From positions 16,458 to 80,457 of IMG/VR virus record IMGVR_UViG_3300042879_003566: 64,000 nucleotides of DNA, one strand, 5' to 3'. Below, one piece after another: positions 1 to 64,000 of the stretch (the first letter of the stretch is position 1; every line of letters begins with the position of its first letter). A program made the position numbers and the translations under genes. The notes below the pieces were generated by a model, which worked only from the letters and a program-made list of their open reading frames with translations, ran no database searches and had not been told where the DNA came from. This DNA comes from a virus.

Positions 1-342
1 CATATCTTCGATGTGTGTGGCGCCATCCATCGCATCTGTACAGACGGTGAGTACAACACGATTTACAACGTGGGTACCGGCATTGAAACACGTCTGCTTG
101 ATTGCGTGTATAAGGCAAAACAAATCCTGAAATCTACGTCAGAAATTTATCTGACTGAAACACCGCCCGATTATCCGCAAGCTGTACGATTTAGCCTAGA
201 CTGCACCAAGCTTTACGACCTGGGCTTTACACCCAGCATCTCTCTAGAGGAAGGACTTCAAGACCTATGTTTAAGTCAAAGGTTATGTACTCCGGACCGT
301 ACTTTGACGGACAAGAAATTGAAGCAGCAGTCAAGGCCCTGA
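1..342 (+). CDS. NAD-dependent epimerase/dehydratase (extended SDR), C-terminal part, truncated by the window start
   Basis: Frame is open from base 1: HIFDVCGAI...YNVGTG...LDCTKLYDLGFTPSISLEEGL, a typical extended-SDR C-terminus. Lies next to rfb genes. Confidence 0.8.
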   Translation, partial: HIFDVCGAIHRICTDGEYNTIYNVGTGIETRLLDCVYKAKQILKSTSEIYLTETPPDYPQAVRFSLDCTKLYDLGFTPSISLEEGLQDLCLSQRLCTPDRTLTDKKLKQQSRP

Positions 343-1484
343 GGGAAGGAAGCTGGTACCCGGCTGGAGAAGAGGTTGACAAATTTGAAAAACAATTTTC
401 CAAACGTTTTAATTTCACTTCATCTTTGATGGTGAATAGCGGCAGTTCCGCCAACCTGGTGATGATTGCCGCCTTAAAAAAATATTTTGATTGGCCGGAT
501 GGCGCCGAGATTATCGTCAGCGTTGTCGGCTTCCCCACCACCGTCAACCCCATCATCCAAAATGGTTTAGTCCCCAGGTTCGTTGATATCACCTGGCACG
601 ACTTGAATTGGAGTCTGCAACAAGTCAAGGAGGCAATCAATGAGAACACCGTTGCCGTTTTTAGTAGTCCTGTATTGGGCAATCCTTATGACCTTGACCA
701 CCTCCTTGATCTCTGCGAACAACATTCACTGAGGTACATCGCGGACAACTGCGACTCCCTTGGGTCCAAATGGAAAGGCGAGTACCTGACGGAGTATGCC
801 GTTGCTGCATCGTCGTCTTTCTATCCGGCGCACCACATCACCACATTGGAAGGTGGGATGGTGTCATCCAAGATTCCTGAGATTGTGCATCTTGCCCGTC
901 AGTTTGCATGGTGGGGACGCGACTGTTATTGCGTCGGCTCATGCAACCAGTTGATCAACGGTAGTTGCGGCAAGCGTTTTGATCAATGGCTGGAAGGGTA
1001 CGACGGTGTGGTCGACCACAAGTATGTGTTCAGCCAAATTGGGTACAACTTAAAACCGATTGACTTGCAGGGTGCTATCGGCCAGGTGCAACTGACCAAA
1101 TTCGACGAGATCCACGAGAAGCGCAGGGCAAATTACGAACGCACCAAGCAACTCCTTAGCAAGTTGGACAAGGACTTGCGTGTCGTGGAGGAAGAACCAA
1201 TGGCCGAAACCTCTTGGTTCGGTGTGCCAATCGTCTGCTTTGACAAGACATTCAAGCGGGAGCTCCAGCTGTACCTAGAAGCCAATGGCATCCAAACGCG
1301 CAACTATTTTGCCGGCAATCTTCTGTTGCATCCCGCCTACAAACACCTGGGCGATGCCAAAGATTATCCCAATGGTTATGACGTTTTAAGTCGTGTGTTC
1401 TTTATGAGCACTGCACCGATACTCACTGATGAAAACTTTGAGTATATTGACGAAATAATCTCCAGCTTTGGCGCGGCATACTGA
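267..1484 (+). CDS. rfbH: CDP-4-keto-6-deoxyglucose 3-dehydratase (E1, RfbH/DdhC), DegT/DnrJ family
   Basis: VNSGSSANL; DNCDSLGS; SFYPAHHITTLEGG with His in place of the Schiff-base Lys; Cys cluster WGRDCYC..SC...SCGKRF typical of E1; IGYNLKP. Confidence 0.88.
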   Translation: MFKSKVMYSGPYFDGQEIEAAVKALREGSWYPAGEEVDKFEKQFSKRFNFTSSLMVNSGSSANLVMIAALKKYFDWPDGAEIIVSVVGFPTTVNPIIQNGLVPRFVDITWHDLNWSLQQVKEAINENTVAVFSSPVLGNPYDLDHLLDLCEQHSLRYIADNCDSLGSKWKGEYLTEYAVAASSSFYPAHHITTLEGGMVSSKIPEIVHLARQFAWWGRDCYCVGSCNQLINGSCGKRFDQWLEGYDGVVDHKYVFSQIGYNLKPIDLQGAIGQVQLTKFDEIHEKRRANYERTKQLLSKLDKDLRVVEEEPMAETSWFGVPIVCFDKTFKRELQLYLEANGIQTRNYFAGNLLLHPAYKHLGDAKDYPNGYDVLSRVFFMSTAPILTDENFEYIDEIISSFGAAY

Positions 1485-2029
1485 TGGAAGTTAAACCGCT
1501 TGCGATACCGGAAGTCAAGTTGATTTCCTTAGATGCATTCCCGGATGATCGCGGTTCTTTTACTGTGCATTGGCACGAAGAAGAATTTAAGGAAGCAGTA
1601 GACGGCCATGTCTTCCGTCAGGATAGTTATGTGACCTCAGTGCCCCATGTGGTGCGTGGCTTGCATTATCAATTGCCACCCCACGCGCAAGGTAAGTTGG
1701 TTCGTTGTTTATCTGGTAGCATCCAAGATGTAGCCGTAGACATTCGGATGTCTTCCCCTACCTTTGGTATGTGGGTTGACGTGCACCTCTACGCGCACAA
1801 CAACGAAGCCCTGTGGATCCCCCCTGGGTTTGCACATGGGTATGCCTCCTTATCAGAAGGTGCAACAGTCTTCTACAAAATCACGGAAGTTTATACACCA
1901 AGCCACGAGCACAGCTTGTTGTGGAACGATCCATACATTGACATCTTGTGGAATGTACCAAGAAACCCTATTGTTTCTGAAAAGGATTCCAAAGGGAAAG
2001 GACTTACAGAAGCCCAGTTATTTGAATAA
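1484..2029 (+). CDS. rfbC: dTDP-4-dehydrorhamnose 3,5-epimerase
   Basis: DDRGSF, VRGLHYQ, QGKLVRC, DVAVDIR..SPTFG.W, LWIPPGFAHG, WNDP. Confidence 0.95.
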   Translation: MEVKPLAIPEVKLISLDAFPDDRGSFTVHWHEEEFKEAVDGHVFRQDSYVTSVPHVVRGLHYQLPPHAQGKLVRCLSGSIQDVAVDIRMSSPTFGMWVDVHLYAHNNEALWIPPGFAHGYASLSEGATVFYKITEVYTPSHEHSLLWNDPYIDILWNVPRNPIVSEKDSKGKGLTEAQLFE

Positions 2030-3003
2030 TGGAAAACATTTTAGTTACCGGTGGCGCCGGGTTTATTGGTAGGCATCTCATTGCCCATCTCCTTGAGACG
2101 CCTGATGTTCGCGTCATTAACTTCGACAAGCTGGGCTATGCCAGTAACGCAGCTCCCATTATGGGAGCCCGTCATGTGAACACCCATTATGAATTAATGG
2201 TCGGGGATCTTCTTGATGAAGAATTCCTGAATTGGGTGGTAGAAGAAAATCAACCCACCAAGATTTACCACCTGGCTGCCGAGAGCCACGTCGATAACTC
2301 GATTGCTTCTCCGCGTGAGTTCATCCAAAGCAATGTGGTGGGCACCTTTAATTTGCTGGAAGCATGCCGCAGCAAGCTAAAGGATTCTTTTAAGTTCTTG
2401 CATGTCAGCACCGATGAAGTGTATGGGAGCTTGCATCCCGACAGCACCGACACTTATTTCGTGGAGACATCGCGCTACAACCCGAGGTCCCCGTACTCTG
2501 CCAGTAAAGCTGGGAGTGACCACCTGGTGATGGCATGGCACAACACTTACAACTTCCCTGCCGTCATTACGAACTGCAGCAATAACTATGGGCCAGGCCA
2601 GTATCCCGAGAAGTTAATCCCGATGACAATCACCCGTGCATTGGCGGGCAAACCAATCACGATCCACGGTGAAGGGAAGAACATTCGCGATTGGCTCCAC
2701 GTCAAGGATCACGTCAAGGCCTTGGCGCTTGTGATGGAAGAAGGTGCGTTGGGCCAGCAGTATTGCATTGGCGGCTTTGGTGAGCGGACCAATGTTGAGG
2801 TCGTGGAGATGATCTGCGAACTCCTGGATGAACTGAAGCCCATCTACTGCCCATACTCCGATTACATTACGCACGTCAAAGACCGTCCCGGTAATGATCT
2901 GCGGTATGCGATTGACCCACGCAAGATTCAAGAACTTGGCTGGCGTCCTGATTATGAATTTGAAGATGGCCTACGAGAAACAATTCTTACGTACTTGTCT
3001 TAA
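2029..3003 (+). CDS. rfbB: dTDP-glucose 4,6-dehydratase
   Basis: ILVTGGAGFIG, HLAAESHVDNSI, HVSTDEVYG, PYSASKA, NCSNNYGP, RDWLHV, DRPGNDLRYA. Confidence 0.96.
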   Translation: MENILVTGGAGFIGRHLIAHLLETPDVRVINFDKLGYASNAAPIMGARHVNTHYELMVGDLLDEEFLNWVVEENQPTKIYHLAAESHVDNSIASPREFIQSNVVGTFNLLEACRSKLKDSFKFLHVSTDEVYGSLHPDSTDTYFVETSRYNPRSPYSASKAGSDHLVMAWHNTYNFPAVITNCSNNYGPGQYPEKLIPMTITRALAGKPITIHGEGKNIRDWLHVKDHVKALALVMEEGALGQQYCIGGFGERTNVEVVEMICELLDELKPIYCPYSDYITHVKDRPGNDLRYAIDPRKIQELGWRPDYEFEDGLRETILTYLS

Positions 3004-3196
3004 GTACGGTTAACTTAACTGCTAGTATTGGGTATACCACATTGTCGCCCCATGGAAAAGTTGCAAAAATATGATGAGGTTATGAGAGAGGGCGCACAGT
3101 TCCTCGACAACCATAACCAGCTCTTACAAAGTTTACTTATCTCAAGGCACAATGCTGGTAACAATACCCCTACTCAGGACACCCCGGGAATCGGAA

Positions 3197-3403
3197 ATGA
3201 GTCTGTCGAACCAGGTTAAGCAATCGGTCAACGAAGCAGCCGGTGTGCTGCGAGAAGCGTTGGCCTTTGCTGCACGCACCGAACATCCTGTGGTGATTAG
3301 CAGCATCACCGATATCCTGGTCCGACTGGAATCCCTGGAGCAGATGGAAGAAATTATGGAGAAGTTCGGCAAGAACCATAACTTGCCCACGTCCCTTGGC
3401 TGA
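3197..3403 (+). CDS. hypothetical phage protein
   Basis: ORF 3152..3403; the likely start is the ATG of MSLSNQV. Confidence 0.55.
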   Translation: MSLSNQVKQSVNEAAGVLREALAFAARTEHPVVISSITDILVRLESLEQMEEIMEKFGKNHNLPTSLG

Positions 3404-3565
3404 ACGTTACTCGGAAGAGCAACGACTTCAGGATTTTTTCTGGAAGCTGGAAAGCTTGATTCCTAATCCACCGAAAGACTGGCAGAAACTAGCCAAGCCC
3501 TGCAAGTGGAAAAAGATTCTTGAAGACAAAGAAAAAGGTAAGAAGGAATAATGGTATCTTTACCT

Positions 3566-3679
3566 CGGAGCAATTTCGCTCTGGGACCAATAGTCGAAAG
3601 TCCCTCCACTTTACGAACGTAGAGCTCGAAAGGGCAAGAAAGGAAGCTATGATCCCGGTATAAAAGCCGGGATTTTTTT
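3566..3679 (+). ncRNA. putative structured RNA or leader ending in an intrinsic terminator
   Basis: Four consecutive hairpins, one with a GAAA tetraloop, followed by atcccgg/ccgggat plus a T run. Confidence 0.45.
3652..3679 (+). terminator. intrinsic terminator
   Basis: atcccgg-tataaaag-ccgggat followed by tttttt. Confidence 0.8.
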
Positions 3680-4351
3680 ATGACGACACTTGTTGCCAAC
3701 GTACCGCCCGTCAAGGTGTGGGTCAGACGGGAATACTTGCGTGACCTACGCGACGGCCATGGTGAATACACACCTGGTTATTGGGTGACCTGTAAATCAT
3801 TGACGGGTCGTGCCCTGTATTTCGAGACGTACCTTACTGAGTATGGCGCCCTATACGACAAGTTACCGATCAGTGCATTCCTAGCATGGGACTCAGATCA
3901 TCCCGACAAACCACAACCACCAACACCTGATCTTGAGCTGACTGACCTGCAGTTTTGGAATGGGTTTGACACTGGGCTTACGGTCATTGAAAAGAACCTG
4001 ATCTACAACATGGAGTTTCAGGTGATGACGCGTAGTGCAGGCGTCATGAAAGGCGAGTATCTTTTTACAATTGATAACTATCACCCCCACCGCAATGAAC
4101 CCGATTTTTACTTTGCTGAATTCCCTGATGAGCACAAGTCTCACAACATTGTGGCCTTGGATAACGGCCAAATCGGCGCTTATCCCAACAATCGTTGTCG
4201 CATGTGCGACCCATCGTTAACGCACCACAACCTCAAGACCCCAGACTTTAAGGTGTCGACGCGGTACTTTGATGTTGAACATGCACCGAAGTGGGGCAGG
4301 CTGGGTGAAACAGATGATTACTTCTGGAAAACACCCAACGAAACCCTATAA
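3680..4351 (+). CDS. conserved cyanophage-type hypothetical protein
   Basis: 223-aa ORF. ANVPPVKVWVRREYL...YGALYDKLPISAF resembles a protein common in aquatic phages (from recall). Confidence 0.75.
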   Translation: MTTLVANVPPVKVWVRREYLRDLRDGHGEYTPGYWVTCKSLTGRALYFETYLTEYGALYDKLPISAFLAWDSDHPDKPQPPTPDLELTDLQFWNGFDTGLTVIEKNLIYNMEFQVMTRSAGVMKGEYLFTIDNYHPHRNEPDFYFAEFPDEHKSHNIVALDNGQIGAYPNNRCRMCDPSLTHHNLKTPDFKVSTRYFDVEHAPKWGRLGETDDYFWKTPNETL

Positions 4352-4359
4352 TTTACGAA

Positions 4360-4478
4360 AGGGTACAACAAGGAACGTTGTATTAAATGAAGAGTCCCTT
4401 AAGCTGCAGCGTAAATTAGCGAAACTTGCTTCAGCATAAGTCGCCTAGTCGCTAATCGTAGGCAGATACTCTCGCCCT
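4360..4478 (+). ncRNA. putative multibranch RNA with kissing loops, directly upstream of tRNA-Thr
   Basis: Nested stems; loop sequences ATTAGCGA (4415-4422) and TCGCTAAT (4449-4456) are exact complements; TATAAT at 4347-4352. Confidence 0.6.
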
Positions 4479-4482
4479 ACTC

Positions 4483-4554
4483 GCTGGATTAGCTCAGTGG
4501 TAGAGCAATGGTTTTGTAAACCATTGGCCATCGGTTCAAATCCGATATCCAGCT
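4483..4554 (+). tRNA. trnT: tRNA-Thr(UGU)
   Basis: Acceptor GCTGGAT/ATCCAGC; D arm TAGCTCAGTGGTAGAGC; anticodon arm ATGGT-TTTGTAA-ACCAT; T loop GGTTCAAATCC. CCA not encoded. Confidence 0.95.
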
Positions 4555-4598
4555 TTGCAAAAGTTAGTTATAGTTATCGCAGTGACTTGTTGGCATTA

Positions 4599-4847
4599 GT
4601 GCCAAGTTCCAAGCCAAAGCTTCAAGAGAACCGAAACAAGTTCTTGGAGTACAAAAAGACTTTGTCCTGCAATAACTGTGGGATAGATGACCATCGCGTC
4701 CTGGAATTCCATCATGTTGGAGACAAGGACCATACGATCTCAAAGATGGTGAACCACGGCTACAGCTGGGAGCGGATAGAAGAAGAGATGCGTAAATGCA
4801 TTCCGCTGTGCTGCAACTGCCATCGGCTTGAGCACTGGAGTGCCTGA
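4599..4847 (+). CDS. small HNH endonuclease
   Basis: CNNCG...LEFHH...KCIPLCCNCHRLEH. GTG start chosen downstream of the tRNA. Confidence 0.85.
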   Translation: MPSSKPKLQENRNKFLEYKKTLSCNNCGIDDHRVLEFHHVGDKDHTISKMVNHGYSWERIEEEMRKCIPLCCNCHRLEHWSA

Positions 4848-4961
4848 TTACTTTTTCTTGCCGCCGTTTTTAGCTTTACGCGCAGTTGCATTACCGGAGT
4901 TCTGCTTAGCGTTTTGCTTTGCAGCGGCCGTCTTTTTCTTTTTGTTTTTAGATTTAGCCAT
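4848..4961 (-). CDS. 37-aa Lys-rich basic protein (not in ORF track)
   Basis: MAKSKNKKKKTAAAKQNAKQNSGNATARKAKNGGKKK; its start overlaps the Dps stop. Confidence 0.6.
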   Translation of the reverse strand: MAKSKNKKKKTAAAKQNAKQNSGNATARKAKNGGKKK

Positions 4962-5505
4962 TTCTCAGTGTGGCTTTGATTTGCCAAGCGGCCTTAAATG
5001 CCTGACCAGTTAAGTCAGCAAGATAGTTTTGAATATCGATGGCACCCACCTTGGCGGCAATCGGCTCCAGTTTCTTGCACTTCATGCCCAGCTCCTCAAG
5101 GTTCTTGTAGTACACAGCGAGCATTTCCGTGCCCTTGTAGCTGGTAACTTTTTGGATACCGGGTGAGGCATCGGCAAGACCCATGCCACAAAGAGGCATC
5201 AGATAATCCATAGATCTGATGAACTCAGCCAACGTATCGAACTGTTCCAGATGAGCTTCGTATTGGTCTTTAAGGAATGCATGCACCCCGAGGAAGTTAG
5301 ACCCCTCGTAGTTCAAGTGAATGAGATGGGATTGTGTCTCAAGTTCCTTGAGGTAGGAAGTGAGGGAAATGCACTGCTGGATGAAGGACCCGACATCACC
5401 ATTCTTTGATTTACCAGGAGCCTTGGGCTTGTCCTGGGGCTGAGGAACCGCTTGCGTTGAAGCGGGTTGAGCTTGCTGGGGTTGACCAGGACCGGGAGTA
5501 TACAT
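4954..5505 (-). CDS. dps: Dps / ferritin-like DNA-binding protein
   Basis: HLIHLNYEGSNFLGVHAFLKDQY...DTLAEFIR matches the Dps ferroxidase pattern H..G..F..H...D..AE. Confidence 0.75.
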   Translation of the reverse strand: MYTPGPGQPQQAQPASTQAVPQPQDKPKAPGKSKNGDVGSFIQQCISLTSYLKELETQSHLIHLNYEGSNFLGVHAFLKDQYEAHLEQFDTLAEFIRSMDYLMPLCGMGLADASPGIQKVTSYKGTEMLAVYYKNLEELGMKCKKLEPIAAKVGAIDIQNYLADLTGQAFKAAWQIKATLRNG

Positions 5506-5531
5506 GGCGTTAAATCAGTATTTTCAGTTTA

Positions 5532-6851
5532 TCAGCGGCTAACTTCTTCCCAATCCATCGTAGCTAGCACCTGAGCGTTGTTGTCTTCGCTGCTACAGAC
5601 CAGCGTTAGTTCATATGCTGTACCAGTAAAGGTATCACGCTCCAGCTGGAACTTAAACAAAGCTTCTTTTAAGATGTTAACCACAGCTGACCCTTGGTTT
5701 GAACCATTGGTAAAGCCACTGGCAAGAACCCGACCCACTCCCAAGGTGAAAGATGTGCCATTAAGCTTGTACTCAACCGATGAGTCTGCCCCCAAGTCAG
5801 ACCAGGAACCACCTCCGGTCGTTCCATTAAGAACAACTTCCCAGTTATAACTAGCGTTATTCGTAATACCCATGATTGATAACGCCGTCAGGATAATGAT
5901 GGCATCCAATCGTGTTGACTTAAGGCGCAAGGAGATGACTGGATAAACAGTAGGTGCGGTTGTTAATGTATACGGCGTGTTAACTGGAATACCAACAGCG
6001 TTTTGAGCGCCCCGTAATTCGTATCCGCCTTCTGATATTGCAGTTGAACACACTTGTTTTAGTGTGCTGTTGCTTGCTGTAGTTCCAAGGTTTTCAATCT
6101 CATAACGCAACGGCAGCGATGCTGTCGTCATATATGTAGATGTAATTAAGTTGGCGTGATGGAATGAATGGCAATGCACCAGCTGACCGTTAATCACAAA
6201 CCCTGTGCGAACCGTGCCTAAACCAAGCCATTCGATATCAGTCCAATGGATCTGAGCTTTAGTAATGTCAAGGGTAAAGCCAGAGGGTCCATTGCCGTCC
6301 AACTTGTCAATGTTCCAGTCGGCCTGAGCAACACGGGTTTCCGCAACAGAGCCAGAAACTGAATTACGCTCCACAAATGACGGAGAGCTAGTACCGCTTA
6401 CCTCCACATAAATGCCATTAGCTGTTCCAAAATAACCAACCCGCTGCCGCAAGTTTGCTTGACCAGACGCCATGATAAATGTATTCATAATCTGCAGGCT
6501 TTTCCCTGGCTGATAAGAACACACTTTTGTTGTTTCTCTTAATACTTTTGCGCCTGATGCAGTCGTAACGTTTAGGTTGATTAAACCTTCTCCACTGCTA
6601 AATGCATAGGTACCACCAGTACCCGTGGACGTTGTCCACAGACCATTGTCGCGATAGCGGTGGCTGGAATCAAAGAGTGTTAGGGGGCTTGATGTACGCA
6701 ACCGCCCAAAAGCATCACCAGCTGTAGTCGCTGGTTGCATATAAACAGTATTGCCACTTGCCGTTGTAACTTCTAACGGTTGCCCACTGCAAGTCTGAAC
6801 TTTTACAACTTCGTACAGAATTGTTGCGCCGGATTCCCTATAGACAGGCAT
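5532..6851 (-). CDS. putative virion structural protein (beta-rich, Thr/Ser/Gly-rich)
   Basis: 439 aa; DAFGRLR.S.P.TLFDS and YQPGKS..WLG.G.VR.G motifs seen in phage structural proteins. Confidence 0.6.
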   Translation of the reverse strand: MPVYRESGATILYEVVKVQTCSGQPLEVTTASGNTVYMQPATTAGDAFGRLRTSSPLTLFDSSHRYRDNGLWTTSTGTGGTYAFSSGEGLINLNVTTASGAKVLRETTKVCSYQPGKSLQIMNTFIMASGQANLRQRVGYFGTANGIYVEVSGTSSPSFVERNSVSGSVAETRVAQADWNIDKLDGNGPSGFTLDITKAQIHWTDIEWLGLGTVRTGFVINGQLVHCHSFHHANLITSTYMTTASLPLRYEIENLGTTASNSTLKQVCSTAISEGGYELRGAQNAVGIPVNTPYTLTTAPTVYPVISLRLKSTRLDAIIILTALSIMGITNNASYNWEVVLNGTTGGGSWSDLGADSSVEYKLNGTSFTLGVGRVLASGFTNGSNQGSAVVNILKEALFKFQLERDTFTGTAYELTLVCSSEDNNAQVLATMDWEEVSR

Positions 6852-6866
6852 GGACTTAAGTCATAT

Positions 6867-7076
6867 TTATTTATTATCCCATCCCGCAACTAACCCACCG
6901 TAATCCCTTGGCTCCGTTACAGATACATTGTCTATACCACAAAGATCACAAGTATCCATGTGGTACGTGGAGTAGTAATGACTGGGGCCTTTGTAGTCAC
7001 CTTTCTCGTACCACTTGCCGTAAGTAACACCGCATGGATGACAGACCCACTTGGGATACGTCTTACGCTTTGCCAT
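6867..7076 (-). CDS. small Cys-containing hypothetical protein
   Basis: Two CxxC pairs (CHPC, CDLC); coupled to the upstream gene. Confidence 0.6.
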   Translation of the reverse strand: MAKRKTYPKWVCHPCGVTYGKWYEKGDYKGPSHYYSTYHMDTCDLCGIDNVSVTEPRDYGGLVAGWDNK

Positions 7077-7470
7077 TGCGCTTACCTTTGGCTGCGTCCA
7101 TTAAATCACGGGCGCGGTCATATTGTTTTGTGGCGTAATCCAACTGACATGCAACGGCATCTACAAAGCATTCGTACATTTCATCACCGGTCATCTCGTC
7201 AATGAACTCAGCAATAGTGTCAGCAAATCCGTCTGTTGCTTTTTGTTTAATGAACATGTCACTTTCTGCCAGGGGAATACGGTCGCCAATGAGTTCAGCA
7301 TAATGGCTACGCCAGTTCGGAAGCGTGTCCGTAGCATTGGAAGTGTCATGAAGTTGTTCACGGGAATCCTTGGTGACTAATGGCTCATCCATTTCTGCAA
7401 CGACGCGATGGTTTTTGTACCAATCTTGCCAAGCCTTAATGGTTTCTACTGGATCAGTTGAATCAGACAT
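7063..7470 (-). CDS. hypothetical protein
   Basis: ORF track 7063..7491; the likely start MSDSTDP follows the terminator. Confidence 0.6.
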   Translation of the reverse strand: MSDSTDPVETIKAWQDWYKNHRVVAEMDEPLVTKDSREQLHDTSNATDTLPNWRSHYAELIGDRIPLAESDMFIKQKATDGFADTIAEFIDEMTGDEMYECFVDAVACQLDYATKQYDRARDLMDAAKGKRNGKA

Positions 7471-7473
7471 AAT

Positions 7474-7506
7474 AAAAAAGGGGTTCGTCACTGAGTGACT
7501 TACCCC
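7474..7506 (-). terminator. intrinsic terminator
   Basis: Minus strand: GGGG-TAA-GTCAC-TCA-GTGAC-GAA-CCCC followed by a T run. Confidence 0.65.
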
Positions 7507-7532
7507 ACAAGTGTAATAAAAAATCAGTTAGA

Positions 7533-7814
7533 TCAAGCAGTGATCATAACTTTTTCCGGATTAACTTCCTGAAGTTGTCCTTCTTCATACAGACGAACAG
7601 CTTCCAACATCTCGAAGTAACGGTCACGCATCACAGGTCCAGCTTCATTGATACAGAAGTCTTGCCAGAGTCTTGTATAAAGACCGCGCATTGGGTGAGA
7701 AGGATCTTTTCTACCTGAACATTGATACATGTGTTCCATGAAGTCAGCTTTTTGCTGTTCTTTGGTGACACTCCAGCTATCAAGGACAGCTTGCCAATTA
7801 AATGCGTCAGTCAT
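7533..7814 (-). CDS. hypothetical protein
   Basis: Likely start MTDAFNW, overlapping the stop of the upstream gene. Confidence 0.55.
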   Translation of the reverse strand: MTDAFNWQAVLDSWSVTKEQQKADFMEHMYQCSGRKDPSHPMRGLYTRLWQDFCINEAGPVMRDRYFEMLEAVRLYEEGQLQEVNPEKVMITA

Positions 7815-8004
7815 TGAAACCAATTTGTGTAATGGAAGTAAAGACGCCTTTGACACTGGGACCGATCTCAAATAATAGGTCGTCCAGTTCGTCTTGCAAG
7901 GCTTCTGCAATTTCGTCGGCAGTTTTACCACCGAAGGAATTGTATTCAACCTCAAGATCAACCGCAAATGAAACGGTCAACTTGGGCACAGTGATTGGTT
8001 CCAT
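7807..8004 (-). CDS. small acidic hypothetical protein
   Basis: 65-aa ORF within the same-strand gene run. Confidence 0.6.
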   Translation of the reverse strand: MEPITVPKLTVSFAVDLEVEYNSFGGKTADEIAEALQDELDDLLFEIGPSVKGVFTSITQIGFND

Positions 8005-8063
8005 TCCTGAATGAAAGGGTTCAATTACTGTAGCAGCAAATTAAAAACAATTAGTGAGTAGGA

Positions 8064-10316
8064 CTACGCGCCCTTGAGAGCTGCTACTTCAGCTTCCAAG
8101 GTTTCGATGCGACCGATGGCTTCCTGAAGCGCAGCAGTCAGCAACGGCACAAGCTTGGATTGGTCGATGCCTTGGTAGACGGGATTGCCGTCTTCGTCCA
8201 CTTCATCCTTGGCGCCAGTGACGCACTCAGGAACAACAGCTTGGGCTTCGTGAGCAATGAAACCATCAACCTGTATATCGGGATCAGCGATAAAGTTGAA
8301 GCGGCTGGGCTTGAGTTGCAGCACACGCTCCGATGCGCCAGTGAGTGGAATGATGTTTTCTTTTAAGCGGTAGTCGGAAGAAGTTGTAAACGACGTTGCC
8401 GTACCGCTAGTGCTGATTGAACCAACAACACCATTACCATTGCTGAAACTAATGTGAAATCTAGCTGCGGTTGAACTTGCATAACACTCAAGTGCAACGC
8501 CACTTGCATTATTAGTCGCGCCGCTAGTGGCAGTTAGATATGCAGTTGTATTTACACCGCCAGCGTTAACGGTTGACCCATAGCCAATTCTTTGGGCGCT
8601 GTTAATGCGTAAAGCCTCCGTCGGGCTGCTCGCTCCATCGGCGGTAGTGGAGAACACTAATCTGCCCGGAATATCTGTATTTGAAGAACTTGCTCCGTCA
8701 GTAAAAACATCGATTGATGCATAACCATAATTGCTGCTGGTGTTGTCGTTACTTATGAATCGCAGAGCGCCAATCTGGGTATTAGCAGCGGTTGGGCGAG
8801 CTGTGTTGCGCCTAATGTCTATAGCGCCAGTAGCATTGTCAGACGTGTTTCCCGCAAAAACGGCTCTAGCGTTGCCATCGTAACTAGACGTGCCAACTAA
8901 CAGGCGTCCCGAACTGTCGATGCGGGCACGTTCTGAACCAACAGTATTGAATACAATCTGACCAGCACCGGCATTGTTGTTTATATCAAACTGCAAAAGT
9001 TCATTTGAGCCTCCATTGTTGGAGATCGCTGCAGTATTAACATTACTGCTATTGGCGAATCGAATTTGAGACCCAAGGCCGCCGGAGGTGTTAAAACCAA
9101 TATAACCGGTAGCAGTCTTAACATCAAAGATCCAGCTAGGCGTCTGAGTGCCAATCCCTACTCGGCCACTGGAATCAATGGTAATCCCCGTAGAGTTAAA
9201 AGAATCGCCTACATTGATTCCAAAGGTATTGGTGCTGCTGCGATAGCCGGATGTCCACTGAACCGTGTTGGTGGAGTCGGAGTATGTATGCTTTGCATGG
9301 TTGCCCGCAGCGCCAGCCTGAAGCCTGACGTTTGTATCTGCAGCGGCTCCTGCATTGATATGCAAGATTGAGCTAACAGTCGAAGTCCCCAGACCTACAC
9401 GCCCGCTTGAATCTATACGCAGTCTTTCAGTAGGACTTGCTGCACCATCAGCCGTTGTACTGAAGACCAGGCGCCCTGGCATGTCATTGGTGCCAGGCGT
9501 CCCATCTACTTCACCGGCAACAGTTGCCGCTTCGATAAAACTAGTACCATCTGCACCGTGAAAAGTTAAAGTTCCAAGGCGGCTTCCACTGACAACCGCA
9601 GCATTTGAACCAAGTGTTGCTGCACCTGATCTTCCAAGAAGAACGTAAGGAGGGTCATTGCTTACAGCATTATTAATTACGCTTAAAGCACCCCGTGCAG
9701 TAGAACCACCTGTTCCTTCTGTTTGAGTTAAAGAACTAAGAGTTGTGCCAAAGAAATTACTACGCGCTGTAGATGTGCCAACTAACAGGCGTCCACTGGA
9801 GTCTAGGCGCATGCGCTCGACGCTGTTTGTCCAAAAAGTAATTGGTTGCGCTGCTGTCTGAAATAAACGGGTCAATCCTGTAGTGTCTTGACCGATTAAG
9901 AACGGATCAGGGCTGCCATTGTTGCCACTGAAAGTGGCATACGCAGCGGCAGATGTACCAGCAAAAACATGCAGCGATGTTTGCGGGCTTGCTATGCCCA
10001 CCCCAACACGCCCATTCGCATCAACGAACAACCGCCCAGTGCCATTAGTTGAGATGGCTACTTGGTTTGCCCCTGGTGAGTACACTCCAGTGTCTGGGTC
10101 TGTGGTCCAGCTGTAGGTTGGGGCGGAAGCACTACCTAATGAAACAGCTTCTAATTGACCAGCGGAATCAATCCGTAAGCGTTCAGTTGTATTAGTTGCA
10201 AACGACAGTTGATTTGTCGCAGACAGGTACACACCATTTGCAGGTGCACTACTTGTTCCAGTAAAAGAAAGTGCCTGAACTAAATTATCAATTAGCTGGG
10301 CTTTTGTCTGCGACAT
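8064..10316 (-). CDS. tail fibre protein with C-terminal intramolecular chaperone (peptidase S74)
   Basis: Repeated ER.RIDSSGR(L/V)(L/G)(V/I)GT units; SDYRLKENI...GFIAHE...IDQSKLVPLLTAALQE followed by a coiled coil. Confidence 0.9.
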   Translation of the reverse strand: MSQTKAQLIDNLVQALSFTGTSSAPANGVYLSATNQLSFATNTTERLRIDSAGQLEAVSLGSASAPTYSWTTDPDTGVYSPGANQVAISTNGTGRLFVDANGRVGVGIASPQTSLHVFAGTSAAAYATFSGNNGSPDPFLIGQDTTGLTRLFQTAAQPITFWTNSVERMRLDSSGRLLVGTSTARSNFFGTTLSSLTQTEGTGGSTARGALSVINNAVSNDPPYVLLGRSGAATLGSNAAVVSGSRLGTLTFHGADGTSFIEAATVAGEVDGTPGTNDMPGRLVFSTTADGAASPTERLRIDSSGRVGLGTSTVSSILHINAGAAADTNVRLQAGAAGNHAKHTYSDSTNTVQWTSGYRSSTNTFGINVGDSFNSTGITIDSSGRVGIGTQTPSWIFDVKTATGYIGFNTSGGLGSQIRFANSSNVNTAAISNNGGSNELLQFDINNNAGAGQIVFNTVGSERARIDSSGRLLVGTSSYDGNARAVFAGNTSDNATGAIDIRRNTARPTAANTQIGALRFISNDNTSSNYGYASIDVFTDGASSSNTDIPGRLVFSTTADGASSPTEALRINSAQRIGYGSTVNAGGVNTTAYLTATSGATNNASGVALECYASSTAARFHISFSNGNGVVGSISTSGTATSFTTSSDYRLKENIIPLTGASERVLQLKPSRFNFIADPDIQVDGFIAHEAQAVVPECVTGAKDEVDEDGNPVYQGIDQSKLVPLLTAALQEAIGRIETLEAEVAALKGA

Positions 10317-10351
10317 CTTAAAGAACGGTTTCCAGTTCTTTCATTTTAATG

Positions 10352-10612
10352 TTAGTTGCCCAATAACCTTTCAAGTGAATGCGCCTGGTGTTGCTGGTAG
10401 TAACCAAGCCGTTCTTGAATCAAGTTATAGTAATTGATGGCAGCATCAACCATTTCTTCTGCATCCATACTGGCAGCCAGTTGTTCATTAGCCAGCATGC
10501 CTGCAGTTAAAACAGTGACGCCCCATTCAAGCTTGGAGCCAATAATTGCAGGAAGAGGAGTGCCATCGCTGGTGAACCCAGCCATTAATCTGGTCAGGTT
10601 CTCATCAGCCAT
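10352..10612 (-). CDS. hypothetical protein
   Basis: 86-aa ORF with GGAG upstream. Confidence 0.65.
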   Translation of the reverse strand: MADENLTRLMAGFTSDGTPLPAIIGSKLEWGVTVLTAGMLANEQLAASMDAEEMVDAAINYYNLIQERLGYYQQHQAHSLERLLGN

Positions 10613-10648
10613 AGCACTCCTGTGTTGTTACCTTTATTGTATAGGCTT

Positions 10649-10897
10649 TTATTTAGTAGCCCGTTCTAAATAATACCAATAAGCATGGGTTGCATTTTGG
10701 TGAAACCGTTTGCCAAGCAATAGCTTGAGTTTTTTCTGCTCCAGTTCATCCATACGATTTTCATTGTATGGAAGGACATCACCACTGCCATCTTTAAGCA
10801 TGTTCATCTCAAGGTCATTCATCTCCAGCTGGAGATCAAAGTCTTTGATGGCATGCTGATGACAATTCATCTTGATGGAAGCTTCTTCAGCATTCAT
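10649..10897 (-). CDS. hypothetical protein
   Basis: 3' part of ORF 10649..11227; the likely start MNAEEAS overlaps the end of the Gp157-like gene. Confidence 0.55.
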   Translation of the reverse strand: MNAEEASIKMNCHQHAIKDFDLQLEMNDLEMNMLKDGSGDVLPYNENRMDELEQKKLKLLLGKRFHQNATHAYWYYLERATK

Positions 10898-11606
10898 CGG
10901 CGCATCGATCTTCAGGAAGAAGGTCTCTTGGATACTCGGATGACGCCAGGTCCACTGAGGACTTTCCATAGATTCGAGAGGAGCGGATGGAATATTCTTG
11001 AAAGACCTTGACTCCTTGGGGGAGTAGCTGACCAGCTTGGTGGGCACTGCGGATTGCATCAAGGTTTGGGAGAACGTTTGTTTTATTAGAAGGTTCAATC
11101 CTTTCAGAAAGGATTTCTCCTGACATTGAACGTAACACAGTTCGCTTGGTTGTGGTGACTTCTTCTTCAACACAAAAGTGCTGTCGTTCTTCAGAAGACC
11201 AAAACTCCGGATCCGACTTGATTTCAACAGTTAAGTCTTTCTTTTTAACAAGAGTGAACTGATAGTTGCGGCCAGTAATTTTATTGGCATCAACCGGTAG
11301 CACCCGCTTCAAATAATTGAGCAGGTGCTTGAGGCTATCGACTTGGGACTCGTGATGCTTTTGGGCCTTTAGGATAAGACCCTTTTCTTTTTTGATCCGC
11401 TCAACAGCATCCTCATGGGCTGCCATGGCGTAGTAGATACGATCAATCTTTTCAGACCGTAGGGTAATACAAGCTTCCAGCTCTGCTCGCGCCAAGTCTT
11501 GGGACTCAGGAGTGAGGAGAGGAAGAGAGCGTTCCAGGGCACCATAGTGCTCGTATAGCTGGATGACATTCAGCTCTTTGAGCTTAGTGTGAGTGATTTG
11601 AGCCAT
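10887..11606 (-). CDS. siphovirus Gp157-like protein
   Basis: Helical N-terminus, KID.I...ERIKKEK...LKHLL.YL, C-terminal GVKV.QEYSIR. Confidence 0.6.
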   Translation of the reverse strand: MAQITHTKLKELNVIQLYEHYGALERSLPLLTPESQDLARAELEACITLRSEKIDRIYYAMAAHEDAVERIKKEKGLILKAQKHHESQVDSLKHLLNYLKRVLPVDANKITGRNYQFTLVKKKDLTVEIKSDPEFWSSEERQHFCVEEEVTTTKRTVLRSMSGEILSERIEPSNKTNVLPNLDAIRSAHQAGQLLPQGVKVFQEYSIRSSRIYGKSSVDLASSEYPRDLLPEDRCADEC

Positions 11607-11654
11607 GGCTTGATTTGTGTTGGAATGGTGTTACGGCTAATCAGGCAATAACCA

Positions 11655-11774
11655 TCAGCCGTTTTGAAAGTGTGATTGAAGTTTATTGAGTGTGTAGGCC
11701 AGCAGCGCTGCGGCTGCTGTCCAAAGAAGATCACGGACAACAGAAGTAATGCTTGAAAGAATGAAGTCGAACAT
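11655..11774 (-). CDS. 39-aa putative membrane peptide (not in ORF track)
   Basis: MFDFILSSITSVVRDLLWTAAAALLAYTLNKLQSHFQNG, preceded by a CA-rich leader and pseudoknot copy 1. Confidence 0.5.
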   Translation of the reverse strand: MFDFILSSITSVVRDLLWTAAAALLAYTLNKLQSHFQNG

Positions 11775-11794
11775 TGGATGGTGTGGTTAAAAAG

Positions 11795-11823
11795 CTGGTC
11801 AGTTTAACGTCATGACCAGGACG
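11795..11823 (-). ncRNA. repeated pseudoknot motif A, copy 1
   Basis: CGTC-CT-GGTC-AT-GACG-TTAAACT-GACC(AG). Confidence 0.7.
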
Positions 11824-11828
11824 GAGAC

Positions 11829-12245
11829 TCAAGCTGACGTTTCCGCCGAGTCGTCGAAGCAGTCTACCAGGTCTGTCAAGCCAACCTTGGTGACTGTTAC
11901 AAGGTTTGCAATGTAATCCGTCAATGCTTCAACCTTGGCATTGACAGAGTCCAGTTTTTCGGACAGTTCTTCGCGACTTGGTGAAATAAAGTCAAGGGTT
12001 TCTTCTTTGAAGGTGTCAGGGTTTTCTTTGCGTTGAATCTTGCGGGCGTCATCGTTTGTTGAATAGAGAACATCGGTAAACAAATCGTATTTAGTTTTTT
12101 CAGAAGGCTTGGCATAACCAAAGTCCTTTGCACATTTTTCAATGGCTTTGTCAAATTCAAAATACAAGTACAGCAAATGTGCTGCTTCTTGCAAGAACAG
12201 ATCCTTGTAGCGGTCAAACTCAAGGCCGTAAGTATCAAGTGACAT
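11829..12245 (-). CDS. hypothetical protein
   Basis: ORF 11829..12311; likely start MSLDTYG. Confidence 0.6.
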   Translation of the reverse strand: MSLDTYGLEFDRYKDLFLQEAAHLLYLYFEFDKAIEKCAKDFGYAKPSEKTKYDLFTDVLYSTNDDARKIQRKENPDTFKEETLDFISPSREELSEKLDSVNAKVEALTDYIANLVTVTKVGLTDLVDCFDDSAETSA

Positions 12246-12435
12246 GGGGAAAATCGACATCAATGGCGGTTTGTAAAGCTTTAAGGACAAAGTCCTGCTG
12301 GTGTTGTTCACCCCAGCTGGTCCATTCTGCTAGATCTGGGTCGGTATCGTCCCACTCAATGTGGATACAACACCCACCATCGTCTTCTTCAATCACCTCT
12401 AGCTGCAGCTTCGTTATCCAAGTGTTGTTCGACAT
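12235..12435 (-). CDS. small acidic hypothetical protein
   Basis: Part of the overlapping - strand gene chain. Confidence 0.55.
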   Translation of the reverse strand: MSNNTWITKLQLEVIEEDDGGCCIHIEWDDTDPDLAEWTSWGEQHQQDFVLKALQTAIDVDFPHVT

Positions 12436-12616
12436 GGGCAATCAACATGTTTTGAACATAGTCTTCGTGATGCATCCTAAGGTCTGCAGCCATCTTTACA
12501 AGTTCCCAGTGAGTGTCTTCTGGAACTTCAAGGTCATAGCGTTGGTAGTTGCTCATGAAATTAACAGTTGGTTGCGTTGCAAGTTGACGAGCGTATTCAA
12601 GGATGTCGTCAGTCAT
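12389..12616 (-). CDS. hypothetical protein
   Basis: ATGA overlap with the upstream gene. Confidence 0.55.
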   Translation of the reverse strand: MTDDILEYARQLATQPTVNFMSNYQRYDLEVPEDTHWELVKMAADLRMHHEDYVQNMLIAHVEQHLDNEAAARGD

Positions 12617-13548
12617 TTTTTGGTTGTAGTTTTGAGTTGAGGCAAAGCAACACCTGGGAAAGGCACGTAGCCTGACTCCAGCATGTTATCGAACAAAGTC
12701 CAGGCATCATGCTGGGTGAACACCTCCTTTGGTTTGTAGGTACGCCAGTGGGTTAGCGGTGCTTGTGCACCATGTTTGGTGTGCAGCAACAAGAAACGTC
12801 CATCCGTAATGGCATCCGACGGTGGTGCATACCACCAAGCCACACACTTATCAGGTGCGTAGGCAGGACAGGCATTGCGTACTTCAGTACGTTTGCACAG
12901 AAGATCTCTGTATTTGTTGAACCAAGTCAGGTGGATGCACCAAGGTTTGAACCCTTGGATCTCTTGTTGGAATTGCGATAGATGATTGAGCTGACGCTGA
13001 AAGGACCCACACGAGCAGCTAGGTTCGCCAAAGCTGGACCGTTGTTCATTCTCATCCAGTTCAGAGTCCATGTCAACGAGCCGATCCTCAAGCCGAAACC
13101 CGTCCGGTGCAACCAGATATCCAAGGTCGGTCTGGTCAGACTGAAGTACGGCTTTGAGCTGGTCTTGGTCTGAAAGGCGAATGAACTTGTCTGCCCACTG
13201 GGCTTGGAGACGAGCGTTAACGGTGTGCGATCCAAGGGCATGAACGTAGCTCCATCCTTTGAACATAACGTAGGCATTCTGATTCCAGATACTTGGACCC
13301 CTGTAATTGGGGCCAAGGTAAGCAAAGAAATCTTTTAGCCTGTTGGTAAAAGAAACAAATGCTTCTTTTATTGGTTGGCGTGGATAATCAACTTTGCTAC
13401 CGTCACGGTAAAGCACACGGCAAAGGTCATCAAAAAGATAGATGCCCGTGACATCGGCTTCATTGAAGTCCGGGAACGCACGGCGTATATTCGTCCGTGT
13501 GTAGATGAACGTTTGAGCTTCATTAAGTTCAAGCAGAGTTTCAGTCAT
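12613..13548 (-). CDS. SWIM-type zinc-finger protein
   Basis: CSCGSF...PWCIHL (CxC...CxH); ACACCACACC leader. Confidence 0.65.
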   Translation of the reverse strand: MTETLLELNEAQTFIYTRTNIRRAFPDFNEADVTGIYLFDDLCRVLYRDGSKVDYPRQPIKEAFVSFTNRLKDFFAYLGPNYRGPSIWNQNAYVMFKGWSYVHALGSHTVNARLQAQWADKFIRLSDQDQLKAVLQSDQTDLGYLVAPDGFRLEDRLVDMDSELDENEQRSSFGEPSCSCGSFQRQLNHLSQFQQEIQGFKPWCIHLTWFNKYRDLLCKRTEVRNACPAYAPDKCVAWWYAPPSDAITDGRFLLLHTKHGAQAPLTHWRTYKPKEVFTQHDAWTLFDNMLESGYVPFPGVALPQLKTTTKK

Positions 13549-13574
13549 AGCAGATTGGTGTGGTGTGAAATGTG

Positions 13575-13778
13575 TCAGATGAACAGATCGGGATCTTGTC
13601 CTGACCGCTGGAGCTTAACACGTTCTTGTTCCTTGAGGTAGGCGGATTTACCAACCTTGTAGGTTGCGTAGCCAAGTGCTGCCCAGGCAACGGGATTACC
13701 AAGGACAAGAAGTGCACCGGCTCCAATGGCGCCAAATGTTCCTGCAGTTTTAAGAACTGCTTTGTGCTCTGGTTTCAT
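13575..13778 (-). CDS. small membrane protein
   Basis: Hydrophobic Gly/Ala segment FGAIGAGALLVLGNPVAWAALGY. Confidence 0.6.
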   Translation of the reverse strand: MKPEHKAVLKTAGTFGAIGAGALLVLGNPVAWAALGYATYKVGKSAYLKEQERVKLQRSGQDPDLFI

Positions 13779-13859
13779 GAGGTGATTGTTAATACATTTG
13801 GAAAAAGATAAACGGTGTTTACTATAGAAGTAAAATTAAGTAACAATTGAATACATTCC

Positions 13860-14123
13860 ATGGATCAAATTAAGTATGTGTCGCTGTCTCAATTCCAAAT
13901 CGAACCATCGTTAGACGATAAGTTTTGGGAAGAGAAGCTAAAGCGCACAATCCAGGAATGTAATTCGGTTAGTGCATTGAAAGAAATAGCGACCCTCTTA
14001 GCGAGGATCGCTACCCAAAGACAAGGTGTAATAAGGGGATTGGTACAAGATATGTTCATCTTTAATAACGTTGCCGTTAATCAAGATGATCTTGCCAACC
14101 CCCAGGTTGAATCAGATCAGTGA
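13860..14123 (+). CDS. possible NblA-like helical hairpin protein
   Basis: Lone + strand gene with its own TAAAAT; SLDDKF..EKLKRTIQ...LKE....L pattern loosely resembles NblA. Confidence 0.4.
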   Translation: MDQIKYVSLSQFQIEPSLDDKFWEEKLKRTIQECNSVSALKEIATLLARIATQRQGVIRGLVQDMFIFNNVAVNQDDLANPQVESDQ

Positions 14124-15212
14124 ATCGTCTTCACCGGTCATTGGATCACGGGCAGGCAAAGCCTTGACTTCGACATCCGTGGTGCGGGACACAGGAAGAA
14201 TCTCAACACCAGCCTTGATTCCATAGGCACCGCCAAGCTTTTCAGCATCTTGCCGTGCGTGTTGGTTGATGTAATCGCTGAACATTTCCTGGAACTTCCA
14301 GGTGGATTCACGATCTTCATCAGGAATCGAGAGGCGATTCAATGATTCGATTGCAGTTTCCTGATCGGAATAATCAGGGATGTCAAACGATTCAATAGCG
14401 CAGATCTCAACGTTGTTGGCACCGCGCATCTCATTGGCAAGCACCGGAGCAAAGACGGTGGTTGCATAGAACTTCTCGTTGAATGCAAGAGGAACTTCAG
14501 AGTCCAGTGCTTTGCTCAGACACTTGGACATTTCCTTCTCATACATCTTGATCTTCTCAGACACGTCGGTGCCATTAAGACCCTTCAAAGTCAAGACCAT
14601 GGGGATCTTGTGGGCACGCTTGTTGTCTTCCGTCAGGATGTAAACAAGGTACTTGGTACGCACACTGTACTTGCGCTTGTACATCTCACCTTTGCTATTG
14701 GCAAGGTCGGATGCAATCTTATCGGCTTCAAACAATTCTTTAACGTCTGGATCCTCAAAGGTTCCAATCGTCTGCCTCATCCCAGTTGTTTCCTCAACCA
14801 TAAGGGGAGAACGTAGAAGGACTTGAAGTCGAGGCTCAGTAAAATTGAGTCCTTCTTCCACTGAAGTATTGGGAGCCATACCAAAAGTTTGCTTGTAGTT
14901 CCAGATAAGTGAACCTTTAGCAAATTGATCTTCAGTGGCGTTCCATCCACAAGTGTCAAGGTCTGACTTCCGCACGAACCAACCTCGTGTCTTGGATTTG
15001 TTGAGAGGTTGGATGGTGACGAGATTCTGGTATCCGGACACAAACTTTTTATCTTGGAAAAGTTTGAAGGAATCCAGGCCACGGGTGGCAAGAGCAGAGG
15101 TTTTCTTCATGGTCAAAGTCGTAGTAGGTTTCTTGGGAGAAAAGGAATCAACTTTGGATTGGAGTTCATCCATCCAAGCTTCATCCATCATGTCAACAGG
15201 AGTCGTTGTCAT
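14112..15212 (-). CDS. replication-module hypothetical protein (possible ssDNA-binding or annealing protein)
   Basis: About 366 aa, directly downstream of ssb, acidic C-terminus (GEDDSLI). Confidence 0.6.
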   Translation of the reverse strand: MTTTPVDMMDEAWMDELQSKVDSFSPKKPTTTLTMKKTSALATRGLDSFKLFQDKKFVSGYQNLVTIQPLNKSKTRGWFVRKSDLDTCGWNATEDQFAKGSLIWNYKQTFGMAPNTSVEEGLNFTEPRLQVLLRSPLMVEETTGMRQTIGTFEDPDVKELFEADKIASDLANSKGEMYKRKYSVRTKYLVYILTEDNKRAHKIPMVLTLKGLNGTDVSEKIKMYEKEMSKCLSKALDSEVPLAFNEKFYATTVFAPVLANEMRGANNVEICAIESFDIPDYSDQETAIESLNRLSIPDEDRESTWKFQEMFSDYINQHARQDAEKLGGAYGIKAGVEILPVSRTTDVEVKALPARDPMTGEDDSLI

Positions 15213-15234
15213 GGTTGGTTCGTAGTAGAACAAC

Positions 15235-15261
15235 AGATGCTTTTAACGTCATCCCAGGACG
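15235..15261 (-). ncRNA. repeated pseudoknot motif A, copy 2
   Basis: CGTC-CT-GGGAT-GACG-TTAAAAG-CATCT. Confidence 0.6.
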
Positions 15262-15311
15262 GGCGCCTAGTCTAGGAGTGACCAGGCGCTATGGAACATC
15301 AGCGTTTGTTA

Positions 15312-16127
15312 TCAAAACGGTGCGTTGTCGTCATCTTTGGATGGGCTGCCGTATTGACCAGGGAGATCAGGCAGTCCGCTTTCACCATGACCCCAAGGAT
15401 CAGGTTGTTCATCCATAGTGCGACCACCCCACAGTGAACCAACATTCCCTTCGGATGCAACAGTTGTTTGGGGCTGGATCGGAGCGGAACCATCGACTGC
15501 CTTGGGAGACAGCGTCATCTTCTTAAGTTCGATCTTAGTTTGTATTTTCTTTTCCCTTGAATCTTTATCGATCCAGGAATCAGTAACCAGTCGACCCTTA
15601 ATTGTTAAGCCCGTTCCTTTGCGGGTGAAGTTACACAGAAGTTCTGCGTAGTTAGGCTTATCTTCTGCGTTGTTAATTGCGTAGAAGTTAAAGAGATCAG
15701 ATTGATTGCGACCAGTATTAACCGCAAGGGTTTGGTTGCAGATCATCAAACCACTTGGTGTGGTTTTAAAAGCACGTTCATCTTCGTGGTTGACATCTTT
15801 GACGCAACGTCCACTAAGGATGACAGTGTTAAGAATCGGAAATGTCTCTGCATTAACCATGCCAATGACACCACCATGCAAAGAGAGTTGCCTGGTATCT
15901 AAGTCATAGCGGAGCGTGGAATCATGCAGGTAAATTCCCATGTTCTTTTTCATGCGAGCAAAACGTTCAGCCGTCTTGCCGTAGATGTTAAGTTCGATGG
16001 GAGTGTCTGCTTTCTTAGCGCCGACAGCCGGTAGGCTAATCATGCAGCGCATTGCAGTTGAGTTGGCGCCTGTAAAAACTTCCCGAGGATCTTCAAGAAG
16101 TTGAGCGCAACCAGCAAAGAAATTCAT
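15312..16127 (-). CDS. ssb: single-stranded DNA-binding protein with two tandem OB folds
   Basis: Second half LNTVILSGR..KD...AE....RKG..LTIKGRL.TDSW.DKD; first half is a degenerate copy (YGKTAE...KK...IYL...LRY); tail DDDNAPF. Confidence 0.85.
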   Translation of the reverse strand: MNFFAGCAQLLEDPREVFTGANSTAMRCMISLPAVGAKKADTPIELNIYGKTAERFARMKKNMGIYLHDSTLRYDLDTRQLSLHGGVIGMVNAETFPILNTVILSGRCVKDVNHEDERAFKTTPSGLMICNQTLAVNTGRNQSDLFNFYAINNAEDKPNYAELLCNFTRKGTGLTIKGRLVTDSWIDKDSREKKIQTKIELKKMTLSPKAVDGSAPIQPQTTVASEGNVGSLWGGRTMDEQPDPWGHGESGLPDLPGQYGSPSKDDDNAPF

Positions 16128-16147
16128 TGCAAGAGAAGTAGGGTGGA

Positions 16148-16174
16148 AGGCAGTTTAACGTCATACCTGGGACG
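16148..16174 (-). ncRNA. repeated pseudoknot motif A, copy 3
   Basis: CGTC-CC-AGGT-AT-GACG-TTAAACT-GCCT. Confidence 0.7.
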
Positions 16175-16185
16175 GGTCCATAGAT

Positions 16186-18009
16186 TTAGTGGGTATCAGA
16201 CCAAGTCTTACCAACTCGGGAGTCACCTTCAATCAAGCATTGAAAGTTAAAAAACTCCTGGGCCTGGGGGAATGAAAGCATAGCTTGCTCCCTGATTTTT
16301 TCTGTGTGATCTGGATGGCATGCAATTTGGATTTCATCATGCACCATCAACAGCTGCTCCCAGTCTTGACCGTAGACCAGACCAAGGTTTTGTTCAATGT
16401 TTTGTTGCGTAAAAACAACAACTTGTTTCATAAGGATTGCACCTGCGGATTGCAGGAGAACATTCAATCCTTTGAACGCAGAGCGACAATGCAGAACGCG
16501 ACGATCAAGACCACGCAAATAACCCCGGGATCCAATAGTTTCATCAATCTGTTGTTTAAGTTTCTTTAATGCAGGTACACCTTTCATGAATGAATTGATA
16601 GCATTACTTCCCAGTTGCCGGAGAACTAATTCATCCTTTTCATCAGGGTCGATAATGGTACCAGCCTTGGCAGCACCACATCCGTAAAGCATTCCATACA
16701 ATAACCGCTTACTAATATCACGAGTTGCTACGCCAAACTGCTCTTGGTTATACGTATGGATATCAATTTCCGGGTTAACAACTAGAGAAGCATACTCTCC
16801 GTTGTCCCAAAGGGCCAAGTATCCAGCAAGGCAGCGCAGCTCAAGTGCTTTAGCGTCAATACCAATGAGGTCCCACCCGTAAGGAGCATGGAATAAATTG
16901 CGACATTCCTTTCCATATGGGGAGTAAGACGCAGGCACTTGGCCCATGTTTGGATTACGGTGTGCGCACCGCCCAGTGATGCAACCGTTAGTAATAAGGT
17001 CGCCGTGGATACAGCCAGATTCGTTGTTGAACAACTTGATCCAAGCATTGTTGCCATCTGCAATTTGACCAAGACGTTTTTTGACCAGCATGTATTCTGC
17101 CAATGGCTTGGCTTCTGGGAAAGGCAATGTCTCTAATACCTCATCATTAAGGATTGGATTTCCTTTCTCAGTAGTTTTTTCTGGTCGCCATCCGTACTTC
17201 TGCGCAAGTCGATTAGCAATCTGGTCACGAGATCCAGGATTGAATTCTTCAATGCAGACTTTTTCAAATGGGACACCTTTGACATAGCCACGGGTTTTGT
17301 TGTTGACCTTGGGAGTAAACCAAGAGCGATGTTCAATAGGCGGGAAGACTTTCTTTAACTCGTCTTCAAGTTCTTTTTGTCTTGTGCGTAGTACATCCAC
17401 AAGATCAAAAGCTGCATCAAGATCAAAAGGAACACCTGATCTAACTTGTCGATCAATTGCAAGCGCAAAGTCGTGCTCCAGTTTGAGCGCCGCCTCTGGG
17501 TAGTGTTGCTTGCAGATGTGTTCCCAAAGTTTCTTAGTAACTTCCACGTCTTGGATGCAGTACTTAAGCATCTCTTCTGAATAGACGGAGAAGTCCTTGA
17601 AGTTGATCTTATGATCGGCCAAGCGCCATCCCCACGCCTTAAGCGATGCGGATCCACGTAGGTTCGGTGAAACCTGCGAATATTGTTCGATGTCAAGGTC
17701 ATAGAGAAGTTCTTTGGGCCAGATCAATCGTGTGCAAATGAGTGTGTCAATGATGCGTGATTTGCATGTGAATGAATGTAGTTTTTGTAGGACTGGAATG
17801 TCATAGAAAATAATATTGTGCCCGATCAAAACATCAGCGGTTGCCAGATGAGCAAGAGCATCAGCAATGTGATCAGGCCCATAAGTAAAAGTTTGTTTGC
17901 GTCCAATGTCATAGAGAACAATGCAGTGGATAACTGTGACAGCATCATAAAGATTGTCAGACTCAAGGTCAAAGACCAACCAGGTTTCACTTACGGAATC
18001 TGGCTTCAT
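16186..18009 (-). CDS. polA: DNA polymerase family A (T7-like; 3'-5' exonuclease plus polymerase)
   Basis: ExoI FDLESD, ExoII GHNIIFYD, ExoIII YCIQDV; motif A DAKALELR; motif B KRLLYGMLYG; motif C VHDE. Confidence 0.96.
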   Translation of the reverse strand: MKPDSVSETWLVFDLESDNLYDAVTVIHCIVLYDIGRKQTFTYGPDHIADALAHLATADVLIGHNIIFYDIPVLQKLHSFTCKSRIIDTLICTRLIWPKELLYDLDIEQYSQVSPNLRGSASLKAWGWRLADHKINFKDFSVYSEEMLKYCIQDVEVTKKLWEHICKQHYPEAALKLEHDFALAIDRQVRSGVPFDLDAAFDLVDVLRTRQKELEDELKKVFPPIEHRSWFTPKVNNKTRGYVKGVPFEKVCIEEFNPGSRDQIANRLAQKYGWRPEKTTEKGNPILNDEVLETLPFPEAKPLAEYMLVKKRLGQIADGNNAWIKLFNNESGCIHGDLITNGCITGRCAHRNPNMGQVPASYSPYGKECRNLFHAPYGWDLIGIDAKALELRCLAGYLALWDNGEYASLVVNPEIDIHTYNQEQFGVATRDISKRLLYGMLYGCGAAKAGTIIDPDEKDELVLRQLGSNAINSFMKGVPALKKLKQQIDETIGSRGYLRGLDRRVLHCRSAFKGLNVLLQSAGAILMKQVVVFTQQNIEQNLGLVYGQDWEQLLMVHDEIQIACHPDHTEKIREQAMLSFPQAQEFFNFQCLIEGDSRVGKTWSDTH

Positions 18010-18220
18010 CTTGAATTGAGAGGTCTTGACCAGAGAGCTTGTCATTGTTCTTGTTAATCCACGCCAAGATTTGCTGCGCACCCGCACGGTACGGATGAGA
18101 GAAAATCTTGTTGAGAGCTACGTCAGAGTCTAACGGAATCAACAGAAATTGATTGGATTTATTACACGCAGTAATGGCGTGTGGCACTCCATTTTTCCAG
18201 GTTGCAATGACGTAGCTCAC
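17987..18220 (-). CDS. hypothetical protein
   Basis: 77-aa ORF overlapping the polA start. Confidence 0.55.
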   Translation of the reverse strand: MSYVIATWKNGVPHAITACNKSNQFLLIPLDSDVALNKIFSHPYRAGAQQILAWINKNNDKLSGQDLSIQDEARFRK

Positions 18221-18283
18221 GGTGAACGTTGAAAGAACGCTCAGATAATATCCGATTTATTGAGCAATGCAAGATGTGCGGAA

Positions 18284-19045
18284 TTACTTTCGATTTGATT
18301 TGCCGTATCCCACAAAGTCACCATCTTTCTTGCGTTGAGACAACGCCTTGCTGGCTTCTGTACCAGCGCGTTGACTGCCATGTACCAGCAGTGCAAACGG
18401 CTTGTCGCCCAAGCAATGGCTATCGTCGTGATCGATTTCCAATCCCAGCTCAGTTGCCTGCTGTTCTGTGTAGACCACATAGGCAATGCGCTTGAACACC
18501 TTGGGGTGTTTGGGAATTAGGTAATCGAGCGTACCACCATGGGACGCAGTGAGATAGAAGTTAGGTGGAATGATGTCGGCAAGGTTAAGCCACATGCCCA
18601 ACGACTTGGTGTAGGCATAGAAGGTTTGGTTGGGCCGCTCGGTTGCAGCCATGAACCAAGCCTTCATGTAGTTCTCTGTCCAGAAATCACCAGACTCATG
18701 AACCCGCACCAATTGTTTGGGCGGCATCATGGTCAAGGACAGATCAATGAGGTCACGCAGCAGTGTGACTTGGTTGCCATTGGAATACAACGTTTCACGC
18801 AGCAAATCCCAGTTGTGCCAGCGTGCTTCCCTGACGTTGGGCCGCACTTCTGACATAGCTGCAAAGCAGCGGAACTCATCTGCTGTGGTACCAGTGGTCT
18901 GGGGCAGATCAGTGATGGTACCTGTGGCACGGTCAGCAAAGGTCTTGCAAACACCAGCGTGCGGGCAGGAGTAACCCGCTGGAAGCGAGAAGATCAAACG
19001 GTTCTTGAGCTTACCGTTACCGGTGGAAAACTTGAGGAGTTTCAT
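18284..19045 (-). CDS. GP88-like protein
   Basis: GNGKL...FSLPAGYSCP.AG.C...CFA...VRVHESGDF...FYAYTK; start MKLLKF follows the CACCACACC leader. Confidence 0.75.
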   Translation of the reverse strand: MKLLKFSTGNGKLKNRLIFSLPAGYSCPHAGVCKTFADRATGTITDLPQTTGTTADEFRCFAAMSEVRPNVREARWHNWDLLRETLYSNGNQVTLLRDLIDLSLTMMPPKQLVRVHESGDFWTENYMKAWFMAATERPNQTFYAYTKSLGMWLNLADIIPPNFYLTASHGGTLDYLIPKHPKVFKRIAYVVYTEQQATELGLEIDHDDSHCLGDKPFALLVHGSQRAGTEASKALSQRKKDGDFVGYGKSNRK

Positions 19046-19079
19046 GGTGTGGTGTGGATAAAAGATAAGCAAAGCTTAT

Positions 19080-19106
19080 GGATGAGTTTAAGGACATCCC
19101 AGGTCC
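19080..19106 (-). ncRNA. repeated pseudoknot motif A, copy 4
   Basis: GGAC-CT-GGGAT-GTCC-TTAAACT-CATCC; stem 1 covaries relative to the other copies. Confidence 0.65.
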
Positions 19107-19161
19107 GTTGATGTGTTACATGATGAACGACATCATATACAACAACGATCATATACTTTCC

Positions 19162-19175
19162 GTATCAATAGATAC
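19162..19175 (+). promoter_or_regulatory. NtcA-type box GTA-N8-TAC
   Basis: GTATCAATAGATAC lies between a TATACT -10-like hexamer (19152-19157) and the ATG at 19184. Confidence 0.55.
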
Positions 19176-19183
19176 AGAATCTT

Positions 19184-19336
19184 ATGGAACTAACGTATCG
19201 CGGCTGCAAGTATGACAAAGGGCAACAAGCCAAGAAGGATAGGGACTGGTGGAACCTGACCCATCGCCCTTGGCTGCGCCTGACATACCGTAATATTGGA
19301 TACCTTCCTTACCTGATCGGAGGTCAAATCAAATGA
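19184..19336 (+). CDS. DUF4278-like small protein (LTYRG repeats; not in ORF track)
   Basis: MELTYRGCKY...LRLTYRNIGY, 50 aa. Confidence 0.7.
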   Translation: MELTYRGCKYDKGQQAKKDRDWWNLTHRPWLRLTYRNIGYLPYLIGGQIK

Positions 19337-19449
19337 ACAAGGCACTGATTGTTTACTTAATTGATCAAAAGAAAAAGACGGCACGTAAGGATATTGAATC
19401 CAAACATGCCATCAAAGAATTAAAAAAACAACCGGCCTCGACTTTTTAA
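19333..19449 (+). CDS. 38-aa basic peptide (not in ORF track)
   Basis: MNKALIVYLIDQKKKTARKD...; ATGA overlap with the upstream gene and a terminator after it. Confidence 0.55.
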   Translation: MNKALIVYLIDQKKKTARKDIESKHAIKELKKQPASTF

Positions 19450-19462
19450 TTCCCGTTCATCA

Positions 19463-19488
19463 GCCTCCGGATCAAACGGAGGTTTTTT
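19463..19488 (+). terminator. intrinsic terminator
   Basis: cctccg-gatcaaa-cggagg followed by tttttt. Confidence 0.7.
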
Positions 19489-20119
19489 ATTGGAAGACAG
19501 CTTCTCCGATAACAGGGAATTGGTCACAGAAGATTTGCTGGATGTCTCGGGCGATTTGTTGGTGTTCGAGTTGGGTTCCATTGGCAGTGCGCAGTTGAAG
19601 GTAGTGTATCCACGAACGGAGTGTACCGTTCATGTATAGACGTGTCTGTGTCGAAAGCGGCAAAACCGCACGAGCACATTCCTTGGCGACACCGTTACTG
19701 ATCATCTCACGGTACAGATGTTCAGCGTCTTCATATAGATGACTGATGCGACGGTAGTAACCAGAGATTAAATCAGAATCCAAATCATCAATACTGTTTT
19801 GACGATTCTTCTGATCTTGACGACGCAGGTGAGGGATCACAGCGGAGCCAAGTTCACTGGCATCTGCATAGCGTTGACTGAATTCCTGGAAACTAAATGA
19901 ACGATGGCGCAAGATCTGTGGTGCGATTGCACGTGTCGTTTCAATCTCAACGCACATGTTTGCCATCTCATACGGCGACCAATGGTTGTTGTTAATTAGA
20001 TAACGCAGCAACCGTGGTGCAGTGTCCATGTTGTCTTGATTGCGCGGTGCAGAAACACGCGCCATCTTGACGATCATTTCTTCTGCGTTGGGCGTTGCCC
20101 ATACCAATTTGACAGGCAT
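19487..20119 (-). CDS. thyX: FAD-dependent thymidylate synthase
   Basis: QILRHRSFSFQEFSQRY, H.SPYE, AKECAR.VLP, LRSWIHY..LR...TQLEH. Confidence 0.97.
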   Translation of the reverse strand: MPVKLVWATPNAEEMIVKMARVSAPRNQDNMDTAPRLLRYLINNNHWSPYEMANMCVEIETTRAIAPQILRHRSFSFQEFSQRYADASELGSAVIPHLRRQDQKNRQNSIDDLDSDLISGYYRRISHLYEDAEHLYREMISNGVAKECARAVLPLSTQTRLYMNGTLRSWIHYLQLRTANGTQLEHQQIARDIQQIFCDQFPVIGEAVFQ

Positions 20120-20121
20120 CT

Positions 20122-20421
20122 TTATTCTCCAGGTACCACGGTATTTTTGCTGAGTTGATCGAGATGATCAATAGGACAAATACGCATTTGCGCGTGCTCC
20201 GTTGGAGAAGCAAGGTGGTCCCATTGGACGACAAGGACTTTCATCTTGGTACCACGGGAGTCACGCTTTTCCTTGAAGTCAATGACCGTACCGTAGCGTT
20301 GTGTCCTGTGTTGTGCGATGCGTTCACGCACATCTTGTTTGTTGGTGAAGATCCCATGGGTCTTGGGACGTTCAGCAACGCGATCACCAATGGTGTATTT
20401 GAACTGTGCTTTGTTTGCCAT
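20122..20421 (-). CDS. hypothetical protein
   Basis: Likely start MANKAQF, coupled to the upstream stop. Confidence 0.6.
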   Translation of the reverse strand: MANKAQFKYTIGDRVAERPKTHGIFTNKQDVRERIAQHRTQRYGTVIDFKEKRDSRGTKMKVLVVQWDHLASPTEHAQMRICPIDHLDQLSKNTVVPGE

Positions 20422-20765
20422 CAGATGTGAGTCCAAGCTTTTCGGTTAACAATGCGTGAGATGTACGATACGCTGATGCCGTATTTTGCAGAGATTGCTT
20501 GATGGTTAAAACCCCAGGCATGCATACGGCGAATATGCAGTACGTTCTTTTCAGTCAGTACAGCATTACCGTTGTCAGCTCCACGGGCAACGTTACCAGG
20601 CCTTGGTTTACCCTTAGGAGGACCCGGCTTCAAGACTTCGTATCGCTCAATGGTGCGGTACTTAGCATCACATGAAAGACATCGGCAATAGCGTTTAGTA
20701 AAACCAGGGAAGTGATTGGTGCAGGTGACGCGTGTGTACTTGCTTGAGCAAGACGGGCAGTTCAT
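20421..20765 (-). CDS. NrdR-like Zn-ribbon fused to a C-terminal HTH
   Basis: MNCPSC...TRV...RYCRCLSC..KYRTIE plus NAVLTE..V..IR...ISAKYGIS...ISRIVNRKAW.HI. Confidence 0.65.
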   Translation of the reverse strand: MNCPSCSSKYTRVTCTNHFPGFTKRYCRCLSCDAKYRTIERYEVLKPGPPKGKPRPGNVARGADNGNAVLTEKNVLHIRRMHAWGFNHQAISAKYGISVSYISRIVNRKAWTHI

Positions 20766-21124
20766 TGGGGATCAAGTGAACAGGGTGCGTTATCAATAGA
20801 TTGATTACGTATTTCTGCATACTTATCTAACTGCAAAGAATCCAATAAATACAGAGTATTTTCTGGGCCAATGATCTTGAATGCATCAACAATTAGATCA
20901 TGCTTACGCAAAGGGATGCGGTAGTAATCCAAAAGGATTTCTTCTGCACGATCAAAGTCATCGATGGTTCCAGTCAACCGTTCAACAACAGTGCTTGGCA
21001 TGTTGTCAACAATGTTACCAACAATGGCATCGATGACTGCTGACCAAGTCTCGGATGGAATCATCGCGATGACTTTATCAACCAAGTCAAGATCAATGGG
21101 ATCGTTTTGAGACTGACTGATCAT
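20762..21124 (-). CDS. hypothetical protein
   Basis: 120-aa ORF with ATGA overlap. Confidence 0.6.
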   Translation of the reverse strand: MISQSQNDPIDLDLVDKVIAMIPSETWSAVIDAIVGNIVDNMPSTVVERLTGTIDDFDRAEEILLDYYRIPLRKHDLIVDAFKIIGPENTLYLLDSLQLDKYAEIRNQSIDNAPCSLDPQ

Positions 21125-21128
21125 AAGG

Positions 21129-21153
21129 AAAAAGCCCCCGGTTTCCCAGGGGC
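21129..21153 (-). terminator. intrinsic terminator
   Basis: Minus strand: GCCCC(C)-TGGGAAACC-GGGGGC followed by TTTTT. Confidence 0.7.
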
Positions 21154-21174
21154 CGTCTGCACTTCTCGTGTAGT

Positions 21175-21537
21175 TTAGACCGCTTGAACCTGGGTGTCCA
21201 CCACTGGTTCCATCACGCCAGCTTCTTTGAGTTTATCGAGCATGGCGCACATGATTGTGGCGTGCTGATGGGTTTGTTCCATGAAGTGTTTGGCACGATC
21301 AGCGGTAATGGTGTGAGTACAACCATTGGGTTCGGTGTACTTCCAACTGCCATCCGGTTGAGGATCGCCTTGGAGCGCAAGGCGTTCAGAGTTGTGAACG
21401 TAGCGCAGTTCCAAGTTGTGGTAATCCTTGAGACCGTCTGGTGCAGTCCAAGTTGCACCGAGGTTGTAGCGATTGTCTTCGTCAGAAAACGCATGGAATT
21501 CAGGGATAACTGATTTGAAAGCAGCAAGAATTTGCAT
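21175..21537 (-). CDS. hypothetical protein
   Basis: 120-aa ORF with CAACACC leader. Confidence 0.65.
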   Translation of the reverse strand: MQILAAFKSVIPEFHAFSDEDNRYNLGATWTAPDGLKDYHNLELRYVHNSERLALQGDPQPDGSWKYTEPNGCTHTITADRAKHFMEQTHQHATIMCAMLDKLKEAGVMEPVVDTQVQAV

Positions 21538-21555
21538 GGTGTTGAGTAAGGGAAT

Positions 21556-21631
21556 TGGTACCCGAGGTGAGATTCGAACTCACGCTGGAGCGATTTTAAG
21601 TCGCTTGCCTCTTCCGCTGGGCTACTCGGGC
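21556..21631 (-). tRNA. trnL: tRNA-Leu(UAA) with short variable loop; CCA encoded
   Basis: GCCCGAG/CTCGGGT-A-CCA; anticodon arm AGCGA-CTTAAAA-TCGCT; variable region CCAGC; T arm GTGAG-TTCGAAT-CTCAC. Confidence 0.9.
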
Positions 21632-21843
21632 GCACTTGGACTTACGCTTACATCAATGGATGCATGCTGCCAAGTGTGGTCATGGGGCAATGGCTCAGTG
21701 CCATATTCCCATGTGTCGTAGTCTTCTTCATTACGTGGATCGTCTTCGATCAGTACGTAATGCGGAGAGTTGTCATGAATGAAATCTCCGATGTTTGCCA
21801 TAGCCATAGCCAGGAGTTGATCATCGGTGTAGTCGTGTTCCAT
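21622..21843 (-). CDS. small acidic hypothetical protein
   Basis: 73-aa ORF; its 3' end overlaps motif B and the tRNA 5' end. Confidence 0.5.
   Translation of the reverse strand: MEHDYTDDQLLAMAMANIGDFIHDNSPHYVLIEDDPRNEEDYDTWEYGTEPLPHDHTWQHASIDVSVSPSAPE
21633..21676 (-). ncRNA. hairpin motif B (GGCA...GUAAGUCC), copy abutting tRNA-Leu
   Basis: CACTTGGCA-GC...GC-GTAAGT-CCAAGTG. Confidence 0.6.
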
Positions 21844-21898
21844 GGTGAAGGACCAGCCCTAGTATCGAGGCTAAGGCTGGTCAATTTGGCTTCGGCCT

Positions 21899-23605
21899 TT
21901 AAGAGGCTAGCTGTTCATTGCGGGTTTGCAATGCCTCATGGAACCCTTCGGTGTATTGGTCTCGCTGATCAGGCGTCAGGTTTTGATTAGATAAACCTTT
22001 GATTTGATCAACGGACATCATGCCACCGTCAACCTTGAGTTGAATGGTGAACCTGGGTTTACCTTCTACCATACAAAGCACAATGAAGTGCTTCTTCTTA
22101 CGAACACCTTCAGCGTAACCAGAGGCAGAGCCAACGCAATTGCGTACGGCTTGACCCCACATGGCGAGCTGATGCGTGTCGTGTGGCTGGAAGAACGACC
22201 AAGTTTCACCATCAACAGATACTTTGATGGGTTCAGGGAATAAATCCTGCGGTAGCTTTTCATTTGGATTTTGAATCTTCCATGACTCTGCCTGGACATG
22301 GTCATGGAATTCATTGATGCGCCAACGTTTGGGAGGATTTAGATCCTTGTGCTCAAGCACGCGGTTAAGCATGTTGATTGTGTCTGACCATTCGTAGAAT
22401 CCATAAACGTGTAGACCAAGGTCACGTTCCATGGTGACGTTAGAGCCATTAGCACGTACACGTTGCTGCTCTTCTTCATAGTATTTGGCAAAGATGCCAA
22501 AGAAAGAAGCAACAGGCATGTGTTGACGCAACCAATCAATAGTCTTGTCTTGCACGGCGTACGAACGAATGCGTATGCCTAGCAATTCTTGAATGTGGTT
22601 TTGATAATAATCAATGGGACAATCAGGCCAGATGCCATGAACATAGCTAATGGAATCAACTAGTTTCTTAGCTTGATTAAAAGGTTGTTTGATGTTGACT
22701 TGTAGTTTGTTGTTCTTATCTTCATAGACAGCAATAGATTCATCTAGTTTTTGCTGGACCCACTTACGGAAGAATGGTGTATTAAAGATGTGTTTGACAT
22801 TGCGTAGTGGCAGCCAATCAAGGTATGCAGGCGTTCTTAATTCAGTAAGTGAATAGAAGTTATCAACAGTTAGCTGCCAAGTTGATTGCTCTTCTTGACT
22901 TACAAAGACAGGAGGAATCTCAAGAGCTTGGGCAATGCCAGCACATTGAAGGCGGCTAAAAAGGAAACGGCTATCATCCCAGGTGGGAATTGATTCTTGC
23001 AAGGCTTTACTGAATTCTTCAACAGCCTTGGCAATGTTCCGTCCCTTTTGGGTATAACTACCAAGATAACGAGCACGCCATTCACGATCTTCTTTGCCAT
23101 CAATGATGTCTTGACGAGTTACAAGACGACGGTCAATGAAGAATGTTGAGCGGCCAATCTCAATCTTGTTGTAGTTATCAATGTTGTTGATGATATCGCG
23201 TGGAATTGTCTTACGTGCTGATGCAGTGTCACGGAAGACACGTGCATAGCCATAGACATACTTGTCTTCTTGGCCAGCTGGCGGCAGCCATCCGGCGTAC
23301 CAACATTGTTCGAAGTGATAAAGGATTGCGCGTGTCTGGAGACGGGCCTGCGGAGTAGCAACATCCACAGGCTTGGTAAATGAGTGGTGACGATCTGGCG
23401 CAAGCTGCGTGTTAATCGAATCAATTGCATCTTGCTGCAGTGATTCACGCACCACGTCATAAGGAATGACATGCGGGATGTTGCCAAGGGGATACTTGGC
23501 TTTCTTGGCAGGAGATGATTGCTTTTGTTGGCGAACCAAAGCTTTGAGCTTGGGATCGTAGGCAATCAACTCGGTCTGCAAGTTTTGAGGAAGTTGGAAT
23601 TGCAT
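21899..23605 (-). CDS. PcfJ-like domain protein
   Basis: C-terminal HD......L...GQAVRNCVG...Y.......TIQL......QIKG..N. Confidence 0.75.
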   Translation of the reverse strand: MQFQLPQNLQTELIAYDPKLKALVRQQKQSSPAKKAKYPLGNIPHVIPYDVVRESLQQDAIDSINTQLAPDRHHSFTKPVDVATPQARLQTRAILYHFEQCWYAGWLPPAGQEDKYVYGYARVFRDTASARKTIPRDIINNIDNYNKIEIGRSTFFIDRRLVTRQDIIDGKEDREWRARYLGSYTQKGRNIAKAVEEFSKALQESIPTWDDSRFLFSRLQCAGIAQALEIPPVFVSQEEQSTWQLTVDNFYSLTELRTPAYLDWLPLRNVKHIFNTPFFRKWVQQKLDESIAVYEDKNNKLQVNIKQPFNQAKKLVDSISYVHGIWPDCPIDYYQNHIQELLGIRIRSYAVQDKTIDWLRQHMPVASFFGIFAKYYEEEQQRVRANGSNVTMERDLGLHVYGFYEWSDTINMLNRVLEHKDLNPPKRWRINEFHDHVQAESWKIQNPNEKLPQDLFPEPIKVSVDGETWSFFQPHDTHQLAMWGQAVRNCVGSASGYAEGVRKKKHFIVLCMVEGKPRFTIQLKVDGGMMSVDQIKGLSNQNLTPDQRDQYTEGFHEALQTRNEQLAS

Positions 23606-23633
23606 GGTGAGTTCAGAGTAAGTTCGTAGTGTG

Positions 23634-23661
23634 TGAGCAGTTTAATGTCATGCTCAGGACA
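23634..23661 (-). ncRNA. repeated pseudoknot motif A, copy 5
   Basis: TGTC-CT-GAGC-AT-GACA-TTAAACT-GCTC. Confidence 0.7.
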
Positions 23662-23666
23662 GGGGA

Positions 23667-23924
23667 TCAGTCTAGATCGTAATCGGAGGTGTCGACGAGT
23701 TGCCAGTGAAGATCGAGCTGATCAAGATAGCAGCAGAAGCCATCTTCATCAGTAGGGATTTGTTGTTCCTCATCCAGCTCAAAGCTTGCTGTGCAAAGAG
23801 CTGGAGCCCATTCTTCAGGTTCGAAATATGTTGCCCGATAGAGCAAACGCATTTCGTCAACCACTGCTGTAACTGTGACATTGGTACCTTCGATGATGGT
23901 GTCTTCAATAGCAAGGACAGACAT
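23667..23924 (-). CDS. acidic hypothetical protein
   Basis: 85-aa ORF. Confidence 0.6.
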   Translation of the reverse strand: MSVLAIEDTIIEGTNVTVTAVVDEMRLLYRATYFEPEEWAPALCTASFELDEEQQIPTDEDGFCCYLDQLDLHWQLVDTSDYDLD

Positions 23925-23927
23925 GAG

Positions 23928-24125
23928 TCAGACCTGAATGAATTGCTTGGGTTTCATGAAGTCAGATGTTGGTCCATACTTCTCGATAAGATCAGGGAAT
24001 GCGTCGAGCAAACGCTGACGATTCACTGGATCTGCAACGCGCAGTGCTTGTGCAATCGATGAAACAAATGAACCACCATGTGATTGCATGAGGCAAATCA
24101 TGGCGGTCAGCTGAGCTGAATTCAT
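23928..24125 (-). CDS. hypothetical protein
   Basis: GGSFV..IA.A...AD..N..RL..AFP motif; likely start MNSAQL. Confidence 0.6.
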   Translation of the reverse strand: MNSAQLTAMICLMQSHGGSFVSSIAQALRVADPVNRQRLLDAFPDLIEKYGPTSDFMKPKQFIQV

Positions 24126-24147
24126 GTGTTGAATTGCAATGGAATGT

Positions 24148-24174
24148 AGGCAGTTTAACGTCATACCCAGGACG
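24148..24174 (-). ncRNA. repeated pseudoknot motif A, copy 6
   Basis: CGTC-CT-GGGT-AT-GACG-TTAAACT-GCCT. Confidence 0.7.
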
Positions 24175-24179
24175 TATCT

Positions 24180-24377
24180 TTAGAATAATTTAATGTTTCG
24201 TTTGCTCAATCCTGTGCCAGGAATTGAGAACGATCCAAGCAGTCCAGACGGACGTGCGTTGAGTGTGAATTGGATGGGGCCAAGTCGTATCGATTTGGTG
24301 AACGACTTGATGCCCCGTTCCGTGATGTTGACTCCGGCAATAGTTTTGTCGAAGTTAAAGGCTGAGCGTTCAGTCAT
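24180..24377 (-). CDS. DUF4236-like small protein
   Basis: KSIRLGP...LN....G...SIPGTGLS. Confidence 0.55.
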   Translation of the reverse strand: MTERSAFNFDKTIAGVNITERGIKSFTKSIRLGPIQFTLNARPSGLLGSFSIPGTGLSKRNIKLF

Positions 24378-24666
24378 AACAAGAATTGGATTCGGCCAAT
24401 GTAAATCTCAATTGAAAGTATTCATCTTGATCTTTGTCTTTGGCGTAGTAACGGGCTTCAAATCCACCAGAGCCAACAACGTTGTTCTTGATGGATTCTC
24501 TTAGCAAATGGCGTGCCATTGCTTTAAGTCTTGCGATGGATGGAACTGCGTGCCCATTACCTTCAGTTGTTTGCCACTGCCAGTCAACCGCTGTCATAGC
24601 AATGTAAACACGTTGAAAATCAAACGTGTCAATTACGTTATCAATCAATGATTCTTTTGAGTCCAT
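24370..24666 (-). CDS. hypothetical protein
   Basis: FDFQRV..AM....W.W....VPSI...GSGGFEA. Confidence 0.65.
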   Translation of the reverse strand: MDSKESLIDNVIDTFDFQRVYIAMTAVDWQWQTTEGNGHAVPSIARLKAMARHLLRESIKNNVVGSGGFEARYYAKDKDQDEYFQLRFTLAESNSCYD

Positions 24667-24733
24667 TAGTTGTAGATCATGTCGAGGGACAAAATGATTG
24701 CACTAAGGAATAACATGGAGCAGAGAAGGATCA

Positions 24734-24940
24734 TCATTTGAGGTCATCAGGAAGGAGCATTTGAGTGTCTTCGTCAGACATGTTGGTCATCATGAACTTC
24801 TCTCCGTTGGGTGAAATGAAACCACCAACGAAACCAACTCCGTACTTGTCAGCTGATTCCTTCATCTTTGCTACGAGTTGCATAGCGGATAGACGTTGGA
24901 GATCAATGGAGTCTGGGATGCGGGGAGTGTTGTCAGGCAT
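24734..24940 (-). CDS. hypothetical protein
   Basis: 68-aa ORF. Confidence 0.6.
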   Translation of the reverse strand: MPDNTPRIPDSIDLQRLSAMQLVAKMKESADKYGVGFVGGFISPNGEKFMMTNMSDEDTQMLLPDDLK

Positions 24941-25054
24941 TGGAATGAAGTGGAATGATTGATGGAGTGTAGCAGGGAATAGGGGGAGTAAACATTAGTT
25001 TATCTAATAGAATTAATGGTTCCCCCCTGGTACTCCCTGCGGGGTTGTAGGGGT

Positions 25055-25312
25055 TCAGCTGTGCATAGCTTGATGTTCTTTCCATGCATTGGTATGCATT
25101 TCATCCAAAGTCAAAGGCGGTTCATTGACTTCGTCTGGATCAAAGTCAGCATCAAGGTAATTCACAAGCATTGGAATGATTTCCTCTTCGAGTAAGCAAT
25201 AGATGGACGGAGTGAGATGCTGGTCCATCTGATGCCGCTTCGCTTCACGTGCCATGACATCTTGGAGGATAGTCAATGCTTCACGCACGTGGACATACTC
25301 GTTTTGTTCCAT
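25055..25312 (-). CDS. hypothetical protein
   Basis: 85-aa ORF with ACACCACACC leader. Confidence 0.65.
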   Translation of the reverse strand: MEQNEYVHVREALTILQDVMAREAKRHQMDQHLTPSIYCLLEEEIIPMLVNYLDADFDPDEVNEPPLTLDEMHTNAWKEHQAMHS

Positions 25313-25338
25313 GGTGTGGTGTGTAGGTTGAATGGGAT

Positions 25339-25393
25339 GACCTGGGACTTACACCATTATTGAGAAGAGTTCTCAATTGTGGATGCCCAGGTC
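25339..25393 (-). ncRNA. hairpin motif B
   Basis: GACCTGGGCA-[inner hairpin]-GTAAGT-CCCAGGTC. Confidence 0.65.
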
Positions 25394-25413
25394 TTGTTGT
25401 GTTGCCAGAGAAA

Positions 25414-25656
25414 TCATCTGGGATCAAGGATGATCCAGCCCGTGTAGTTATCGCTGGTGCGATCCACACGAATTAAGCGTTTCTCTTCGAGGCTTTCAAT
25501 GGTGCGTATGTAATCAGCCATTCGATTTCCTTGGACCGGAATCTTTGGTACGAAACATGGAGTGTTCGCATGTTTCCTCCTGTGATTTAAGTAATACAGA
25601 TAGAGATTCCGTTGGTTAATACTCAGGCTGAGTGGTGCTGAGTTGTCGATTTGCAT
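25414..25656 (-). CDS. hypothetical protein (winged-helix-like)
   Basis: 80 aa, coupled to the upstream ORF. Confidence 0.55.
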   Translation of the reverse strand: MQIDNSAPLSLSINQRNLYLYYLNHRRKHANTPCFVPKIPVQGNRMADYIRTIESLEEKRLIRVDRTSDNYTGWIILDPR

Positions 25657-25991
25657 TAGATCAATCCAAGAAGACTAAGCCAACTATCGGGATGGTCCGG
25701 TTCTACTTCGTCGTCGTCCGGTGTGAACGCGACTGAGTCGAACGACCACTCTTCGATTTCCTCGTTGGTCGGGACATCGTACCAGCCTTGGAGTTCTTTG
25801 TCGGCGTACCGTGGGATCCAGTAGCACCGGAGGATGCCTCGCTTGTTGCGATAGACATCGCCGTTGCTTGGACGTTCGCCTTTCTCTCCGTCGTAGTTGA
25901 CTTCGGCTTGGTACTGTTGGTCGAGGTCTTCTTCTGAGAAGGGGACGTAGCCGAAAGATTCGGCAATTTCTTGGGTGACGGGGTGAAGCAT
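25656..25991 (-). CDS. hypothetical protein
   Basis: C-terminal EEW..DSV..TPD...VEPD..DSWL.LLGLI. Confidence 0.65.
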   Translation of the reverse strand: MLHPVTQEIAESFGYVPFSEEDLDQQYQAEVNYDGEKGERPSNGDVYRNKRGILRCYWIPRYADKELQGWYDVPTNEEIEEWSFDSVAFTPDDDEVEPDHPDSWLSLLGLI

Positions 25992-26060
25992 GAGATTAGT
26001 ACCGTGATGAGGATTGAGATGAGTGCGATGACATGAATAATGATGTCATCTTCTTGAGGA

Positions 26061-26198
26061 CTAGGAGTCTTCGTCGTCATAGATGACGCCCTCCCACTCA
26101 TCTTGATTGGATTCTGTCATTGCTTGATATTGTTCTTCTGCCATGTCAGCCATGGCATCAAGCAAGTCAGCGTTGTAGTTGTTGTCGAGTTGAGTCAT
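26061..26198 (-). CDS. 45-aa acidic peptide (not in ORF track)
   Basis: MTQLDNNYNADLLDAMADMAEEQYQAM...YDDEDS, downstream of motif B. Confidence 0.5.
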   Translation of the reverse strand: MTQLDNNYNADLLDAMADMAEEQYQAMTESNQDEWEGVIYDDEDS

Positions 26199-26224
26199 GG
26201 TTTGAATTGGTATAATGAATTGAA

Positions 26225-26269
26225 AGCCTGGGACTTACGCACCGAGCTGGCGTCGGTACTGCCCAGGCT
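26225..26269 (-). ncRNA. hairpin motif B
   Basis: AGCCTGGGCA-GTACCGA...TCGGTGC-GTAAGT-CCCAGGCT. Confidence 0.65.
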
Positions 26270-26301
26270 ATTTGTAGTACTGACGTACTAACGGACGTGG
26301 G

Positions 26302-26724
26302 TCAAACCTTGACGTGAGACCAAGCTTTGCCCTTGTGGATATTGGAGATGGTGTGTTGGCTAACGCCGTACGCCTTACCGATCTCGATGTACGCACGATT
26401 GGTGCTCTTGAATTCCTTCATGATTGAAGGCGTTGCAAGGACACCTTTGATCTCGCGGACATCGCTCTCGCTGAGCTTGGCATTGCAGAAGGCAGCTGGC
26501 TTAATTCTCCCGGAGAATTCGCCGCTTGTGATCTTCTTAACCAATGCCATCTCACCGTCCTGCTGGAGAGCAGGCCGAGGCGTGGTATTGAGAACCTGAC
26601 GGATGGGTAGACCAAGAGTCACAGAAGTTCCGTCTTTTATGACGGAGATCGTGACCTTGCCTTCTCGGGTGATAACCGAGACGTGATCAGGGTTCTGGAT
26701 GTCGAGTTGACTGATGGCTTCCAT
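26302..26724 (-). CDS. protein with C-terminal HTH related to that of 20421..20765
   Basis: NAKLSESDVREIK...IGKAYGVSQHTISNIHKGKAWSHV. Confidence 0.6.
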   Translation of the reverse strand: MEAISQLDIQNPDHVSVITREGKVTISVIKDGTSVTLGLPIRQVLNTTPRPALQQDGEMALVKKITSGEFSGRIKPAAFCNAKLSESDVREIKGVLATPSIMKEFKSTNRAYIEIGKAYGVSQHTISNIHKGKAWSHVKV

Positions 26725-26847
26725 GAGTTGAGTGGAGTGCAGTACGAGGATAGCTGGATGATTACTGGATGCAAGTACTAGGTCTAGTCCACAGCACACT
26801 CTCCCACGCCACCGGTAGTGGCGCAGGGGGGAGTGGGGACTGACCTT

Positions 26848-27204
26848 CTACCTCATGTAGAGGTAAGAGCCTGCCCAATCAGCATTGTGGAGACAAGCTT
26901 CGTAGGAGGCGTCATCCAGTAGTTGGTAGCGGACGTGAAGAGCTGGTGCCTTCCAGCTGGCGGGCTTATAGACTGCACCTGTCTCACGTGAGACAAATGC
27001 ATGTACAGATCGCCCGACACGTCCGGCACCAGAATTTGTGACTTGAATGATCTTGTAATACTTGGTACCACGAACAATCTCGTGGTTCAAGTAGTCAGGA
27101 TATTCTTCACGTTGTGGATACTGCTTGTAGTAACGCTTGGTTAGTACATCGATAACGGCATTGATGCGATCTTCGATGAGCTGCGTTTTCTCAGCGAGTT
27201 TCAT
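26848..27204 (-). CDS. conserved cyanophage-type hypothetical protein
   Basis: KYYKI...SVHAFV...TG.VYKPASWKAPA.HVRY; likely start MKLAEK. Confidence 0.7.
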   Translation of the reverse strand: MKLAEKTQLIEDRINAVIDVLTKRYYKQYPQREEYPDYLNHEIVRGTKYYKIIQVTNSGAGRVGRSVHAFVSRETGAVYKPASWKAPALHVRYQLLDDASYEACLHNADWAGSYLYMR

Positions 27205-27385
27205 GTTGAGTTTGCTGTGAGTGGATCTTGGTGATGTCGACGCCCAGTGCACCGCCAATCGTTAGTGCCATTACTGCAATAGCAAAGACACCAACGAGGA
27301 AGTTGGCTATGGGCATCTCATTTCGAGAACCATAAGAATCAAGTTGAACATACTGATTCTTGCCAAGTGAGACAATGCGTTTCAT
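27191..27385 (-). CDS. small membrane protein
   Basis: One TM segment, FLVGVFAIAVMALTIGGALGV. Confidence 0.55.
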   Translation of the reverse strand: MKRIVSLGKNQYVQLDSYGSRNEMPIANFLVGVFAIAVMALTIGGALGVDITKIHSQQTQHETR

Positions 27386-27410
27386 TAGAATAAGAATGAA
27401 GTGAACAGAG

Positions 27411-27484
27411 GCAGTCCTGGGTGAGGACTGCAGAAAACCCACCGCCGATACGAATTCGTATCAACGGAAGGGTTAAGTGCAGTC
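27411..27484 (-). ncRNA. motif C (alternative-pairing element), copy 1
   Basis: GACTGCA-CTTAACCC...GGGTTTTC-TGCAGTC-CTCACCCAG-GACTGC. Confidence 0.55.
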
Positions 27485-27485
27485 G

Positions 27486-27875
27486 TCAGAAAGGAATTTC
27501 TTCCAGCGTCGGCTCAACCTTGGATTCAGCCACTGGTGTGACTGCAGGCTTAGCCTCCGGTGATGCACCGATGACAGCACGGACTCGCGTCAGTGCAATC
27601 TCTGGATATTTGAGGGCTACCAGCTGGTCATCTTTGACGTAATGCGTGCGAATACTGGCGATCCGCACATCATACTGGACAAGGATCAGCTGCTGACCAA
27701 CCACCAACGTACCGTTGTTGTAGGCAGTAAGTAGCCCGTTGCCATTGTTGAATTTGATGCGGCAGACACCATCGAACTGGTCCTTGACATACATGGTGAT
27801 CGCAAGGAACTCGCGACCTTCATGCACAGCAGTTTCCATGTAAGCAATGTTGCCGATGATTGTGTTGCTAAACAT
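27486..27875 (-). CDS. SSB-like OB-fold protein
   Basis: N..IIGNI start, beta-rich core, acidic tail LEEIPF. Confidence 0.55.
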   Translation of the reverse strand: MFSNTIIGNIAYMETAVHEGREFLAITMYVKDQFDGVCRIKFNNGNGLLTAYNNGTLVVGQQLILVQYDVRIASIRTHYVKDDQLVALKYPEIALTRVRAVIGASPEAKPAVTPVAESKVEPTLEEIPF

Positions 27876-27898
27876 AATCAATGTGAAGTAAGGGACTA

Positions 27899-27951
27899 GC
27901 AGGAATGAATCCTGCAGGAAACCCTGGTGTTACTCAGGGTTAATTGCAAGA
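27899..27951 (-). ncRNA. motif C, copy 2
   Basis: TCTTGCA-ATTAACCC...GGGTTTCC-TGCAGGA-TTCAT-TCCTGC. Confidence 0.55.
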
Positions 27952-27952
27952 A

Positions 27953-28141
27953 TCAGTTGTTAGCAAGCTGTGTATACAACTTGCGGGCACCAGCGAGTGA
28001 GAGGCTGGTGCTTTGGTCGTAACCTTTGTGACCCTTGCGGATCAACTTGGTTACATGCGCCACATTTCCCTCCGTATACACGAAGAAGAAATAGATGGCT
28101 TGGTCCGTTTCAACTGCCAGGGTCTTATCAGGGTTAGACAT
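27953..28141 (-). CDS. hypothetical protein
   Basis: Start MSNPDK follows the ACACCACACC leader. Confidence 0.55.
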   Translation of the reverse strand: MSNPDKTLAVETDQAIYFFFVYTEGNVAHVTKLIRKGHKGYDQSTSLSLAGARKLYTQLANN

Positions 28142-28219
28142 GGTGTGGTGTTGAATGTGCCGTGCCCATCTCGGCGTTGGGCAATGGCTGGACCAGGGAT
28201 TGCACCTGGTCACTCGCTT

Positions 28220-28384
28220 CTACGAATCAGCTGTTGTCATGGGTAATTCACCAGTTGGTTCAATCGCCTTGGCGATCTGCACCCTGGTATTACGTATCCA
28301 CATCTGAATACGTTCTTTGCTCTGGTCTTCTGCTACTACCTTGGCAGCAGCGATCAGACCAGTTGCTAGCTTGGCTCGTAACAT
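28220..28384 (-). CDS. 54-aa protein, probable first gene of the leftward unit (not in ORF track)
   Basis: MLRAKLATGLIAAAKVVAEDQSKER..., with AGGAG upstream and motif B further upstream. Confidence 0.55.
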   Translation of the reverse strand: MLRAKLATGLIAAAKVVAEDQSKERIQMWIRNTRVQIAKAIEPTGELPMTTADS

Positions 28385-28414
28385 TGTGAACTCCTGGTTA
28401 AATCAATTGAATTG

Positions 28415-28447
28415 TTTGGACTTACCCGCGCTGTGCGCGGTGCCAAA
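28415..28447 (-). ncRNA. hairpin motif B
   Basis: TTTGGCA-CCGCGC-ACA-GCGCGG-GTAAGT-CCAAA. Confidence 0.65.
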
Positions 28448-28834
28448 TCAAAGTAAACTCAGTTACAATTGAAGTCTTATTCCAAGTGGTTGTTAAGTTA
28501 CAGTCTTTATCTGAAAGCTATTGCGGCGCGGGGCTTTCCCCAATTTCGAGCACGATATGAATTCGTATCAATCGATAAATTGCCACCGAATTGTGTTAGT
28601 TTCAACAAATTACTTGACAAATTTGCACTCTTAGTATCTAATTTGACCTGACCTTCACTACATCATGTGGAGCCATCACGCATTCTTTTTTTTCTCCCCA
28701 TAATTCGCTTCGGTCAGGTGGTGGGAGAAGCGTCAGGTAATTTTGTCCCCTATTTCGGGCTATAACGGGGCCTTACTTTTAAGTAAAAATGCATTTATGT
28801 AGTAAATATCACCACTTTTCCCAAATTTTTACAC

Positions 28835-28860
28835 AAAAAAGCCGGGGTCTATTCCCCGGC
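28835..28860 (-). terminator. intrinsic terminator
   Basis: Minus strand: GCCGGGG-AATAGA-CCCCGGC followed by TTTTTT, after ORF 28886..29098. Confidence 0.75.
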
Positions 28861-28885
28861 GTTAATTCAAAGTTTGGAAAATTTA

Positions 28886-29098
28886 TTATTCTCCCTTCTT
28901 TGCCTTGTATGCGAGCGTTGCACCCATTGCTTTTTTAAATGCTTCCTCATCGGGAAGCTCATAGGCCAGTTCTTTTTTAGCTGAAGTTACAAAATCACGC
29001 ACTTCAAACGAATCTTTCCCTTCTTGTGCCATTTGCATTGCCTTGTCTTTAATCTTTTCCAAGGCTTCGACACGTTTTTGGCGCGTTCCAGCTTCCAT
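28886..29098 (-). CDS. hypothetical protein
   Basis: 70-aa helical ORF followed by a terminator. Confidence 0.6.
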   Translation of the reverse strand: MEAGTRQKRVEALEKIKDKAMQMAQEGKDSFEVRDFVTSAKKELAYELPDEEAFKKAMGATLAYKAKKGE

Positions 29099-29207
29099 CC
29101 TTGGTGCAAATTGAATTATTCTTCAACTATAACGCCTACATTTCTTGGATTCATCAACAATAGAATGTTGACAGACAAAATAATCGGGCTATAAAGCCAT
29201 TAATGGC

Positions 29208-30650
29208 ATGACTCCTGCTGAATTAGCCGCTGCTTCGGCTTACCAACAAGAACAACAACGTTTAGCAGCGCAAAACCAGCAAGAACCGTCAAATATCCTG
29301 GACGTAATCGGAAAAATTGCGTTAGGCGCAGGTGTTGCCGCAGCCGGGACTCTGGGTGTTCGTCGTATGCTCCGTGGTGGAGCAGCAAAAGCAGCCACGC
29401 TGCAAGATGTAGCTTCTGCTGCCACTACTGGAGCGCCCAAAGCCAAAGAAGCGGTTGGTCGCCTTGGCGAAATTAATGAATACGTGCGGCAAGCAAGGAC
29501 AGAACGTCCGACTGGCATTGTTCAAGCCAAACTTCCTACAGTTTCTGAGCTTGTTGCAGCAGAAGAAGAGTATCGGGCGTTCCGTCCAGACATCAGAGAA
29601 GATCTTTCGCCCGCTGTACAAGAAGCCCGCAGACAACAAGCAACTTCTAACTTGCTTGCCCGGGCACAAAAGATGCGTGAACCGTATCAAATGTCATTAC
29701 CTGGCATTAATCCAACACTGATGGCAATCCGGGGGGCAGCGCAGGAGGTTGCCCCTAGCGTTGTTTATCAACCTGGGCCGTCGGTGCGTCTTTCTGCTGC
29801 ACCCAAACAACTTGGTATTTCTCTTGAGACTTTAACGTCTCAACAACAGGCAAATCTTCCTAATGTTTCTGCACACGCATCAAACGCCATTGGATCGGCA
29901 GAAGATCAAATTACAGGTAATGTGACGCGTGCTATCCAACGGAACGAAGATTTAAACCCTGAGCGTCTACAGCAAATTATGCAAGGTCGCAGGGAAGCGG
30001 CGGCTGCTCGTGGGCGTCGGGGTCCTGCAATAGAACGTTCTTTAATTTTTAGGCCGGAAGAACGTGCAGCCTTTGAACAAAGCGTTGCATTATCTCAACC
30101 AACACCAGAAATTACTGTGCCGACCATTGGCGCACCCGGCGCTGAAGGCATGGGATTACTTGAGACTGGTGCCGTAACTGGCTCTCGCTCCAGCGTTATC
30201 AGCCAAGGTGCAAGTAATACATCTGTTCGCGGTATTTCTCGTGTTTCTTACGACTTGAGCACACGCAATCCAAGCACACAAGAATTTGAAGAACTTGGTG
30301 GTGGCATTGGCGTTTATGGTGTTGAACCTGCTTATGCCTCTGGTGCAGTCAAAAAAGAAACCGGTGAGTACACTCCGACTGCAACACGCAAACCCACTGA
30401 TCTTCCCCCTAGCTCCAAACGCTCTTTCCCTGAGGGGGTGATGTCACCCTTTGCCAAAATGTCGGACGAAGAGTTGGGCATGATGAGCATGGTGGGCGAA
30501 GGGGCCGAGGCACAAGCCGCACAACAGATGTTGAACCGTCGCCAGAATTTGGATTTAAACAGGGAGATAGATAGAATATATAAATCAAATCCCCGTGAGC
30601 GGGCCCAACAACTCGTCTCTGATCTTTTAGATACCTTAAAGGGTGAATAA
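29208..30650 (+). CDS. putative internal virion protein (Ala/Gln/Pro-rich)
   Basis: 480 aa; first gene of the rightward unit; TAGAAT at 29161. Confidence 0.6.
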   Translation: MTPAELAAASAYQQEQQRLAAQNQQEPSNILDVIGKIALGAGVAAAGTLGVRRMLRGGAAKAATLQDVASAATTGAPKAKEAVGRLGEINEYVRQARTERPTGIVQAKLPTVSELVAAEEEYRAFRPDIREDLSPAVQEARRQQATSNLLARAQKMREPYQMSLPGINPTLMAIRGAAQEVAPSVVYQPGPSVRLSAAPKQLGISLETLTSQQQANLPNVSAHASNAIGSAEDQITGNVTRAIQRNEDLNPERLQQIMQGRREAAAARGRRGPAIERSLIFRPEERAAFEQSVALSQPTPEITVPTIGAPGAEGMGLLETGAVTGSRSSVISQGASNTSVRGISRVSYDLSTRNPSTQEFEELGGGIGVYGVEPAYASGAVKKETGEYTPTATRKPTDLPPSSKRSFPEGVMSPFAKMSDEELGMMSMVGEGAEAQAAQQMLNRRQNLDLNREIDRIYKSNPRERAQQLVSDLLDTLKGE

Positions 30651-30652
30651 AA

Positions 30653-30874
30653 ATGGCTGAAAAAAAGAAAGAAAAAAAGTGGATCCAAGGCATGGACATG
30701 AAGGAAGGGGCCTTCACTGCCAAAGCTAAGAAGAAAGGGATTACTACCGCTCAGCTCCAAGAAAACGTGCTGGCCAATCCCGATAAGTACGATGAAAAAA
30801 CGGTGAAGCAAGCGCGTCTTCGCCAAACGCTGGTAGGATTAAAAAAGAAAAAGAAAGAAAAGTCTGAGGGCTGA
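30653..30874 (+). CDS. Lys-rich small protein
   Basis: KWIQ...K.GAFTAKAKK.G...KQARL.QTL. Confidence 0.7.
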   Translation: MAEKKKEKKWIQGMDMKEGAFTAKAKKKGITTAQLQENVLANPDKYDEKTVKQARLRQTLVGLKKKKKEKSEG

Positions 30875-31527
30875 TGGCTAAAGACGCCAGGCTTGATCTA
30901 GGCCGTTATATTCAAAACCCTTTTAATCGACGCGGTGAAATTGGTAAGCGTCTAGATTTTGATGATCTGTTTCGGGCCAAACCTGAAACCGGTGACTATC
31001 CCTGGAACCCGTCAAGATTCAATGAACACGACCTTTTAAAGCGTTCAATGACACGTAAGGTCACCTTAAACCCTGACCTTAACTTTGTAGGTAATACCCC
31101 GTTTTTTGACGACGCCGATTCTGGGGCAGACTTCCAGGTATTTGAAGGCTTGGGTCGTTTTAACCGTCCGGAAGATTATGACTTTAATGAGGGACGTGCA
31201 CGTACAACCCAACGCCCTCAAGATCAACCAGACTTTAATCCCACCTGGATAGAAGCTTACAAAATTAGTCCAACTCTTAATCCTGGCAAGATGGCAAAAA
31301 ATCCAATGCCACGCTTGCGTAATCCAGATCCCAACGGTTACCTCATGGCAATGGCTGAGAAACGTGTGGAGAGTGAGGCGGAAGATAAACCGTCAATTGC
31401 TCAGCTGTTAGATCGTCAAGGCCTTATTAAAAAAGAACAGGCCCAAGCTGAAGAACGGCAAGGTGAAAAAACCGTTGATGCAGAACAAGTAGAAACAAAC
31501 GTTTCTCCTGGTAAAAGCCAAGGGTAA
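30874..31527 (+). CDS. hypothetical protein
   Basis: 217-aa ORF with TGATG coupling. Confidence 0.7.
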   Translation: MAKDARLDLGRYIQNPFNRRGEIGKRLDFDDLFRAKPETGDYPWNPSRFNEHDLLKRSMTRKVTLNPDLNFVGNTPFFDDADSGADFQVFEGLGRFNRPEDYDFNEGRARTTQRPQDQPDFNPTWIEAYKISPTLNPGKMAKNPMPRLRNPDPNGYLMAMAEKRVESEAEDKPSIAQLLDRQGLIKKEQAQAEERQGEKTVDAEQVETNVSPGKSQG

Positions 31528-31560
31528 CCACCGATAAAATACAAATAACAAGGAGATAAC

Positions 31561-32184
31561 ATGATTCAACTTGCGGGTAGATTTCTTAATGCAGCCAGAA
31601 GTTCGCCGCAAGTTCAACGGTTTCTTGCTGGTGGCGGTAAGGAGTTAATTGGTTCCTCGGTGCCGGGTGCCGTGTTAACCGGTGGTTTATCTGCGCTGTC
31701 CACAGGAAATCCCCTCGCAGGCTTGGTGGTTGGTGCAGCCGACCTGGTTACGAGCTCGGCACTTGCCCGTGGCCTTGGCAGCAAAACACTAGGTACTGCT
31801 TTAGAAAGAGCCGGGGCTCCAAAGGCGGCCACTGCATTGGCAGGTCGCTACGAAACCATTGTCCCGCAAGGGGGCAAAGCAGTTACTCGCTATTCGCCAA
31901 GTACACCGCAACACATTGCGATGGGCGTTGGAAGCATTGGTTCTACCTTGATGCTTGAACCGCTTTTCCATCAAGCTGGCGCCGATCAACTAGCACAACA
32001 GCCGTATGTTGCAAGTCAAACCGCAACAGCTGATCAACAAATGTTACAGCGTGATTTAGTTAATAGGCTGCACGCTCAACAGCAGTTATCACCGGGCACC
32101 ATGTATCAACTCCAGGGTTTGCCTGAGCGTATGGAAACTCCTTATGAGCTTGATCCATATATGCTCTCGGGAGGAAATATGTAA
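31561..32184 (+). CDS. putative ejection/internal virion protein
   Basis: Gly/Ala-rich hydrophobic segments; AGGAG RBS. Confidence 0.6.
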   Translation: MIQLAGRFLNAARSSPQVQRFLAGGGKELIGSSVPGAVLTGGLSALSTGNPLAGLVVGAADLVTSSALARGLGSKTLGTALERAGAPKAATALAGRYETIVPQGGKAVTRYSPSTPQHIAMGVGSIGSTLMLEPLFHQAGADQLAQQPYVASQTATADQQMLQRDLVNRLHAQQQLSPGTMYQLQGLPERMETPYELDPYMLSGGNM

Positions 32185-33152
32185 TGGCGCCGCAAGTTAA
32201 ATTTGCTAATCCAACAAAACTTACGGAATTTATTGGTGCCACTGTCGGCAAAATTATTCCGCAATCGGTGAAGGCAGGTTTTGCCACGGGTGTTGAAACC
32301 ATGGCAGAACAGAAGGCACTCTCTCCTTCTACCCGTTACTCGGTTTTTTCTTCCAAGTTTCCTCAGCAACTGGCAGAAAAAGGTGTGACCATTGGCCAAA
32401 AACCTGGCGAGTTTCTGGGTGCTTATGCCGCACGTGTATTAACTGATATTGGTAGTGATTCGTCACGCCAGGTGTATTGGCGCTACAACCATCCGATGGC
32501 GCTTGCTGATCGCGCTGTAGAGCAAATTGCAGGCACAGCATATGGTGATTTAGATCCCACGCAAAAAGCATTAGTTGGCCTAGCGGTCGGCGCTCCGGTT
32601 GCTGCTTCTCTTGGAACAATGGATCTTACAAATCCTGGCGAGTTGTTCCGCCCCAAGGGATTCTCGCAAAGCTATGCAGAAGAGGGTTCGCAAGATCGAC
32701 GGGAAACAGCTCAACCAGGGCTTGAGTTTGTTGAGCGTGTCGTTCTGGGTCGTCAAGGGCGCCCCTTAAAATATGAAACGGCGCAAGAAGATATTCCTTC
32801 TTTAACGCCTGAGCGTTATGGCAGATATATGCAAAATTATTACCAGGATCGTGGCTTAGCTGGTCTTGGCTTGGTCAAGTTCACCCCCGAAAACCTTGAG
32901 GGTTATCCCGAAGCCCGCATCGTTGGTTTCCCAGTTGGCCTCCAAGCAGTAGGCGCTGTTGCTGGTGGTGCTACCGCAATGCGTCAGGCATTAAAACAAC
33001 CGGGATTATCTACTGGCGGAAAAGCTGGTATTACTTTGGCCGGCTCTTTGATCGGTGCTGCAACAGGCAATTTAATTAATAAAGCAATTGCATCATCACA
33101 AAATCATCCAGAAAAACTTCCTTCTACGTATGAATACCAGCAAAACATGTAG
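32184..33152 (+). CDS. putative ejection/internal virion protein
   Basis: 322 aa with Gly/Ala hydrophobic stretches. Confidence 0.6.
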   Translation: MAPQVKFANPTKLTEFIGATVGKIIPQSVKAGFATGVETMAEQKALSPSTRYSVFSSKFPQQLAEKGVTIGQKPGEFLGAYAARVLTDIGSDSSRQVYWRYNHPMALADRAVEQIAGTAYGDLDPTQKALVGLAVGAPVAASLGTMDLTNPGELFRPKGFSQSYAEEGSQDRRETAQPGLEFVERVVLGRQGRPLKYETAQEDIPSLTPERYGRYMQNYYQDRGLAGLGLVKFTPENLEGYPEARIVGFPVGLQAVGAVAGGATAMRQALKQPGLSTGGKAGITLAGSLIGAATGNLINKAIASSQNHPEKLPSTYEYQQNM

Positions 33153-33191
33153 GCTGGTAAAATTAACTTATTAAAAGCAGATAACTTTAAG

Positions 33192-34001
33192 ATGGCTAAC
33201 GGTATTCCGGATCCCTGGTCAACGGCGGCCCAGGCTCCTTCTAGCCCTTTGTACGCTGCCCAAGGTGCTGCCACTTCTGGCATGGGGTTCCAGGATTTAC
33301 TGAACCGCTTAAAAGGTGTTGGTACAAAAGGTCTTGAAGCAGGTCGCCAGGCCGCTGGCGCCGCAACAACTCCCCTCGGCACTCGCGCAATCGGCTTGGC
33401 CGCTCCCGTTGCCGCAGGTGCAAGCAGCCTGATGCAAGGTGAAATTGCGAAAGGCGGTGGTGAGTTGGCTGGTGGTTTACTCGGTTATAAATTGACCGGT
33501 GGCTTAGCCTCTGCTGCTCAAACAGCAATGCCTGGTATTCGCGGCAAGATCGCTGGTGCTGGCATTCGCGCTCTCGGTGGTATTCTTGGCGGTGGCATTG
33601 GTGGCGGCGTCGCCGGTGGTGCTGCGCAGGCTGCACAAGACATCGTTGGTGGCGTTGAGCGCCGTCAGATGGGCGCTGGCGAATCCCCCACAGGCGTTAT
33701 CCCTGGCATTACCTCCAAGGGAGTTGAAGGGATCACAATGAATGATGTGCAACGGTTAATGATGCTTCAGCCCAAGATTGCTGAGCAGCTTATCCCGACA
33801 TACAACCGCATGCGCGACGCTGACATGAGCCGCCAGATGCAGTTGAATCAACAGATGGGTCAACTCACGGGTGCTCTTAACCAGCAACGCTTCATGGCTG
33901 AGCTTGCCGGCGGCGCTCAATCCGAGGCTGGCGCTACCACTCGCAGCATCTTGACCGCAGCCAATCCTTATGCAGCTTCTGCATTCCAATACAGGATTTG
34001 A
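33192..34001 (+). CDS. putative ejection/pilot protein (Gly-zipper)
   Basis: GGILGGGIGGGVAGG plus a Gln-rich C-terminus. Confidence 0.6.
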   Translation: MANGIPDPWSTAAQAPSSPLYAAQGAATSGMGFQDLLNRLKGVGTKGLEAGRQAAGAATTPLGTRAIGLAAPVAAGASSLMQGEIAKGGGELAGGLLGYKLTGGLASAAQTAMPGIRGKIAGAGIRALGGILGGGIGGGVAGGAAQAAQDIVGGVERRQMGAGESPTGVIPGITSKGVEGITMNDVQRLMMLQPKIAEQLIPTYNRMRDADMSRQMQLNQQMGQLTGALNQQRFMAELAGGAQSEAGATTRSILTAANPYAASAFQYRI

Positions 34002-34003
34002 TA

Positions 34004-34408
34004 ATGGAAAGTTTTTCCCTAGCCGGCAAGTATCCATTTTTAATGGATCCGGCTTTTCAAAAATTTTCTCCGGGTCTGCAAAAGCAAGTTTTTGCTGCTG
34101 AAACAGCAGGCAGTGAAACTAAAGCATTGACTGAGATGCTAGATCGCTTTAGCGATCCTGCGCGGATGCGCCAACAACTTCAGCTGGCTTCTGAATTTGA
34201 TGAGCGTCGCTTAAAAGAAGCTGGTAAGTACAAGCTTCTCTTCGATCTTCCCGCTCAAATTACCGCTGCTTACGCAATCCCCGGCGCAATTGAAGCACAA
34301 GGTGGGGTCAATGTTGCCAACATTATGACAAGCGCTGGGGCTACAATTCCAAATCTTGTCGACTATCAACGCGGTTCTTATAATTACACACCAAATCGTT
34401 ATTTCTAA
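34004..34408 (+). CDS. hypothetical virion protein
   Basis: Part of the same operon. Confidence 0.6.
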   Translation: MESFSLAGKYPFLMDPAFQKFSPGLQKQVFAAETAGSETKALTEMLDRFSDPARMRQQLQLASEFDERRLKEAGKYKLLFDLPAQITAAYAIPGAIEAQGGVNVANIMTSAGATIPNLVDYQRGSYNYTPNRYF

Positions 34409-34432
34409 TGTGAATGACATTAGACTGTAGAC

Positions 34433-35011
34433 ATGAGTGCTCCCGATTATTCTTCTATTTTTAGCAACTCAAAGTTTAATGCTTTTACACCAGTTGCTTT
34501 TGGTGAAAAAACCGGGAATTTAAGCAAAGCAGGAGGAGGAATGGCATTTGATCCCGTTACTTTAGGTCTAGGTGCTGCCAGCATTGGCGCTAGTCTCTTT
34601 GGTGCCGGCCAAGCTCGCCAAGCGCAAGCCAGTATTGCCAATGCCCAAATGGCAGCGGCAGCTGATCAACTCAAGTGGCAGACCATGCTGGCCCGTGATA
34701 CGGCCAAAGGTCAAATGGGTTCGGAAATCGGTTCTCGCGTTTTCCAAAGCACTGTTGCGCCTGATCTTGAGTTTGGTCGTCAACGGGAAGCCGCTATGTT
34801 TGCTGCTGGTCCCTTAGGTGAACGCCAGCTTGGTCTTGATGTTGAGCGTGCTCGGCGTCAATTTGGCCTAGAAGGTTCCGCTGAGGTGCGTGAAGCTAAG
34901 CAACGCGCAAATCGGGATGCCCTAAAGCAATCTTTGGCAGAAAGAGAAGCCACAATGGCTGGCATGTTTGGTCGTATTGCTCCACGTGAAGTGGGCACAT
35001 TCTTTGTGTAG
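34433..35011 (+). CDS. putative ejection/pilot protein
   Basis: DPVTLGLGAASIGASLFG followed by an Ala/Gln coiled coil, typical of internal virion proteins. Confidence 0.6.
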   Translation: MSAPDYSSIFSNSKFNAFTPVAFGEKTGNLSKAGGGMAFDPVTLGLGAASIGASLFGAGQARQAQASIANAQMAAAADQLKWQTMLARDTAKGQMGSEIGSRVFQSTVAPDLEFGRQREAAMFAAGPLGERQLGLDVERARRQFGLEGSAEVREAKQRANRDALKQSLAEREATMAGMFGRIAPREVGTFFV

Positions 35012-35021
35012 GAGTTAAATC

Positions 35022-35915
35022 ATGGGCGGCGGCGGAACCACAGTTCAATATCAATCTCCTCAGATTCCAAAGGATGACACCTTTGAGAAATATCTGGCGT
35101 ATCAGCAGCAAAAAGAAACTGCTGCAGAAGAACGCGCTGCAAAAGAACGTGCAGAAGCTGCAGCTAAAGAAACGGCTCGTAAAGCTTCTGGCCAAGCCGG
35201 CTTCACTGGTCTTCGTACAGGTGTTGAACAGCAGCTGCGCCAAGGTTTAATTAGTTATTCCGATGCTACGGGTCAGCTGCGTGACTACGCCGCCAAATAT
35301 GACCTGACGCCGCCTGAAACGGATATTGCTTCTTTAACCAAAACATATACAGAAGAGTTGCTCCCTGGTCGCCGCCAGACAGGTATCTCTGCCGCATACG
35401 AAGAACTTCTTGGCCGTCAAGCTACGGAAGAAGAAAAAGGCAAGGCAATGGAGCGTTTCCAGCAGGGCTACTACAGCTCTGTCCAGGATCTGCGTGATTC
35501 TCTTTCCAAAGGTCAAGAGTATCAAGACAAATTTAATCAAAGTTATCTTGATAACTATTACGACACCATGTTTGGCAAGCAAGGTGTTGACGAGGCTGGT
35601 AAGAAAACGGGCAAGCGTACATTCACTTTTGACAAGAGTCTTCTGCCTACTTACGCAGAAACTACCAAAGATCGAGCTGGCGTCGCACTACCTTCTTTTG
35701 CCGATCAGTTCCAAGGCAGCCCTGCAGAAATTGAAGAGCAGCTTCAGAATGTACGTGAAACACGCAAGTACCTGTACAGTGCAGGTTTGACTAATCTCCA
35801 AGGAGAAATTGACAAAGAAACGCAGAAACTTAAGAATGAAGGTTCTTCTGCTGTTGCCAAGATTCAAGCGCAAGGAAATGTTTATCAACAACTTGTTGGC
35901 GCATTCAGTTTCTAA
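35022..35915 (+). CDS. putative internal virion protein
   Basis: MGGGGTT start typical of ejection proteins; helical; AGGAG RBS. Confidence 0.6.
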   Translation: MGGGGTTVQYQSPQIPKDDTFEKYLAYQQQKETAAEERAAKERAEAAAKETARKASGQAGFTGLRTGVEQQLRQGLISYSDATGQLRDYAAKYDLTPPETDIASLTKTYTEELLPGRRQTGISAAYEELLGRQATEEEKGKAMERFQQGYYSSVQDLRDSLSKGQEYQDKFNQSYLDNYYDTMFGKQGVDEAGKKTGKRTFTFDKSLLPTYAETTKDRAGVALPSFADQFQGSPAEIEEQLQNVRETRKYLYSAGLTNLQGEIDKETQKLKNEGSSAVAKIQAQGNVYQQLVGAFSF

Positions 35916-35957
35916 AAGAATGTGCTTGATATAATTACTTTAGTTCTAAAAACGTAA

Positions 35958-36137
35958 ATGACCTACACTGCGCCCACCGGCCAAAGCGCCGCAGATGATT
36001 ATTTTGACATTAATAAATTTGAGCAACTGCTTTCTCGCCTGGAATCTTCCAAGGGTCGTCAACAACGTCAAAAGTCTACCGAAGGTCGTCGTGACATTTA
36101 TGCTCAGGGCCTTGCTTCAATGATGAGCAACTTTTGA
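35958..36137 (+). CDS. 59-aa protein, tandem copy 1 (not in ORF track)
   Basis: MTYTAPTGQSAADDYFDINKFEQLLSRLESSKGRQQRQKSTEGRRDIYAQGLASMMSNF. Confidence 0.8.
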   Translation: MTYTAPTGQSAADDYFDINKFEQLLSRLESSKGRQQRQKSTEGRRDIYAQGLASMMSNF

Positions 36138-36157
36138 TCTTACCTGACATTTAAGTC

Positions 36158-36337
36158 ATGACTTATACTGCCCCCACTGGCCAAAGCGCCTCCGACGATT
36201 ATTTTGATATTTCCAAGTTTGAACAGCTGCTTGATCGCCTGGAATCTTCCAAGGGTCGTCAGCAGCGTCAAAAATCTACCGAAGGCCGTCGCGATATCTT
36301 CGCTCAGGGTCTTGCTTCAATGATGAGCAACTTCTGA
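36158..36337 (+). CDS. 59-aa protein, tandem copy 2 (not in ORF track)
   Basis: Differs from copy 1 at 4 residues plus many synonymous sites. Confidence 0.8.
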   Translation: MTYTAPTGQSASDDYFDISKFEQLLDRLESSKGRQQRQKSTEGRRDIFAQGLASMMSNF

Positions 36338-36362
36338 TTTTTTCTTGTAAGATTTGTAAGCC

Positions 36363-36611
36363 ATGACCAGCAGCGTTCCCGCCGGACAAGTCGATGTTGA
36401 TGATTGGTTCGACTTAGACAAATACCGTCAGGCTGCTGGCGTGGCCTATGAATTTTCCAAGAAAAAGATGGAGACCGCTGGTGAACAAGAACGAGAAACC
36501 ATCGGCAAAGGCGCAGAAGAGCAGCGCACATCCGCTGAGCAGTCGCAAGAATTCAAGCAGCGCGACGAAACCCGGGACTACGGCCAGGCCCAACGAGCTT
36601 ATCGATATTGA
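36363..36611 (+). CDS. 82-aa protein, distant paralogue of the 59-aa pair
   Basis: Shared N-terminus MT...P.GQ...DD.FD..K. Confidence 0.7.
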   Translation: MTSSVPAGQVDVDDWFDLDKYRQAAGVAYEFSKKKMETAGEQERETIGKGAEEQRTSAEQSQEFKQRDETRDYGQAQRAYRY

Positions 36612-37098
36612 GTTATTCGATGCGTGGGTAGATAATCTCGACGCATCAACTCAAGAATCTTTCTGTGCGTTTGCCGCAGAAAATTACTCGTTAATCGAAA
36701 TTTATCTCTACTCTCGTTTCCTTGGTTACAAGGGGACTATTACTGCGTGTGAACTCTGGGTTAAGGACAACTACAAGAAACCCGATCACCGCAAAAAACT
36801 CCTTTATGAAATCGATGAGATGCAAGAGGATGTTCGTAAGTTACGTGAAGACGTAGAGAATGGTGTGGTCAAACGTGATGCAGGTGTTGCACGCGTTGCT
36901 TCTATGCAAAAAGAAATTAGAGGTCATATTGATCAAATTGAAAAATTCACCAATTCCAAAGACCGTAAGGGTTTGTTAATGGCCGGCGCAGATCGTGCCA
37001 TTCGAGAGTTAATGTTTATTTTTAAAGATGACCCCATTGAGATTCCCTTGGAAGAAGCAACGATGAGTGTATGGGCACGTATGCAACTTGAAGAATAA
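36448..37098 (+). CDS. hypothetical protein, candidate terminase small subunit (true start probably near 36600)
   Basis: Helical protein shortly upstream of terL. Confidence 0.5.
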   Translation: MNFPRKRWRPLVNKNEKPSAKAQKSSAHPLSSRKNSSSATKPGTTARPNELIDIELFDAWVDNLDASTQESFCAFAAENYSLIEIYLYSRFLGYKGTITACELWVKDNYKKPDHRKKLLYEIDEMQEDVRKLREDVENGVVKRDAGVARVASMQKEIRGHIDQIEKFTNSKDRKGLLMAGADRAIRELMFIFKDDPIEIPLEEATMSVWARMQLEE

Positions 37099-37135
37099 TT
37101 CAGTTAGGATAGGTTTAAATCAAATAATTATACCG

Positions 37136-37405
37136 ATGGGCGCCAAACAGGTTGACATTACCGATCCTCAACAACGTCAATTAGCACGCGAAGGAATTCG
37201 CATGCGTCAAGACAGTATTCGTCGTCAAGAAACCGCTCCGCAAACTGGCAGTGCGCCGATGGCGCCGGGAACTGAGCCGGGCAATGCGTTTGCCGGCAGG
37301 CGCCCTGGTATTGAGTTTGGTCCTGGTCGTGCCAACCGCTTCCCCGAGCCTGGCTCTCCTGAGTATCAAATGGCAATTGCTCGCATGCGTCGGGGTAAAC
37401 GCTGA
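37136..37405 (+). CDS. hypothetical protein
   Basis: Likely start MGAKQV. Confidence 0.55.
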   Translation: MGAKQVDITDPQQRQLAREGIRMRQDSIRRQETAPQTGSAPMAPGTEPGNAFAGRRPGIEFGPGRANRFPEPGSPEYQMAIARMRRGKR

Positions 37406-37569
37406 TGGCTAAAGGTAAGATGCCCCCTCAACTTCTTGAGCACTTTAAGAAGAAAGAAGCCAAGAAAGAAGATGGTACTGAGATGAGCGATAGCGAAAAA
37501 CGCAAGGCAGCCTTGGATAAAGCGCGTAAATATAAAGAACAGAAAAAAGACAAAGAAGAAGCAAAATAA
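37405..37569 (+). CDS. 54-aa Lys/Glu-rich protein (not in ORF track)
   Basis: MAKGKMPPQLLEHFKKKEAKK..., TGATG coupling. Confidence 0.65.
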   Translation: MAKGKMPPQLLEHFKKKEAKKEDGTEMSDSEKRKAALDKARKYKEQKKDKEEAK

Positions 37570-37601
37570 GATAGTATTCAGTTAACAACTGATTTATTCT
37601 T

Positions 37602-39128
37602 GTGCCTAGCTATACGCATCTTGCCTATCGTCGCAATGCGAAGGCTGCGGCACGCCGCCAACAGATCCGAATTCCGCGCAACGCAGAAGCACTGGAGCTT
37701 GCGCGGGAAGACTTTGCTTATTTCTGTGAGTATGTTGCAGATAAACCTCCCGCTACTCATCACAAAGAATGGCATCGGCACTTTGTTACCAACGAAGACA
37801 GCAATTGTTTAATTAAAATTGCTGGTCCCAATATTGATCTTCTTGCGCCACGAGGATCAGCTAAATCAACGGTTCTTGGCTTGCTGACTGCTTGGGCTAT
37901 TGGTATTCATACACAAGCCAAGTTACCATTGCAGATCCTTTATCTGTCGTACACGGTTGATATTGCACGTTCTAAGTCCGCAACGATTAAACGCATTATT
38001 GAAAGCAAACGCTATCAGGAAGTTTTCCCGACGGTGCGTTTGATGAAGAACGTTACCAGTAATGAGTATTGGTCAATTGACCATAAGTTTGCTGGCATTG
38101 ACACTACTGGTGACGAACAATTTACCCTCTGCGCTGCAGGCCTTAAGGGTTCGGTGACTTCTAAGCGTTCTCACCTGGTAATGATTGATGACGCTATTAA
38201 ATCTGCCGCTGACATTGCCAACCCTGACATTCGGAAACAAATGCAGGAGAACTGGAACGCGGTGATTGCTCCCACCATGTTTGAAGGCGCACGTGCTATT
38301 TGCCTTGGAACTCGCTTTAGGCACGATGATATTCACGCCACTACTTTTAACAAACAGAACAATTGGATGCAGATCGTTCTTTCTGCAATTAATACAAACC
38401 TTAAAACAGGAGAAGAAGAGTCTTATTGGCCTGAGATGTGGTCACTAGACTACCTCAAAGAAAAGAAACGGCAAGCGCCAATTGCTTTCTCGTTTCAATA
38501 TATGAATCAAATTGTCAGACAGAACGAGCTTTCCTTGGCGCCAGAACTAATTGTTAAAGCGGAAATTTCAACGGAGTTTGATACGCTCGGTATTGGTGTG
38601 GACCTTTCTGCTGGCACCAAAGAGAAGAACGATTACACCGTGATGATCCTTGGCGGACGCATTGGCGACCGCATTCATATCATCGATTACAGGCGCATAC
38701 GCGTCATGGGCAACCTGGAAAAACTGGACGCTCTTAAAGAATTGTTGAACGATTGGTCGGTGATTGGACGTGATGATAGCGGAAATTATTTTCCGACTTA
38801 TTCCACATGTGATATTTGGTCAGAAGCCGTCCAATACCAAGCTTCTCTCGAAGCCGACTTCAAACGGGTTTGCCTGAATAACGAAGGTCTCTACAATTTG
38901 ATTTGGCATCCAGTCAAGGGTTTCCGTGCAGACAAGCTGGCACGTTTCCGTGGAATCATGGGTATGTTTGAAGATCGAAAGATAATCTTCAATCGTTTCC
39001 GGAACTTCACAAATCTCTTCGAGGAACTCACAAATTTCGGCGTTAGTGGTCATGATGACTGCGTTGACGCGTTGGTTTGGTTGGTTACTGGACTTGCAAG
39101 AAAAGGTCAGTTGCACATTGATTACTAA
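37602..39128 (+). CDS. terL: terminase large subunit
   Basis: Walker A APRGSAKST, Walker B VMIDD, coupling motif GTR, nuclease GVDLS...DYT...HDDCVDAL. Confidence 0.93.
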   Translation: MPSYTHLAYRRNAKAAARRQQIRIPRNAEALELAREDFAYFCEYVADKPPATHHKEWHRHFVTNEDSNCLIKIAGPNIDLLAPRGSAKSTVLGLLTAWAIGIHTQAKLPLQILYLSYTVDIARSKSATIKRIIESKRYQEVFPTVRLMKNVTSNEYWSIDHKFAGIDTTGDEQFTLCAAGLKGSVTSKRSHLVMIDDAIKSAADIANPDIRKQMQENWNAVIAPTMFEGARAICLGTRFRHDDIHATTFNKQNNWMQIVLSAINTNLKTGEEESYWPEMWSLDYLKEKKRQAPIAFSFQYMNQIVRQNELSLAPELIVKAEISTEFDTLGIGVDLSAGTKEKNDYTVMILGGRIGDRIHIIDYRRIRVMGNLEKLDALKELLNDWSVIGRDDSGNYFPTYSTCDIWSEAVQYQASLEADFKRVCLNNEGLYNLIWHPVKGFRADKLARFRGIMGMFEDRKIIFNRFRNFTNLFEELTNFGVSGHDDCVDALVWLVTGLARKGQLHIDY

Positions 39129-39158
39129 TCCTAGAATTAGAAAAAAAGCAGTGCATTC

Positions 39159-39452
39159 GTGGGACCCGAATATGTAGCCATTGGCATCACTGCCCTTGTA
39201 TCGGCGGTTACAGGCGCTACGTGGGTTGCCAATAAAATATTAGATAGGCATCAAGAGCGGATCCAACAAGCTTTTGATTACATTGGATCTCAAAAACGAA
39301 GGATTGACATCTTGGAAGATCAAATCAACCGCATGCCTTTGGACTATGTGCTGAAGGTTGATTTTCTCCGGGAGATCCAGGAGATGCATGATAATTTTAG
39401 ACAAATCAATGACAAGCTTGATAAGCTAATGGAAAAGCTTTTGTCAAAATGA
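39159..39452 (+). CDS. membrane-anchored coiled-coil protein (possible holin-type)
   Basis: N-terminal TM segment followed by a heptad pattern. Confidence 0.55.
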   Translation: MGPEYVAIGITALVSAVTGATWVANKILDRHQERIQQAFDYIGSQKRRIDILEDQINRMPLDYVLKVDFLREIQEMHDNFRQINDKLDKLMEKLLSK

Positions 39453-39631
39453 GCTACATTCTGGAAGTAGAAGAAGACGAAAACGGAGAAAATTTTATTA
39501 CTTTGCCTGACGAACTAATCGAAGAACTTGGCTGGCAAGAGGGCGATGTTCTTGATTGGGATGTTCGCGGTAACGGAATTATTTTAACCAAGGTTAACGA
39601 CTCCCCTGGTTACGAAGTTATAGAAGAGTAG
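39449..39631 (+). CDS. AbrB/MazE/SpoVT-like DNA-binding domain protein
   Basis: ITLPDELIEELGWQEGDVLDW...IIL.K. Confidence 0.75.
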   Translation: MSYILEVEEDENGENFITLPDELIEELGWQEGDVLDWDVRGNGIILTKVNDSPGYEVIEE

Positions 39632-39654
39632 AATACGAAAAAAGAGATAACGAC

Positions 39655-40341
39655 ATGTTTTACGGCGGTGAATCAAACGTTCCAGGCGCTCCCGGTAATT
39701 TACTGGCAGGCGCCCCAAGCTTTGACATTCGGCGTGTACCCGGTGCGTTAGGTGGCCGCTCAGGTGAACAGCTTCGCCGTTTGTATGAAGGCGGCACCCA
39801 ACAGAACGAACAGCTCAATGACGAGTTGATGCGTCGTGGCATTATGCCCGGCAGTGGGCCGCAGCTTCCCATGGCCTTTGGCTCCAGTAATCTCCCTGGG
39901 GCTGTAGGCAACATGGGCGGTATCGCCAATGCTCAGTTCTTTGAAGGTCCTCAGCTTGGTCAAGCCTCTCCGCAAGGTGAGCCACAAAAACCTTATGGTG
40001 GCGCACCAAATATTCCTCTGACTCCAGAGCAAAAGGCTAAGCTCATGCAGCAGGGCAGTCCGCCGCCCGCTGAGTTTAACATTCAAGATTATTTACGCAA
40101 AGCGCAGGCACCTGGCAGTTTTCAAGCAGATTCTTTAGTTGCCAATGTTCCCGGCCGTTATCCGAGTGGCATGGAAGGCGCAGTAGACCTTACTTATCCA
40201 GCTGGAAGCCCTAACTATGGCAAGCCGGTGCCAAACCCTATGCAGCCCGGTCAACCCCTAGATGCAAACGCAGCAGAAATGGAAATGATTCGTCGTTTGC
40301 GTTCCGCTCCCCAAGGATTTCAAAATAAAATGGTTTACTGA
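39655..40341 (+). CDS. Pro/Gly-rich hypothetical protein
   Basis: Repeated SN(V/L)PGA.GN motif. Confidence 0.65.
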   Translation: MFYGGESNVPGAPGNLLAGAPSFDIRRVPGALGGRSGEQLRRLYEGGTQQNEQLNDELMRRGIMPGSGPQLPMAFGSSNLPGAVGNMGGIANAQFFEGPQLGQASPQGEPQKPYGGAPNIPLTPEQKAKLMQQGSPPPAEFNIQDYLRKAQAPGSFQADSLVANVPGRYPSGMEGAVDLTYPAGSPNYGKPVPNPMQPGQPLDANAAEMEMIRRLRSAPQGFQNKMVY

Positions 40342-40631
40342 TGGCACAAGACAATAGCAAATATTCCAAACCTGAGCTGCGTGAGCGGATCAAAGATCGG
40401 ATTATGGCCGGCGAAAAAGGCGGCAAAGCTGGTCAATGGTCGGCACGCAAGGCTCAGCTCCTCGCCCAGGAGTACAAAGAGGCCGGTGGCGGGTATCGTG
40501 GTGGCAAAGGGGAAAAGCAAAAATCCTTAGAGAAATGGGGTAAAGAAAAGTGGATGACTAAGGACGAATACGAGAAACGGGGCAAAGCAAAAGCTGCTGC
40601 TAAAAAGTACAAAGAAACAAAGGATAAATGA
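40341..40631 (+). CDS. DUF5872-like basic protein, N-terminal half
   Basis: Y.KPELRERIK...GGK.GQWSARKAQLLAQEY...GGGY. Confidence 0.65.
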   Translation: MAQDNSKYSKPELRERIKDRIMAGEKGGKAGQWSARKAQLLAQEYKEAGGGYRGGKGEKQKSLEKWGKEKWMTKDEYEKRGKAKAAAKKYKETKDK

Positions 40632-40828
40632 AACAACAACCAATTTCAGATCTTTCAGTTAATCTTGCTGTTGATCCAAAAAGTTCAATTTCGTTTCGAG
40701 GCAACCCTCAAGAGTATCTCGCCAATTTCATTGGACGAGCCGGTAATACGCGTCCCGGAGGCATGCTGATTGGTGCGGATAAAATAATGGAAGAGATTCA
40801 AAGTAATTCCAGAAGATTCCGTGGCTGA
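40628..40828 (+). CDS. hypothetical protein
   Basis: 66 aa; overlaps both neighbours. Confidence 0.5.
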   Translation: MKQQPISDLSVNLAVDPKSSISFRGNPQEYLANFIGRAGNTRPGGMLIGADKIMEEIQSNSRRFRG

Positions 40829-41030
40829 TAAAGCAATACAAAAAGGATATACAAAACGCTACCTTCCCGAGAAAGCGTGGGCTTCTTTGTCTAAAGAAGA
40901 AAGGCAGGAGACAGATCAAAAGAAACGAGAAGGCAGTCGCAAGGGAAAACAATTTGTTTCAAATACGGAATCCGCCAAGAAAGCGGGCAAGGCTGCTCGC
41001 GCAGCTAAACGTTACAAGGAGTCAAAATGA
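40821..41030 (+). CDS. DUF5872-like basic protein, C-terminal half
   Basis: RYLPEKAW..LS.EE...TD.KKREGS.KGKQFV.N. Confidence 0.65.
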   Translation: MADKAIQKGYTKRYLPEKAWASLSKEERQETDQKKREGSRKGKQFVSNTESAKKAGKAARAAKRYKESK

Positions 41031-41173
41031 AAACTAAAAAACTTGTTAAGCAAGCGCTCAACCATCCCGAACTTTATTCTTCTGCCGAACTCGTATTCTT
41101 TGATAAGTGGTTGCGCCTGAAGAAGCAAGCGAAGGCTGCTAAGATCAATAAAGATAAAAAGGCAAATAGTTGA
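41027..41173 (+). CDS. 48-aa basic protein (not in ORF track)
   Basis: MKTKKLVKQALNHPELYSSAEL.FF..WL..KK; coupled to genes on both sides. Confidence 0.6.
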   Translation: MKTKKLVKQALNHPELYSSAELVFFDKWLRLKKQAKAAKINKDKKANS

Positions 41174-43518
41174 TGGCTGGGGACGCAAAGGCCAGACTTA
41201 AAGAAATCATTGACTCCTACCTCGAAAAAGACGGTGGAGCTTCAATCGATACTGGCGTCGTTGCGGCACACCTTGCGCAGATGAAATTATTCGGCATCCG
41301 CCAGGGTGTCGAATTTTTTCCTGCCCAAGACAACTTTGGCAATCAACGCAAAGACTTTATTGATCGCGTAATTAAATACAACCAACTTGATACGCGCCTT
41401 GATTCGGTTTGGGATTATTTCCTTTGTGATGGACAGGGGTTGTTTTACATCCGTCCTACGCAAAATAATTACCGTCTTTACTTTTTCCGTAAACACGAAT
41501 ACAGAAGTTTCTACAATATTGACGGTGAGCTAGATGAAGTCGTCATCATTTATAGCTATAAGGTTCGTCAAGGTCTTGGCTTCCAGCAGGACATTGAAGT
41601 CAGTAACCTTAGTGGTCCGGCTGGCATGGGGCGGGGCGGCGTCAAGCGTTACATCCGTCTGTCGATTAAACGTAAAACAATCGAAGAAACGCATTCTGAA
41701 GGCGAGATTTCTTTCGACACCAACTACCAATCTGTCCCTGGCCGCACAAAAACATTTAAAAATACTCTTGGTTTTATTCCCTGCGTTGAAATCTTTAACA
41801 ACGCTAAGGGCTTCTCGACAGAGGGCGTTGGTGAATTCGATGCGTTAGCCAATCACATCTGTACGCATGACGAAATGGTTCGCACCATGCGTAAGAACGT
41901 TCAGTTCTTTGGTAACCCAACACTGCTTTCGTCTCGTCCCAAGACAGACCTAATGGAGTCCGGTGGCGAAACCGTTGTCCAGCGTCCGTCTATTGCAGCT
42001 AACTCTGGTTTCATGGGCGGTGGTGCTCTGAGTCAGTCACGCTTCAAAGCAGATCCCGTCTATCGCGGTGTTGATGGTCAGCTCCGCGTTCCACGCATCA
42101 TTGCCAACCTGGAGCCAAACGACCGAGTTGGTTATATCGTCCCTGACGCCATCACTGGTGACCAAAATTCTTTTGCACGCCAGTATCGAGAGGAAATCCG
42201 TACCGCCCTTGGTGGCGTTGATGAACTCTCAATTTCTGCAGGTGTTACTGCAACTGAATACAAATCTTTGTTTGGACGTGTTTCTGCAACATCCAAGAAA
42301 AAAGCAATTTCTATTTATACCTATGGCATTTGCCGTTGTTTGGAACTGATTATTTTCCAAGAAGAACGTCTTTTCCGTGACACCCTGGCCGCTGCTGCAG
42401 GTCTTGAAAAGCCCCTGGAATTACCAGAGACAGCAACGCCTGAAGACTTTGTTGCCTACGAAGATGCCATGGGCATGTTTGAAGATCAAGTCAAGCAGTT
42501 GATGATGGCTTGTCTGCGTACCCAGCAGATTCCTCCTGGTGTTTTAGGCCTTATTCCCGATGGTGATGTCACCGTTCAGTGGCGTTGGTTGGGTCCTGTT
42601 TACGAAGATTCCACCCAAGATATTCTCAACAACTCCATTGTTGTTCGAAATCTGCAAGAATTAGGTGTTGATAGCATTGAGGCACTGAAATACCTCTTTC
42701 CGTCTAAAACGGATGAGGAACGGGCCGAGATGCTATCTGGGTTCCCGTTCAGAATGGTGAACGAATTACAGGGTGCATACTCTGCTTTCGCTCGCTTAGT
42801 GGGAGGAATGATGCAGACCCCCCACCCGCAATCACCGGATTTACCGATGGCTGCGGACCCGCGATTGGATTTGACCCCATATCTGTATCGCACTTTAGAA
42901 GCCTTACAAAAGGAGATGAGTTATGCAGGACGCTACCGTCCAATCGATCCCACAGACGAGCCAAGCACCAGTGGCCGTCGCTCCGAGCAGCTACGTGGTG
43001 GCAGCACCGCAGGCAGCTCCGGCGCAGGCTCCAGTGGCTTATCAGGTGGGTACCAGCTACCCCCAAGCGGTGCCTCAGGCGGCCCCCAGCTACCAATCAG
43101 CCCCTACTCAGTACGCCCCCCAATCCCAACCGGAGGCACCTCAGGGGAATCCTTGGGAATCGGCGTTCAACAAGGTGGTGAACCTGCTGAGCGCACCAGT
43201 CCAATCCCCGTTCCAGGGTCAACAGTATCCAGCGACGACTCAGTTTACCCCGGCCAATTACGGACAGCCCAGCAGCCAAGCTACGCAACAATCGGCTCCG
43301 CAGACCTGGTCTCCCAGCCCGGCATACTCGCCCAGCTCTTCCCAAACTTCCTCGACTCCCTCCTTGGAGCAAATCGCGGACCTGGTGGGAATGAGCCAGG
43401 AAAGCCGTCAGGTGATGGACGCGTTCGGGATCGAAGCTCCGGCTCTGCTGAACAACTACGCTCTAAACCTGGAGCAAATGCTGGACAGCGCCGTCGCGTG
43501 GGGAAACCGCGCCGCTGA
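41173..43518 (+). CDS. portal protein with a long low-complexity C-terminal extension
   Basis: Position between terL and scaffold/MCP; N.LGFIPCVEIFN...GVGEF clip-like motif; roughly 590-aa core. Confidence 0.75.
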   Translation: MAGDAKARLKEIIDSYLEKDGGASIDTGVVAAHLAQMKLFGIRQGVEFFPAQDNFGNQRKDFIDRVIKYNQLDTRLDSVWDYFLCDGQGLFYIRPTQNNYRLYFFRKHEYRSFYNIDGELDEVVIIYSYKVRQGLGFQQDIEVSNLSGPAGMGRGGVKRYIRLSIKRKTIEETHSEGEISFDTNYQSVPGRTKTFKNTLGFIPCVEIFNNAKGFSTEGVGEFDALANHICTHDEMVRTMRKNVQFFGNPTLLSSRPKTDLMESGGETVVQRPSIAANSGFMGGGALSQSRFKADPVYRGVDGQLRVPRIIANLEPNDRVGYIVPDAITGDQNSFARQYREEIRTALGGVDELSISAGVTATEYKSLFGRVSATSKKKAISIYTYGICRCLELIIFQEERLFRDTLAAAAGLEKPLELPETATPEDFVAYEDAMGMFEDQVKQLMMACLRTQQIPPGVLGLIPDGDVTVQWRWLGPVYEDSTQDILNNSIVVRNLQELGVDSIEALKYLFPSKTDEERAEMLSGFPFRMVNELQGAYSAFARLVGGMMQTPHPQSPDLPMAADPRLDLTPYLYRTLEALQKEMSYAGRYRPIDPTDEPSTSGRRSEQLRGGSTAGSSGAGSSGLSGGYQLPPSGASGGPQLPISPYSVRPPIPTGGTSGESLGIGVQQGGEPAERTSPIPVPGSTVSSDDSVYPGQLRTAQQPSYATIGSADLVSQPGILAQLFPNFLDSLLGANRGPGGNEPGKPSGDGRVRDRSSGSAEQLRSKPGANAGQRRRVGKPRR

Positions 43519-43882
43519 CACGATCAAAGGCTACGCCGAGTTCTCTGTCAACGAGCACCAGGAGAACCTGGCTTACAACGAAATTCTGACCAACCCCGAC
43601 GTGCTCAGCGATTACACGCTGAAATTCTTCGGTCCTGAAGGTCCCTATCCCGTGTACGAAAACGAAGCTCAACTGGAGACTCGCGGCTATCCTACCCAAG
43701 CCGTGGCTCAGCCTCAACTGGGTCAGCTGCCCGCTCCCCCGGCTGCCGCTGCTCCTCAGGCCCCCGAAAACTTCTGGGGCAACTTCAGTGAGATGATGGC
43801 TCGTGATCCCCAGAATGCCTGGCGCGTTCTGAACCAAGCGCAACCTCAAACAGTTGCTAACAAACTGTTTGTGATGGAGTGA
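42923..43882 (+). CDS. capsid scaffolding protein
   Basis: Pro/Gln/Ala-rich N-terminus, helical C-terminus, directly upstream of MCP; AAGGAG upstream. Confidence 0.7.
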   Translation: MQDATVQSIPQTSQAPVAVAPSSYVVAAPQAAPAQAPVAYQVGTSYPQAVPQAAPSYQSAPTQYAPQSQPEAPQGNPWESAFNKVVNLLSAPVQSPFQGQQYPATTQFTPANYGQPSSQATQQSAPQTWSPSPAYSPSSSQTSSTPSLEQIADLVGMSQESRQVMDAFGIEAPALLNNYALNLEQMLDSAVAWGNRAADTIKGYAEFSVNEHQENLAYNEILTNPDVLSDYTLKFFGPEGPYPVYENEAQLETRGYPTQAVAQPQLGQLPAPPAAAAPQAPENFWGNFSEMMARDPQNAWRVLNQAQPQTVANKLFVME

Positions 43883-44014
43883 TAAATAAGTCGGTAATTT
43901 GTTTAACTTTTAAAAATAAATTACCGACTGCTAAAATTTGTGTTAGATAAGACATATATTGTCTGAATCTTTCACCCGGCAAAATCTCCCCAAGATTCTG
44001 GAGGATAAAACAAA

Positions 44015-45178
44015 GTGTTCATTGATAACGATTTTCCAAAGATTTTAGGTGCGGAGCTCTACCGTCCCCATCCTGCTTACATCGCTGAAATGGCGGTTGA
44101 GCCCGTGGTAGTCCACGACTTCACCCGTCAGCCTGGTCAAACCGTTCAGCTGGATCGCTACAAGTTCTGGGGTACCCCTGGTACTAAGGACAGCCGTGAG
44201 CGCATCGCTGACCAGACCATCGGTACTGCCAACAGCCGCAACATCACCAAGGAGAAGGTGCTTGTTGTGCTGAAGGAATACACCGGTCCTGCGGACCCGG
44301 GCGATCCGACCCAGCCCAGCACCTTCAAAATTGCTCGTGAAACCCTGGTTACCGCCCAGCGCCTGCTGCTGGACACCGGCAACCTGAACATGTTCCACCA
44401 GAGCATCGGTTCGCTGACCCTGCTCGACGACTATCGCCGTTGGCGCGACCGCGTCTTTATTGACGAACTCTCTAAAGCTGAAGCCAATGGTGCCGCTTCC
44501 TCCACCCAGGGCGGTTACTATTTCGCTGGTGGTAAGACCAAAGACTCTTCTGGTCGCGTGTCTTACAGCACCGCCGAGTACGGCAATGAAGTGCAGCAGT
44601 TCCAGGTGCGTACCGACCTGTTGACCGTGGTCAAGGACCTGCGTAAGCGCAACGTCCCCACTTTCGCTGATGGTCTGTATCGCTGCATCTGCGATCCTAC
44701 CTTCATGATGCACCTGCGTCGTGATCCTGACTTCCGTGAGATCGCCCGCTACAGCGGCAACCCTGGCCAAGGCATGTACATGGGCAACCCCATGATGCCT
44801 AACAACGCCAGCTTCTACATGGGTCCCCAAGCTGGTCAGGCTTACTTCCTGGCTGGTGAACCCGTGATGCCCACCGGCGTTCAGTTTGAAGGCGTTAAGT
44901 TCTACGAGTCGACCAACTTCCCGATCAAGAACGTGACCGCCTCTTTCGATGGTGGTTCCGCCTACGCTTCCAAGGAAGTTGCCCAAGGCTACTTCTTCGG
45001 TCCTCAGTCCATCGGTGTTGGCATCGGCGGCCCGAACGCTCAGGTGCTCATCAACAACAACGACGACTTCAGCCGCTTCATCATCCTGATCTGGCAACTG
45101 TACGCTGGCTTCGAAATCCTGAACAAGGACTTCGTGACTACCGCCTACAGCTTCGTTCAAGATGATGGCGACATCTGA
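44015..45178 (+). CDS. major capsid protein
   Basis: 387 aa after the scaffold; GGAGG RBS with GTG start; PGQTV...Y E-loop-like motif, GV.F.EST, DDF.R; strongly biased C-ending codons. Confidence 0.88.
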   Translation: MFIDNDFPKILGAELYRPHPAYIAEMAVEPVVVHDFTRQPGQTVQLDRYKFWGTPGTKDSRERIADQTIGTANSRNITKEKVLVVLKEYTGPADPGDPTQPSTFKIARETLVTAQRLLLDTGNLNMFHQSIGSLTLLDDYRRWRDRVFIDELSKAEANGAASSTQGGYYFAGGKTKDSSGRVSYSTAEYGNEVQQFQVRTDLLTVVKDLRKRNVPTFADGLYRCICDPTFMMHLRRDPDFREIARYSGNPGQGMYMGNPMMPNNASFYMGPQAGQAYFLAGEPVMPTGVQFEGVKFYESTNFPIKNVTASFDGGSAYASKEVAQGYFFGPQSIGVGIGGPNAQVLINNNDDFSRFIILIWQLYAGFEILNKDFVTTAYSFVQDDGDI

Positions 45179-45214
45179 TAGTTAAATACATACCTTATAC
45201 CTAGGAAAAGATAA

Positions 45215-46015
45215 ATGACCTATTTGTCTGCTAAGAAAATCTACCCCGGTAACTGGGCAGAGCCCCTGAACGGTTGGTACAAGAACATTGATGCCGACTA
45301 CGCAGGTGTTAATGATGGTTCCAAGGGTGGCCCCACTTCGGTGCTGGCCATCCCTGGCTACCGCTACTTCCAGCAGCGTGGCTATGTGCCCGTGAACGCT
45401 ACCTCTGGTGGCGGCGCAATCGGCACCGGCAACGTGATCGTTCCTTCGCCTTACCGCCAGGACGACACCCGCCCCGACATCACCGGCATGGTGATCTCTG
45501 GTAGTGCCACCCTGCCTGCTTATGTGTATCGCGCTACCGTATCCGTGGCTTCTGGCTGGGGCGACGGTCGTGTGGCTTCCGGTGTGTATGCCGCTACCGG
45601 TAACGTGATCAGCTTCTGCCGCGATTCCAGCGGTCCTGTGGCTTCCACAGGCGTTGGTGAATCTGTGGCTCAGGCCAACCTGGCTTCTACCACCTCCGGC
45701 TCCCAGCCCGGCGAAGTCTTCTTCGCTGGTGGCTCGGCTGCTTATAGCACCAACGCTTTCCTCACCGCTACCGGTGCTGCTGGCGTTTCCGGTTCCGTGG
45801 TGAACTATCAGGTGACTGCCGCTACCACCTTCAAGGTGTTCGCCCGTGGCACCACCACTGGCCTGACCACTTCCGGTGGTTTCTACATCTCCAGTGGTGA
45901 TGCATCTGCCAGTCGCACTGGTTACCTCGTGGTTGAAGTGTGCTACGTCCAGCCGGACGAAGCTCCTGGCTACGAAGATATCGACGGCTATCTGACCGGT
46001 CGCACAGTTAGCTGA
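45215..46015 (+). CDS. capsid decoration / minor structural protein
   Basis: Follows MCP, has the same codon bias, beta-rich. Confidence 0.6.
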   Translation: MTYLSAKKIYPGNWAEPLNGWYKNIDADYAGVNDGSKGGPTSVLAIPGYRYFQQRGYVPVNATSGGGAIGTGNVIVPSPYRQDDTRPDITGMVISGSATLPAYVYRATVSVASGWGDGRVASGVYAATGNVISFCRDSSGPVASTGVGESVAQANLASTTSGSQPGEVFFAGGSAAYSTNAFLTATGAAGVSGSVVNYQVTAATTFKVFARGTTTGLTTSGGFYISSGDASASRTGYLVVEVCYVQPDEAPGYEDIDGYLTGRTVS

Positions 46016-46053
46016 TTAGGGTAAACTAGGACCAGAATATTCTTCTGGTCCTT

Positions 46054-46464
46054 ATGCTCTACCAGCACAGAAAGACTGGCGCTCGCGTCAAAATTGTAAG
46101 TGAATGGGATAACGGCGATTGGTTCATGGTCGAAGATCAGGACGGTCGCCTTTATACCGCTTACAAACAAGAACTTGAACCTGACGAAGCAGCAACAAAA
46201 ACTGTTAAAACTCTTCAGGTAAAAGATAAAGCGGCTAAAGAAGAACCTCGGTCTTTCCCGCCCGACAATCGCCTCAACATTAATGCGGCGACCGCTCAGA
46301 TGATCGCAGATCACATCAAGGGTATCGGCTTAAAGACAGCGCGTGAGATCAAAGATCTCCAGATGTCCTTGTCGGGTGAAAGATTCAACAATCTCGAACA
46401 GCTGAAGCAAATCAAACGGGTTGATTGGGATTCTGTTTTGGCGGCTGACCTAATCCGCGTCTAA
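46054..46464 (+). CDS. helix-hairpin-helix (ComEA-like) DNA-binding protein
   Basis: LNINAAT...I...IKGIGLKTAREI......F..LEQLK.I. Confidence 0.75.
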   Translation: MLYQHRKTGARVKIVSEWDNGDWFMVEDQDGRLYTAYKQELEPDEAATKTVKTLQVKDKAAKEEPRSFPPDNRLNINAATAQMIADHIKGIGLKTAREIKDLQMSLSGERFNNLEQLKQIKRVDWDSVLAADLIRV

Positions 46465-46479
46465 CACTCATCTCCTCCA

Positions 46480-46504
46480 AGCCCCTGGGAAACCAGGGGT
46501 TTTT
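46480..46504 (+). terminator. intrinsic terminator
   Basis: agcccctgg-gaaa-ccaggggtt followed by ttt. Confidence 0.85.
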
Positions 46505-46530
46505 CGTTTTACAATAAAAAGAAAAAGGAT

Positions 46531-47277
46531 ATGGCTGGCCCAGCAGTATATTTAGGTCGTCAAGGCTCTACCGGAGATTCAACCGGTGAACATTTTCATT
46601 TCACTTTAAAAAATAAAAAAGGGCAGACAATTCCTTTTTCAACAGCCAGAACAGACGTTGGTCAATATCTGCAATACCGTTTACCAGGATCCGAAGAATG
46701 GGTAAATCTTTATAAGAAAAATCCTGCGGGAGGTTTTACCTCTGCGCCATATATGCAAGCTCCAACCGGGGGAAGTGCATATGGTATGCGGGAGTCTCAT
46801 CCTATCCACGGTGATCGACGCATGCACTATGGAGAAGATTACCCTCTTCCCAAAGGAGCGCAGTTGCGTTTTCTTGGTCAAGGGTCTGTAAGCACGCACG
46901 CTGGTCGCGGTGGAGCAGGCAATGTTTCGGTTTTACGTTTGCCCAGCGGTTATGAATTAGAAACCTATCACCTCAGCGAACTTCCCCAAGCAGCAACAAC
47001 GCGCCCTTCTGATACCGTGGAAACTGCAGGTGCTCCCACAGATTCACGGACCGACGATATCTTGAAAGCGTTTATGTATGGCACACAACTTCAAAATAAA
47101 AAAGAAGAGGTGGCGGGTCCTTCTTTGCAAGATACGTTAAAAGGGCAAATTGTTGGTGGATTACTTTCCCAGGCCTTAAATCCCATGGGGTTTTTAGATT
47201 CCTATCGTGGAGGTAATCCCTTCCTCTCGGGTAAAACTGCAGCTACCTCTGATTACCTGGGCGGACTTTTTGGTTGA
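46531..47277 (+). CDS. M23 (LytM) peptidase, circularly permuted
   Basis: GSTGDSTGEHFHF at the N-terminus; YGMR..HPI.G..RMHYGED and GN...YHLS follow it. Confidence 0.75.
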   Translation: MAGPAVYLGRQGSTGDSTGEHFHFTLKNKKGQTIPFSTARTDVGQYLQYRLPGSEEWVNLYKKNPAGGFTSAPYMQAPTGGSAYGMRESHPIHGDRRMHYGEDYPLPKGAQLRFLGQGSVSTHAGRGGAGNVSVLRLPSGYELETYHLSELPQAATTRPSDTVETAGAPTDSRTDDILKAFMYGTQLQNKKEEVAGPSLQDTLKGQIVGGLLSQALNPMGFLDSYRGGNPFLSGKTAATSDYLGGLFG

Positions 47278-47316
47278 TTACTTGCTTTTATAATTAAAAG
47301 ATAAGGAGAAATAGAA

Positions 47317-47778
47317 GTGCGGCTCTCTGACTTCGACAAAAGTAGAGTCAGGTATCACCTGGGGTATTTCACGGTTTCTGTTCCTGCGGGTGATTACGCT
47401 CGTCTAGAAGAAGCAATGAATACCGTCCCGGATTCATACTTCTATGACAAAATCACAATCCAGATCGGTCGTTGCGATACCGCTGAAAAGAAAACAGAAG
47501 TTGCAACTTCTCCTTCGACGCGGTTAGAAAGCATTGCCGGTGACGTGGATCGTACGATTCGCTCCAGCAACGCCAAGGAAGCACTGAAGGTTTGGGACGA
47601 GATTTATCTCTACGAAACAAATCGTCTTGCTGGTATTCTTTACGTTCCCAACTACAAGGATCCTTTCCAGGCTCGTTATCGTTACGAACGTTCTGGTGCT
47701 GAATTTATTCAAGCACTTCCAGGCCCCGCTGATACTGCTGTGGGCTCCCGTATTTATCTACATGAGGTTTGGCGCTGA
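47317..47778 (+). CDS. putative head-tail connector protein
   Basis: 153 aa, DK.RVRYHLGY, located after the capsid genes. Confidence 0.55.
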   Translation: MRLSDFDKSRVRYHLGYFTVSVPAGDYARLEEAMNTVPDSYFYDKITIQIGRCDTAEKKTEVATSPSTRLESIAGDVDRTIRSSNAKEALKVWDEIYLYETNRLAGILYVPNYKDPFQARYRYERSGAEFIQALPGPADTAVGSRIYLHEVWR

Positions 47779-48605
47779 TGTTTTTACTAAATAAAATTCT
47801 TCCTCCGCCTCTAACAAATCCCTTTTTCCCAAGCCCTGGTGCGGCGTTGGATGCCGTTACTGCCCCAGTGCGGAATGTGCATGGTATACCTGGCAGTTAT
47901 GAATTTGTTGAGCAGGCGTTACGCAGTTTAATCGGTGGTAAAGCACCTCAAAGTAAACGAGCAATGGCAGAGGATGCCGCAAAGACTGGAATGTGGGGTA
48001 AATATGGTGCAGAAAAAGAACCCTTCAAGGTTCCTTCTATGGGAGAATCAGGGCTTAGCAATACGGCTTTAAGCAGTGCATCTGCGCCGAACGAACGCGC
48101 TTATCTGGAAGAAAAGCGTCGTGCTACCCAGTTAGCAGAACAAGATCAACTCTCTAAAAAATATAAGGTTGCTGATTTAACAAAGGCTTATAACACTGCC
48201 GCCACTCCCGAAGAAAAAGAAAAGATCGGCCTGCAGATTTGGGCCACAACAAATCCTCGTTTGGCAGAAAGACTGAAGCCGGGTCAACTTGGCTATACAG
48301 AAGCACAAACTGCAATCCAGGCTCAAAGTCCACTAGGCGCTTTTACACAAGCGACAGGCGATATGCAGTATGCCGAGAAAATGAATTTTGGCTTGGCTTC
48401 TCCCACCGGAGCACCAGCATTTAATTTAAAGACTCCGCTCAGCGGTGTTCCTGTGCCGCCGGTTGATCAAGTTGGCATCTCAGAAGCATTTACGAAGGGT
48501 GCTGTTCCTGTTACCGATGCGTTTAAAGCCGGAGCATTTAAGCCTGATCTAAGCCAGACACAGCTGGCGCTATTAAAACAAGCTTTTGAGCGTGGGTTAA
48601 AATAA
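47778..48605 (+). CDS. hypothetical virion protein
   Basis: TGATG coupling; Ala/Pro-rich. Confidence 0.6.
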   Translation: MFLLNKILPPPLTNPFFPSPGAALDAVTAPVRNVHGIPGSYEFVEQALRSLIGGKAPQSKRAMAEDAAKTGMWGKYGAEKEPFKVPSMGESGLSNTALSSASAPNERAYLEEKRRATQLAEQDQLSKKYKVADLTKAYNTAATPEEKEKIGLQIWATTNPRLAERLKPGQLGYTEAQTAIQAQSPLGAFTQATGDMQYAEKMNFGLASPTGAPAFNLKTPLSGVPVPPVDQVGISEAFTKGAVPVTDAFKAGAFKPDLSQTQLALLKQAFERGLK

Positions 48606-48691
48606 GTAACTGGCTTCGTTTTTACGTGTAAGCCCAGCCGACTGGACACAGATCTTTGATCTACGGGGGCCAGTGTTGTTGCATTAATCCA

Positions 48692-48808
48692 ATGATTCTT
48701 TGTCCTAATTTTGTTAAACGACTTGCGGCTACTGTAAGCCTGGTTGCCTCTGTACAAACCGTGTTTACCCCTGGCCTCAAAGCGGAATCAAATTGGGTAG
48801 GAGAATAA
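48692..48808 (+). CDS. 38-aa signal-peptide-like ORF (not in ORF track)
   Basis: MILCPNFVKRLAATVSLVASVQTVFTPGLKAESNWVGE. Confidence 0.4.
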   Translation: MILCPNFVKRLAATVSLVASVQTVFTPGLKAESNWVGE

Positions 48809-48821
48809 GGAGAAAATCACG

Positions 48822-49523
48822 ATGTCTGGTGAACGCCAAATTCTTGAACAATGGGCAAAGCGTAATCCCGGTCTTTATGAGGGACTAAAGCAGGCCGTTG
48901 CTGGCGCCGAAGGAACAATCCTTGGCGGAAAACCGGGATATAACGTCATGTTTGGCGGCGGCAGATTTAAGGATTTTTCTCGTCACCCGGACAGAGTTGT
49001 TCGCTCAGGTGGATACGCAAGTGCCGCAGCTGGCGCGTATCAATTCATGCCGGGAACTTGGCAGGGAGCTCAACAAAGCCTTGGCCTTTCGGACTTCGGT
49101 CCGCAGTCCCAGGACTTGGCAATGCTTAAGCTGGCAAGAGATCGCCTCAAGCCTATTGGTGGCCTGGCTGCAATCACCAAGTCAAATGCATTAACACCTG
49201 AGATCCAAGCTGCTTTGGCGCCCGAATGGGCTTCATTCCCAACTCAAAGTGGCAGCAGCTATTACGGACAACCAGTCAAGAAAGCAGAAGAAATTCAACG
49301 CTTTTTTGAACAAGGTCGTCAGCGCGGTTCTCAAGTTACTGCTACTTCACCGGCGGCTCCTCAGCGTTCTGTAGAAGATATCTTGTCTTCCGTTTTGACA
49401 GGCGCTCAGAAACCTGGTCTTGAAGAAACAAATAAGAAGGCAACGTCTCTTGTAGACACAATCAAGGGATCTCTTATCCAATCCTTGGTTGCGCCTCTTA
49501 TTAATCCCCTGGGCATGCTCTAA
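48822..49523 (+). CDS. lambda R-type lysozyme / lytic transglycosylase with C-terminal extension
   Basis: AEGT...GYNVMFGG..F.DFSRHP...SAAAGAYQF...TW......L.DF.P.SQD...EWASFP...YGQ. Confidence 0.9.
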   Translation: MSGERQILEQWAKRNPGLYEGLKQAVAGAEGTILGGKPGYNVMFGGGRFKDFSRHPDRVVRSGGYASAAAGAYQFMPGTWQGAQQSLGLSDFGPQSQDLAMLKLARDRLKPIGGLAAITKSNALTPEIQAALAPEWASFPTQSGSSYYGQPVKKAEEIQRFFEQGRQRGSQVTATSPAAPQRSVEDILSSVLTGAQKPGLEETNKKATSLVDTIKGSLIQSLVAPLINPLGML

Positions 49524-49789
49524 TGGCGCGTTTTTCTGAATACTTAGACGCAAATTATCTTCCCGGGGAAGTTTATTCAGCGGGGCTTAGCGAATATCGC
49601 GACCGTCCCCAAGAGGTTGCTGATTATTTGGCACAGAAGAGATTTAAATTTAGCCCTGACGCAGAAGACGGCACTTACTTTCAAACCTTCTTGGCTCTGC
49701 AAAATAATCCAGAAGCCTTGTTTGAAAGCAAAATGCGTCTTCCAAAAAACTTTGAAACGTTTATGGCGTTATCGGGTCGCGGAACCTAA
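49523..49789 (+). CDS. hypothetical protein
   Basis: TAATG coupling. Confidence 0.6.
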   Translation: MARFSEYLDANYLPGEVYSAGLSEYRDRPQEVADYLAQKRFKFSPDAEDGTYFQTFLALQNNPEALFESKMRLPKNFETFMALSGRGT

Positions 49790-49821
49790 CGCTATAATTA
49801 ACAAAAAAGCGGTGTAAAAAC

Positions 49822-50601
49822 GTGTCGAGTACTGCAACTAATAAGCAGCCTCTGCTTGTAGACAGGCCTTTGTTTGACTCTGTGCGTGTCACAACGCAGA
49901 CAGTTGGCAGCGCGGCCTCCAACACATTGTTTGTGCAGGGTGGTCAAGCGCCTTCCGTGCTCGTCGACATGGATGCATCTCTAAGCGAAGATAATAACAA
50001 TGGCGGTGTTGTGGATTCTATTACGATTGTCCGCAATGATTTTCATCGTCCCGCTGATTACACTGTTAACGCTGCAACGTCTGGCACCGTCATCTCGTTG
50101 ATTAGCGGACAGATTGTCTACGTATCCTCCGCCACTGTTGTTGGCACAGCCCCCGCAAGTGGCGTCGGTTACTACACCTACACCGGTGCAGCCACACTGA
50201 CGGGCGTCAACACTGCACTGCTTTACTCTGGCGGCACCGCAACAGGCTTCACCTATAACGGTGTTAACTACGGCTACAAGCCCTCCGTAACTTTTGCGTT
50301 CTACCACACGCGTGGTACCACGACTCCGATTCCGGCTTCTGGTGATTACAGGCTACTGTTCGCAAAAACTGTCCCTGCCGATAGCGGCGTGGTCGACTGT
50401 TCGGACGTAATGCCCCAGCTGGCCACCCCCGTTGTTCAAGCAGGCAACACCAACGGTCTTGGCGCCACAGCTCCTCTGCGTAATAAGGGTTTTTACCTGG
50501 AGCGTGGCGACCGCATTTACGTTGGCGTGTTCCCCGACGGCCCCAATGTTTCCGGGTATATTCCTGGTGCTCACGTGATTGCAGAAGGCGGCTTCTTCTG
50601 A
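49822..50601 (+). CDS. virion structural protein
   Basis: Beta-rich, Thr/Gly/Val-rich; TATAAT at 49793. Confidence 0.65.
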   Translation: MSSTATNKQPLLVDRPLFDSVRVTTQTVGSAASNTLFVQGGQAPSVLVDMDASLSEDNNNGGVVDSITIVRNDFHRPADYTVNAATSGTVISLISGQIVYVSSATVVGTAPASGVGYYTYTGAATLTGVNTALLYSGGTATGFTYNGVNYGYKPSVTFAFYHTRGTTTPIPASGDYRLLFAKTVPADSGVVDCSDVMPQLATPVVQAGNTNGLGATAPLRNKGFYLERGDRIYVGVFPDGPNVSGYIPGAHVIAEGGFF

Positions 50602-50603
50602 TC

Positions 50604-52172
50604 ATGGCGAAAAAGAGTGGTAATTCCTTTGGCGAGTTCGCCAGGACCACGATTTTCGAACCTAAAAACGTACAACCAATCAGGACAGAATTTTCTAAAG
50701 GATCTGTTCCTGATTCGATCTATTCGTCTAACCGGGAGTCTGCTTGGTCGCGCTGGCGGCGCGGCTTTGAAATTTACTGCAATACAAGCGTCAACAAGAA
50801 CTACAGCTATCCATTTGATTATTTCATTCCCCTCCCTCCAGGGACCACTGTTGCCCCTGGCGCTAATCCCCCCAAGATCCCAGGAATCTTTCAGGGCTTT
50901 CCGACAAACAACAAGGATATGTGCATGCACTGGGCCGGAGTGCGTGTTGCGGGAAGTTTGCGGTTTGATAATGTCCGCGACAAAGATGGTGATCCGTCTC
51001 CAATCTTGTCTGTCACCGAAGATGAAGACTATTGGTACGTGACCATAAGCGGAGATTGGAGCCCTGCCACTCCATTGCCTGCTCCTTTGTTTATTCCACC
51101 CGTTGGACCAATCCCCAAGCAGTATCCAATCAACGGTGAGATTCTTGAGGATCGCATTGTTTCAGTCGGCGGGACGCCCATTACAAAAGACACGATTGAT
51201 CCAACAACACAAAAGCGATACGGCTATGTACAAGCCGTTTTGGTATCAACGAACGAGGCCACAGGCGTCTTAAAACTACAGAAGCAAGGCTCCGTGGAAG
51301 CTACACCTGACGGTGTATTCCGTACTCCGGCTACCCGCCCACCTTCCGTGGGCCGTTACTTGATGACAGGTACGCGTTATTGCTGTTCCTGCCAGGACTT
51401 CACGCGTCGTGATTACGCATACATGATGGAGTTGGGAAGCAACAATAAAAAGGTATTCCCACGAACCAACGTTTCTGTTATCAAGCCTGGTCGATATGAA
51501 GTCATGACGCTCCGTGGTGTGGTCGATAACAGTGCAATGACCAGTGCAACGGTCAACCGAAATATGCGCGTGGTTTCACCATCACCTGAATATAACGTTC
51601 CTCCGACAGTCACTCCAAATACATCAACTGATCCACGAGCACTCAGGGATAATCCTGGCGTGTTTCGAGATTTTGGTAAAACATTCCTTCGCAACACACC
51701 GCTTCCTTCACTGGAAGGTGCAAGGGCAGAAGGCATGCCGCTATACGAAGACTACACCACATCGTTAAATCCAGATGGTTCACACACCATCACATCTTTG
51801 ACAGACTTTTGGACGCCGCTTCTTGATGAACTCCGTTATTGCAAACATATTTATGCAATGAAGTTTATGGAGAACGTCTTCCCCCCTGAGCCTTCTGACT
51901 TGCCGGTCGAGATGGGAAGCATCGTGGAATGGGAGCAAAAACTAGTGGAGGACACCATAAAAGAAAATGAAACATCAGCGTATCGATTGACCGAGCGCGG
52001 CTTATCAATCATGGATGTTCCTCCGTATAACTGCCAGGCACCAATGATGATGCCGATGATGCAGAAGTTATTTAATGTGCCGTCTACATTTGTATTGATG
52101 TCTGGTTTTAGGATGTATGACAAGAACGGTGAGCAATACAATCCGTCAACAGGAGGTCGCCCGGGGGTCTAA
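50604..52172 (+). CDS. protein with a split SWIM-like Zn site
   Basis: YCCSCQDF ... about 150 aa ... YCKHIYA. Confidence 0.6.
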   Translation: MAKKSGNSFGEFARTTIFEPKNVQPIRTEFSKGSVPDSIYSSNRESAWSRWRRGFEIYCNTSVNKNYSYPFDYFIPLPPGTTVAPGANPPKIPGIFQGFPTNNKDMCMHWAGVRVAGSLRFDNVRDKDGDPSPILSVTEDEDYWYVTISGDWSPATPLPAPLFIPPVGPIPKQYPINGEILEDRIVSVGGTPITKDTIDPTTQKRYGYVQAVLVSTNEATGVLKLQKQGSVEATPDGVFRTPATRPPSVGRYLMTGTRYCCSCQDFTRRDYAYMMELGSNNKKVFPRTNVSVIKPGRYEVMTLRGVVDNSAMTSATVNRNMRVVSPSPEYNVPPTVTPNTSTDPRALRDNPGVFRDFGKTFLRNTPLPSLEGARAEGMPLYEDYTTSLNPDGSHTITSLTDFWTPLLDELRYCKHIYAMKFMENVFPPEPSDLPVEMGSIVEWEQKLVEDTIKENETSAYRLTERGLSIMDVPPYNCQAPMMMPMMQKLFNVPSTFVLMSGFRMYDKNGEQYNPSTGGRPGV

Positions 52173-52393
52173 TGTCTAACTTTGGAGATATCGTCGACGG
52201 AACTTTTATTCTTTCAGAAGAACAAGTTGATATTCGGAAATACGGCTTGAGTGAAATTCAAGCCAGTGGCATTCCTACTGTTTATCACGTAGGAGATGTG
52301 ATTAATTTGCCTTATGCTTCTGGAGAAATTTCCACAATGGAAGCAATTGGCCTGGCGTGGTATGCCTTTGCAAGTGGAATAACACCTTCTTAA
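52172..52393 (+). CDS. hypothetical protein
   Basis: TAATG coupling. Confidence 0.6.
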   Translation: MSNFGDIVDGTFILSEEQVDIRKYGLSEIQASGIPTVYHVGDVINLPYASGEISTMEAIGLAWYAFASGITPS

Positions 52394-52518
52394 GTGTTAC
52401 AAATTCTTAATAATGTATACTTATATTAAGTCTCACGAGACTTATTAAGGCTTTTCTTTTTCCCTAGCGCCCTGGATAAGTCGACTGTTATGGTCGGGCC
52501 ATCCAGTACACCTCAACC

Positions 52519-52941
52519 ATGTCACAGCACCCGCCTGTTGATCAGCGGATTGTGGATGAGTACTTTCAGCTGATCTCAAATCGAAAAACAAAAGACGTAG
52601 CCTGGCTTTACGGAATGGTTGCAACCTTTGGTCTAAAGCCAGAGGATTTAAGTGGATTCTCCTGGGGACCAGGGGGAACAATCTATACGACCAGTCGAAA
52701 GCGTTCTGTTTCCCCATTGCATCCACAGTGGGTTGTTTTATTTGGACTAAAAGAAAAAGAGCCTTGCGTTCAGCAAGACTCTTGGCAGTCCCTTTGTTCG
52801 TCTCTGTATCGTTCAATGGCATATCAAGACATTGCCTTGAACGTCACTGATTTGATGTTGGCACATCGCCTACGCAAGGGCCATTACCAGCGCTTTAAGC
52901 AGACACTGGCAGCTCCCCGCTCTTTCGCAGCTGTTTCCTAA
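52519..52941 (+). CDS. degenerate tyrosine-recombinase-like protein
   Basis: WLYGMVATFGLKPEDL (compare box I, YGLRPxE) and R.V.PLHPQWV..FGL; only 140 aa. Confidence 0.5.
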   Translation: MSQHPPVDQRIVDEYFQLISNRKTKDVAWLYGMVATFGLKPEDLSGFSWGPGGTIYTTSRKRSVSPLHPQWVVLFGLKEKEPCVQQDSWQSLCSSLYRSMAYQDIALNVTDLMLAHRLRKGHYQRFKQTLAAPRSFAAVS

Positions 52942-53113
52942 CCGCTTCCACGTTCCAGCGGTAACCGTCACGTGAACGGGTTTCTGGGAACGCGGCGAAA
53001 TGCGGACCCAACTTGAGGGTTCCGTTGTCGCGGTATTTGAAGAGGGTTTGACGGTCAATGCCGAGGAGTTCTTCGGCACGTTGAACGGGGACCCAGCCCC
53101 TGACTTTGGTCAT
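52895..53113 (-). CDS. MerR/excisionase-like HTH protein
   Basis: AEELLGIDRQTL.KYRD.G.LK.G.HF. Confidence 0.7.
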   Translation of the reverse strand: MTKVRGWVPVQRAEELLGIDRQTLFKYRDNGTLKLGPHFAAFPETRSRDGYRWNVEAVRKQLRKSGELPVSA

Positions 53114-53250
53114 GGCGCGAGAAGACGCGTGCTTTCATAAGGTATCCGCCTTGTTCGATCTGTCAAGACTCTTAAGATACCTTTTATCTTTTTGTTGTGG
53201 TTGGATACAAATGTGGGGAAATTAAAATTAGATAACGGCAACTAAAGAGC

Positions 53251-53622
53251 ATGTTCAATAGTGAACAGGATCCCCTCGCCCTGCTCATTGAATTAACTCC
53301 AAAGTTAGCAAAGAAACGTTATCGACAGTCTATTTACGAAGCCTGGGATTGTAAGTGTGGCTATTGCGGAGATGAAGCCACATCCCTTGATCACATTATC
53401 CCCCGCTTCCGTTCTGGTTCAAGCAATAGAAATAACTTGATTCCCGCATGCCGTCGTTGTAACACAAATAAGGCAAGCGCAAAGATGGAAGAGTGGTATC
53501 GTCAACAATCTTATTTCACAGAAGAAAAGTACACCCGCATTAAAGCCTGGGTGTCACAAGAGGTAATTGATATTTTTGTTTATAATATTGATACGACTGC
53601 TCCTAGATTTGCGGCTGGATAG
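53251..53622 (+). CDS. HNH endonuclease
   Basis: CGYCG...SLDHIIPR..SGSS...NLIPACRRCN..K. Confidence 0.9.
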   Translation: MFNSEQDPLALLIELTPKLAKKRYRQSIYEAWDCKCGYCGDEATSLDHIIPRFRSGSSNRNNLIPACRRCNTNKASAKMEEWYRQQSYFTEEKYTRIKAWVSQEVIDIFVYNIDTTAPRFAAG

Positions 53623-56189
53623 TGGGCCTTTATTACGACGCGATAAAACGAAAGTGGAATGTTTCATACGAAAAGACGGATTATCCTACAAACTTAAAAA
53701 CTGATTATTCAACCACTCAACAAGTTAGGGTTAACTATCCTGTCACTGTATGTACGAGATGGTTTCTCGGACATTGTGTCGCAACGGGAACGGAAACTCA
53801 TCATAAATATGTAGATGATACCGAGGGCAACCGAAACCGAAACCTGATGAATAAAAATAATACAAAAGAAAACGCAACTAACACAGCATTAAATACAAAA
53901 AACCAATCTTTGAACGCTGCATATGATAAAACCGTTTCAGCCGCTGGAACAACAAAAGGCGGAGATTACACTTCTCAACGCACATTAATACGAAATCTCG
54001 ACGGTATTGATGCAGCCGTTAAAAAAGATTTAGAAGAGCAATACAAAACTTTTTATCGTACGGAAAAACTTCAAACATGGAATACAAACTTAGGCGCTAA
54101 GCCTTTGTATGGTGATTTTGATCCCAAGTATTACAAGCAGACATACCCTCAAGTTGAACAAGAATGGAAGGCCGCTGTTTCCAACGATGATATTGATGTC
54201 ACCGAAAGATATGGCGAAAATGGTTACTACTTACAACATTACACATCCCAGGGTAAACCAGCTGGTTTCCGTGGTAACGCACCAGAAGCGACCTCTGCTG
54301 CTACTGGTTACGTCGAGAAAAAACCAACGGACCAGGATCTTCAAGCAGTCCGTGATTTACAGCTCGGCATTGATACGACAACCCAAACAAATCGTCTTTT
54401 GAACATTCCAGAAATTGCTGCCGAGTGGAATAAAGCCAAGCGAGATGATCCCTACTGGATCAAATTAGCCAAAGACAATTATCTGGACGTAACCAAACCC
54501 GATGAATTTGTTACACTATTCCGCATTTCAGAACGGCCAGAGGATAGGCAAGTCAGTTTAAATTACAACATTAACGCAGGCTATGGCATCACACAATTAG
54601 AAGATGCGCTCAATGAAGCTGTTGGCGAAAAAGCCACTGTGGACGTTAAAAAATTTGGTGCCTTAACCCAGGATGTTCTTAAACAGACAATCGAAGAAAT
54701 GAAACAAGCCAAAGCCAAGGAAGAAATGCTCGGCTTAATGGGCGGCTTTGGCGGCTTCAGTGAAATTATGAATATCAACAATGAATTAAGCAACGCGATC
54801 CTTGGCGATACGGGAGTTGGCGGATTGCTTTCCTTTACGTCCGCAGGCAAAGCCGAAGAATCCCTAGAAAAAAGCCTTCAAAATATTACAGGTATTCGCA
54901 ATAATGCGACCTATAACTGGCAGCAATGGTTTGATGGCGAACTAAAGAAACGATATGAACAAGACCTGGAGCTTGGCTATACAAATTCTGAAGCGGAAGA
55001 GAAGATAAAAATTGAAGGCGACTTTGCAAGAAACTTTATTGATGAATATTTAATTCCGCGCTTTAATACGGCGCGTTCGATGGATGAATTTGTTGAGTAT
55101 CTTGATATTAGACAAGAAGAACAAAACCCATTCCAAACCCAGGACATGGTTAATGCAGTAAGTCTTGTCGCAAACCTACGTGCTAATCAATACCTGGATC
55201 AAATTAAAGCCAATAATGATCGTTATTTCAACGCAGATTTTTACTTTAATCCCACTGGGGATAAGGCAAGGCAAACAATGTATACAAACCAAGCACAAAG
55301 TGTTGCCCAGGATTGGGAAGCCGCCAAGAAGGGTGATCCGTATTGGGCACAGCAAGCTTATCGTTTTGGTGTCAATTTAAACGACAAAGATGCCTTTGCT
55401 CGTATGCATTTTCAAATCAAAGGACAAGGCTTGGGCTATGACGCGGCTGAAGATATTTTGAATGCAGGCAAGGTCCAAGATCAAATCTATAACAACATTT
55501 TGCCTTCTCTGAAAGAAGAAGCTTTGCGCCAGGGATCTGTCTTCGGTCAATTTATTACACCAGAGGAGTTTGCTGACGAAATGCTCCGTGGCCTGGATCC
55601 AAATGATAAATCAAGCTGGCAAGAAGTACTGCAAAGGTATGGCTTGACTGACTTCAAGGGAACAGTAGACGAATTAAAACAGTATGTGGTTGAAACATTG
55701 CGCACAGGTTCGGCCCAGGATATTCGTGAGCAAATTAAATATTTAAATGAAAAACGTCAACGCCCAACACAGCAAGTTCTTGGCCTTACTTACATTGAGC
55801 GGCCAGAGGATTATAAAGATGAAATGGCAACGCCACAAACTGAACTGTATAAAACGTTCCAATCCGCTGGTTACCAGGGTACAGAAGATGAGTTTTACAA
55901 TAACTTCTTTCCAGATTTAGACAGGTCTGAACAAACAATCCTCACCAAGGCTGGCAGCGACAAGGCACTGCAGTCATACGGCCTTGACCTGAGTGATCCC
56001 TTCGCTTCTCTTGGCACAATCGAAAGTTTCTTTGATGAGGGAACAACAGGAAGCAAAGAGGAAGGTGGTGATACTTCGGCAAGTTTCTTCAGATTAGGAT
56101 TGGATGATGAAGATGAAGAAACTGATTACAAATCAAAGACAGGCACACAAATTTTGGGTGAGTTCACTTCAATGTTTAAAGGACTCTAA
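53622..56189 (+). CDS. large hypothetical protein (probable virion protein)
   Basis: 855 aa; internal repeat W..AK..DPYW. Confidence 0.7.
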   Translation: MGLYYDAIKRKWNVSYEKTDYPTNLKTDYSTTQQVRVNYPVTVCTRWFLGHCVATGTETHHKYVDDTEGNRNRNLMNKNNTKENATNTALNTKNQSLNAAYDKTVSAAGTTKGGDYTSQRTLIRNLDGIDAAVKKDLEEQYKTFYRTEKLQTWNTNLGAKPLYGDFDPKYYKQTYPQVEQEWKAAVSNDDIDVTERYGENGYYLQHYTSQGKPAGFRGNAPEATSAATGYVEKKPTDQDLQAVRDLQLGIDTTTQTNRLLNIPEIAAEWNKAKRDDPYWIKLAKDNYLDVTKPDEFVTLFRISERPEDRQVSLNYNINAGYGITQLEDALNEAVGEKATVDVKKFGALTQDVLKQTIEEMKQAKAKEEMLGLMGGFGGFSEIMNINNELSNAILGDTGVGGLLSFTSAGKAEESLEKSLQNITGIRNNATYNWQQWFDGELKKRYEQDLELGYTNSEAEEKIKIEGDFARNFIDEYLIPRFNTARSMDEFVEYLDIRQEEQNPFQTQDMVNAVSLVANLRANQYLDQIKANNDRYFNADFYFNPTGDKARQTMYTNQAQSVAQDWEAAKKGDPYWAQQAYRFGVNLNDKDAFARMHFQIKGQGLGYDAAEDILNAGKVQDQIYNNILPSLKEEALRQGSVFGQFITPEEFADEMLRGLDPNDKSSWQEVLQRYGLTDFKGTVDELKQYVVETLRTGSAQDIREQIKYLNEKRQRPTQQVLGLTYIERPEDYKDEMATPQTELYKTFQSAGYQGTEDEFYNNFFPDLDRSEQTILTKAGSDKALQSYGLDLSDPFASLGTIESFFDEGTTGSKEEGGDTSASFFRLGLDDEDEETDYKSKTGTQILGEFTSMFKGL

Positions 56190-56488
56190 TGGCTGAAAAA
56201 CATAAAAAAGCAGCGGCTGCAGCCAAGATTGCTAAGGACAAAATGGCGTGTAACAAGCCTCGCCGTACACCTGGGCATCCCACCAAGTCCCATGTTGTCA
56301 AAGCCTGCAAGGGAGGAGAGGAAAAGATTATTCGGTTCGGCCAACAGGGCGTTGAGGGCGCTGGGAAAAATCCGACCAGTGCCAAAGAAAAAGCAAGGAA
56401 AAAGTCATATTACGCAAGACATAACGCCCAAGATTCGAACCCCGACATCATGTCTGCCAGGTACTGGTCCCACAAAGTAAAGTGGTAG
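56189..56488 (+). CDS. conserved basic phage protein
   Basis: KSHVV.A...G.EKIIRFGQQG...ARH.......SARYWS. Confidence 0.7.
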   Translation: MAEKHKKAAAAAKIAKDKMACNKPRRTPGHPTKSHVVKACKGGEEKIIRFGQQGVEGAGKNPTSAKEKARKKSYYARHNAQDSNPDIMSARYWSHKVKW

Positions 56489-56506
56489 CGCCAACTCACT
56501 CCTGTC

Positions 56507-56632
56507 ATGGCAAAACCCAAATCATCTTCATCCGTCAAACTTGAGTCCAAGCCCAAGAAAACGCGTCAAGGCCAGGGTCAACACAGCCTTCCTAATCACG
56601 GACGCAAAAAAATGCGCGGGCAAGGTAAATAA
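56507..56632 (+). CDS. 41-aa basic protein (not in ORF track)
   Basis: KPKKTRQG.G.......KKMRGQGK, a cyanophage-type small protein. Confidence 0.65.
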   Translation: MAKPKSSSSVKLESKPKKTRQGQGQHSLPNHGRKKMRGQGK

Positions 56633-56671
56633 AATTTTGTGTATGATTGGGGGTAATAAAGTGTTACCCCC

Positions 56672-57331
56672 ATGTCCGACTTTTCGCATGCGATTAACTT
56701 AATTCGCAAGTACGAAGGTTTCAGCGAAAAGGCGTACCCAGACTTAACCACTGGTGGTGAACCTTACACCATTGGTTACGGCACTCAGTATTACCCAGAC
56801 GGCTCTCCTGTTAAGCAAGGGCAGTGTTGCAGCAAAGAAAAAGCCTTGCAACACTTGTTCTACGAAGTGCAAATCATTGACAGTCAGCTGACTAAGCTCA
56901 ATCTTGGTCTTGATCCCTGCATGCGGCAGGCATTGATTTCATTCATCCACTCAATTGGATGGCAGCCCTTCCTGTACAGCTCCGTAATCGACGCCATTGA
57001 AGCAGAGGACTTCTGCATGGCGACACAGGAAATGTCCAGTTGGATCTTTGATGCCGAACACAAAGTTATCGGCGGTCTTCTGGATCGGCGTAGGGAAGAA
57101 GTCGACTTGTTCCTCCAGGAAGTAGATGCAAATCCCTGGGCATCCACACAAATTTTACTAGCCGCATTTAGGAATTACAGCGCTGCTCCGCATGAAGTAC
57201 GGGCAATCCGCGAACTGGAAGAAAACGTCAGCCCGTATGTTCTGTCTAAGTTTGCCAACGATTTCCAGATCACAGATCGTCCATGGGATGAATTCAGCCA
57301 AGAAGAGCTGGACGCCATATTTACTACCTAG
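56672..57331 (+). CDS. phage lysozyme / endolysin (GH24, T4-lysozyme-like)
   Basis: LIRKYEG....AYPD....TIGYG (E-x8-D...T), ALISF, GL..RR.EE..LFL. Confidence 0.88.
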   Translation: MSDFSHAINLIRKYEGFSEKAYPDLTTGGEPYTIGYGTQYYPDGSPVKQGQCCSKEKALQHLFYEVQIIDSQLTKLNLGLDPCMRQALISFIHSIGWQPFLYSSVIDAIEAEDFCMATQEMSSWIFDAEHKVIGGLLDRRREEVDLFLQEVDANPWASTQILLAAFRNYSAAPHEVRAIRELEENVSPYVLSKFANDFQITDRPWDEFSQEELDAIFTT

Positions 57332-57366
57332 GCTTAGAATAATTAGAACAAGACCTGCAAAGTGGA

Positions 57367-57660
57367 ATGGAGCGTTCAGTCGAACCCCGTGAATTTCAAC
57401 TTCCACTGGAATTGCAGTTTTCCATGCGGAAAGCAGAACTCACAGCCCAGGAGATGACCTGGGATGAGTTATACGCTGCTTTACTGAACCTGTACCACCA
57501 ACGGCTCATGGAGTGGCACGCAGTAAAAGCCATCCTGGCCGATGAAAATATTGAGTTGGATTGGGATCTTCCCACTGATTTAGAACTGTGTGAACTCGCC
57601 GCCGCCTGCTTGATGGACGACGACGAGGACAGCGAAGAAGACGAGTACCAGCCCTTTTAA
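57367..57660 (+). CDS. nblA: NblA-like phycobilisome degradation adaptor with an acidic tail
   Basis: LPLELQFSMR......QEMTWDEL...LLNLYHQ.L......K.IL compared with NblA L.LEQ.F......V..MS.EQ....L..LY.Q. Confidence 0.65.
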   Translation: MERSVEPREFQLPLELQFSMRKAELTAQEMTWDELYAALLNLYHQRLMEWHAVKAILADENIELDWDLPTDLELCELAAACLMDDDEDSEEDEYQPF

Positions 57661-58148
57661 ACTTCGCCCATTTCAATAAGACGATCCAGGTACCACCGTG
57701 CCTTCTTCAGTGATTCTGTCCCGCCTTTATGGCGCTCACGCCAAATATACTTCATGCAATTTCCCTTGCAGTAACCACGGAATTCTTCGATGGTTAAAGC
57801 CGCCTCAATGGCTTCGATGCATTCGATGCCCCCATCGGTGTAATGGGAAGGATGATTAACCACATCCTCCCTAACCTCAGGCCTTTCTTCTTTTACAAGC
57901 CAAGGGACGGGGCAAACACCCCCTGGGCAATCAGAAATCTCTTCGTCTTCTACCGGCGCAAACCACGCCTTTTCAGGGACTCCTCCTTCATTTCCTCCGT
58001 TGGACCTTCCAGTTCCAGTACCAGAGACCGGGGCTTCGGTGCTGCTCCCATCCCCAGACCCTGCTCCATCGAAGGAATGTAACCGGTCACTCCGGGACGA
58101 TCCATTCCCTCGATGTTGAGCGGATTCCGTTCCAGTCCCTGCTCGCAT
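57657..58148 (-). CDS. DUF3310 (T7 gp1.7-like) protein; start uncertain
   Basis: VNHPSHYT.GGIECIEAI...GYCKGN..KY.WR..HKGG.ESLKKA.WYL. Confidence 0.85.
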   Translation of the reverse strand: MRAGTGTESAQHRGNGSSRSDRLHSFDGAGSGDGSSTEAPVSGTGTGRSNGGNEGGVPEKAWFAPVEDEEISDCPGGVCPVPWLVKEERPEVREDVVNHPSHYTDGGIECIEAIEAALTIEEFRGYCKGNCMKYIWRERHKGGTESLKKARWYLDRLIEMGEV

Positions 58149-58300
58149 GCCGTCAGTCCACGATTGTACATATCGTACAACGGAACATCATTCTCTTGGT
58201 TATCGATGGGTGCACCGAAGTCTTGGTCTTGATCCAGGCACCGACACTTCACCTCATCTTCGACAAACGCATCCAAGAACGCGGCGGCTTGGTTATGCAT
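57950..58300 (-). CDS. hypothetical protein
   Basis: Likely start MHNQAAAF. Confidence 0.55.
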   Translation of the reverse strand: MHNQAAAFLDAFVEDEVKCRCLDQDQDFGAPIDNQENDVPLYDMYNRGLTACEQGLERNPLNIEGMDRPGVTGYIPSMEQGLGMGAAPKPRSLVLELEGPTEEMKEESLKRRGLRR

Positions 58301-58339
58301 GATATCTAAGGCTTGATTTATTCCTTTTACAATAATACT

Positions 58340-58714
58340 ATGGCAAATTTCTTTGATTCCACCTACGATCCCAGGCACGACTCTGGATCCTCAGGTGTTG
58401 AAGTATCTGATCTACATCCTGAAAAGATTTATGACACAGATTTGCGTCGTTTAGAAGACGATGAGCAGTCTGTAATTGAACCCACGAATGACAAACAAGA
58501 GCGTGTTGCCAAATTCATGCGGGCCGCAAAGACCGCTGGGACATACCGTCAACGAGCTGGGATTGCTGAGCCGACAATCCGTGGAAAAACTCCACGTAAT
58601 CCAGCGTTTATCGATGGTACTGAACTTCCCAGCCTTGGGGACACTATTGGTACCGCCGGTAGTACCAACTACGCCAATAAACCTCAGCCACGCCTCGGCA
58701 AATCTTTTGCCTGA
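58340..58714 (+). CDS. hypothetical protein
   Basis: Start MANFFD; TACAAT upstream. Confidence 0.6.
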   Translation: MANFFDSTYDPRHDSGSSGVEVSDLHPEKIYDTDLRRLEDDEQSVIEPTNDKQERVAKFMRAAKTAGTYRQRAGIAEPTIRGKTPRNPAFIDGTELPSLGDTIGTAGSTNYANKPQPRLGKSFA

Positions 58715-59302
58715 TCACACCTGAGACAACACAACCTCGGGGGGTTGATCTTGGTACTTACCCTTGCGATCTTGGTAGCTCACTTCACAGGGAGCCCCGC
58801 GATAAAACAAGAGCTGGGTGATGCCTTCATTTGCGTAGATCCGGTTAAAAAGCCCGGTGCAGTTACTGATCTCCAGCGTGAGGTAGCCTTCCCAGCCACT
58901 TTCAGCTGGAGTGATATTCACAAGGATTCCCGAGCGAGCGTACGTCGACTTACCAACCGCAACAACAGTCACGTCACGGGGAAGTTTCAGGCGCTCCCGT
59001 GCTACGCCTAAGCAATAGCCATAGGGAGGCAAAAGAAAATATTGGCCTCTCTCGTCTTCCAGTAATTCAGCAGGCTTAAGAATGTCTGGATCAAAGTCTT
59101 TGGGATCGCAGTCACCAGCCTGGACTTTTCCAAAGATCAAGCATTGACTGGGCGAAAGGCGGATGTCGTAGCCATAGGAGCTAAGCCCATAGCTCAAAAG
59201 GCGCCGTCCGTCTTCTTCGCTGACGACATGATCCACGAACGGTGAAATCATGCCCTCTTCTTCTGCCAGGGTCTTGATCTGCCAATCCGCAAGAACCGTC
59301 AT
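58715..59302 (-). CDS. dcd: dCTP deaminase
   Basis: SYGLSSYGYDIRL, VGKSTYARSG, TPAE.GWEG.LTLEISN, IYANEGI.QLLF, Y.DRKGKYQ.Q. Confidence 0.95.
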   Translation of the reverse strand: MTVLADWQIKTLAEEEGMISPFVDHVVSEEDGRRLLSYGLSSYGYDIRLSPSQCLIFGKVQAGDCDPKDFDPDILKPAELLEDERGQYFLLPPYGYCLGVARERLKLPRDVTVVAVGKSTYARSGILVNITPAESGWEGYLTLEISNCTGLFNRIYANEGITQLLFYRGAPCEVSYQDRKGKYQDQPPEVVLSQV

Positions 59303-59334
59303 GGTCGCCTTCAATCGTTTTTCAGTATACAAAA

Positions 59335-59922
59335 TTAGTAGAGAATGCGGCCCTTTTCTGAATAAATATCAAGAAAACGCTCGGTTGCTTCCGTGGCTGA
59401 TTCCATCGGTGGCAAATAGACCAAAAACGATGTGCAGGTCTTATGTCTGCTAACGCCATTGCTCGTATTTTTGAGCAATGTTGGGGCCGTACGGAGAATG
59501 CAGACAGGAAAATCGAACAGCTTTTGTTCGTACCGGATCATGTCCGGGCAATTCGTAAAGTAAAGGCCTTGTTTGATCTCGCGGGCCATCCACGATCTAT
59601 ACAATTTTCGAAACCAGACGGCATGGGAAGAGGTCAATGTAGGTGACGTTGAGCGCGTCATCTTCCACCGTTGGTTCTTCCGTTCCCAAAAGTAGGTACC
59701 ACTGGGCGGAAACAAGTAGACACTACCGAACCACTGCTGGCAATTCAACCCATCATCCGATGGAGTGAAATATTCCTTTGCTTCGACGTACTGATTAGCC
59801 ACCTTGGAGCTGGCAACGTCCAGATCGATGCCCTCCAGGAGTGCATGCGCCGATGCGACCAAGTCCTGGTTGGTGATCAGCTCACGGTCTTCCGCGTGAG
59901 ACTTAATATTTTGAATCGGCAT
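59335..59922 (-). CDS. phage Dam-like adenine methyltransferase homologue with altered catalytic motif
   Basis: IDLDVAS...AN....A..YFT..DDGL..Q.W.G.VYLFPPS; the canonical motif is NPPY. Confidence 0.65.
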   Translation of the reverse strand: MPIQNIKSHAEDRELITNQDLVASAHALLEGIDLDVASSKVANQYVEAKEYFTPSDDGLNCQQWFGSVYLFPPSGTYFWERKNQRWKMTRSTSPTLTSSHAVWFRKLYRSWMAREIKQGLYFTNCPDMIRYEQKLFDFPVCILRTAPTLLKNTSNGVSRHKTCTSFLVYLPPMESATEATERFLDIYSEKGRILY

Positions 59923-60308
59923 CAGCTCTCAGCAGCTGCGTTGTAGTCCACTTCGCAGTAACGAAGGCCAGTCTTGTCATTGATGAGGTATCCTGCCTTT
60001 TCTTGTGGGTCAATCTTCTGCGCTGCCTGCAAGATTCGCCGGAATGTCTCCGCCATGTCTCCATCGTTGTCCCGTTCGCACTCCTCTTGTGCGGCGTGGA
60101 GTTCCTTGAGGGTCAGGAAGAACATGGACCGCGACAAATTTTCGGGTTGGAACACCATGACGCCTGGGCCCTCGGCATCCCACATCTTGGAGTAGTGCTC
60201 ACCCATATCACCAAGAATTAACTTGATTGTTGCATCAAGCATTTTGGCTTTCGTCTCATCCATCTCAGGGCCAATGACGGATGCGATCAGTTTTTCCCTG
60301 CGATTCAT
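59922..60308 (-). CDS. hypothetical protein
   Basis: 128 aa, translationally coupled. Confidence 0.65.
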   Translation of the reverse strand: MNRREKLIASVIGPEMDETKAKMLDATIKLILGDMGEHYSKMWDAEGPGVMVFQPENLSRSMFFLTLKELHAAQEECERDNDGDMAETFRRILQAAQKIDPQEKAGYLINDKTGLRYCEVDYNAAAES

Positions 60309-60763
60309 GCGTCTAACAAACCCTGCCGGGCCAATGATTCAATCAGTTTATCGGTCGGCTGGTATAAAACGACCATTTTGCCAAGTACGCCACGTTTTTT
60401 TATCAGTTTTCTTTCTGCATCGCGTACTTTATCCAACTCACCAGACCTGATAAGATATTCGGCCACACAACGGAGACGACGCTTGAGGGGCAATTCAGCC
60501 TGGGGGAATTTGCCACAGATTGTGTCGGGCCTCATGTCACGGAACGCCAGCCGCAAGCGATTCGCTAGCGTCATATTGGAATTGGCGTCCTCTTCTTCAT
60601 AGTTTTTTAAGTTTTCGAGGTATCGACGCAGGCATCCGTCGTCGAAAGAGCCCTCGGGAGGCAAGAACATCTCCAGTTGCCGGAACAATGATTCCGGTAG
60701 GGACTCCTCGCAGTTCTCTACAGTAACTGCGGAAAGATCAACGTCTCGAAAACGGTGTGCCAT
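60305..60763 (-). CDS. hypothetical protein
   Basis: 152 aa, translationally coupled. Confidence 0.65.
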   Translation of the reverse strand: MAHRFRDVDLSAVTVENCEESLPESLFRQLEMFLPPEGSFDDGCLRRYLENLKNYEEEDANSNMTLANRLRLAFRDMRPDTICGKFPQAELPLKRRLRCVAEYLIRSGELDKVRDAERKLIKKRGVLGKMVVLYQPTDKLIESLARQGLLDA

Positions 60764-61179
60764 TATTCCAACGCATCAAACGTCGTTGATTTATAAAGCC
60801 GGTTGATTTGCTTGCGGTGATCGTCTACCAAGGTCTCTCGGTTTTTGGCGAATGATTGCACCAGCGAGTTCCAAGGGATGCGGATGACTGCCTTTTTGGA
60901 AGGGTTGGGACATGCATTGATGTAATGGATGCCTTCTACCCAGCCCTTATCAGGGGTTTTTCTCCCCATGGCAATCCAATTCCTCAGGGTCTGGTCAGAA
61001 ACATTCAGACGCCGGGCACATTCTTCTGTCGAGATGTACTCATCAGCAAAGGCCTGGGGGTTCAGCGACGTTGTTTCACCGTTTTCGTAACGGCTATGCC
61101 ACATGCTCGCCAGGATATTGCGAATACCCTTCAGTTCATGTGCAATGTCTTCTAAACCTTTTCTTAGACCGTATGCCAT
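60763..61179 (-). CDS. excisionase/AlpA-like HTH protein
   Basis: YISTEECARRLNVSDQTLRNWI...GW.EGIHY. Confidence 0.7.
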   Translation of the reverse strand: MAYGLRKGLEDIAHELKGIRNILASMWHSRYENGETTSLNPQAFADEYISTEECARRLNVSDQTLRNWIAMGRKTPDKGWVEGIHYINACPNPSKKAVIRIPWNSLVQSFAKNRETLVDDHRKQINRLYKSTTFDALE

Positions 61180-61231
61180 AACGACAAATGTTTTGATCAG
61201 ATGCTAACGTGTGGGAAAACAGTTTGCCCAA

Positions 61232-61516
61232 ATGGAAGATCAGATTCCCCCCAGTCAGCTGCCCTCTCTTCCGCAGATTTCTCTCGAACAATTAGAAGAA
61301 ATGAAGGCCCGTGCCAAGGAGCTGGCGATTCAACAAACCATGGCACAACAACAAATTGCTCAACAACCTCCGCAAGTTGTCTATGTTCGTCGCAACTTGA
61401 CGGTTGCCGAACTTTTACTGGTGTTTCTGCTGTCCTGCGGTTTGGTAACCGGTGTACAAGCAGCCTGGAACTTTGCGACCAACGTGCTACCCCGCCTTGA
61501 AATCAAGGTTAAGTAG
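61232..61516 (+). CDS. membrane protein
   Basis: Gln-rich N-terminus plus one TM segment. Confidence 0.6.
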   Translation: MEDQIPPSQLPSLPQISLEQLEEMKARAKELAIQQTMAQQQIAQQPPQVVYVRRNLTVAELLLVFLLSCGLVTGVQAAWNFATNVLPRLEIKVK

Positions 61517-61570
61517 TGTATTGGACTTACGGAACTATAATTGATCCAAGGGCATTTATGTGAATAGGTA

Positions 61571-63298
61571 GTGGCTAATCGCAGAATAAGCGAATTACAA
61601 GAGATTGCGGGCATTGACCTAGCCGAGGCCGACCTATTCACAGTCGTGAAGGTTGCCGAAGTTGACCCGGCAATTAAAAACAAGAAATTAACAATATCTG
61701 GTACCAAGGCATATCTAAATATTTTCTACCTGCCGCGCACTGGCGGCACAGTGAGTGGCAGCGTCACTGTTGGTGGAGACTTAACGGTTTCCGGTACAAC
61801 GACAACGTCTGGCCTGGCGGTTTCCAATACGGCAACCATCAGTTCGCTCACCGTACAAAATAATGCAACTGTCAGCGGCACCCTCAGTGGTACAACGCTA
61901 ACTGGTACAAACGTCAACGCAACGAATGTCAACGCGGTCAACTTGACTGCAGACACCTTTACCATTGCGTCGCTGACGGGTGTTTCTGGTACCTTCACGT
62001 CGCGTGTATCCGGTGCCACGGTCACAGGCAATACCGGCGCATTTACTAATTTATTTGCAATTACAGGCACTGTTACCAACTTCTTGTCGGTTGGCGAAGT
62101 CACTGGTGTCACTAGCCGCTTCACAAATATCACCGGTGCAACAGGCGTCTTTACGTCTTCCTTATCCGGCGCGAGTGTCACGGGTACAACCGCAAGTTTT
62201 ACCACAGGTGTTTTCCAGACCCTGGTTACATCCGGCCAGACGATTGGCGGCAACTTAACGGTTTCCGGAACATTTAGGGCACTTGGATCTGGCTTCTTTA
62301 GCTCCGGCGTTCAAGTTACTGGAACCCTCAGCGGTACGACAGTAACTGGTACTACGGCTCAATTCACCAATATCACCGGCGTTAATGTCATTGGCACCAC
62401 ACTAGTTTCTGGTGTAACAGTCAGTGGCGGTTTCGGTAAGTTTGATAGCGTCACTGGTAATACAATCATTGGCCTCACCACAATCTCTGGTGGGACAATC
62501 ACCGGCAATACCGGAAACTTTACCGACATCAATGCAATTACGGCGACGTTCACAACAGGAATCGTTCGCCAACAAATCACTGTTACAGGCAGTGCCAATA
62601 TCAACGGGAACCTAGTCGTTGGTGGCTCTGGCCTCTTTAGTTCTGGTATTAGTGCCACTGGCACGATCAGCGGTCAGACTTTTACTGGTGGATTGGCTCA
62701 ATTCACCACAATCACAGGCGGCACCGCCGGCTTCACAACGGTAACCGGCCAGACAGTTACAGGTAATGCCGCTCAATTCAACACGATTACTGGCAATGCC
62801 GGCTCCTTCACCGTAGTCACCGGTACGACAATTACCGGAAACCTCGGTTTATTTACTACGTTGACCGGTGTCAACCTTGTTGGCAGCACCTCAGTTTTTG
62901 GTGCCACCGTTACGGGTAACGTTGGTCAATTTACTGCACTAACTGGGAATACCGCTGGCTTTACAACAGTTACAGGTGCAACCGTCACCGGCACAACCGT
63001 CAATTTCGTGACGGTTTCTGGTAATACGGTCACTGGCAATACCGGGCTATTTACAAATCTCACTGGTGTAACTGTCGTCGGTACCACCACTGTTTCTGGC
63101 GCAACAGTTACCGGTAATGTTATTCGTGCTACAACCATTACAGGCGTCAGTGGTGTCTTCACCAGCTCTGTGTCTGGTGCCACGGTAACAGGGGCTAGTG
63201 GTTTGTTCTCCTCTGCGTTAAGAATTAGTGGGTCCAACGTAGCAACTGAAAGCTACGCAGACAACACAGCGATTGTGTTTGCTATTGCACTTGGTTAA
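61571..63298 (+). CDS. tail fibre/spike shaft protein with Thr/Gly repeats
   Basis: Dozens of 5-10-aa units (VTGNT.G.FT..TG, SGATVTG); N-terminal NRRISEL; C-terminal AIVFAIALG. Confidence 0.8.
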   Translation: MANRRISELQEIAGIDLAEADLFTVVKVAEVDPAIKNKKLTISGTKAYLNIFYLPRTGGTVSGSVTVGGDLTVSGTTTTSGLAVSNTATISSLTVQNNATVSGTLSGTTLTGTNVNATNVNAVNLTADTFTIASLTGVSGTFTSRVSGATVTGNTGAFTNLFAITGTVTNFLSVGEVTGVTSRFTNITGATGVFTSSLSGASVTGTTASFTTGVFQTLVTSGQTIGGNLTVSGTFRALGSGFFSSGVQVTGTLSGTTVTGTTAQFTNITGVNVIGTTLVSGVTVSGGFGKFDSVTGNTIIGLTTISGGTITGNTGNFTDINAITATFTTGIVRQQITVTGSANINGNLVVGGSGLFSSGISATGTISGQTFTGGLAQFTTITGGTAGFTTVTGQTVTGNAAQFNTITGNAGSFTVVTGTTITGNLGLFTTLTGVNLVGSTSVFGATVTGNVGQFTALTGNTAGFTTVTGATVTGTTVNFVTVSGNTVTGNTGLFTNLTGVTVVGTTTVSGATVTGNVIRATTITGVSGVFTSSVSGATVTGASGLFSSALRISGSNVATESYADNTAIVFAIALG

Positions 63299-63341
63299 AC
63301 ACCTTATAATTAAGAAAACTGTGACTGGTATCCGCAAATAA

Positions 63342-63713
63342 ATGGCACGTTTTGTTTCGGTAGTTAGGCAAAATATCGCCAGCGGATCTACCTCTCCGAC
63401 TGCGATTATTTCCGGTACGTCCAATGCCAGTGGTGTTCCCGCTGGTACTTACGGCGTGATCCTCAGCATTCTGGCCTCTAATACAACGCCCAATTCTCAG
63501 AACGTCACCGTTCAATTGATTAAGTCCGGTGGTACAACCACTGGTTCCCTCATTACTTCTGGCACTGTTCCTAACCAGTCTTCTCTTGAATTTATGACTG
63601 GAAACAAGGTGATTGTTCAGTCGGAAGACGTTGTCCGTGCTTATGCAGGAACTGGCAGCTCCGTGGATGTTGTCGTTTCTTACATGTTGAACCCGCAAGA
63701 TAACACGATCTAA
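63342..63713 (+). CDS. small virion structural protein
   Basis: VP..SSLE...GNK...QS.D..R.......DV.VSY. Confidence 0.65.
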   Translation: MARFVSVVRQNIASGSTSPTAIISGTSNASGVPAGTYGVILSILASNTTPNSQNVTVQLIKSGGTTTGSLITSGTVPNQSSLEFMTGNKVIVQSEDVVRAYAGTGSSVDVVVSYMLNPQDNTI

Positions 63714-63715
63714 TC

Positions 63716-64000
63716 ATGCCGTACCTTGGTAACGTTCCCTCATCTTTCAATGTTGGCACCAACAACATTGATAATGATGCAATTACAACCGAAAAAATTG
63801 CAGCGGGTGCTGTTGTCAATGCCGACGTAAACGCTGCGGCAGCTATTGCAGGTACAAAGATCAGCCCTGATTTTGGCAGTCAAAATATCCTTACAACTGG
63901 TACCAGTACAGCAGCAAGCTTTAGTCCCAGTAGTTCAAGCGTTCCCACAAACGGCTTTTATTTACCATCGGCAAACAACGTAGCCATCTCAACTAATGGC
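63716..64000 (+). CDS. tail fibre protein, N-terminal part (runs off the window)
   Basis: MPYLGNVP...AITTEKIA.GAV...AAIAGTKISPDFGSQNI.TTG...NGFYLPSANNVAISTNG. Confidence 0.8.
   Translation, partial: MPYLGNVPSSFNVGTNNIDNDAITTEKIAAGAVVNADVNAAAAIAGTKISPDFGSQNILTTGTSTAASFSPSSSSVPTNGFYLPSANNVAISTNG

Follow-up and report, generated by a model that had tools for sequence, protein, structure and literature searches.

Homologue comparison assigns an RNA beside a cyanophage tRNA-Thr gene to a phage-restricted structured family absent from Rfam 15

What kind of RNA, if any, lies in the short stretch between a protein gene and the tRNA-Thr gene of this phage? A preliminary description of the window (the whole 64,000-nucleotide stretch that was analysed) had proposed a structured non-coding RNA on the tRNA strand, directly 5' of tRNA-Thr, in which a multibranch fold is held together by a kissing contact between two arm loops. 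All of the elements flagged there are present in the window sequence. Conservation and covariation among homologues bear out the structured RNA, which occupies 4360-4478 on the plus strand (119 nt), and tRNA-Thr(UGU) starts 4 nt past its terminal CCCT, as had been described. R1, a covariance model of the family made from members other than the window copy, matches that copy over the full model length with 86.6 bits (E 1.1e-18), and an R1 search of the phage genome (80,457 bp) found this single copy. On the basis of these comparisons, 4360-4478 is a member of a phage-restricted structured RNA family that is absent from Rfam 15. The locus is laid out as follows.

3680-4351, plus strand: upstream gene, 223 aa, phrog_3704 (E 5e-97)
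4325-4352, plus strand: promoter-like site TGGAAA-16-TATAAT, 10/12 matches; candidate
4360-4478, plus strand: whole RNA motif, three-way junction with long arm, 119 nt (CM R1)
4479-4482, plus strand: spacer ACTC, 4 nt, between the motif and tRNA-Thr
4483-4554, plus strand: tRNA-Thr(UGU), from ARAGORN; Rfam tRNA 76.1 bits
4587-4847, plus strand: small HNH endonuclease gene, downstream, phrog_2255 (E 6e-21), start codon uncertain

The upstream ORF (3680-4351) had no Pfam match, and its TAA stop codon (4349-4351) is overlapped by the TATAAT (4347-4352) that had been read as a -10 box. Three promoter-like sites were observed in the region and 2.0 are expected in shuffled sequence. Because of this overlap and of the equal frequency of such sites in shuffled sequence, TATAAT is better regarded as a plausible -10 box than as a proven one. 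The TGTATAAT box is kept in the closest relative (locus L153), in which a 40-nt hairpin module separates it from the motif, and related loci carry TGTAGAAT about 40 nt upstream.

A Y-shaped fold and its arm-tip insert

As judged from the aligned homologues, the family fold is a three-way junction of P1, P2 and P3 with a single long arm, giving a Y shape. P1 and P3 are joined by a continuous 3' strand, and UUAAA is the only junction linker. Along the arm, P3 is followed by a CCCnU bulge, P4, a symmetric CGUAG/CGUAG internal loop and optional tip hairpins, which are lineage-specific. The elements in the window are listed below.

4360-4363, plus strand: P1 5' strand AGGG, pairs with CCCT 4475-4478
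4364-4382, plus strand: P2 hairpin, TACAAC 4364-4369 / GTTGTA 4377-4382, from covariation
4370-4376, plus strand: loop L2, AAGGAAC; family consensus nAGGAAn
4383-4387, plus strand: junction J2/3, UUAAA, invariant, also in matches from patterns that leave UUAAA free
4388-4395, plus strand: P3 5' strand UGAAGAGU, one A bulged, pairs with ACUCUCG 4468-4474
4396-4403, plus strand: asymmetric internal loop J3/4, CCCUUAAG, CCC invariant
4404-4407, plus strand: P4 5' strand CTGC, pairs with GCAG 4462-4465
4410-4414, plus strand: P4a 5' strand CGUAA (consensus CGUAG), faces CGUAG 4457-4461
4415-4422, plus strand: P5 5' strand ATTAGCGA, pairs with TCGCTAAT 4449-4456; nested helix, base of the optional insert
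4426-4443, plus strand: P6 hairpin, TTGCTT 4426-4431 / AAGTCG 4438-4443, loop CAGCAT; insert tip
4457-4478, plus strand: 3' strands of P4a (CGTAG 4457-4461), P4 (GCAG 4462-4465), P3 (4468-4474) and P1 (4475-4478)
4466-4467, plus strand: J4/3, AU

Three of the stems in the preliminary description are retained in this fold, since each is conserved and covaries: the AGGG/CCCT closing stem is P1, the TACAAC/GTTGTA hairpin is P2, and the inner stem AGAGT/ACTCT (4391-4395 / 4468-4472) is part of P3. In P1, GGG/CCC is invariant across the family, and the outer pair (AU 48, UA 9, GU 3, GC 2) is paired in 77% of cases against 54% in shuffles, a level that none of 2000 shuffles reached. An alternative P1, in which the 5' GGG pairs with the internal CCC, was rejected, its flanking pair being just 9.6% paired. 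Compensatory changes are found in five of the six P2 pairs (for example TGCAAC/GTTGCA, GCCTCC/GGAGGC and GTTGCC/GGCAAC) and in four pairs of P3 (AGAGT/ACTCT, AGGGT/ACCCT, AGGAT/ATCCT and ACAGT/ACTGT), where G-C and A-U also replace each other at 4389/4473 and RNAalifold adds the pair U4388-G4474. P4 is 100% paired, and all four of its pairs covary family-wide (CCAC/GTGG, CTGC/GCAG, CTGA/TCAG, CCGC/GCGG). Between P3 and P4, A4401 covaries with U4467 (alignment columns 48/129: A:U 36, C:C 35, A:C 9, G:C 2) and G4403 faces A4466 (columns 50/128, R:A).

This fold was supported in two alignments, one made with MAFFT (A1) and the other a CM alignment of 83 distinct sequences (A2). In A1 the paired cells amount to 98.5% and compensatory changes occur in 13 of the 23 pairs, a result that none of 500 shuffles reached, and slid controls on the same alignment gave 37-52% paired. 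The corresponding values for A2 are 97.7% of cells paired, with compensatory changes in 14 of 23 pairs and 242 cells, and more than 30 of its G-U cells are valid on the plus strand only. RNAalifold recovered the same helices independently. MFE z-scores were unremarkable, at -0.6 to -0.75 in the window and between +0.07 and -0.9 in four homologues, and it is clearly by comparison of homologous sequences, and not by folding energy, that the motif stands out beyond chance.

Much of the conservation lies outside the helices. About 35 unpaired nucleotides are invariant across the family, and the unpaired core is, from this pattern, under strong purifying selection, although its invariance is partly an ascertainment effect because members were gathered with sequence patterns; more diverged members are missing from the set, though every core element was unspecified in one or more of the patterns. 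The AGGAA core of L2 is near-invariant also among matches from patterns that do not specify it. Both strands of P4a are near-invariant (C-G in 81/82, G-C in 75/81), and they could pair symmetrically as C-G, G.A, U.U, A.G and G-C, which includes non-canonical pairs. The CCC bulge may pair with the GG of L2, a pseudoknot that is beyond a covariation test because both sides are invariant. The window has all of the family elements (P1, L2, UUAAA, the bulged A of P3, the CCC bulge, P4 and the CGUAG loop), and its deviations from the consensus, CGUAA for CGUAG, AG for AU and CCCU for CCCC, are each found in other members.

The part of the earlier model that concerned the arm tip has to be revised. 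The 8-nt complement between ATTAGCGA and TCGCTAAT is present and covaries: among the 13 members that share the window's insert, the inner 6 bp of this helix, P5, are conserved and three pairs show compensatory changes (one of them is UA in 5, AU in 3 and CG in 2). The kissing geometry does not stand, since P4 encloses both strands and they form a nested helix with no loop-loop contact. Neither of the arms that were to present the loops is maintained, with arm 1 (CTTA-GCTG 4398-4406 / CAGC-TAAG 4432-4440) 72% paired and arm 2 (GCCTA 4443-4447 / TAGGC 4459-4463) 75% paired over the same 13 members, both with zero compensatory changes, and both clash with P4. The whole region is also missing from 46 of 82 distinct members, which have no tip insert; the remainder carry several unrelated hairpins there, including tip stems such as TTCACCG/CGGTGAA. 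Although every complementarity named in the kissing model exists in the window and the 8-nt pairing is conserved among insert-bearing members, a multibranch RNA with two arm loops kissing through this 8-bp helix is rejected by the pair counts, and we give it practically no credence. At the insert tip, P6 is 92% paired with one compensatory change and mostly one-sided changes (G-U to G-C, U-G to C-G, and the reverse), which is weak to moderate support for this hairpin from the alignment. Members measure 80 nt without inserts and 92-162 nt with them. A covariance model of the family would let annotators fill a stretch now left blank, and it would keep chance complementarities, like those of the supposed kissing loop, from being given too much weight.

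Occurrence in cyanophages and in tRNA arrays

The family is present in about 130 viral contigs of IMG/VR and in at least three unrelated cyanophage lineages, namely T4-like Kyanoviridae, S-TIM5-like phages and the S-EIVl-like lake phage of the window; S-TIM5, S-EIVl and S-CBWM1 themselves do not carry it. Two cultured cyanophages do, S-CREM1 (on Synechococcus CB0101) and DSL-LC03, which makes the ends, the partner and the phenotype of the RNA directly testable. A scan of the genomes of 185,579 species gave 10 pattern matches. Cellular copies were rejected, as 7 of the 10 are chance matches and the 3 true ones all lie on small MAG contigs with tRNA arrays, and the family is phage-only as far as sequence searches of this breadth can tell. 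Contigs from the RNA libraries of three studies cover the motif or its relatives, with DNA carry-over possible, no ends visible and a contig depth that is unable to rank regions.

The association with tRNA genes is strongly oriented, with 185 of 185 tRNAs within 400 nt on the motif strand and 0 opposite. Of 86 contexts, 50 have a tRNA start in the 30 nt downstream, most often 5 nt past CCC and mostly at 4-6 nt, and 30 have a tRNA end in the 30 nt upstream, with a mode of 2 nt before GGG; in about 20 contexts the motif starts 1-3 nt past the upstream tRNA. The release by RNase P at the tRNA 5' end that had been suggested is consistent with this tight spacing (mode 5 nt), from which it is deduced; such spacing is typical of any compact tRNA-array element and therefore does not prove excision by itself. 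The downstream tRNA differs between contexts (Pro, Arg, Met, Ala, Val, Leu, Thr and Ile, among others); of 77 scorable contexts, 14 lack any tRNA within 400 nt, and in one relative (L030) an intact motif is followed directly by the HNH gene, with tRNA-Thr missing. The motif is independent of any one tRNA or gene. A conserved protein partner was not found among the neighbours: phrog_3704 lies upstream in 26 of 111 contexts and the HNH endonuclease family (phrog_2255) downstream in 25 of 111, the former reflecting just lineage synteny and the latter being frequent, with neither in all lineages. The wcaG, manA and abiF RNAs are found in the same arrays as the motif; in S-CREM1 the order is wcaG, tRNA-Met, tRNA-His-like, motif, tRNA-Leu, manA and tRNA-Asn.

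Relation to known RNAs and possible roles

The motif had no family match in Rfam 15 at gathering score, and cmscan at E<=10 over window positions 4200-4700 and a short-form member (L099, 4080-4270) returned only the tRNA and one chance opposite-strand CRISPR-repeat match. The families that had been named for comparison, manA, wcaG and the small ribozymes, gave no match to the motif even at E<=10. The manA model (RF01745) matched neither the window nor the short-form member at gathering score or at E<=10, and it does locate the true manA, which in S-CREM1 lies 89 nt past the motif; the wcaG model (RF01761) did not match the motif and found true wcaG copies elsewhere in the same loci. No match at E<=10 was obtained with the self-cleaving ribozymes of Rfam 15 (hammerhead, twister, twister-sister, pistol, hatchet, HDV-like and hairpin). 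Searches for tRNA-like elements with ARAGORN and Rfam RF00005 report only 4483-4554, and the motif is without a GTTCRA T-loop.

The common reading of phage tRNA clusters is that they serve codon usage or counter tRNA nucleases. The motif would be the third uncatalogued or orphan folded-RNA class in such clusters, beside manA/wcaG and abiF. manA and wcaG are RNA motifs of T4-like cyanophages and riboswitch candidates (Weinberg et al. 2010, PMC2864571). The earlier view that the window RNA is of the same general kind is upheld, in that both share tRNA arrays with the motif in other phages, and all three are conserved, covariation-supported cyanophage RNAs of unknown function. However, the motif has a different fold, with one three-way junction and one long arm and no CM match, and it lies mainly beside tRNAs and not in mRNA 5' UTRs. 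The abiF RNA motif (RF03085) is the RNA antitoxin of AbiF (PMC12373285). It resembles the motif as a short, structured, free-standing RNA in the same cyanophage arrays, at one locus (L019) 5 nt past the motif, but it is a hairpin of 37 nt whose cellular toxin partner is known, and the motif has no cellular copies. By analogy, its presence suggests that cyanophage tRNA arrays express small protein-binding RNAs. Candidate structured RNAs (csRNAs) from IMG/VR, with 8,495 unnamed DNA-virus candidates, were described by Fremin et al. 2023 (PMC10690425), from the same source as the motif (IMG/VR intergenic regions) and on the same evidence (covariation). The text of PMC10690425 holds no description of the motif or of a tRNA-array context, and its catalogue may already contain the family.

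Other comparisons concern RNAs that share an arrangement or a shape with the motif. T4 rnaC and rnaD (species 1 and 2), which lie directly behind tRNA-Arg and are matured from the tRNA precursor, are small RNAs placed head-to-tail with tRNAs at few-nt spacing, like the motif. Unlike the motif, T4 rnaC ends in a tRNA-like T-arm, and homology was rejected, as R1 with filters off found none and the best match in the T4 region (9.8 bits) lies elsewhere. In E. coli, the 3'ETS-leuZ and metZWV internal spacer RNAs are released by the tRNA-processing machinery and act in trans, as base-pairing sponges for small RNAs that are not highly structured; the motif differs from them in being highly structured, with nothing pointing to an antisense target. 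The topology of the L11/GTPase-associated centre of 23S rRNA (H42-H44, UUUAAA junction) is similar by eye, but a mimic of it was rejected by the covariance model, R1 giving no match to E. coli 23S positions 1051-1108.

We lean towards a stand-alone small RNA that is excised from the tRNA operon transcript and binds a partner through its invariant core. The motif would be transcribed together with the tRNAs, in the window possibly from the TATAAT just upstream, and could be excised as a tRNA-sized unit by an RNase P cut at the 5' end of the downstream tRNA and, where an upstream tRNA exists, by an RNase Z or RNase E cut behind it. The released RNA might then act by binding a conserved protein or small-ligand partner via the core (L2, UUAAA, the CCC bulge and the CGUAG loop). 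Both processing and stability are read here from the spacing alone. The same spacing, in which 4-6 nt separate the motif from the 5' end of most adjoining downstream tRNAs, would also suit a cis-acting leader or spacer that steers or protects maturation of the neighbouring tRNA precursor, for instance by denying access to 5' exonuclease or RNase E or by displaying the RNase P site, and has no life after cleavage; in the window lineage the motif would moreover be at or near the transcript start, downstream of a -10-like box. We consider this rather unlikely, as the partner tRNA varies freely or is lacking within 400 nt (14/77), the L030 locus keeps an intact motif where the tRNA is missing, and some 35 invariant unpaired nucleotides far exceed the needs of a protective hairpin.

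Those nucleotides, together with motif boundaries 1-3 nt past an upstream tRNA (about 20 contexts) and 4-6 nt before a downstream one, could be expected of a self-cleaving ribozyme of a new class that would trim tRNA precursors, as HDV-like theta ribozymes do behind phage tRNAs. This seems very unlikely, however, given the lack of any Rfam ribozyme match at E<=10 and the many copies without an adjacent tRNA on one or both sides, and P2, closing after only 7 nt, makes the helix order incompatible with the HDV-like double pseudoknot. A riboswitch-like aptamer, with the junction and the L2/CCC-bulge as its pocket and a ligand that alters downstream RNA or is held by a sponge, would agree with the architecture, since a three-way junction, invariant junction and loop nucleotides and tolerated peripheral inserts are typical of aptamers, and with the arrays shared with the riboswitch candidates manA and wcaG (PMC2864571). 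It is nevertheless improbable: no expression platform is seen, with no terminator and no SD- or start-site-sequestering element tied to P1, the downstream element is usually a tRNA of varying identity, and no Rfam riboswitch matches.

For the stand-alone RNA that we favour, one speculative and, in our estimate, improbable role is that of a phage decoy, which would bind and inactivate a tRNA-targeting nuclease or an RNA-binding defence or toxin protein of the host. The idea comes from the antitoxin-type abiF hairpins that share arrays with the motif. If true, the tRNA operon would supply such an RNA at little cost, and cyanophage tRNA arrays would be general launch pads for anti-defence RNAs.

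A structured RNA family in phage tRNA arrays

All the sequence elements listed in the preliminary description are present in the window, both "arms" and tRNA-Thr(UGU) included, and the locus is organized as follows.

Features of the motif locus in the window
3680-4351 (+): upstream 223-aa gene, phrog_3704 (labelled ferredoxin), E 5e-97; no Pfam family match
4347-4352 (+): TATAAT, sharing bases with the TAA stop of ORF 3680-4351
4360-4363 / 4475-4478 (+): P1, AGGG / CCCT
4364-4369 / 4377-4382 (+): P2, TACAAC / GTTGTA
4391-4395 / 4468-4472 (+): P3 stem, AGAGT / ACTCT
4415-4422 / 4449-4456 (+): P5, ATTAGCGA / TCGCTAAT, perfect 8-nt complements
4426-4431 / 4438-4443 (+): P6, loop CAGCAT, in the window insert
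4483-4554 (+): tRNA-Thr(UGU), beginning four bases past CCCT
4587-4847 (+): small HNH endonuclease gene, phrog_2255
4954-5505 (-): Dps/ferritin-like protein gene just downstream, PF00210, E 1e-10, kept in 31 related loci

Among cultured phages, blastn matched the 5' half and 3' end of the element in the T4-like cyanophages S-CREM1 and DSL-LC03, where both copies lie within a tRNA array, immediately 5' of a tRNA. The S-CREM1 copy is flanked by a tRNA-His-like gene and tRNA-Leu, and its array also carries annotated wcaG, manA and abiF RNAs. In IMG/VR, an exact 18-mer scan retrieved 52 contigs, a pattern with the P2 stem unconstrained 106, and a pattern on the 3' half, with GGG, P2 and the P2 loop unconstrained, at least 120. 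Homologues were thus gathered by sequence patterns, but every core element was unconstrained in at least one of them, and the core elements were invariant even where left free. R1, a covariance model (CM) trained on 38 short members, detected a single copy in each of 90 loci; the window copy reached 86.6 bits (E 1e-18) and is the only one in the complete 80,457-bp lake-water phage genome to which the window belongs. No Rfam 15 family matched the motif at gathering score, in the window or in 14 other loci, nor at E<=10 on the window copy or one short-form copy. The motif represents a structured RNA family that is real and abundant, has no Rfam entry and is apparently undescribed to date, although the 8,495 unnamed candidates that Fremin et al. 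(PMC10690425) predicted from IMG/VR may include it.

A three-way junction with a dispensable peripheral domain

The folding energy of the motif stretch is no different from that of shuffled sequence (z -0.6 and -0.75), so that the case for a fold depends on comparison of homologues. In a MAFFT alignment of 38 short forms, 98.5% of cells were paired, with compensatory changes at 13 of 23 pairs; none of 500 shuffles was as good, and slid controls reached 37-52% paired. When 83 distinct sequences were aligned to the CM, 97.7% of cells were paired and compensatory changes occurred at 14 pairs, in 242 cells; RNAalifold independently recovered the same helices. As judged from these alignments the fold is a three-way junction, valid on the + strand only because of its G-U pairs.

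P1 is (A)GGG/CCC(U), with three invariant G-C pairs and an outer pair that is paired in 77% of sequences versus 54% in shuffles, none of 2000 reaching 77%; an alternative pairing of its 5' GGG with an internal CCC was unsupported. P2 is a 6-bp hairpin covarying at five pairs (5' strands TACAAC, TGCAAC, TACGAC, GCCTCC, AACGCC, GTTGCC and others), capped by a 7-nt loop with a near-invariant AGGAA core. J2/3, UUAAA, is the sole linker in the junction. P3 has 7 bp, four of them covarying, plus one bulged A, and is followed by a CCCnU bulge region with an R:A apposition and a covarying non-Watson-Crick position (A:U 36, C:C 35, A:C 9). The 4-bp P4 is 100% paired and all four pairs covary; beyond a two-base bulge, the internal loop P4a contains two near-invariant CGUAG copies, which may be arranged as C-G, G.A, U.U, A.G and G-C with non-canonical pairs. 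The GG of the P2 loop could pair with the CCC bulge, since both are about equidistant from the junction, and because both are invariant this pairing is outside the reach of covariation. A likeness to the 23S rRNA GTPase-centre domain was by eye only and failed a CM test.

The preliminary description had proposed a multibranch RNA in which the loops of two arms kiss through the 8-nt complements. Part of this secondary structure holds (P1, P2 and the AGAGT/ACTCT stem), but the kissing loop is wrong, and the architecture as a whole is scarcely credible. At the tip of the long arm the window carries an insert consisting of P5, an internal loop and P6, a type common to 13 contigs; a scan for it alone matched only within the motif. 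In these contigs the inner 6 bp of P5 are conserved, with compensatory changes at three pairs, and P4 is 100% paired and encloses both P5 strands. The proposed arms 1 and 2 are 72% and 75% paired, have no compensatory changes and clash with P4. Other members have unrelated hairpins at this point (e.g. TTCACCG...CGGTGAA), and the insert is absent in 46 of 82 distinct members. Since P4 encloses P5, and members vary in or lack the insert, the 8-bp pairing is a real but ordinary nested helix in a dispensable peripheral domain.

Genomic context and possible role

In 50 of 86 non-redundant contexts a tRNA begins no more than 30 nt downstream (mode 5 nt past CCC), and in 30 of them one ends no more than 30 nt upstream (mode 2 nt before GGG). 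All 185 tRNAs within 400 nt are on the strand of the motif, the downstream tRNA varies (Pro, Arg, Met, Ala, Val, Leu, Thr, Ile and others), and no tRNA lies within 400 nt in 14 of the 77 contexts that could be scored. Our results show an RNA fold that is strongly selected, is always co-oriented with tRNAs in a tRNA-like slot of the array and is tied to no single tRNA; its core is constrained, whereas its periphery is free. On the basis of these comparisons, we consider it reasonably probable that tRNA-processing enzymes would excise the motif as a stand-alone RNA of ~85-125 nt, whose invariant core would bind a conserved partner. A purely cis-acting tRNA leader is an unlikely alternative: the position just 5' of tRNAs speaks for it, the varying identity of those tRNAs and the contexts that have none speak against it. 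Still less probable is a ligand-binding aptamer, and a new self-cleaving ribozyme is very improbable.

The motif resembles manA and wcaG in occurring in the same phages and arrays with function likewise unassigned (PMC2864571), and the stable T4 RNAs rnaC and rnaD in its position in the tRNA cluster; no homology to any of the four was found. Free-standing abiF RNA motifs (RF03085) occur in the same cyanophage arrays (L019:2874-2910 (-), 5 nt past the motif; L008:9976-10012; L002:1991-2027; L003:2089-2125 (-); L012:10933-10969 (-)). In bacteria such hairpins are RNA antitoxins of AbiF (PMC12373285), and their sharing of arrays suggests, as a long shot, that motif-bearing arrays serve to produce decoy RNAs that counter host defences. 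The function of the motif RNA is testable in culture.

The best sigma-70-like site near the motif, TGGAAA-16-TATAAT (4325-4352), matches 10 of 12 positions, and such sites are not enriched there versus shuffled sequence. The closest relative, L153, retains TGTATAAT, with a 40-nt hairpin module intervening before the motif, and related loci have TGTAGAAT ~40 nt upstream. The end of the upstream gene may plausibly hold a promoter. The motif or close relatives are represented in contigs of three metatranscriptome studies, a weak hint of expression because contigs reveal no transcript ends or abundances and may stem from carried-over DNA.

Distribution and neighbouring modules

Carriers belong to at least three cyanophage lineages: T4-like Kyanoviridae, S-TIM5-like phages (with a GC-rich P2) and the S-EIVl-like lineage of the window. 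The distribution is patchy, since the S-TIM5, S-EIVl and S-CBWM1 genomes themselves lack the motif. A pattern scan of 185,579 prokaryote species, one genome each, gave three true matches, each on a small MAG contig that carries a tRNA array, and on present evidence the motif is restricted to phages. The phrog_3704 gene lies upstream in 26 of 111 contexts, and the phrog_2255 HNH gene downstream on the same strand in 25, window included. In one locus (L030) the motif directly precedes the HNH gene, and the tRNA-Thr found between the two in the window is missing, which suggests a mobile cassette; the endonuclease may account in part for the patchy distribution.

T4-like loci carry, directly 3' of the motif, another structured module (~90 nt) with no Rfam match at gathering score. 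It opens with a third copy of UCGUAGGUG, has a closing stem GUAGGUG/CACCUAC and ends in ...CCACCUACCA, a few bases 5' of tRNA-Asn. The 40-nt module, between an upstream tRNA (in L153, the -10 box) and the motif, consists of a YAGGC-AGAUA-GCCYR hairpin, whose stem covaries, and then GAAGGAG.

Modules and a tRNA-Sec call in related contigs
Second module: L003:1388-1478 (-); L012:10222-10321 (-); L020:6742-6841 (-); L068:5472-5573 (-); L093:12694-12795 (+)
40-nt module: just upstream of the motif in L008, L075, L101, L127 and L153; also in L005, L086 and L143
L070:6518-6605 (+): Rfam tRNA-Sec, 51.4 bits versus a gathering score of 47, in the tRNA array of an S-TIM5-like contig

Follow-up and report, generated by a model that had tools for sequence, protein, structure and literature searches.

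Six short, related elements lie between early genes of an S-EIVl-like cyanophage from a lake (genome of 80,457 bp), which raises the question of what structure they form and what this structure does for the genes behind it. The window, i.e., the whole stretch of DNA that was analysed, is 64,000 nucleotides long, and coordinates refer to it.

Six knots in the early/replication arm

The preliminary description had placed six copies of about 27 nt on the minus strand, and all six were confirmed at their positions, with slightly refined limits. They are 27–28 bases long and are situated between early genes:

Copy 1, 11796..11823, minus strand: CGUC-C-UGGUCA-U-GACG-UUAAAC-UGACCA (45.6 bits); stem 1 pairs 11820-11823 with 11808-11811 and stem 2 pairs 11813-11818 with 11796-11801; a stop codon (11829-11831) ends 5 nt upstream of stem 1, and a small ORF (11774..11655) lies downstream.
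Copy 2, 15235..15261, minus strand: 7-nt-loop subclass, CGUC-CUGGGAU-GACG-UUAAAAGC-AUCU (15.1 bits, E 0.43); stem 2 of possibly 4 bp (GGAU/AUCU); located 50 nt past the SSB stop codon, behind a 10-bp hairpin, with a 25-nt leader to the DUF5895 gene (15212..14112).
Copy 3, 16147..16174, minus strand: CGUC-C-CAGGUA-U-GACG-UUAAAC-UGCCUU (47.8 bits); stem 2 of 5 bp, one of them U.G; located 11 nt past the PolA stop codon (16186-16188), with a 19-nt leader to the SSB gene (16127..15312, PF00436).
Copy 4, 19080..19106, minus strand: 7-nt-loop subclass with swapped stem 1, GGAC-CUGGGAU-GUCC-UUAAACUC-AUCC; two options for stem 2, GGAU/AUCC or UGGG/CUCA; a small hairpin directly after it and a 34-nt leader to the GP88-like gene (19045..18284, PF17338).
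Copy 5, 23634..23661, minus strand: UGUC-C-UGAGCA-U-GACA-UUAAAC-UGCUCA (49.6 bits); stem 2 of 6 bp, all Watson-Crick; a stop codon (23667-23669) ends 5 nt upstream of stem 1, and a 28-nt leader leads to the PcfJ-like gene (23605..21899).
Copy 6, 24147..24174, minus strand: CGUC-C-UGGGUA-U-GACG-UUAAAC-UGCCUA (48.0 bits); stem 2 of 6 bp, two of them wobble pairs; a stop codon (24180-24182) ends 5 nt upstream of stem 1, and a 21-nt leader leads to a small ORF (24125..23928).

The downstream genes agree with those named at the outset (SSB, the gene after it, which carries DUF5895, GP88-like, PcfJ-like and two small ORFs), and four copies do follow the previous stop codon closely, at 5, 5, 5 and 11 nt. 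At the copy 1 junction, a short ORF with an MF(D/E) start comes next in relatives as well. At another junction of the early/replication arm, the equivalent place is occupied by a tRNA. In the 7-nt-loop subclass (copies 2 and 4) the register of stem 2 is ambiguous, and covariation was absent from the sample analysed.

A degenerate pattern of the core, allowing up to three mismatches, gave 7 matches against 1.6 expected, a number reached in 0 of 100 shuffles. Scanning the entire 80,457-bp genome with the structure taken into account revealed no additional copy. The notion of a phage-wide code was not supported, since all copies are limited to the early/replication arm, where other structures serve other junctions.

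Fold, covariation and distribution

The elements are H-type pseudoknots comprising a 4-bp stem 1 (NGUC/GACN'), a single C as loop 1, a 1-nt U junction, a stem 2 of 4–6 bp and a 6-nt loop 3, UUAAAC. Stem 2 pairs the hairpin loop with the bases right after UUAAAC and is extendable to 5–6 bp in four window copies (e.g., UGGUCA/UGACCA and UGAGCA/UGCUCA), beyond the version first proposed.

The claimed covariation of both stems was borne out in two independently gathered sets of copies. The first consists of 61 distinct copies, taken from the window, from S-EIVl and from 16 relatives in IMG/VR; pairing holds in 93.1% of its cells, compared with 81.6% in shuffles (0 of 500 shuffles as high); 7 of 10 pairs change on both sides, and slid controls pair at 10–62%. 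The second, 47 distinct copies from unrelated bacteria, phages and prophages, showed 93.4% pairing. The four inner pairs of stem 2 covary strongly, with AU 34, GC 21 and GU 4 at one of them and GC 29, AU 15 and GU 4 at another. Stem 1 is CGUC/GACG in most copies, with the paired variants UGUC/GACA, AGUC/GACU, GGUC/GACC and GGAC/GUCC; eight stem-1 types, U.G among them, occur in 152 distinct cores, and C-G closes the loop in every one of the 60 scorable copies in the covariation alignment. The wobble asymmetry, earlier taken as a mark of RNA, was reproduced in 163 cores chosen by conserved letters only (130 G.U against 35 A.C), indicating a structure of the sense-strand RNA. Matches of the model in the cyanophage set were in gene sense in 73 of 73 cases. 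The elements are a family of RNA-level, sense-strand H-type pseudoknots at gene junctions, upstream of start codons.

Knots of this family are present in phages of cyanobacteria, Firmicutes, Actinobacteria, alpha-proteobacteria and Vibrio. The 137 matching phage records belong mostly to Staphylococcus and Vibrio phages, with a few phages of Actinobacteria, cyanobacteria and alpha-proteobacteria, while 5,426 complete E. coli genomes gave no match. In Gram-positive prophages the knot precedes the scaffold gene; in other phages it precedes an ATPase gene or tRNAs, lying only 2–5 nt upstream of a tRNA gene in Arthrobacter phage Molivia and Nostoc phage NMeng1.

Correspondence to the coremin motif

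The coremin motif (xrRNA-C) has, to our knowledge, so far been described only in eukaryotic RNA viruses, as a block to Xrn1, and no literature linking it to phages was found. Its published form is GUCCGAAGACGUUAAACUAC (PMC10520033), and it occurs in many RNA viruses of eukaryotes, beny- and cucumoviruses among them (PMC6546385, PMC10520033). The conserved letters of the phage knot, GUCC...GACGUUAAACU, are those of coremin, the phage consensus being (C)GUCC-N6-U-GACGUUAAACUG. Hairpin 1 (hp1) of coremin has 3–4 bp, its stem being (C)GUC/GAC(G) with C-G next to the loop (PMC6546385); the phage stem agrees with this, and the 4-bp form CGUC/GACG is common to both.

The coremin loop lp1 is YGAD (4 nt) or YGNNAD (6 nt), with 5–8 nt allowed, and loops of 4–8 nt are accommodated in both systems. 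The 8-nt phage loop opens with C in 142 of 143 copies and has A as its next-to-last base in 141, followed by a last base U (124), A (9), C (9) or G (1), which resembles the first C and the final A-D of coremin. The second base, however, is U or C, as opposed to the G of the YG(NN)AD consensus. Canonical coremin loops (CGAA, CGAAAU and CGCAAU) are nevertheless present in phage or bacterial DNA at four loci (L214, L223, L190 and L105); every such copy has a spacer starting UUAAACU, and one of them is the tandem partner of a pseudoknot-type copy. Intergenic and tandem occurrence is another trait shared with coremin.

In the coremin spacer (UUAAACUAC), A15-A17, C18, U19 and A20 are essential, while U13-U14 are tolerant. 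The phage spacer, likewise UUAAACU, follows this pattern except at position 20: AAA never varies, either in the seed alignments or in any full-length match that was aligned, the C is kept in 136 and the U in 135 of 143 copies, and the first two bases vary, whereas position 20 is G (124) or A (14) and is paired inside stem 2, in place of the coremin A. The phage conservation profile thus mirrors the mutational map of coremin, in which only C or U is functional at nucleotide 5, UU to AA is tolerated, U14A and U-to-C are found naturally, and AAA, C and U are essential (PMC6546385, PMC10321173). The free positions (first two spacer bases and bottom stem pair) and the fixed ones (AAA, C, U and the loop-closing C-G) are the same.

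The 8-nt loop, six bases of which pair just past UUAAAC, distinguishes the phage knot from coremin. A Watson-Crick type of coremin with a pseudoknot between loop 1 and spacer does have experimental support (PMC10321173). This xrRNA-WCC, known from Sanxia picorna-like virus 5 and selected variants, shares with the phage knot the antiparallel Watson-Crick pairing of lp1 with the 3' part of the spacer, the 1-nt loop 1 and a proposed placement of the adenosines in the minor groove of stem 1. Its stem 2 has 3 bp from spacer base 18, compared with 4–6 bp starting one base later in the phage knot, and its loop 1 is G, where the phage knot, like BNYVV, has C.

Two further differences concern the hosts and the second hairpin. 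The knot is carried by dsDNA phages, and the bacteria that these infect lack Xrn1. Coremin resists Xrn1 only with hp2 placed directly behind the spacer; xrRNA-WCC stimulates frameshifting without hp2 and still needs it for Xrn1 resistance (PMC10321173). No conserved hp2 follows the phage spacer: in four of the window copies, stem 2 is followed by an unfolded leader with little G, and weak hairpins occur only after the two 7-nt-loop copies and are not kept in relatives. Stem 2 of the knot may or may not stand in for it.

The knot had been described as belonging to no named family. As regards Rfam this stands, for the covariance-model search proposed at that time was run and no family matched: Rfam 15 (including pistol, preQ1-I and guanidine-III) gave a tRNA as its only match within 10000-27000 up to E 10, no match on a 141-nt slice even at E 10, and none at the motif in eight bacterial loci. 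It does not stand for the core, which is the named coremin motif. Each element may be a compact phage variant of the coremin class of translocation-resistant RNAs, an assignment with about even chances. No three-dimensional structure of coremin has been solved, and the pseudoknot has been described as "yet unelucidated." The knot topology is defined by about 150 natural phage sequence variants, whose hairpin loop visibly pairs past UUAAAC; were the assignment true, this covariation would provide the long-sought pseudoknot topology of coremin.

Candidate functions at gene junctions

The best reading, although it could fall either way, is a directional roadblock that would shield the downstream cistron from 5'-to-3' decay. 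Among the three functions first considered (5'-exonuclease block, processing signal and protein-binding translational operator), the exonuclease block gains most, because the core equals, letter for letter, that of the Xrn1-resistant coremin RNA (PMC10520033, PMC6546385, PMC10321173). In coremin, Xrn1 comes to a halt at the base of hairpin 1; the motif also obstructs scanning ribosomes and induces -1 frameshifting, and a screen in E. coli yielded variants positive for frameshifting. Bacterial RNase J1 is likewise stopped by a flaviviral xrRNA (PMC5760640).

The knot would be transcribed within the polycistronic early/replication message and would present a coremin-like mechanical obstacle to machines travelling 5' to 3' on RNA. 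Decay would start upstream, at an endonuclease cut or at the operon 5' end; RNase J, the 5'-to-3' exonuclease of cyanobacteria, or 5'-end-scanning RNase E would halt at the base of stem 1, and the SSB, DUF5895, GP88-like, PcfJ-like or small-ORF cistron behind it would survive with the knot as a 5' cap. Because the knot probably resists the ribosomal helicase too, selection would exclude it from reading frames. With the 5-nt spacer the knot would sit as close as it can to a terminating ribosome, its structure beginning at +12 from the P site with the stop codon in the A site, and would therefore remain folded with little bare RNA exposed. The sharp phasing of stop codon and AUG around the knots, for which the counts are given below, speaks for this reading too, as does the position before the scaffold gene in Gram-positive prophages.

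Bacterial 5' stabilisers, such as the ompA 5' hairpin and the stalled-ribosome blocks of ermC and cryIIIA (STAB-SD) against RNase J1, are likewise 5'-proximal obstacles guarding the downstream message from 5'-end-dependent decay. They are, however, simple hairpins or bound ribosomes and gene-specific, in contrast to a pseudoknot family with conserved sequence across phyla.

Besides the missing hp2 and the second loop base, which is not G, several observations speak against a roadblock. Knots directly before tRNA genes, as in Molivia and NMeng1, would be removed by RNase P, and the fixed 5-nt stop distance would fit a 3'-end element of the upstream cistron equally. A small pseudoknot alone is insufficient, since frameshifter pseudoknots of similar size (BWYV, MMTV and SRV-1) do not stall Xrn1 (PMC10321173). 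In favour of a roadblock, RNase J was above the cut-off in four of five knot-carrying host genomes; it cannot be the sole target, since the knot is also found in one lineage of Vibrio phages and in a Bacteroidetes MAG, in the genome of which no RNase J exceeds the cut-off.

A translation-initiation element for leaders without Shine-Dalgarno sequences, either a 30S docking or standby site acting via S1 or an operator to which a repressor, for instance the phage SSB, would bind, is unlikely. In 78 of 212 distinct copies, mostly from S-EIVl-like contigs, AUG lies at its most frequent distance of 19–22 nt past stem 2, and in this lineage the leaders contain 6% G (21.6% for the arm) and lack a Shine-Dalgarno sequence. 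All but two SSB-anchored relatives have a copy just upstream of the SSB start. Many pseudoknots bind S1, and standby translation of tisB needs a 5' pseudoknot (PMC7708055). In other phages, however, the start codon is 40 to more than 100 nt away and has ordinary Shine-Dalgarno sequences, several copies precede tRNA genes rather than ORFs, and the same kind of leader stands behind quite different structures, including a tRNA, at other junctions of the arm.

The precedent first cited, the T4 gene 32 operator, is also a phage H-type pseudoknot upstream of an SSB gene, from which an unstructured leader runs into the ribosome-binding site; gp32 binds the pseudoknot 67 nt upstream and spreads over the leader (PMC3014915). 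It exists in one copy before one gene and has no sequence likeness to the phage knot, which stands in six copies before unrelated genes here and before scaffold genes and tRNAs in unrelated phages. An operator of this type is not supported, given the occurrence of the same knot in Firmicutes, Actinobacteria, alpha-proteobacteria and Vibrio phages, often far from start codons or directly before tRNA genes, and a sequence that hardly changes between phages of many phyla speaks against any phage-specific protein partner. A single SSB-specific autoregulatory operator was rejected, as five of the six copies here precede other genes, and copies elsewhere precede scaffold genes, an ATPase gene and tRNAs.

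The position of the stop codons could alternatively reflect a ribosome insulator, in which the knot would stop post-termination or read-through ribosomes from sliding into the next leader and so uncouple neighbouring cistrons; this is distinctly unlikely, and we know of no bacterial precedent for it. Coremin blocks scanning ribosomes and resists elongating ones. In the same 212 copies, with validated stops, a spacer of 5 nt (59 copies) is far commoner than any other distance, 6 nt being found in 17 and fewer than 5 nt in only 6. Many copies, however, are distant from any upstream stop or lie directly behind a terminator-like hairpin, and some precede tRNAs. The insulator is compatible with a roadblock and is hard to tell apart from it.

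Stop-codon proximity also recalls luteovirus-type -1 frameshift pseudoknots (e.g., BWYV, 28 nt), which have a similar size, a short G-C-rich stem 1, an A-rich loop 3 and a 5-nt distance from the ribosomal A-site codon. A -1 frameshift or read-through signal was rejected: there is no conserved upstream slippery heptamer and no fusion protein, leaders of 19, 20, 21 and 22 nt are about equally common and thus without frame preference, and the +1 frame has UGA and UAA within the knot, as read from the sequence.

A processing signal, at which an endonuclease (RNase E, Y, P or III) would cut the transcript into units or the knot would do so itself as a tiny self-cleaving RNA, is very unlikely. The niche is that of phage ribozymes, a RAGATH-1 hammerhead lying about 600 nt from the copy in one locus (L236), and some copies abut tRNAs, just as a tRNA takes the equivalent spot of another arm junction. 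The knot may resemble the 5' part of pistol, with a hairpin, a pseudoknot-forming loop and then an A-rich linker. Nevertheless, its 28 nt are fewer than in any known self-cleaving class, the Rfam search of the 141-nt slice was blank, and the coremin literature reports stalling, not cleavage.

A promoter, operator or single-strand initiation site read on DNA is most improbable: knots do stand at cistron starts, a BPROM "promoter" overlaps a copy in S. aureus phages B166 and B122, and some copies follow a TAnnnT hexamer (TAGACT) overlapping the stop codon, but two interleaved helices covary while the loops are fixed, G.U exceeds A.C 3.7 to 1 on the sense strand, all 73 cyanophage-set matches are in gene sense, TAGACT accompanies only a minority of copies, the BPROM label is a program's guess, and neither Pfam (ten ORFs tested) nor the S-EIVl annotation names a phage RNA polymerase. 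A sigma-70-type promoter in particular was rejected, for no common -35/-10 hexamers were seen by eye around the copies and it would leave the covariation and G.U bias unexplained.

Taken further, the roadblock leads to a tentative proposal, on balance somewhat improbable as a whole: the knots may be the first natural exoribonuclease-resistant RNAs of prokaryotes, a coremin-fold block to RNase J in phages of many phyla, which would act on ribosomes and on scanning RNase E wherever RNase J is lacking, and which would carve long transcripts into long-lived sub-operonic mRNAs and tRNA precursors. If this is true, a 15-letter core active in bacteria, plants and fungi would be a universal mechanical block without enzyme-specific contacts. 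Independently of this wider proposal, the phage knots would point to a compact, protein-free means for phages to vary gene stabilities within one transcript, as for SSB and scaffold genes, and a confirmed block would make a 28-nt module protecting bacterial mRNAs a useful tool. Tractable test systems are offered, among others, by S. aureus phages of the B166/phi11 type in combination with RNase J mutants.

Fold and covariation of the pseudoknot

The IMG/VR virus record, of which the window covers bases 16458-80457, is 80,457 bp long and rated complete. Among named phages, Synechococcus phage S-EIVl (source, a high-Arctic lake) is the closest, with 73-81% nucleotide identity in the replication module. 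The preliminary description had placed six copies of an H-type pseudoknot (the knot) in the minus-strand early/replication gene array (the arm), and all six were recovered at their positions:

11796-11823, minus: copy 1, ungapped 28-mer
15235-15261, minus: copy 2, 7-nt loop CUGGGAU in the sequence
16147-16174, minus: copy 3, ungapped 28-mer
19080-19106, minus: copy 4, 7-nt loop CUGGGAU in the sequence
23634-23661, minus: copy 5, ungapped 28-mer
24147-24174, minus: copy 6, ungapped 28-mer

A degenerate core pattern with at most three mismatches gave seven matches against 1.6 expected, a number reached by none of 100 shuffles; scanning both the window and the genome's first 16 kb with the structure taken into account brought up no seventh copy.

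The ungapped copies read S1(4)-C-S2(6)-U-S1'(4)-UUAAAC-S2'(6), S1/S1' and S2/S2' being the halves of stems 1 and 2. Stem 2, initially described as 4 bp long, therefore pairs as proposed but can reach 5-6 bp (UGGUCA/UGACCA, UGAGCA/UGCUCA). The 28-mer has the standard H-type geometry, with one base over the deep groove of the 6-bp stem and six A-rich bases over the shallow groove of the 4-bp G-C-rich stem. For the 7-nt-loop subclass the stem 2 candidates are GGAU/AUCY or, in copy 4, UGGG/CUCA; the subclass is almost invariant in the sample, so that stem 2 is there neither supported nor refuted. Length variants with a 9-nt loop and a 7-bp stem 2 were found by an IMG/VR pattern search.

S-EIVl carries its own copies at equivalent junctions (six in a first scan, a seventh added by the covariance model), with the bottom pair of stem 1 in all four Watson-Crick forms. 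A covariance model built with stem 2 only, stem 1 being left out, was applied to the cyanophage set, for which 18 related IMG/VR loci had been fetched by SSB protein, and gave 73 matches, all in gene sense; 61 of them are distinct and come from the window, S-EIVl and 16 IMG/VR relatives. The covariation noticed earlier held in this 61-copy alignment: 93.1% of cells were paired versus 81.6% after shuffling (0 of 500 shuffles reached the observed value), while slid-partner controls paired in 10-62%. Stem 1, absent from the model, was paired in 100% of cells, its bottom pair being CG in 49, UA in 6, GC and UG in 2 each, and AU in 1. The inner pairs of stem 2 showed two-sided changes in 11-21 sequences each. 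A further 47 distinct copies, drawn from cultured phages and contigs of bacterial genomes and free of cyanophages, were 93.4% paired. As a caveat on ascertainment, loci outside the SSB set were mostly retrieved with exact patterns in which the conserved letters of a single copy per locus are fixed. Among 163 cores picked by conserved letters alone, G.U wobbles outnumbered A.C by 130 to 35, which bears out the reported wobble asymmetry and identifies the folded strand as the transcribed sense strand.

Setting of the copies in the early arm

Genes of the arm assigned by Pfam are listed below; the arm is also rich in small ORFs.

23605..21899, minus: PcfJ-like protein
20119..19487, minus: ThyX
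19045..18284, minus: GP88-like protein
18087..16186, minus: family-A DNA polymerase
16127..15312, minus: SSB
15212..14112, minus: DUF5895 protein

In the SSB, about 98 residues precede the OB fold (PF00436, residues 99-205), and the C-terminus DDDNAPF resembles the bacterial SSB tip that recruits host proteins. Other arm junctions follow the plan of the knot junctions: first a structure, then a CA-rich leader with its AUG. The structure there is a plain hairpin, a motif B hairpin or a tRNA. The motif B hairpins (28415-28447, 26225-26269, 25339-25393 and 21633-21676, minus), which have a fixed internal loop GGCA / GUAAGUCC, occupy in the four copies read the same slot as the knot, 3' of the stop and 5' of the CA-rich leader. 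One of them adjoins the tRNA gene at 21559-21631 (minus, 56.5 bits), which holds the position of the structured modules and is followed by a G-poor leader and an AUG. Two G-C-rich hairpins followed by U runs (21125-21174 and 7471-7532, minus) resemble intrinsic terminators and lie within the array. Between the SSB stop and copy 2, a 10-bp hairpin GCGCCUGGUC ... GACUAGGCGC is located at 15262-15311 (minus); its 3' half gives TAGAC-UAG, present before other knot copies too.

Likeness to coremin and distribution

Searching full texts with GACGUUAAAC linked the knot to coremin (xrRNA-C), an Xrn1-stalling motif of eukaryotic RNA viruses with the sequence GUCCGAAGACGUUAAACUAC (PMC10520033). Coremin comprises a 4-bp hairpin CGUC/GACG, a conserved spacer and a second hairpin; its loop is YGAD, and loops of 5-8 nt are also allowed, YGNNAD for six (PMC6546385). 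Xrn1 halts on reaching the base of its hairpin 1, scanning ribosomes are blocked, and -1 frameshifting is promoted; frameshift-positive variants were selected by screening in E. coli. In a Watson-Crick subtype, loop and spacer pair as a 3-bp pseudoknot; for Xrn1 resistance coremin strictly needs the second hairpin (PMC10321173).

The phage consensus and coremin have GUCC...GACGUUAAACU in common, and at the sequence level the phage conservation profile agrees with coremin's published mutational map. Loop base 5 is C in 142 of 143 phage copies, and coremin accepts only C or U. The loop-closing pair is always C-G in phages; in coremin it is C-G, with U-A tolerated and G-C not. The first two spacer bases are free in phages, and coremin tolerates UU to AA, with U14A and U-to-C occurring naturally. 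The spacer bases AAA, C and U, essential in coremin, are fixed in the phage copies. Textbook coremin loops, each with a spacer starting UUAAACU, also occur in the fetched DNA:

Fetched loci L214 and L223: loop CGAA
Fetched locus L190: loop CGAAAU, two occurrences, each in tandem with a pseudoknot-type copy on its 5' side and tRNA-like sequence on its 3' side
Fetched locus L105: loop CGCAAU

Given the shared core, the matching profile and these loops, we class the element by sequence as a phage variant of coremin. One defining feature, the second hairpin, is absent, and the 6-bp stem 2 lies where that hairpin would start. No paper tying coremin or exoribonuclease-resistant RNAs to phages was found in the literature searched. 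The preliminary description recognised no named family, which holds for Rfam 15, where the motif had no match even when a 141-nt slice was searched up to E 10, but the core is that of the named coremin motif. A 2023 catalogue of viral structured RNAs contains 10,000 unnamed candidates (PMC10690425).

The two repeats of L190 (minus, near 726 and 1794) each carry a pseudoknot-type copy; 8 nt past the knot follow the coremin hairpin with CGAAAU, the UUAAACU spacer and then a tRNA T-arm (GGUUCGAAUCC).

With one genome taken for each prokaryotic species, an exact-pattern search found 37 loci against a chance estimate below 10, in Enterococcus, Ruminococcus, Finegoldia, Saccharibacteria, Geobacter, Bacteroidetes and others, with stem 2 varying freely and compensatorily. 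In Gram-positive prophages the knot separates the minor head gene from the scaffold gene, often directly 3' of a terminator-like hairpin. In the phage collection 137 records had a match (83 Staphylococcus, 27 Vibrio), the remainder having hosts mostly believed to possess RNase J; the 5,426 complete E. coli genomes had none. In Arthrobacter phage Molivia (NC_042001.1; fetched locus L247, 1195-1312) the SSB stop is followed by 6 nt, the pseudoknot, 2 nt and a tRNA-Gly, and in Nostoc phage NMeng1 (fetched locus L246, 1201-1307) a tRNA-like gene begins 5 nt past the knot; the knot is thus a 5' neighbour of phage tRNAs too.

Position at cistron boundaries and candidate function

The distance to the nearest upstream stop that ends a frame open over 40 codons or more was determined for 212 distinct clean copies.

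Stop-to-knot distance among the 212 copies
Under 5 nt: 6
5 nt: 59
6 nt: 17
7 nt: 9
8 nt: 7

Counted from raw stop triplets, the distance is exactly 5 nt in 84 of 179, each other offset having 4-23. The stops noted shortly before four window copies are indeed there, at 5, 5, 5 and 11 nt for copies 1, 5, 6 and 3. The letters of the 5-nt spacer vary between orthologues; the kept feature is the distance. Counted from the first base of the P site, the ribosome helicase first encounters RNA structure at about +11 to +13. For a ribosome whose A site holds the stop codon, stem 1 at a distance of 5 nt would lie at +12, the nearest position for the fold without unwinding and the same spacing as in frameshift pseudoknots.

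The fold, the coremin core, this phasing and the distribution are observations; for function, we give even chances to the knot being a directional roadblock. Decay in the 5'-to-3' direction, carried by RNase J, would enter from an upstream cut and halt at stem 1, so that the downstream cistron would survive longer than the rest of the transcript. Consistent with a roadblock, the genes behind the knot include SSB here and head scaffold elsewhere, both required in bulk. RNase J scored above the curated cut-off in four of five host genomes carrying the knot, and the lack of a match in E. coli, next to the 137 phage records, was also counted in favour. Pure RNase J1 is stopped by a flaviviral xrRNA (PMC5760640), and cyanobacteria possess RNase J (title of PMC12464536). 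Against a roadblock stand the missing second hairpin, the failure of frameshifter pseudoknots of like size to stall Xrn1 (PMC10321173), the knots in Vibrio phages and in a Bacteroidetes MAG without clear RNase J, and the copies 2-5 nt 5' of tRNA genes. A strict link to RNase J is thus only partly borne out and was dropped; because of these points, the target may be any 5'-to-3' translocating machine, RNase J not alone.

An insulator acting on ribosomes, a reading that overlaps with the roadblock, would fit the stop phasing. The first long-ORF AUG lies 19-22 nt after stem 2 in 78 copies and 26-28 or 34 nt after it in smaller groups. The leaders lack a Shine-Dalgarno sequence and contain 6% G, compared with 21.6% in the arm as a whole. 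The fixed 19-22-nt leader of the S-EIVl-like lineage would suit a 30S/S1 standby site or a repressor operator, whereas elsewhere long leaders bearing Shine-Dalgarno sequences and tRNA contexts speak against both. A processing site or tiny ribozyme, held to be improbable, would fit the niche, since a RAGATH-1 hammerhead lies near one copy. A signal at the DNA level has in its favour the 'promoter' label on S. aureus phage copies, a BPROM guess; covariation of the interleaved stems and the bias between strands contradict it.

The sense-strand wobble bias likewise dismisses an N4-type hairpin promoter or a phage RNA polymerase promoter; Pfam on ten tested ORFs and the S-EIVl annotation named no such polymerase. 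Read-through or a -1 frameshift fusion was rejected for want of a slippery site and of a frame preference in the leader, and a -10 box TAGACT overlapping the stop since only some of the junctions have it, and these are in part orthologous C-termini. GTTAAAC conforms to the integron core site GTTRRRY, but an attC-like partner is absent. The pistol ribozyme, whose 5' part may resemble the knot, gave no model match on the 141-nt slice, and P2/P3 are absent; small riboswitches (preQ1-I, guanidine-III, SAM-II/V) have a similar topology, but the downstream genes are non-metabolic and no model matched.

The hammerhead (fetched locus L236, 4534-4620, plus, 68.4 bits, above the gathering score) is on a contig labelled Eubacteriales, about 600 nt downstream of the pseudoknot copy at 3913. 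Dense arrays of the knot occur in a Selenomonadaceae MAG (L214, six copies in 4 kb) and a Bacilli MAG (L224, four copies in 2 kb, upstream stops 11-22 nt away), between small ORFs without a Pfam family. In Staphylococcus phage B166 (NC_028859.1) the copy at 1503-1530 of the fetched locus (L243), between the minor head and scaffold genes, is overlapped by a BPROM-predicted 'promoter' feature; the 83 motif-bearing Staphylococcus phage records are a convenient test system.

Follow-up and report, generated by a model that had tools for sequence, protein, structure and literature searches.

A virus-specific RNA hairpin with a near-invariant side-loop at the 5' boundaries of genes and tRNAs in Synechococcus phages

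Results

Here we describe an RNA element, motif B, a small hairpin with a near-invariant side-loop that is common to several unrelated lineages of Synechococcus phages. It sits at the 5' edge of functional RNA units, either ahead of a start codon, at a distance of about 26-32 nt, or next to a tRNA, no more than about 10 nt away. Based on this position and on its exchange with a second element, the motif A pseudoknot, we suggest that motif B is a cis-acting 5'-boundary module of cyanophage transcripts that protects or insulates the RNA downstream, a reading to which we assign a probability of about 0.42.

Motif B in the window

The window is the 64,000-nt stretch of DNA analysed, part of the 80-kb genome of an S-EIV1-like freshwater Synechococcus phage. 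Four minus-strand hairpins, each of the form GGCA-[inner hairpin]-GTAAGTCC, lie exactly where a sequence-only reading of this DNA had placed them (4/4; Table 1). Copy 1 has the outer stem UUUGG/CCAAA (TTTGG/CCAAA in the DNA), a loop of CA opposite GUAAGU and the inner hairpin CCGCGC-ACA-GCGCGG; orthologous copies stand ahead of the same 54-aa gene (ORF 28220-28384) in 5 phages. The outer stems are AGCCTGGG/CCCAGGCT in copy 2, GACCTGGG/CCCAGGTC in copy 3, which begins 20 nt past the stop of ORF 25414-25656, and CACTTGG/CCAAGTG in copy 4. The spacing claimed for three copies ahead of start codons was measured at 30, 26 and 26 nt (ATGs at 28384, 26198 and 25312); among these three leaders, only that of copy 1 holds a Shine-Dalgarno-like box, AGGAG.

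Copy 4 was said to abut tRNA-Leu and to overlap an open reading frame, and it does both. It ends at 21633 and the tRNA starts at 21631, with one base between, and the codons ..HTW..SIDVSVSPS.. of the surrounding ORF overlap the hairpin. This copy is kept at the same position in more than 25 relatives, in which inner-stem changes are compensatory and lengths differ by multiples of 3. The protein sequence of the ORF is likewise conserved among relatives, with synonymous changes, and had no match in Pfam or PHROG.

Table 1. Motif B copies, motif A copies and adjoining features in the window
Feature	Positions	Strand	Context	Scores
Motif B copy 1	28415..28447	-	5' leader of first gene of leftward (early) arm	CM 34.8 bits; fold z -3.1
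Copy 1 leader	28385..28414	-	30 nt, from copy 1 to ATG at 28384	
Motif B copy 2	26225..26269	-	Spacer following ORF 26302-26799	CM 51.7 bits; fold z -4.0
Copy 2 leader	26199..26224	-	G-poor, without Shine-Dalgarno; reads ..UUCAAUUCAUUAUACCAAUUCAAACC-AUG	
Motif B copy 3	25339..25393	-	31-nt long inner hairpin	CM 45.3 bits; fold z -5.2
Copy 3 leader	25313..25338	-	G-poor, without Shine-Dalgarno; ahead of 85-aa ORF 25055-25312	
Motif A copy	24148..24174	-	Coremin-like pseudoknot, CGUCC..GACGUUAAAC..	
Motif A copy	23634..23661	-	Ahead of 568-aa PcfJ-like gene	
Motif B copy 4	21633..21676	-	Within 3' end of ORF 21622-21843	CM 46.0 bits; fold z -1.6
tRNA-Leu (UAA)	21556..21631	-	Directly 3' of copy 4	ARAGORN; Rfam tRNA 56.5 bits
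73-aa ORF	21622..21843	-	C-terminal codons double as copy 4; stop codon inside tRNA-Leu	

Structural selection and core architecture

Chance origin of the four copies is excluded. The window contains GTAAGTCC 6 times, always on the minus strand, against 1.16 expected, and 0 of 100 shuffles reach 6; in the whole 80-kb genome the composite pattern has 4 matches on the reverse strand and none on the forward strand, and a reversed control has none. The GTAAGTCC sites at 2000 and 61523 are without the GGCA/hairpin frame and are not members of the family. RNA folding recovers the predicted hairpins (z-scores in Table 1), and a covariance-model search, a check proposed in the sequence-only reading, returned 134 matches in 35 related loci, 134/134 on the gene strand. 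An alignment of 80 distinct copies has 82% of its cells paired and a covariation score of 0.471 (0.150 when shuffled, with 0/500 reaching 0.471, and at most 0.124 with partners slid); both sides have changed in 11 of 13 pairs, with strong covariation in outer and inner stems alike. Motif B is a real, strand-specific RNA structure under strong structural selection, and the earlier picture of a fixed asymmetric loop held in covarying stems is borne out.

The core reads 5'-CUKGGC-N-[stem-loop]-R-UAAG-Y-CCMAG-3'. Loss of the loop in related phages had been named as grounds for rejecting the element; GGC, UAAG and CC are unvarying across 107 distinct copies. The description of the GGCA...GTAAGTCC loop as identical thus holds for these bases and fails for three others, which vary among relatives: the final A of GGCA (A86/G10/C6/U5), the R before UAAG (G95/A11/U1) and the Y after it (U98/C9). 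Likewise, the stems do covary, but they do not differ as freely as was supposed, the outer-stem pairs next to the loop being kept as C-G in 73/80 copies and as U-A in 79/80; the short outer helix carries the conserved pairs CUKGG/CCMAG. The asymmetric loop, C-N opposite R-UAAG-Y, probably forms a C-G pair, with UAA bulged out and a pyrimidine flipped. A search for a conserved pairing partner of the UAAG bulge found none, downstream CUUAC-like words being equally common after motif A. In its commonest natural form the hairpin is 28 nt long, with about 5 pairs in the outer stem and 2-3 in the inner one, and minimal natural copies have about 8-11 base pairs in total. Apical loops vary freely and have GNRA/UNCG-type caps; the inner hairpin, of arbitrary sequence and length, merely caps the motif.

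Distribution among phages

The strict motif B pattern is found in at least 119 viral stretches, whereas 596 Gb of prokaryote genomes gave 13 matches, which is the level of chance. A set of 151 cyanobacterial genomes held no credible copy; its 2 weak matches are both antisense to a tRNA-synthetase coding region. Motif B is virus-specific. It matches no Rfam family, ribozymes included, and its sequence is not described in the literature searched.

Carriers include relatives of T7-like cyanopodoviruses, of S-CBWM1-like myoviruses and of T4-like cyanomyoviruses. In the T7-like lineage the motif lies ahead of the RNA polymerase gene, in the early region; in myovirus relatives a single copy precedes a late major head gene; and in T4-like relatives it accompanies putative mobile endonuclease-like genes. 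In a T4-like subclass a downstream segment is the pairing partner of the apical loop; the pairing reaches over a TATAAATA late-promoter-like box to cover the ribosome-binding region, about 40 nt off, and looks like translational masking.

Placement at leaders and tRNA 5' ends

Motif B is placed at the 5' flanks of genes and tRNAs, as described for the window, and in all S-EIV1-like loci searched it is confined to the gene strand. Across 137 copies, the median distance from core end to ATG is 32 nt (IQR 30-34). Leaders after motifs A and B are alike in composition (5-11% G) and in their ACUCAAYUCAA words, and Shine-Dalgarno-like words occur in 1 of 96 leaders after motif A and 6 of 99 after motif B. 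Three independent copies abut tRNAs (tRNA-Leu in the window, tRNA-Thr in locus L069 and tRNA-Asn in locus L197), so motif B is not specific to translation. Where intercistronic, it starts 0-30 nt past the stop of the preceding gene. The upstream flank is A-rich and G-poor at -10 to -5; it has no promoter hexamers at a fixed distance, and promoter-like sites in the region occur at chance level.

Exchange with motif A

Five of 17 downstream-gene families have motif A in some phages and motif B in others. For the family behind copy 2, the element ahead of the gene is motif B in 22 relatives and motif A in 11; for the 568-aa PcfJ-like gene it is motif A in 34 and motif B in 3. At the motif A site 24148-24174, relatives carry a minimal motif B behind the same upstream flank (..aaacattaa.tta.tctaaagat..). 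The same motif B variant precedes non-homologous genes, one gene may be preceded by different variants, and in a 97%-identical relative a gene has been inserted directly after motif B, with the leader duplicated. Motif A has GUCC..GACGUUAAAC in common with plant-virus coremin, GUCCGAAGACGUUAAACUAC, a known exoribonuclease-stalling RNA that stalls Xrn1 and scanning ribosomes (PMC10520033, PMC10321173).

Discussion

A proposed boundary module at the 5' edge of phage RNAs

As a 5'-boundary module, folded motif B would form the 5' edge of the downstream RNA, either from transcription onward or once the A-rich, G-poor spacer just upstream has been cut. There it would hinder 5'-end-dependent decay, whether by the 5'-3' exonuclease RNase J or by RNase E through 5' sensing or scanning, and would prevent the unstructured ribosome landing pad, or the tRNA, from being drawn into pairs with sequence further upstream. 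The conserved loop may supply a particular fold or protein contact that a plain hairpin lacks. We favor such a generic boundary role over a sequence-specific cut because motif A, an unrelated pseudoknot, is interchangeable with motif B, the spacing to tRNAs is near zero and the host genomes searched lack the motif. The role of motif A in a phage is itself putative. Known exonuclease-resistant RNAs are ring-like pseudoknots, and it counts against this boundary reading that no knot of this kind is seen in a hairpin of 28 nt capped by GNRA/UNCG loops. Nor is the invariant UAAG obviously needed for protection; a protein contact fits it at least as well, and restriction to Synechococcus-type phages points to a host-specific partner rather than a purely self-contained fold. 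A plausible nuclease does exist, since RNase E and RNase J are both present and essential in cyanobacteria (PMC8682795).

Alternative readings

Motif B might instead be an operator for a sequence-specific RNA-binding protein of host or phage, one that reads the R-UAAG-Y bulge where two helices present it and regulates how the downstream cistron is translated, localised or processed; we regard this as rather unlikely, though a serious alternative. Invariant UAAG, GGC and CC with conserved flanking C-G and U-A pairs amid covarying sequence are a classic protein-site signature, and in its asymmetry, with 6 nt facing 1-2 nt, the loop resembles operators of RRM or coat proteins. RRM-type RNA-binding proteins occur in cyanobacteria, and the confinement of the motif to Synechococcus phages, which have a single host group, suggests that a host partner is common to them. 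However, the absence of motif B from the host genomes searched leaves a host protein with no evident cellular target of this form. As for a phage protein, tblastn (1e-6 to 1e-8) of this phage against other carrier lineages found almost none in common, at most 1 per locus compared and a different one each time, and 20 early-arm proteins searched for RNA-binding or nuclease domains had none. A single specific binder would not easily account for the exchange with motif A, and the copies preceding tRNAs also speak against an operator.

It is improbable that motif B is itself cut in the UAAG loop, by RNase E, another host or phage enzyme or itself, so as to separate cistrons and tRNAs. Its intercistronic position close behind upstream stops, its direct abutment to tRNAs in three lineages and its conserved single-stranded loop in a helical frame are all consistent with processing, for which small ribozymes and processing sites that flank phage tRNAs are a precedent. 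Yet the two halves would stay base-paired after a cut inside the loop, copy 1 lies in a first gene's leader with nothing upstream to separate, no Rfam ribozyme family matched, and the exchangeable motif A pseudoknot has no such loop. Cyanobacterial RNase E has the signature A at -3 and U at +2 (PMC8682795), which no register of R-U-A-A-G-Y-C-C satisfies.

We consider it very unlikely that motif B acts as DNA, as a folded single-strand recombination or cassette-exchange site (attC- or PeSL-like) or as a hairpin promoter. The shuffling of variants and genes described above and the gene insertion with its duplicated leader would suit such a site, as would the putative mobile endonuclease-like genes of T4-like relatives. 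Folded attC sites have an outer stem, an unpaired spacer, an inner stem and a variable terminal structure, which motif B recalls. However, attC R-box triplets are absent, no recombinase was found beside motif B, and the lack of fixed-distance hexamers speaks against a promoter. Repeated regulatory sequences of any kind are expected to be surrounded by shuffling, which requires no dedicated recombinase. The fixed start-codon distance, the shared leader and the structure-preserving dual coding within the ORF argue for action in the transcript.

Both precedents offered by the sequence-only reading, T7-type RNase III processing and nut/put-type antitermination acting on RNA polymerase, are least credible: two stems with an asymmetric loop superficially resemble T7 R1.1-type sites, and the motif recurs in the early co-directional gene arm and, in the T7-like carrier, upstream of the RNA polymerase gene, but RNase III needs roughly 20 bp (about two turns of duplex), which neither the minimal copies nor the commonest 28-nt form provides, the loop is much more conserved than in RNase III sites, boxA, boxB and the two-hairpin put architecture are missing while apical loops vary, and copies also stand singly before the late head gene and directly before tRNAs.

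Comparison with known systems

T7 RNase III sites (R0.3-R1.3 type) are, like motif B, asymmetric-loop hairpins between cistrons of a polycistronic early transcript; they differ from motif B in that its 28-nt form is a far shorter duplex, its loop is near-invariant across unrelated phages, and it also occurs in a first-gene leader and directly before tRNAs. PeSL cassettes of T4-type phages (PMC2839356, PMC4122927) are also repeated regulatory sequences amid small genes in plastic regions, and both elements are associated with genes that have been gained, lost or replaced among close relatives. A PeSL, however, is a sigma-70 promoter plus a terminator-like stem-loop of loose sequence, whereas motif B has no fixed promoter boxes and no U-tract rule and has a strictly conserved internal loop.

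Class 3 plant-virus xrRNAs (xrRNA_LT; PMC7668246, PMC12397905) share with motif B the order P1, internal loop, P2 hairpin, and the downstream pairing of the apical loop in the T4-like cyanomyovirus subclass is a further likeness. They have conserved nucleotides in the apical loop (L2B) and J1/2, with the pseudoknot partner close behind; the apical loop of motif B is free in most copies, and the long-range pairing of the T4-like subclass looks like translational masking. Coremin-type xrRNAs of plant and other RNA viruses (xrRNA_C / xrRNA_WCC; PMC6546385, PMC10520033, PMC10321173) are likewise sequence-constrained elements of 20-45 nt in intergenic regions or UTRs, and are linked to motif B through the sequence shared by its exchange partner. 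Motif B lacks the YGAD loop, the GUUAAACUAC spacer, the second hairpin and an evident pseudoknot, and its carriers have DNA genomes and a bacterial host with RNase J/E, not Xrn1. Coremin-type elements block at the 5' edge of the protected RNA, as motif B would; nuclease resistance is a putative property of motif A and motif B alike. Finally, the ompA-type leaders of bacterial and phage mRNAs carry 5' stabiliser hairpins, 5'-proximal stem-loops that shield the message from 5'-end-dependent decay, the same role that we propose for motif B. These hairpins lack a conserved sequence and an internal loop, and they do not form a portable family across unrelated viruses.

Conserved hairpins at gene and tRNA boundaries

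Motif B, an RNA hairpin with a near-invariant asymmetric internal loop, is a conserved, strand-specific and virus-restricted fold that lies at 5' boundaries and is exchangeable with motif A, a knot resembling coremin, the exoribonuclease-stalling RNA of plant and other RNA viruses. The IMG/VR virus record that carries it is 80,457 bp long and rated complete, the window being its bases 16458-80457, and in the genome early/replication genes run leftward in one arm and structural genes rightward in the other. Among isolates, the Arctic freshwater Synechococcus phage S-EIV1 comes closest, at 69% identity in the DNA polymerase and 45% in the 568-aa PcfJ-like protein. Megablast of the motif region against phages gave no match, and relatives were reached through proteins: a protein-anchored search yielded 39 viral contigs (prefix L), with 31-97% identity in the 568-aa protein, most of which hold one to seven copies of motif B.

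The four minus-strand hairpins located by a sequence-only reading, each of the form GGCA-inner hairpin-GUAAGUCC, proved exact on re-reading (see the table), and ViennaRNA folds them as expected (z -1.6 to -5.2). Across the whole genome the composite pattern occurs four times on the minus strand, never on the other strand and never in a reversed control, and the covariance model R1 recovers the four copies and no other members in the window. For the word GTAAGTCC 1.16 window sites are expected; six are present, every one in minus orientation, a number not reached in any of 100 shuffles. The sites at 2000 and 61523 do not have the frame and are excluded as members. A weak plus-strand R1 match (CCUGGGCA-7 nt-AAGUCCCAUG) was rejected because the GU and the inner hairpin are absent; it falls in the coding region after the 855-aa structural gene and is probably due to chance.

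The positions claimed for these copies also held. Spacers to ATGs, put at about 27-30 nt, measure 30, 26 and 26 nt; copy 1 is in the leader of the leftward unit's first gene, and copy 4 abuts tRNA-Leu and is superimposed on an ORF. Copy 4 is dual-coded, in that the ORF codons (..HTW..SIDVxVSPS..) are kept with synonymous changes and the inner stem still shows compensatory changes. The ORF itself, of 73 aa, is conserved, without a family match; its last codons also encode copy 4, and its TAG stop lies inside tRNA-Leu, in the D-arm region.

In the S-EIV1-like set the core-to-ATG distance has a median of 32 nt (IQR 30-34, n=137). Motif B usually starts 0-30 nt past the previous gene's stop, copy 1 being instead in the leader of the arm's first gene. 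Three copies from unrelated contigs adjoin tRNAs. Because it precedes both ATGs and tRNAs, motif B marks the 5' edge of a downstream functional RNA, that edge being a ribosome landing pad for mRNA and the 5' end itself for tRNA; the copies abutting tRNAs argue against a purely translational role.

Positions of motif B, motif A and associated features
Feature	Source	Position	Strand	Remarks
Motif B copy 1	window	28415-28447	minus	outer stem UUUGG/CCAAA
Motif B copy 2	window	26225-26269	minus	outer stem AGCCUGGG/CCCAGGCU
Motif B copy 3	window	25339-25393	minus	outer stem GACCUGGG/CCCAGGUC
Motif B copy 4	window	21633-21676	minus	outer stem CACUUGG/CCAAGUG
73-aa ORF	window	21622-21843	minus	contains copy 4
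tRNA-Leu	window	21556-21631		gap to motif B 1 nt
tRNA-Asn	L197			gap to motif B within about 10 nt
tRNA-Thr	L069			gap to motif B within about 10 nt
Motif A	window	11795-11823	minus	
Motif A	window	15235-15261	minus	
Motif A	window	16148-16174	minus	
Motif A	window	19080-19106	minus	
Motif A	window	23634-23661	minus	
Motif A	window	24148-24174	minus	follows an upstream flank that in relatives precedes a minimal motif B
Leader	window	26199-26224	minus	
Leader	window	25313-25338	minus	
Extra gene after motif B	L005	6850-7160		compared with window 26000-26225 (minus)
T4-like subclass	L269	1995-2091		same as S-SRM01 (MW015081) 77569-77665
ACCGA-CGUAAGUA-CGGU variant	L011	6064-6096		
ACCGA-CGUAAGUA-CGGU variant	L019	7181-7213		
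ACCGA-CGUAAGUA-CGGU variant	L026	1433-1465		
ACCGA-CGUAAGUA-CGGU variant	L031	8304-8336		
Weak R1 match	window	56266-56298	plus	19 bits; not a member

Structure and variation of the core

A covariance-model search, the check proposed with the sequence-only reading, gave 134 R1 matches in 35 related loci, all 134 of them on the gene strand. That reading turned on whether the loop is conserved in related phages, and GGC, UAAG and CC are indeed unvarying in 107 distinct copies. Its description of the loop as identical holds for these bases and not for those beside them: the fourth base of GGCA is free (A86/G10/C6/U5), the base before UAAG is a purine (G95/A11/U1, the single U apart) and the base after it a pyrimidine (U98/C9).

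The stems are supported by alignment A1, in which 80 distinct copies align cleanly. For eight outer and five inner pairs 82% of cells are paired, and both sides have changed in 11 of the 13 pairs. Covariation scores 0.471, a value that none of 500 shuffles attains (shuffles score 0.150) and that falls to 0.124 or less for slid partners. In 46 of the 80 copies U.U occupies the first inner "pair", and the remainder have Watson-Crick or G-U there. Stems said to differ freely do covary, but the outer C-G and U-A pairs adjoining the loop are conserved in sequence, and with the loop variation they define the core 5'-CUKGGC-N-[cap]-R-UAAG-Y-CCMAG-3'. We infer that the loop combines a C-G pair with a bulged UAA and a flipped-out pyrimidine. 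The smallest cap is UCC-NNNN-GGU, with GNRA or UNCG loops, so the functional unit is the loop with its two flanking helices. Counts of G-U against A-C, compared to learn which strand folds, are 38 and 33 in the fixed columns, with just 10 informative internal mismatches, five of them C.A in the ORF-embedded class, and do not separate the two strands. S-EIV1 has variant forms (GGCG and AUAAGUCC) in its two copies, which lie on the minus strand at 41434-41480 and 40724-40789 of KJ410740, and its orthologue of the ORF/tRNA copy has decayed.

One inner-hairpin variant, ..ACCGA-CGUAAGUA-CGGU.., is widespread, occurring ahead of at least four different genes at the sites in the table and others. It has a second GUAAGU in the apical loop, where the alternative form has CGCCAAC.

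Exchange with a coremin-like pseudoknot

A pattern search of related loci found 163 copies of motif B and 136 of motif A. When the downstream proteins were clustered and families with at least three members counted, 5 of the 17 families had motif A in some phages and motif B in others: the 47-aa gene that follows window copy 2 (B22/A11), the 568-aa gene (A34/B3) and genes of 95 aa (B30/A1), 267 aa (A24/B1) and 65 aa (A8/B1).

Motif A is an H-type pseudoknot of about 27 nt, CGUCC-loop-GACGUUAAAC-partner, in which the loop pairs with the 3' flank. It has GUCC and GACGUUAAAC in common with coremin GUCCGAAGACGUUAAACUAC (PMC10520033); the hp1 stem and GUUAAAC are present, whereas the loop differs and the pseudoknot is Watson-Crick. 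A coremin variant with a Watson-Crick pseudoknot is known, and coremin stalls both Xrn1 and scanning ribosomes (PMC10520033; PMC10321173).

Leaders after motifs A and B (the two window leaders in the table and about 195 in L005-L043) are alike, at 22-32 nt with 5-11% G and ACUCAAYUCAA-like words. Shine-Dalgarno words are present in 7 of 195, which suggests Shine-Dalgarno-independent initiation on an unstructured CA-rich pad.

Two further arrangements were seen around motif B. Many copies have, 8-25 nt upstream, a short hairpin and then a box gCCAAUAC, sometimes in tandem (GCAAUACAUGCCAAUAC); these flanks, found in L011, L019, L026, L028, L034, L035, L037 and L072, may represent a further regulatory element or a terminator/promoter pair. 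Where 97%-identical phages are compared (L005 with the window), an extra gene directly follows motif B, and the leader ..CACCAAUUCAAAC(C/U)AUG is repeated so that it flanks the gene on either side. In L005, L007 and L040 motif B and leader are further separated by 34 inserted nucleotides that hold two small hairpins, ACUACUCA..UGAGUAGU and ACUCAC..UGAGU. Such insertions are modular shuffling at these regulatory modules.

Spread among Synechococcus phages

We collected 246 distinct copies of motif B in all. Spread was counted by a strict 20-base pattern, whose matches mostly span 24 nt; it occurs in at least 119 viral stretches, and in 596 Gb of prokaryote genomes at 13 places, which is chance level, most of them scoring poorly. 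In 151 cyanobacterial genomes R1 gave nothing credible, its two weak matches being antisense to a KMSKS tRNA-synthetase coding region.

Many carrier contigs have at most one protein in common with the window phage, and the nearest isolates of such carriers are still Synechococcus phages. The lineages include T7-like cyanopodoviruses (RNA polymerase 68% identical to S-CBP1/S-RIP2), S-CBWM1-like myoviruses (major head protein 66% identical) with a single copy immediately ahead of the major head gene, T4-like cyanomyoviruses related to S-SRM01, and a GC-rich class in which the motif adjoins portal and connector genes. In the GC-rich lineage (L063, L111, L129, L091 and L047) the order is phrog_4652 gene, motif B, GGC-rich short repeats (..ggcagggcgttggcgaggtctggtgtggcgggg..) and head-tail connector gene. 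The whole records of isolates S-CBWM1 and S-CBP1 hold no copy. The cultured carriers are two, S-EIV1 and S-SRM01 (a copy on the plus strand at MW015081 77569-77626, 36.6 bits), which makes decisive experiments feasible.

Thirteen distinct copies form a subclass in T4-like cyanomyoviruses (L269 in the table; also L062, L135, L137, L138, L045, L049, L146, L158 and others). In these the apical loop is enlarged, and 9-13 nt of it form an exact complement to a segment just before the ATG. The complementarity covaries from copy to copy, and loop and complement are separated by a TATAAATA-type T4 late-promoter-like box. In S-SRM01 the long-range helix dominates over the nested fold. In the classic T4 arrangement the ribosome site is masked in read-through transcripts and not in late transcripts, and by analogy the subclass looks like T4-type ribosome-site masking built on a motif B scaffold. 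The downstream proteins begin MKEYYTYAYLRED..YYIGKG, with N-termini that are GIY-YIG-like by eye only, and Pfam gave no match for them.

Functional interpretation

From its position and its exchange with motif A, we suggest that motif B guards or insulates the RNA downstream of it, a tentative reading to which we assign a probability of about 0.4. Cyanobacteria rely on RNase E and RNase J (PMC8682795). The flank just upstream of motif B is A-rich and G-poor and would be a plausible entry site for a cut; the compact fold at the new 5' end would then hinder 5'-dependent decay, and might keep the leader or tRNA free of pairing with upstream sequence. That motif B has no visible pseudoknot is one weakness of the guard reading. 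A portable 5' guard would account for the expression of single cistrons from long early cyanophage transcripts that lack Shine-Dalgarno sequences, in hosts where RNase E and RNase J drive RNA decay, and would extend nuclease-blocking folds from eukaryotic RNA viruses to DNA phages.

More speculative, and in our judgement rather doubtful, is the proposal that motifs A and B do in a bacterial virus what exoribonuclease-resistant RNAs (xrRNAs) do in eukaryotic RNA viruses: form a very small self-folding block before each cistron or tRNA against RNase J/E, spread horizontally as a portable module through at least four unrelated Synechococcus phage lineages. If so, this would be the first xrRNA-like system in phages and would include a new minimal fold, a UAA-bulge hairpin without obvious pseudoknot.

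A further weakness of the guard reading is that the invariant UAAG would suit contact with a protein equally well, and motif B might be an operator. We consider this unlikely, given that credible host copies are absent from the prokaryote collection and the 151 cyanobacterial genomes, that almost no protein is common to the carrier lineages among the loci compared, and that motif B exchanges with motif A. Pfam on 20 early-arm proteins, searched for a candidate binder, returned only PcfJ-like, DUF7717, GP88, DUF5895 and a weak HTH. Cleavage inside the loop is a good deal less probable: cyanobacterial RNase E sites are single-stranded and show A at -3 with U at +2 (PMC8682795), a signature that fits R-U-A-A-G-Y-C-C in no register, and the position of copy 1 does not fit either. 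Module shuffling is the sole hint of a role at the DNA level, which is very improbable, since any repeated regulatory sequence would promote shuffling.

Whatever its function, motif B is a 28-nt sequence-defined part that cyanobacterial synthetic biology could try straight away for stabilising or insulating mRNA, a mark of cyanophage contigs in metagenomes (viral stretches against chance level in cellular genomes) and a candidate new Rfam RNA family.

Comparison with known RNA families

RNase III sites and nut/put antitermination RNAs, the precedents that the sequence-only reading had proposed, fail on duplex length and architecture and are scarcely credible here. A T7-type RNase III site surrounds its internal loop with coaxial duplex some two helical turns long (roughly 20 bp), and minimal copies of motif B, with 5-8 outer and 2-3 inner pairs, are too short. 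Downstream of early promoters, lambda nut has a boxA and a boxB hairpin whose pentaloop is GNRA-like, and HK022 put has two stem-loops in which bulges are conserved; motif B is a single hairpin with variable apical loops that also precedes late genes and tRNAs, and no boxA-like word is conserved in its flanks.

Promoter-like alternatives fared no better. A -10 box just upstream with a start site at the CA of GGCA would need a fixed-position signal, which is absent, and the outer stem covaries, so both of its strands must be in one molecule. A promoter scan of the region stayed at chance level (9 found, 10.7 expected), every position ahead of the conserved CUG stays at or below 0.47 bits, unlike a PeSL (promoter-early stem-loop) cassette with its sigma-70 -35/-10 at fixed spacing plus terminator-like stem-loop, and the genome has no giant virion RNA polymerase gene to go with an N4-type DNA hairpin promoter.

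Kink-turns have a 3-nt bulge and, after it on the same strand, tandem sheared G.A / A.G pairs, the A at 1n being essential; in motif B, GA follows the bulge in no register, and the one base that could serve as 1n, the fourth of GGCA, varies more than any other. A comparison by eye showed no fit to loop E/sarcin-ricin, the 11-nt tetraloop receptor, UAA/GAN, the S8 site, the Y RNA/Ro site, Csy4-type repeats, attC or the kink-turn. A pseudoknot between the GUAAG bulge and downstream CUUAC-like words was rejected as a feature particular to motif B, similar words also following motif A and being absent in other lineages.

Rfam 15 at gathering threshold returned only two tRNAs over the whole window and, with E up to 10 over 21400-28700, a tRNA and two chance matches (E 1.2), none overlapping a copy. 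Exact-string literature searches, in RNA or DNA letters, turned up unrelated papers and none with the motif sequence, and BLAST of the 30-nt minimal form against GenBank phages, a method ill-suited to split motifs, gave partial chance matches only.

Two comparisons are with xrRNAs. The coremin xrRNA_C has hp1 with a YGAD/YGNNAD loop, the conserved spacer GUUAAACUAC and hp2 (PMC10520033, PMC6546385), all of which motif B lacks. In the class 3 plant-virus xrRNA_LT the apical loop (L2B) is conserved in sequence and forms a pseudoknot with the 3' flank, and J1/2 contains a G (PMC7668246), whereas most copies of motif B have free GNRA/UNCG-type caps, and the loop pairs with a distant downstream segment in only the 13 copies of the T4-like subclass. 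Motif B is distinct from coremin, class 3 xrRNAs, kink-turns, RNase III sites, nut/put elements and PeSL, and on our reading it works like a 5' stabiliser or xrRNA.
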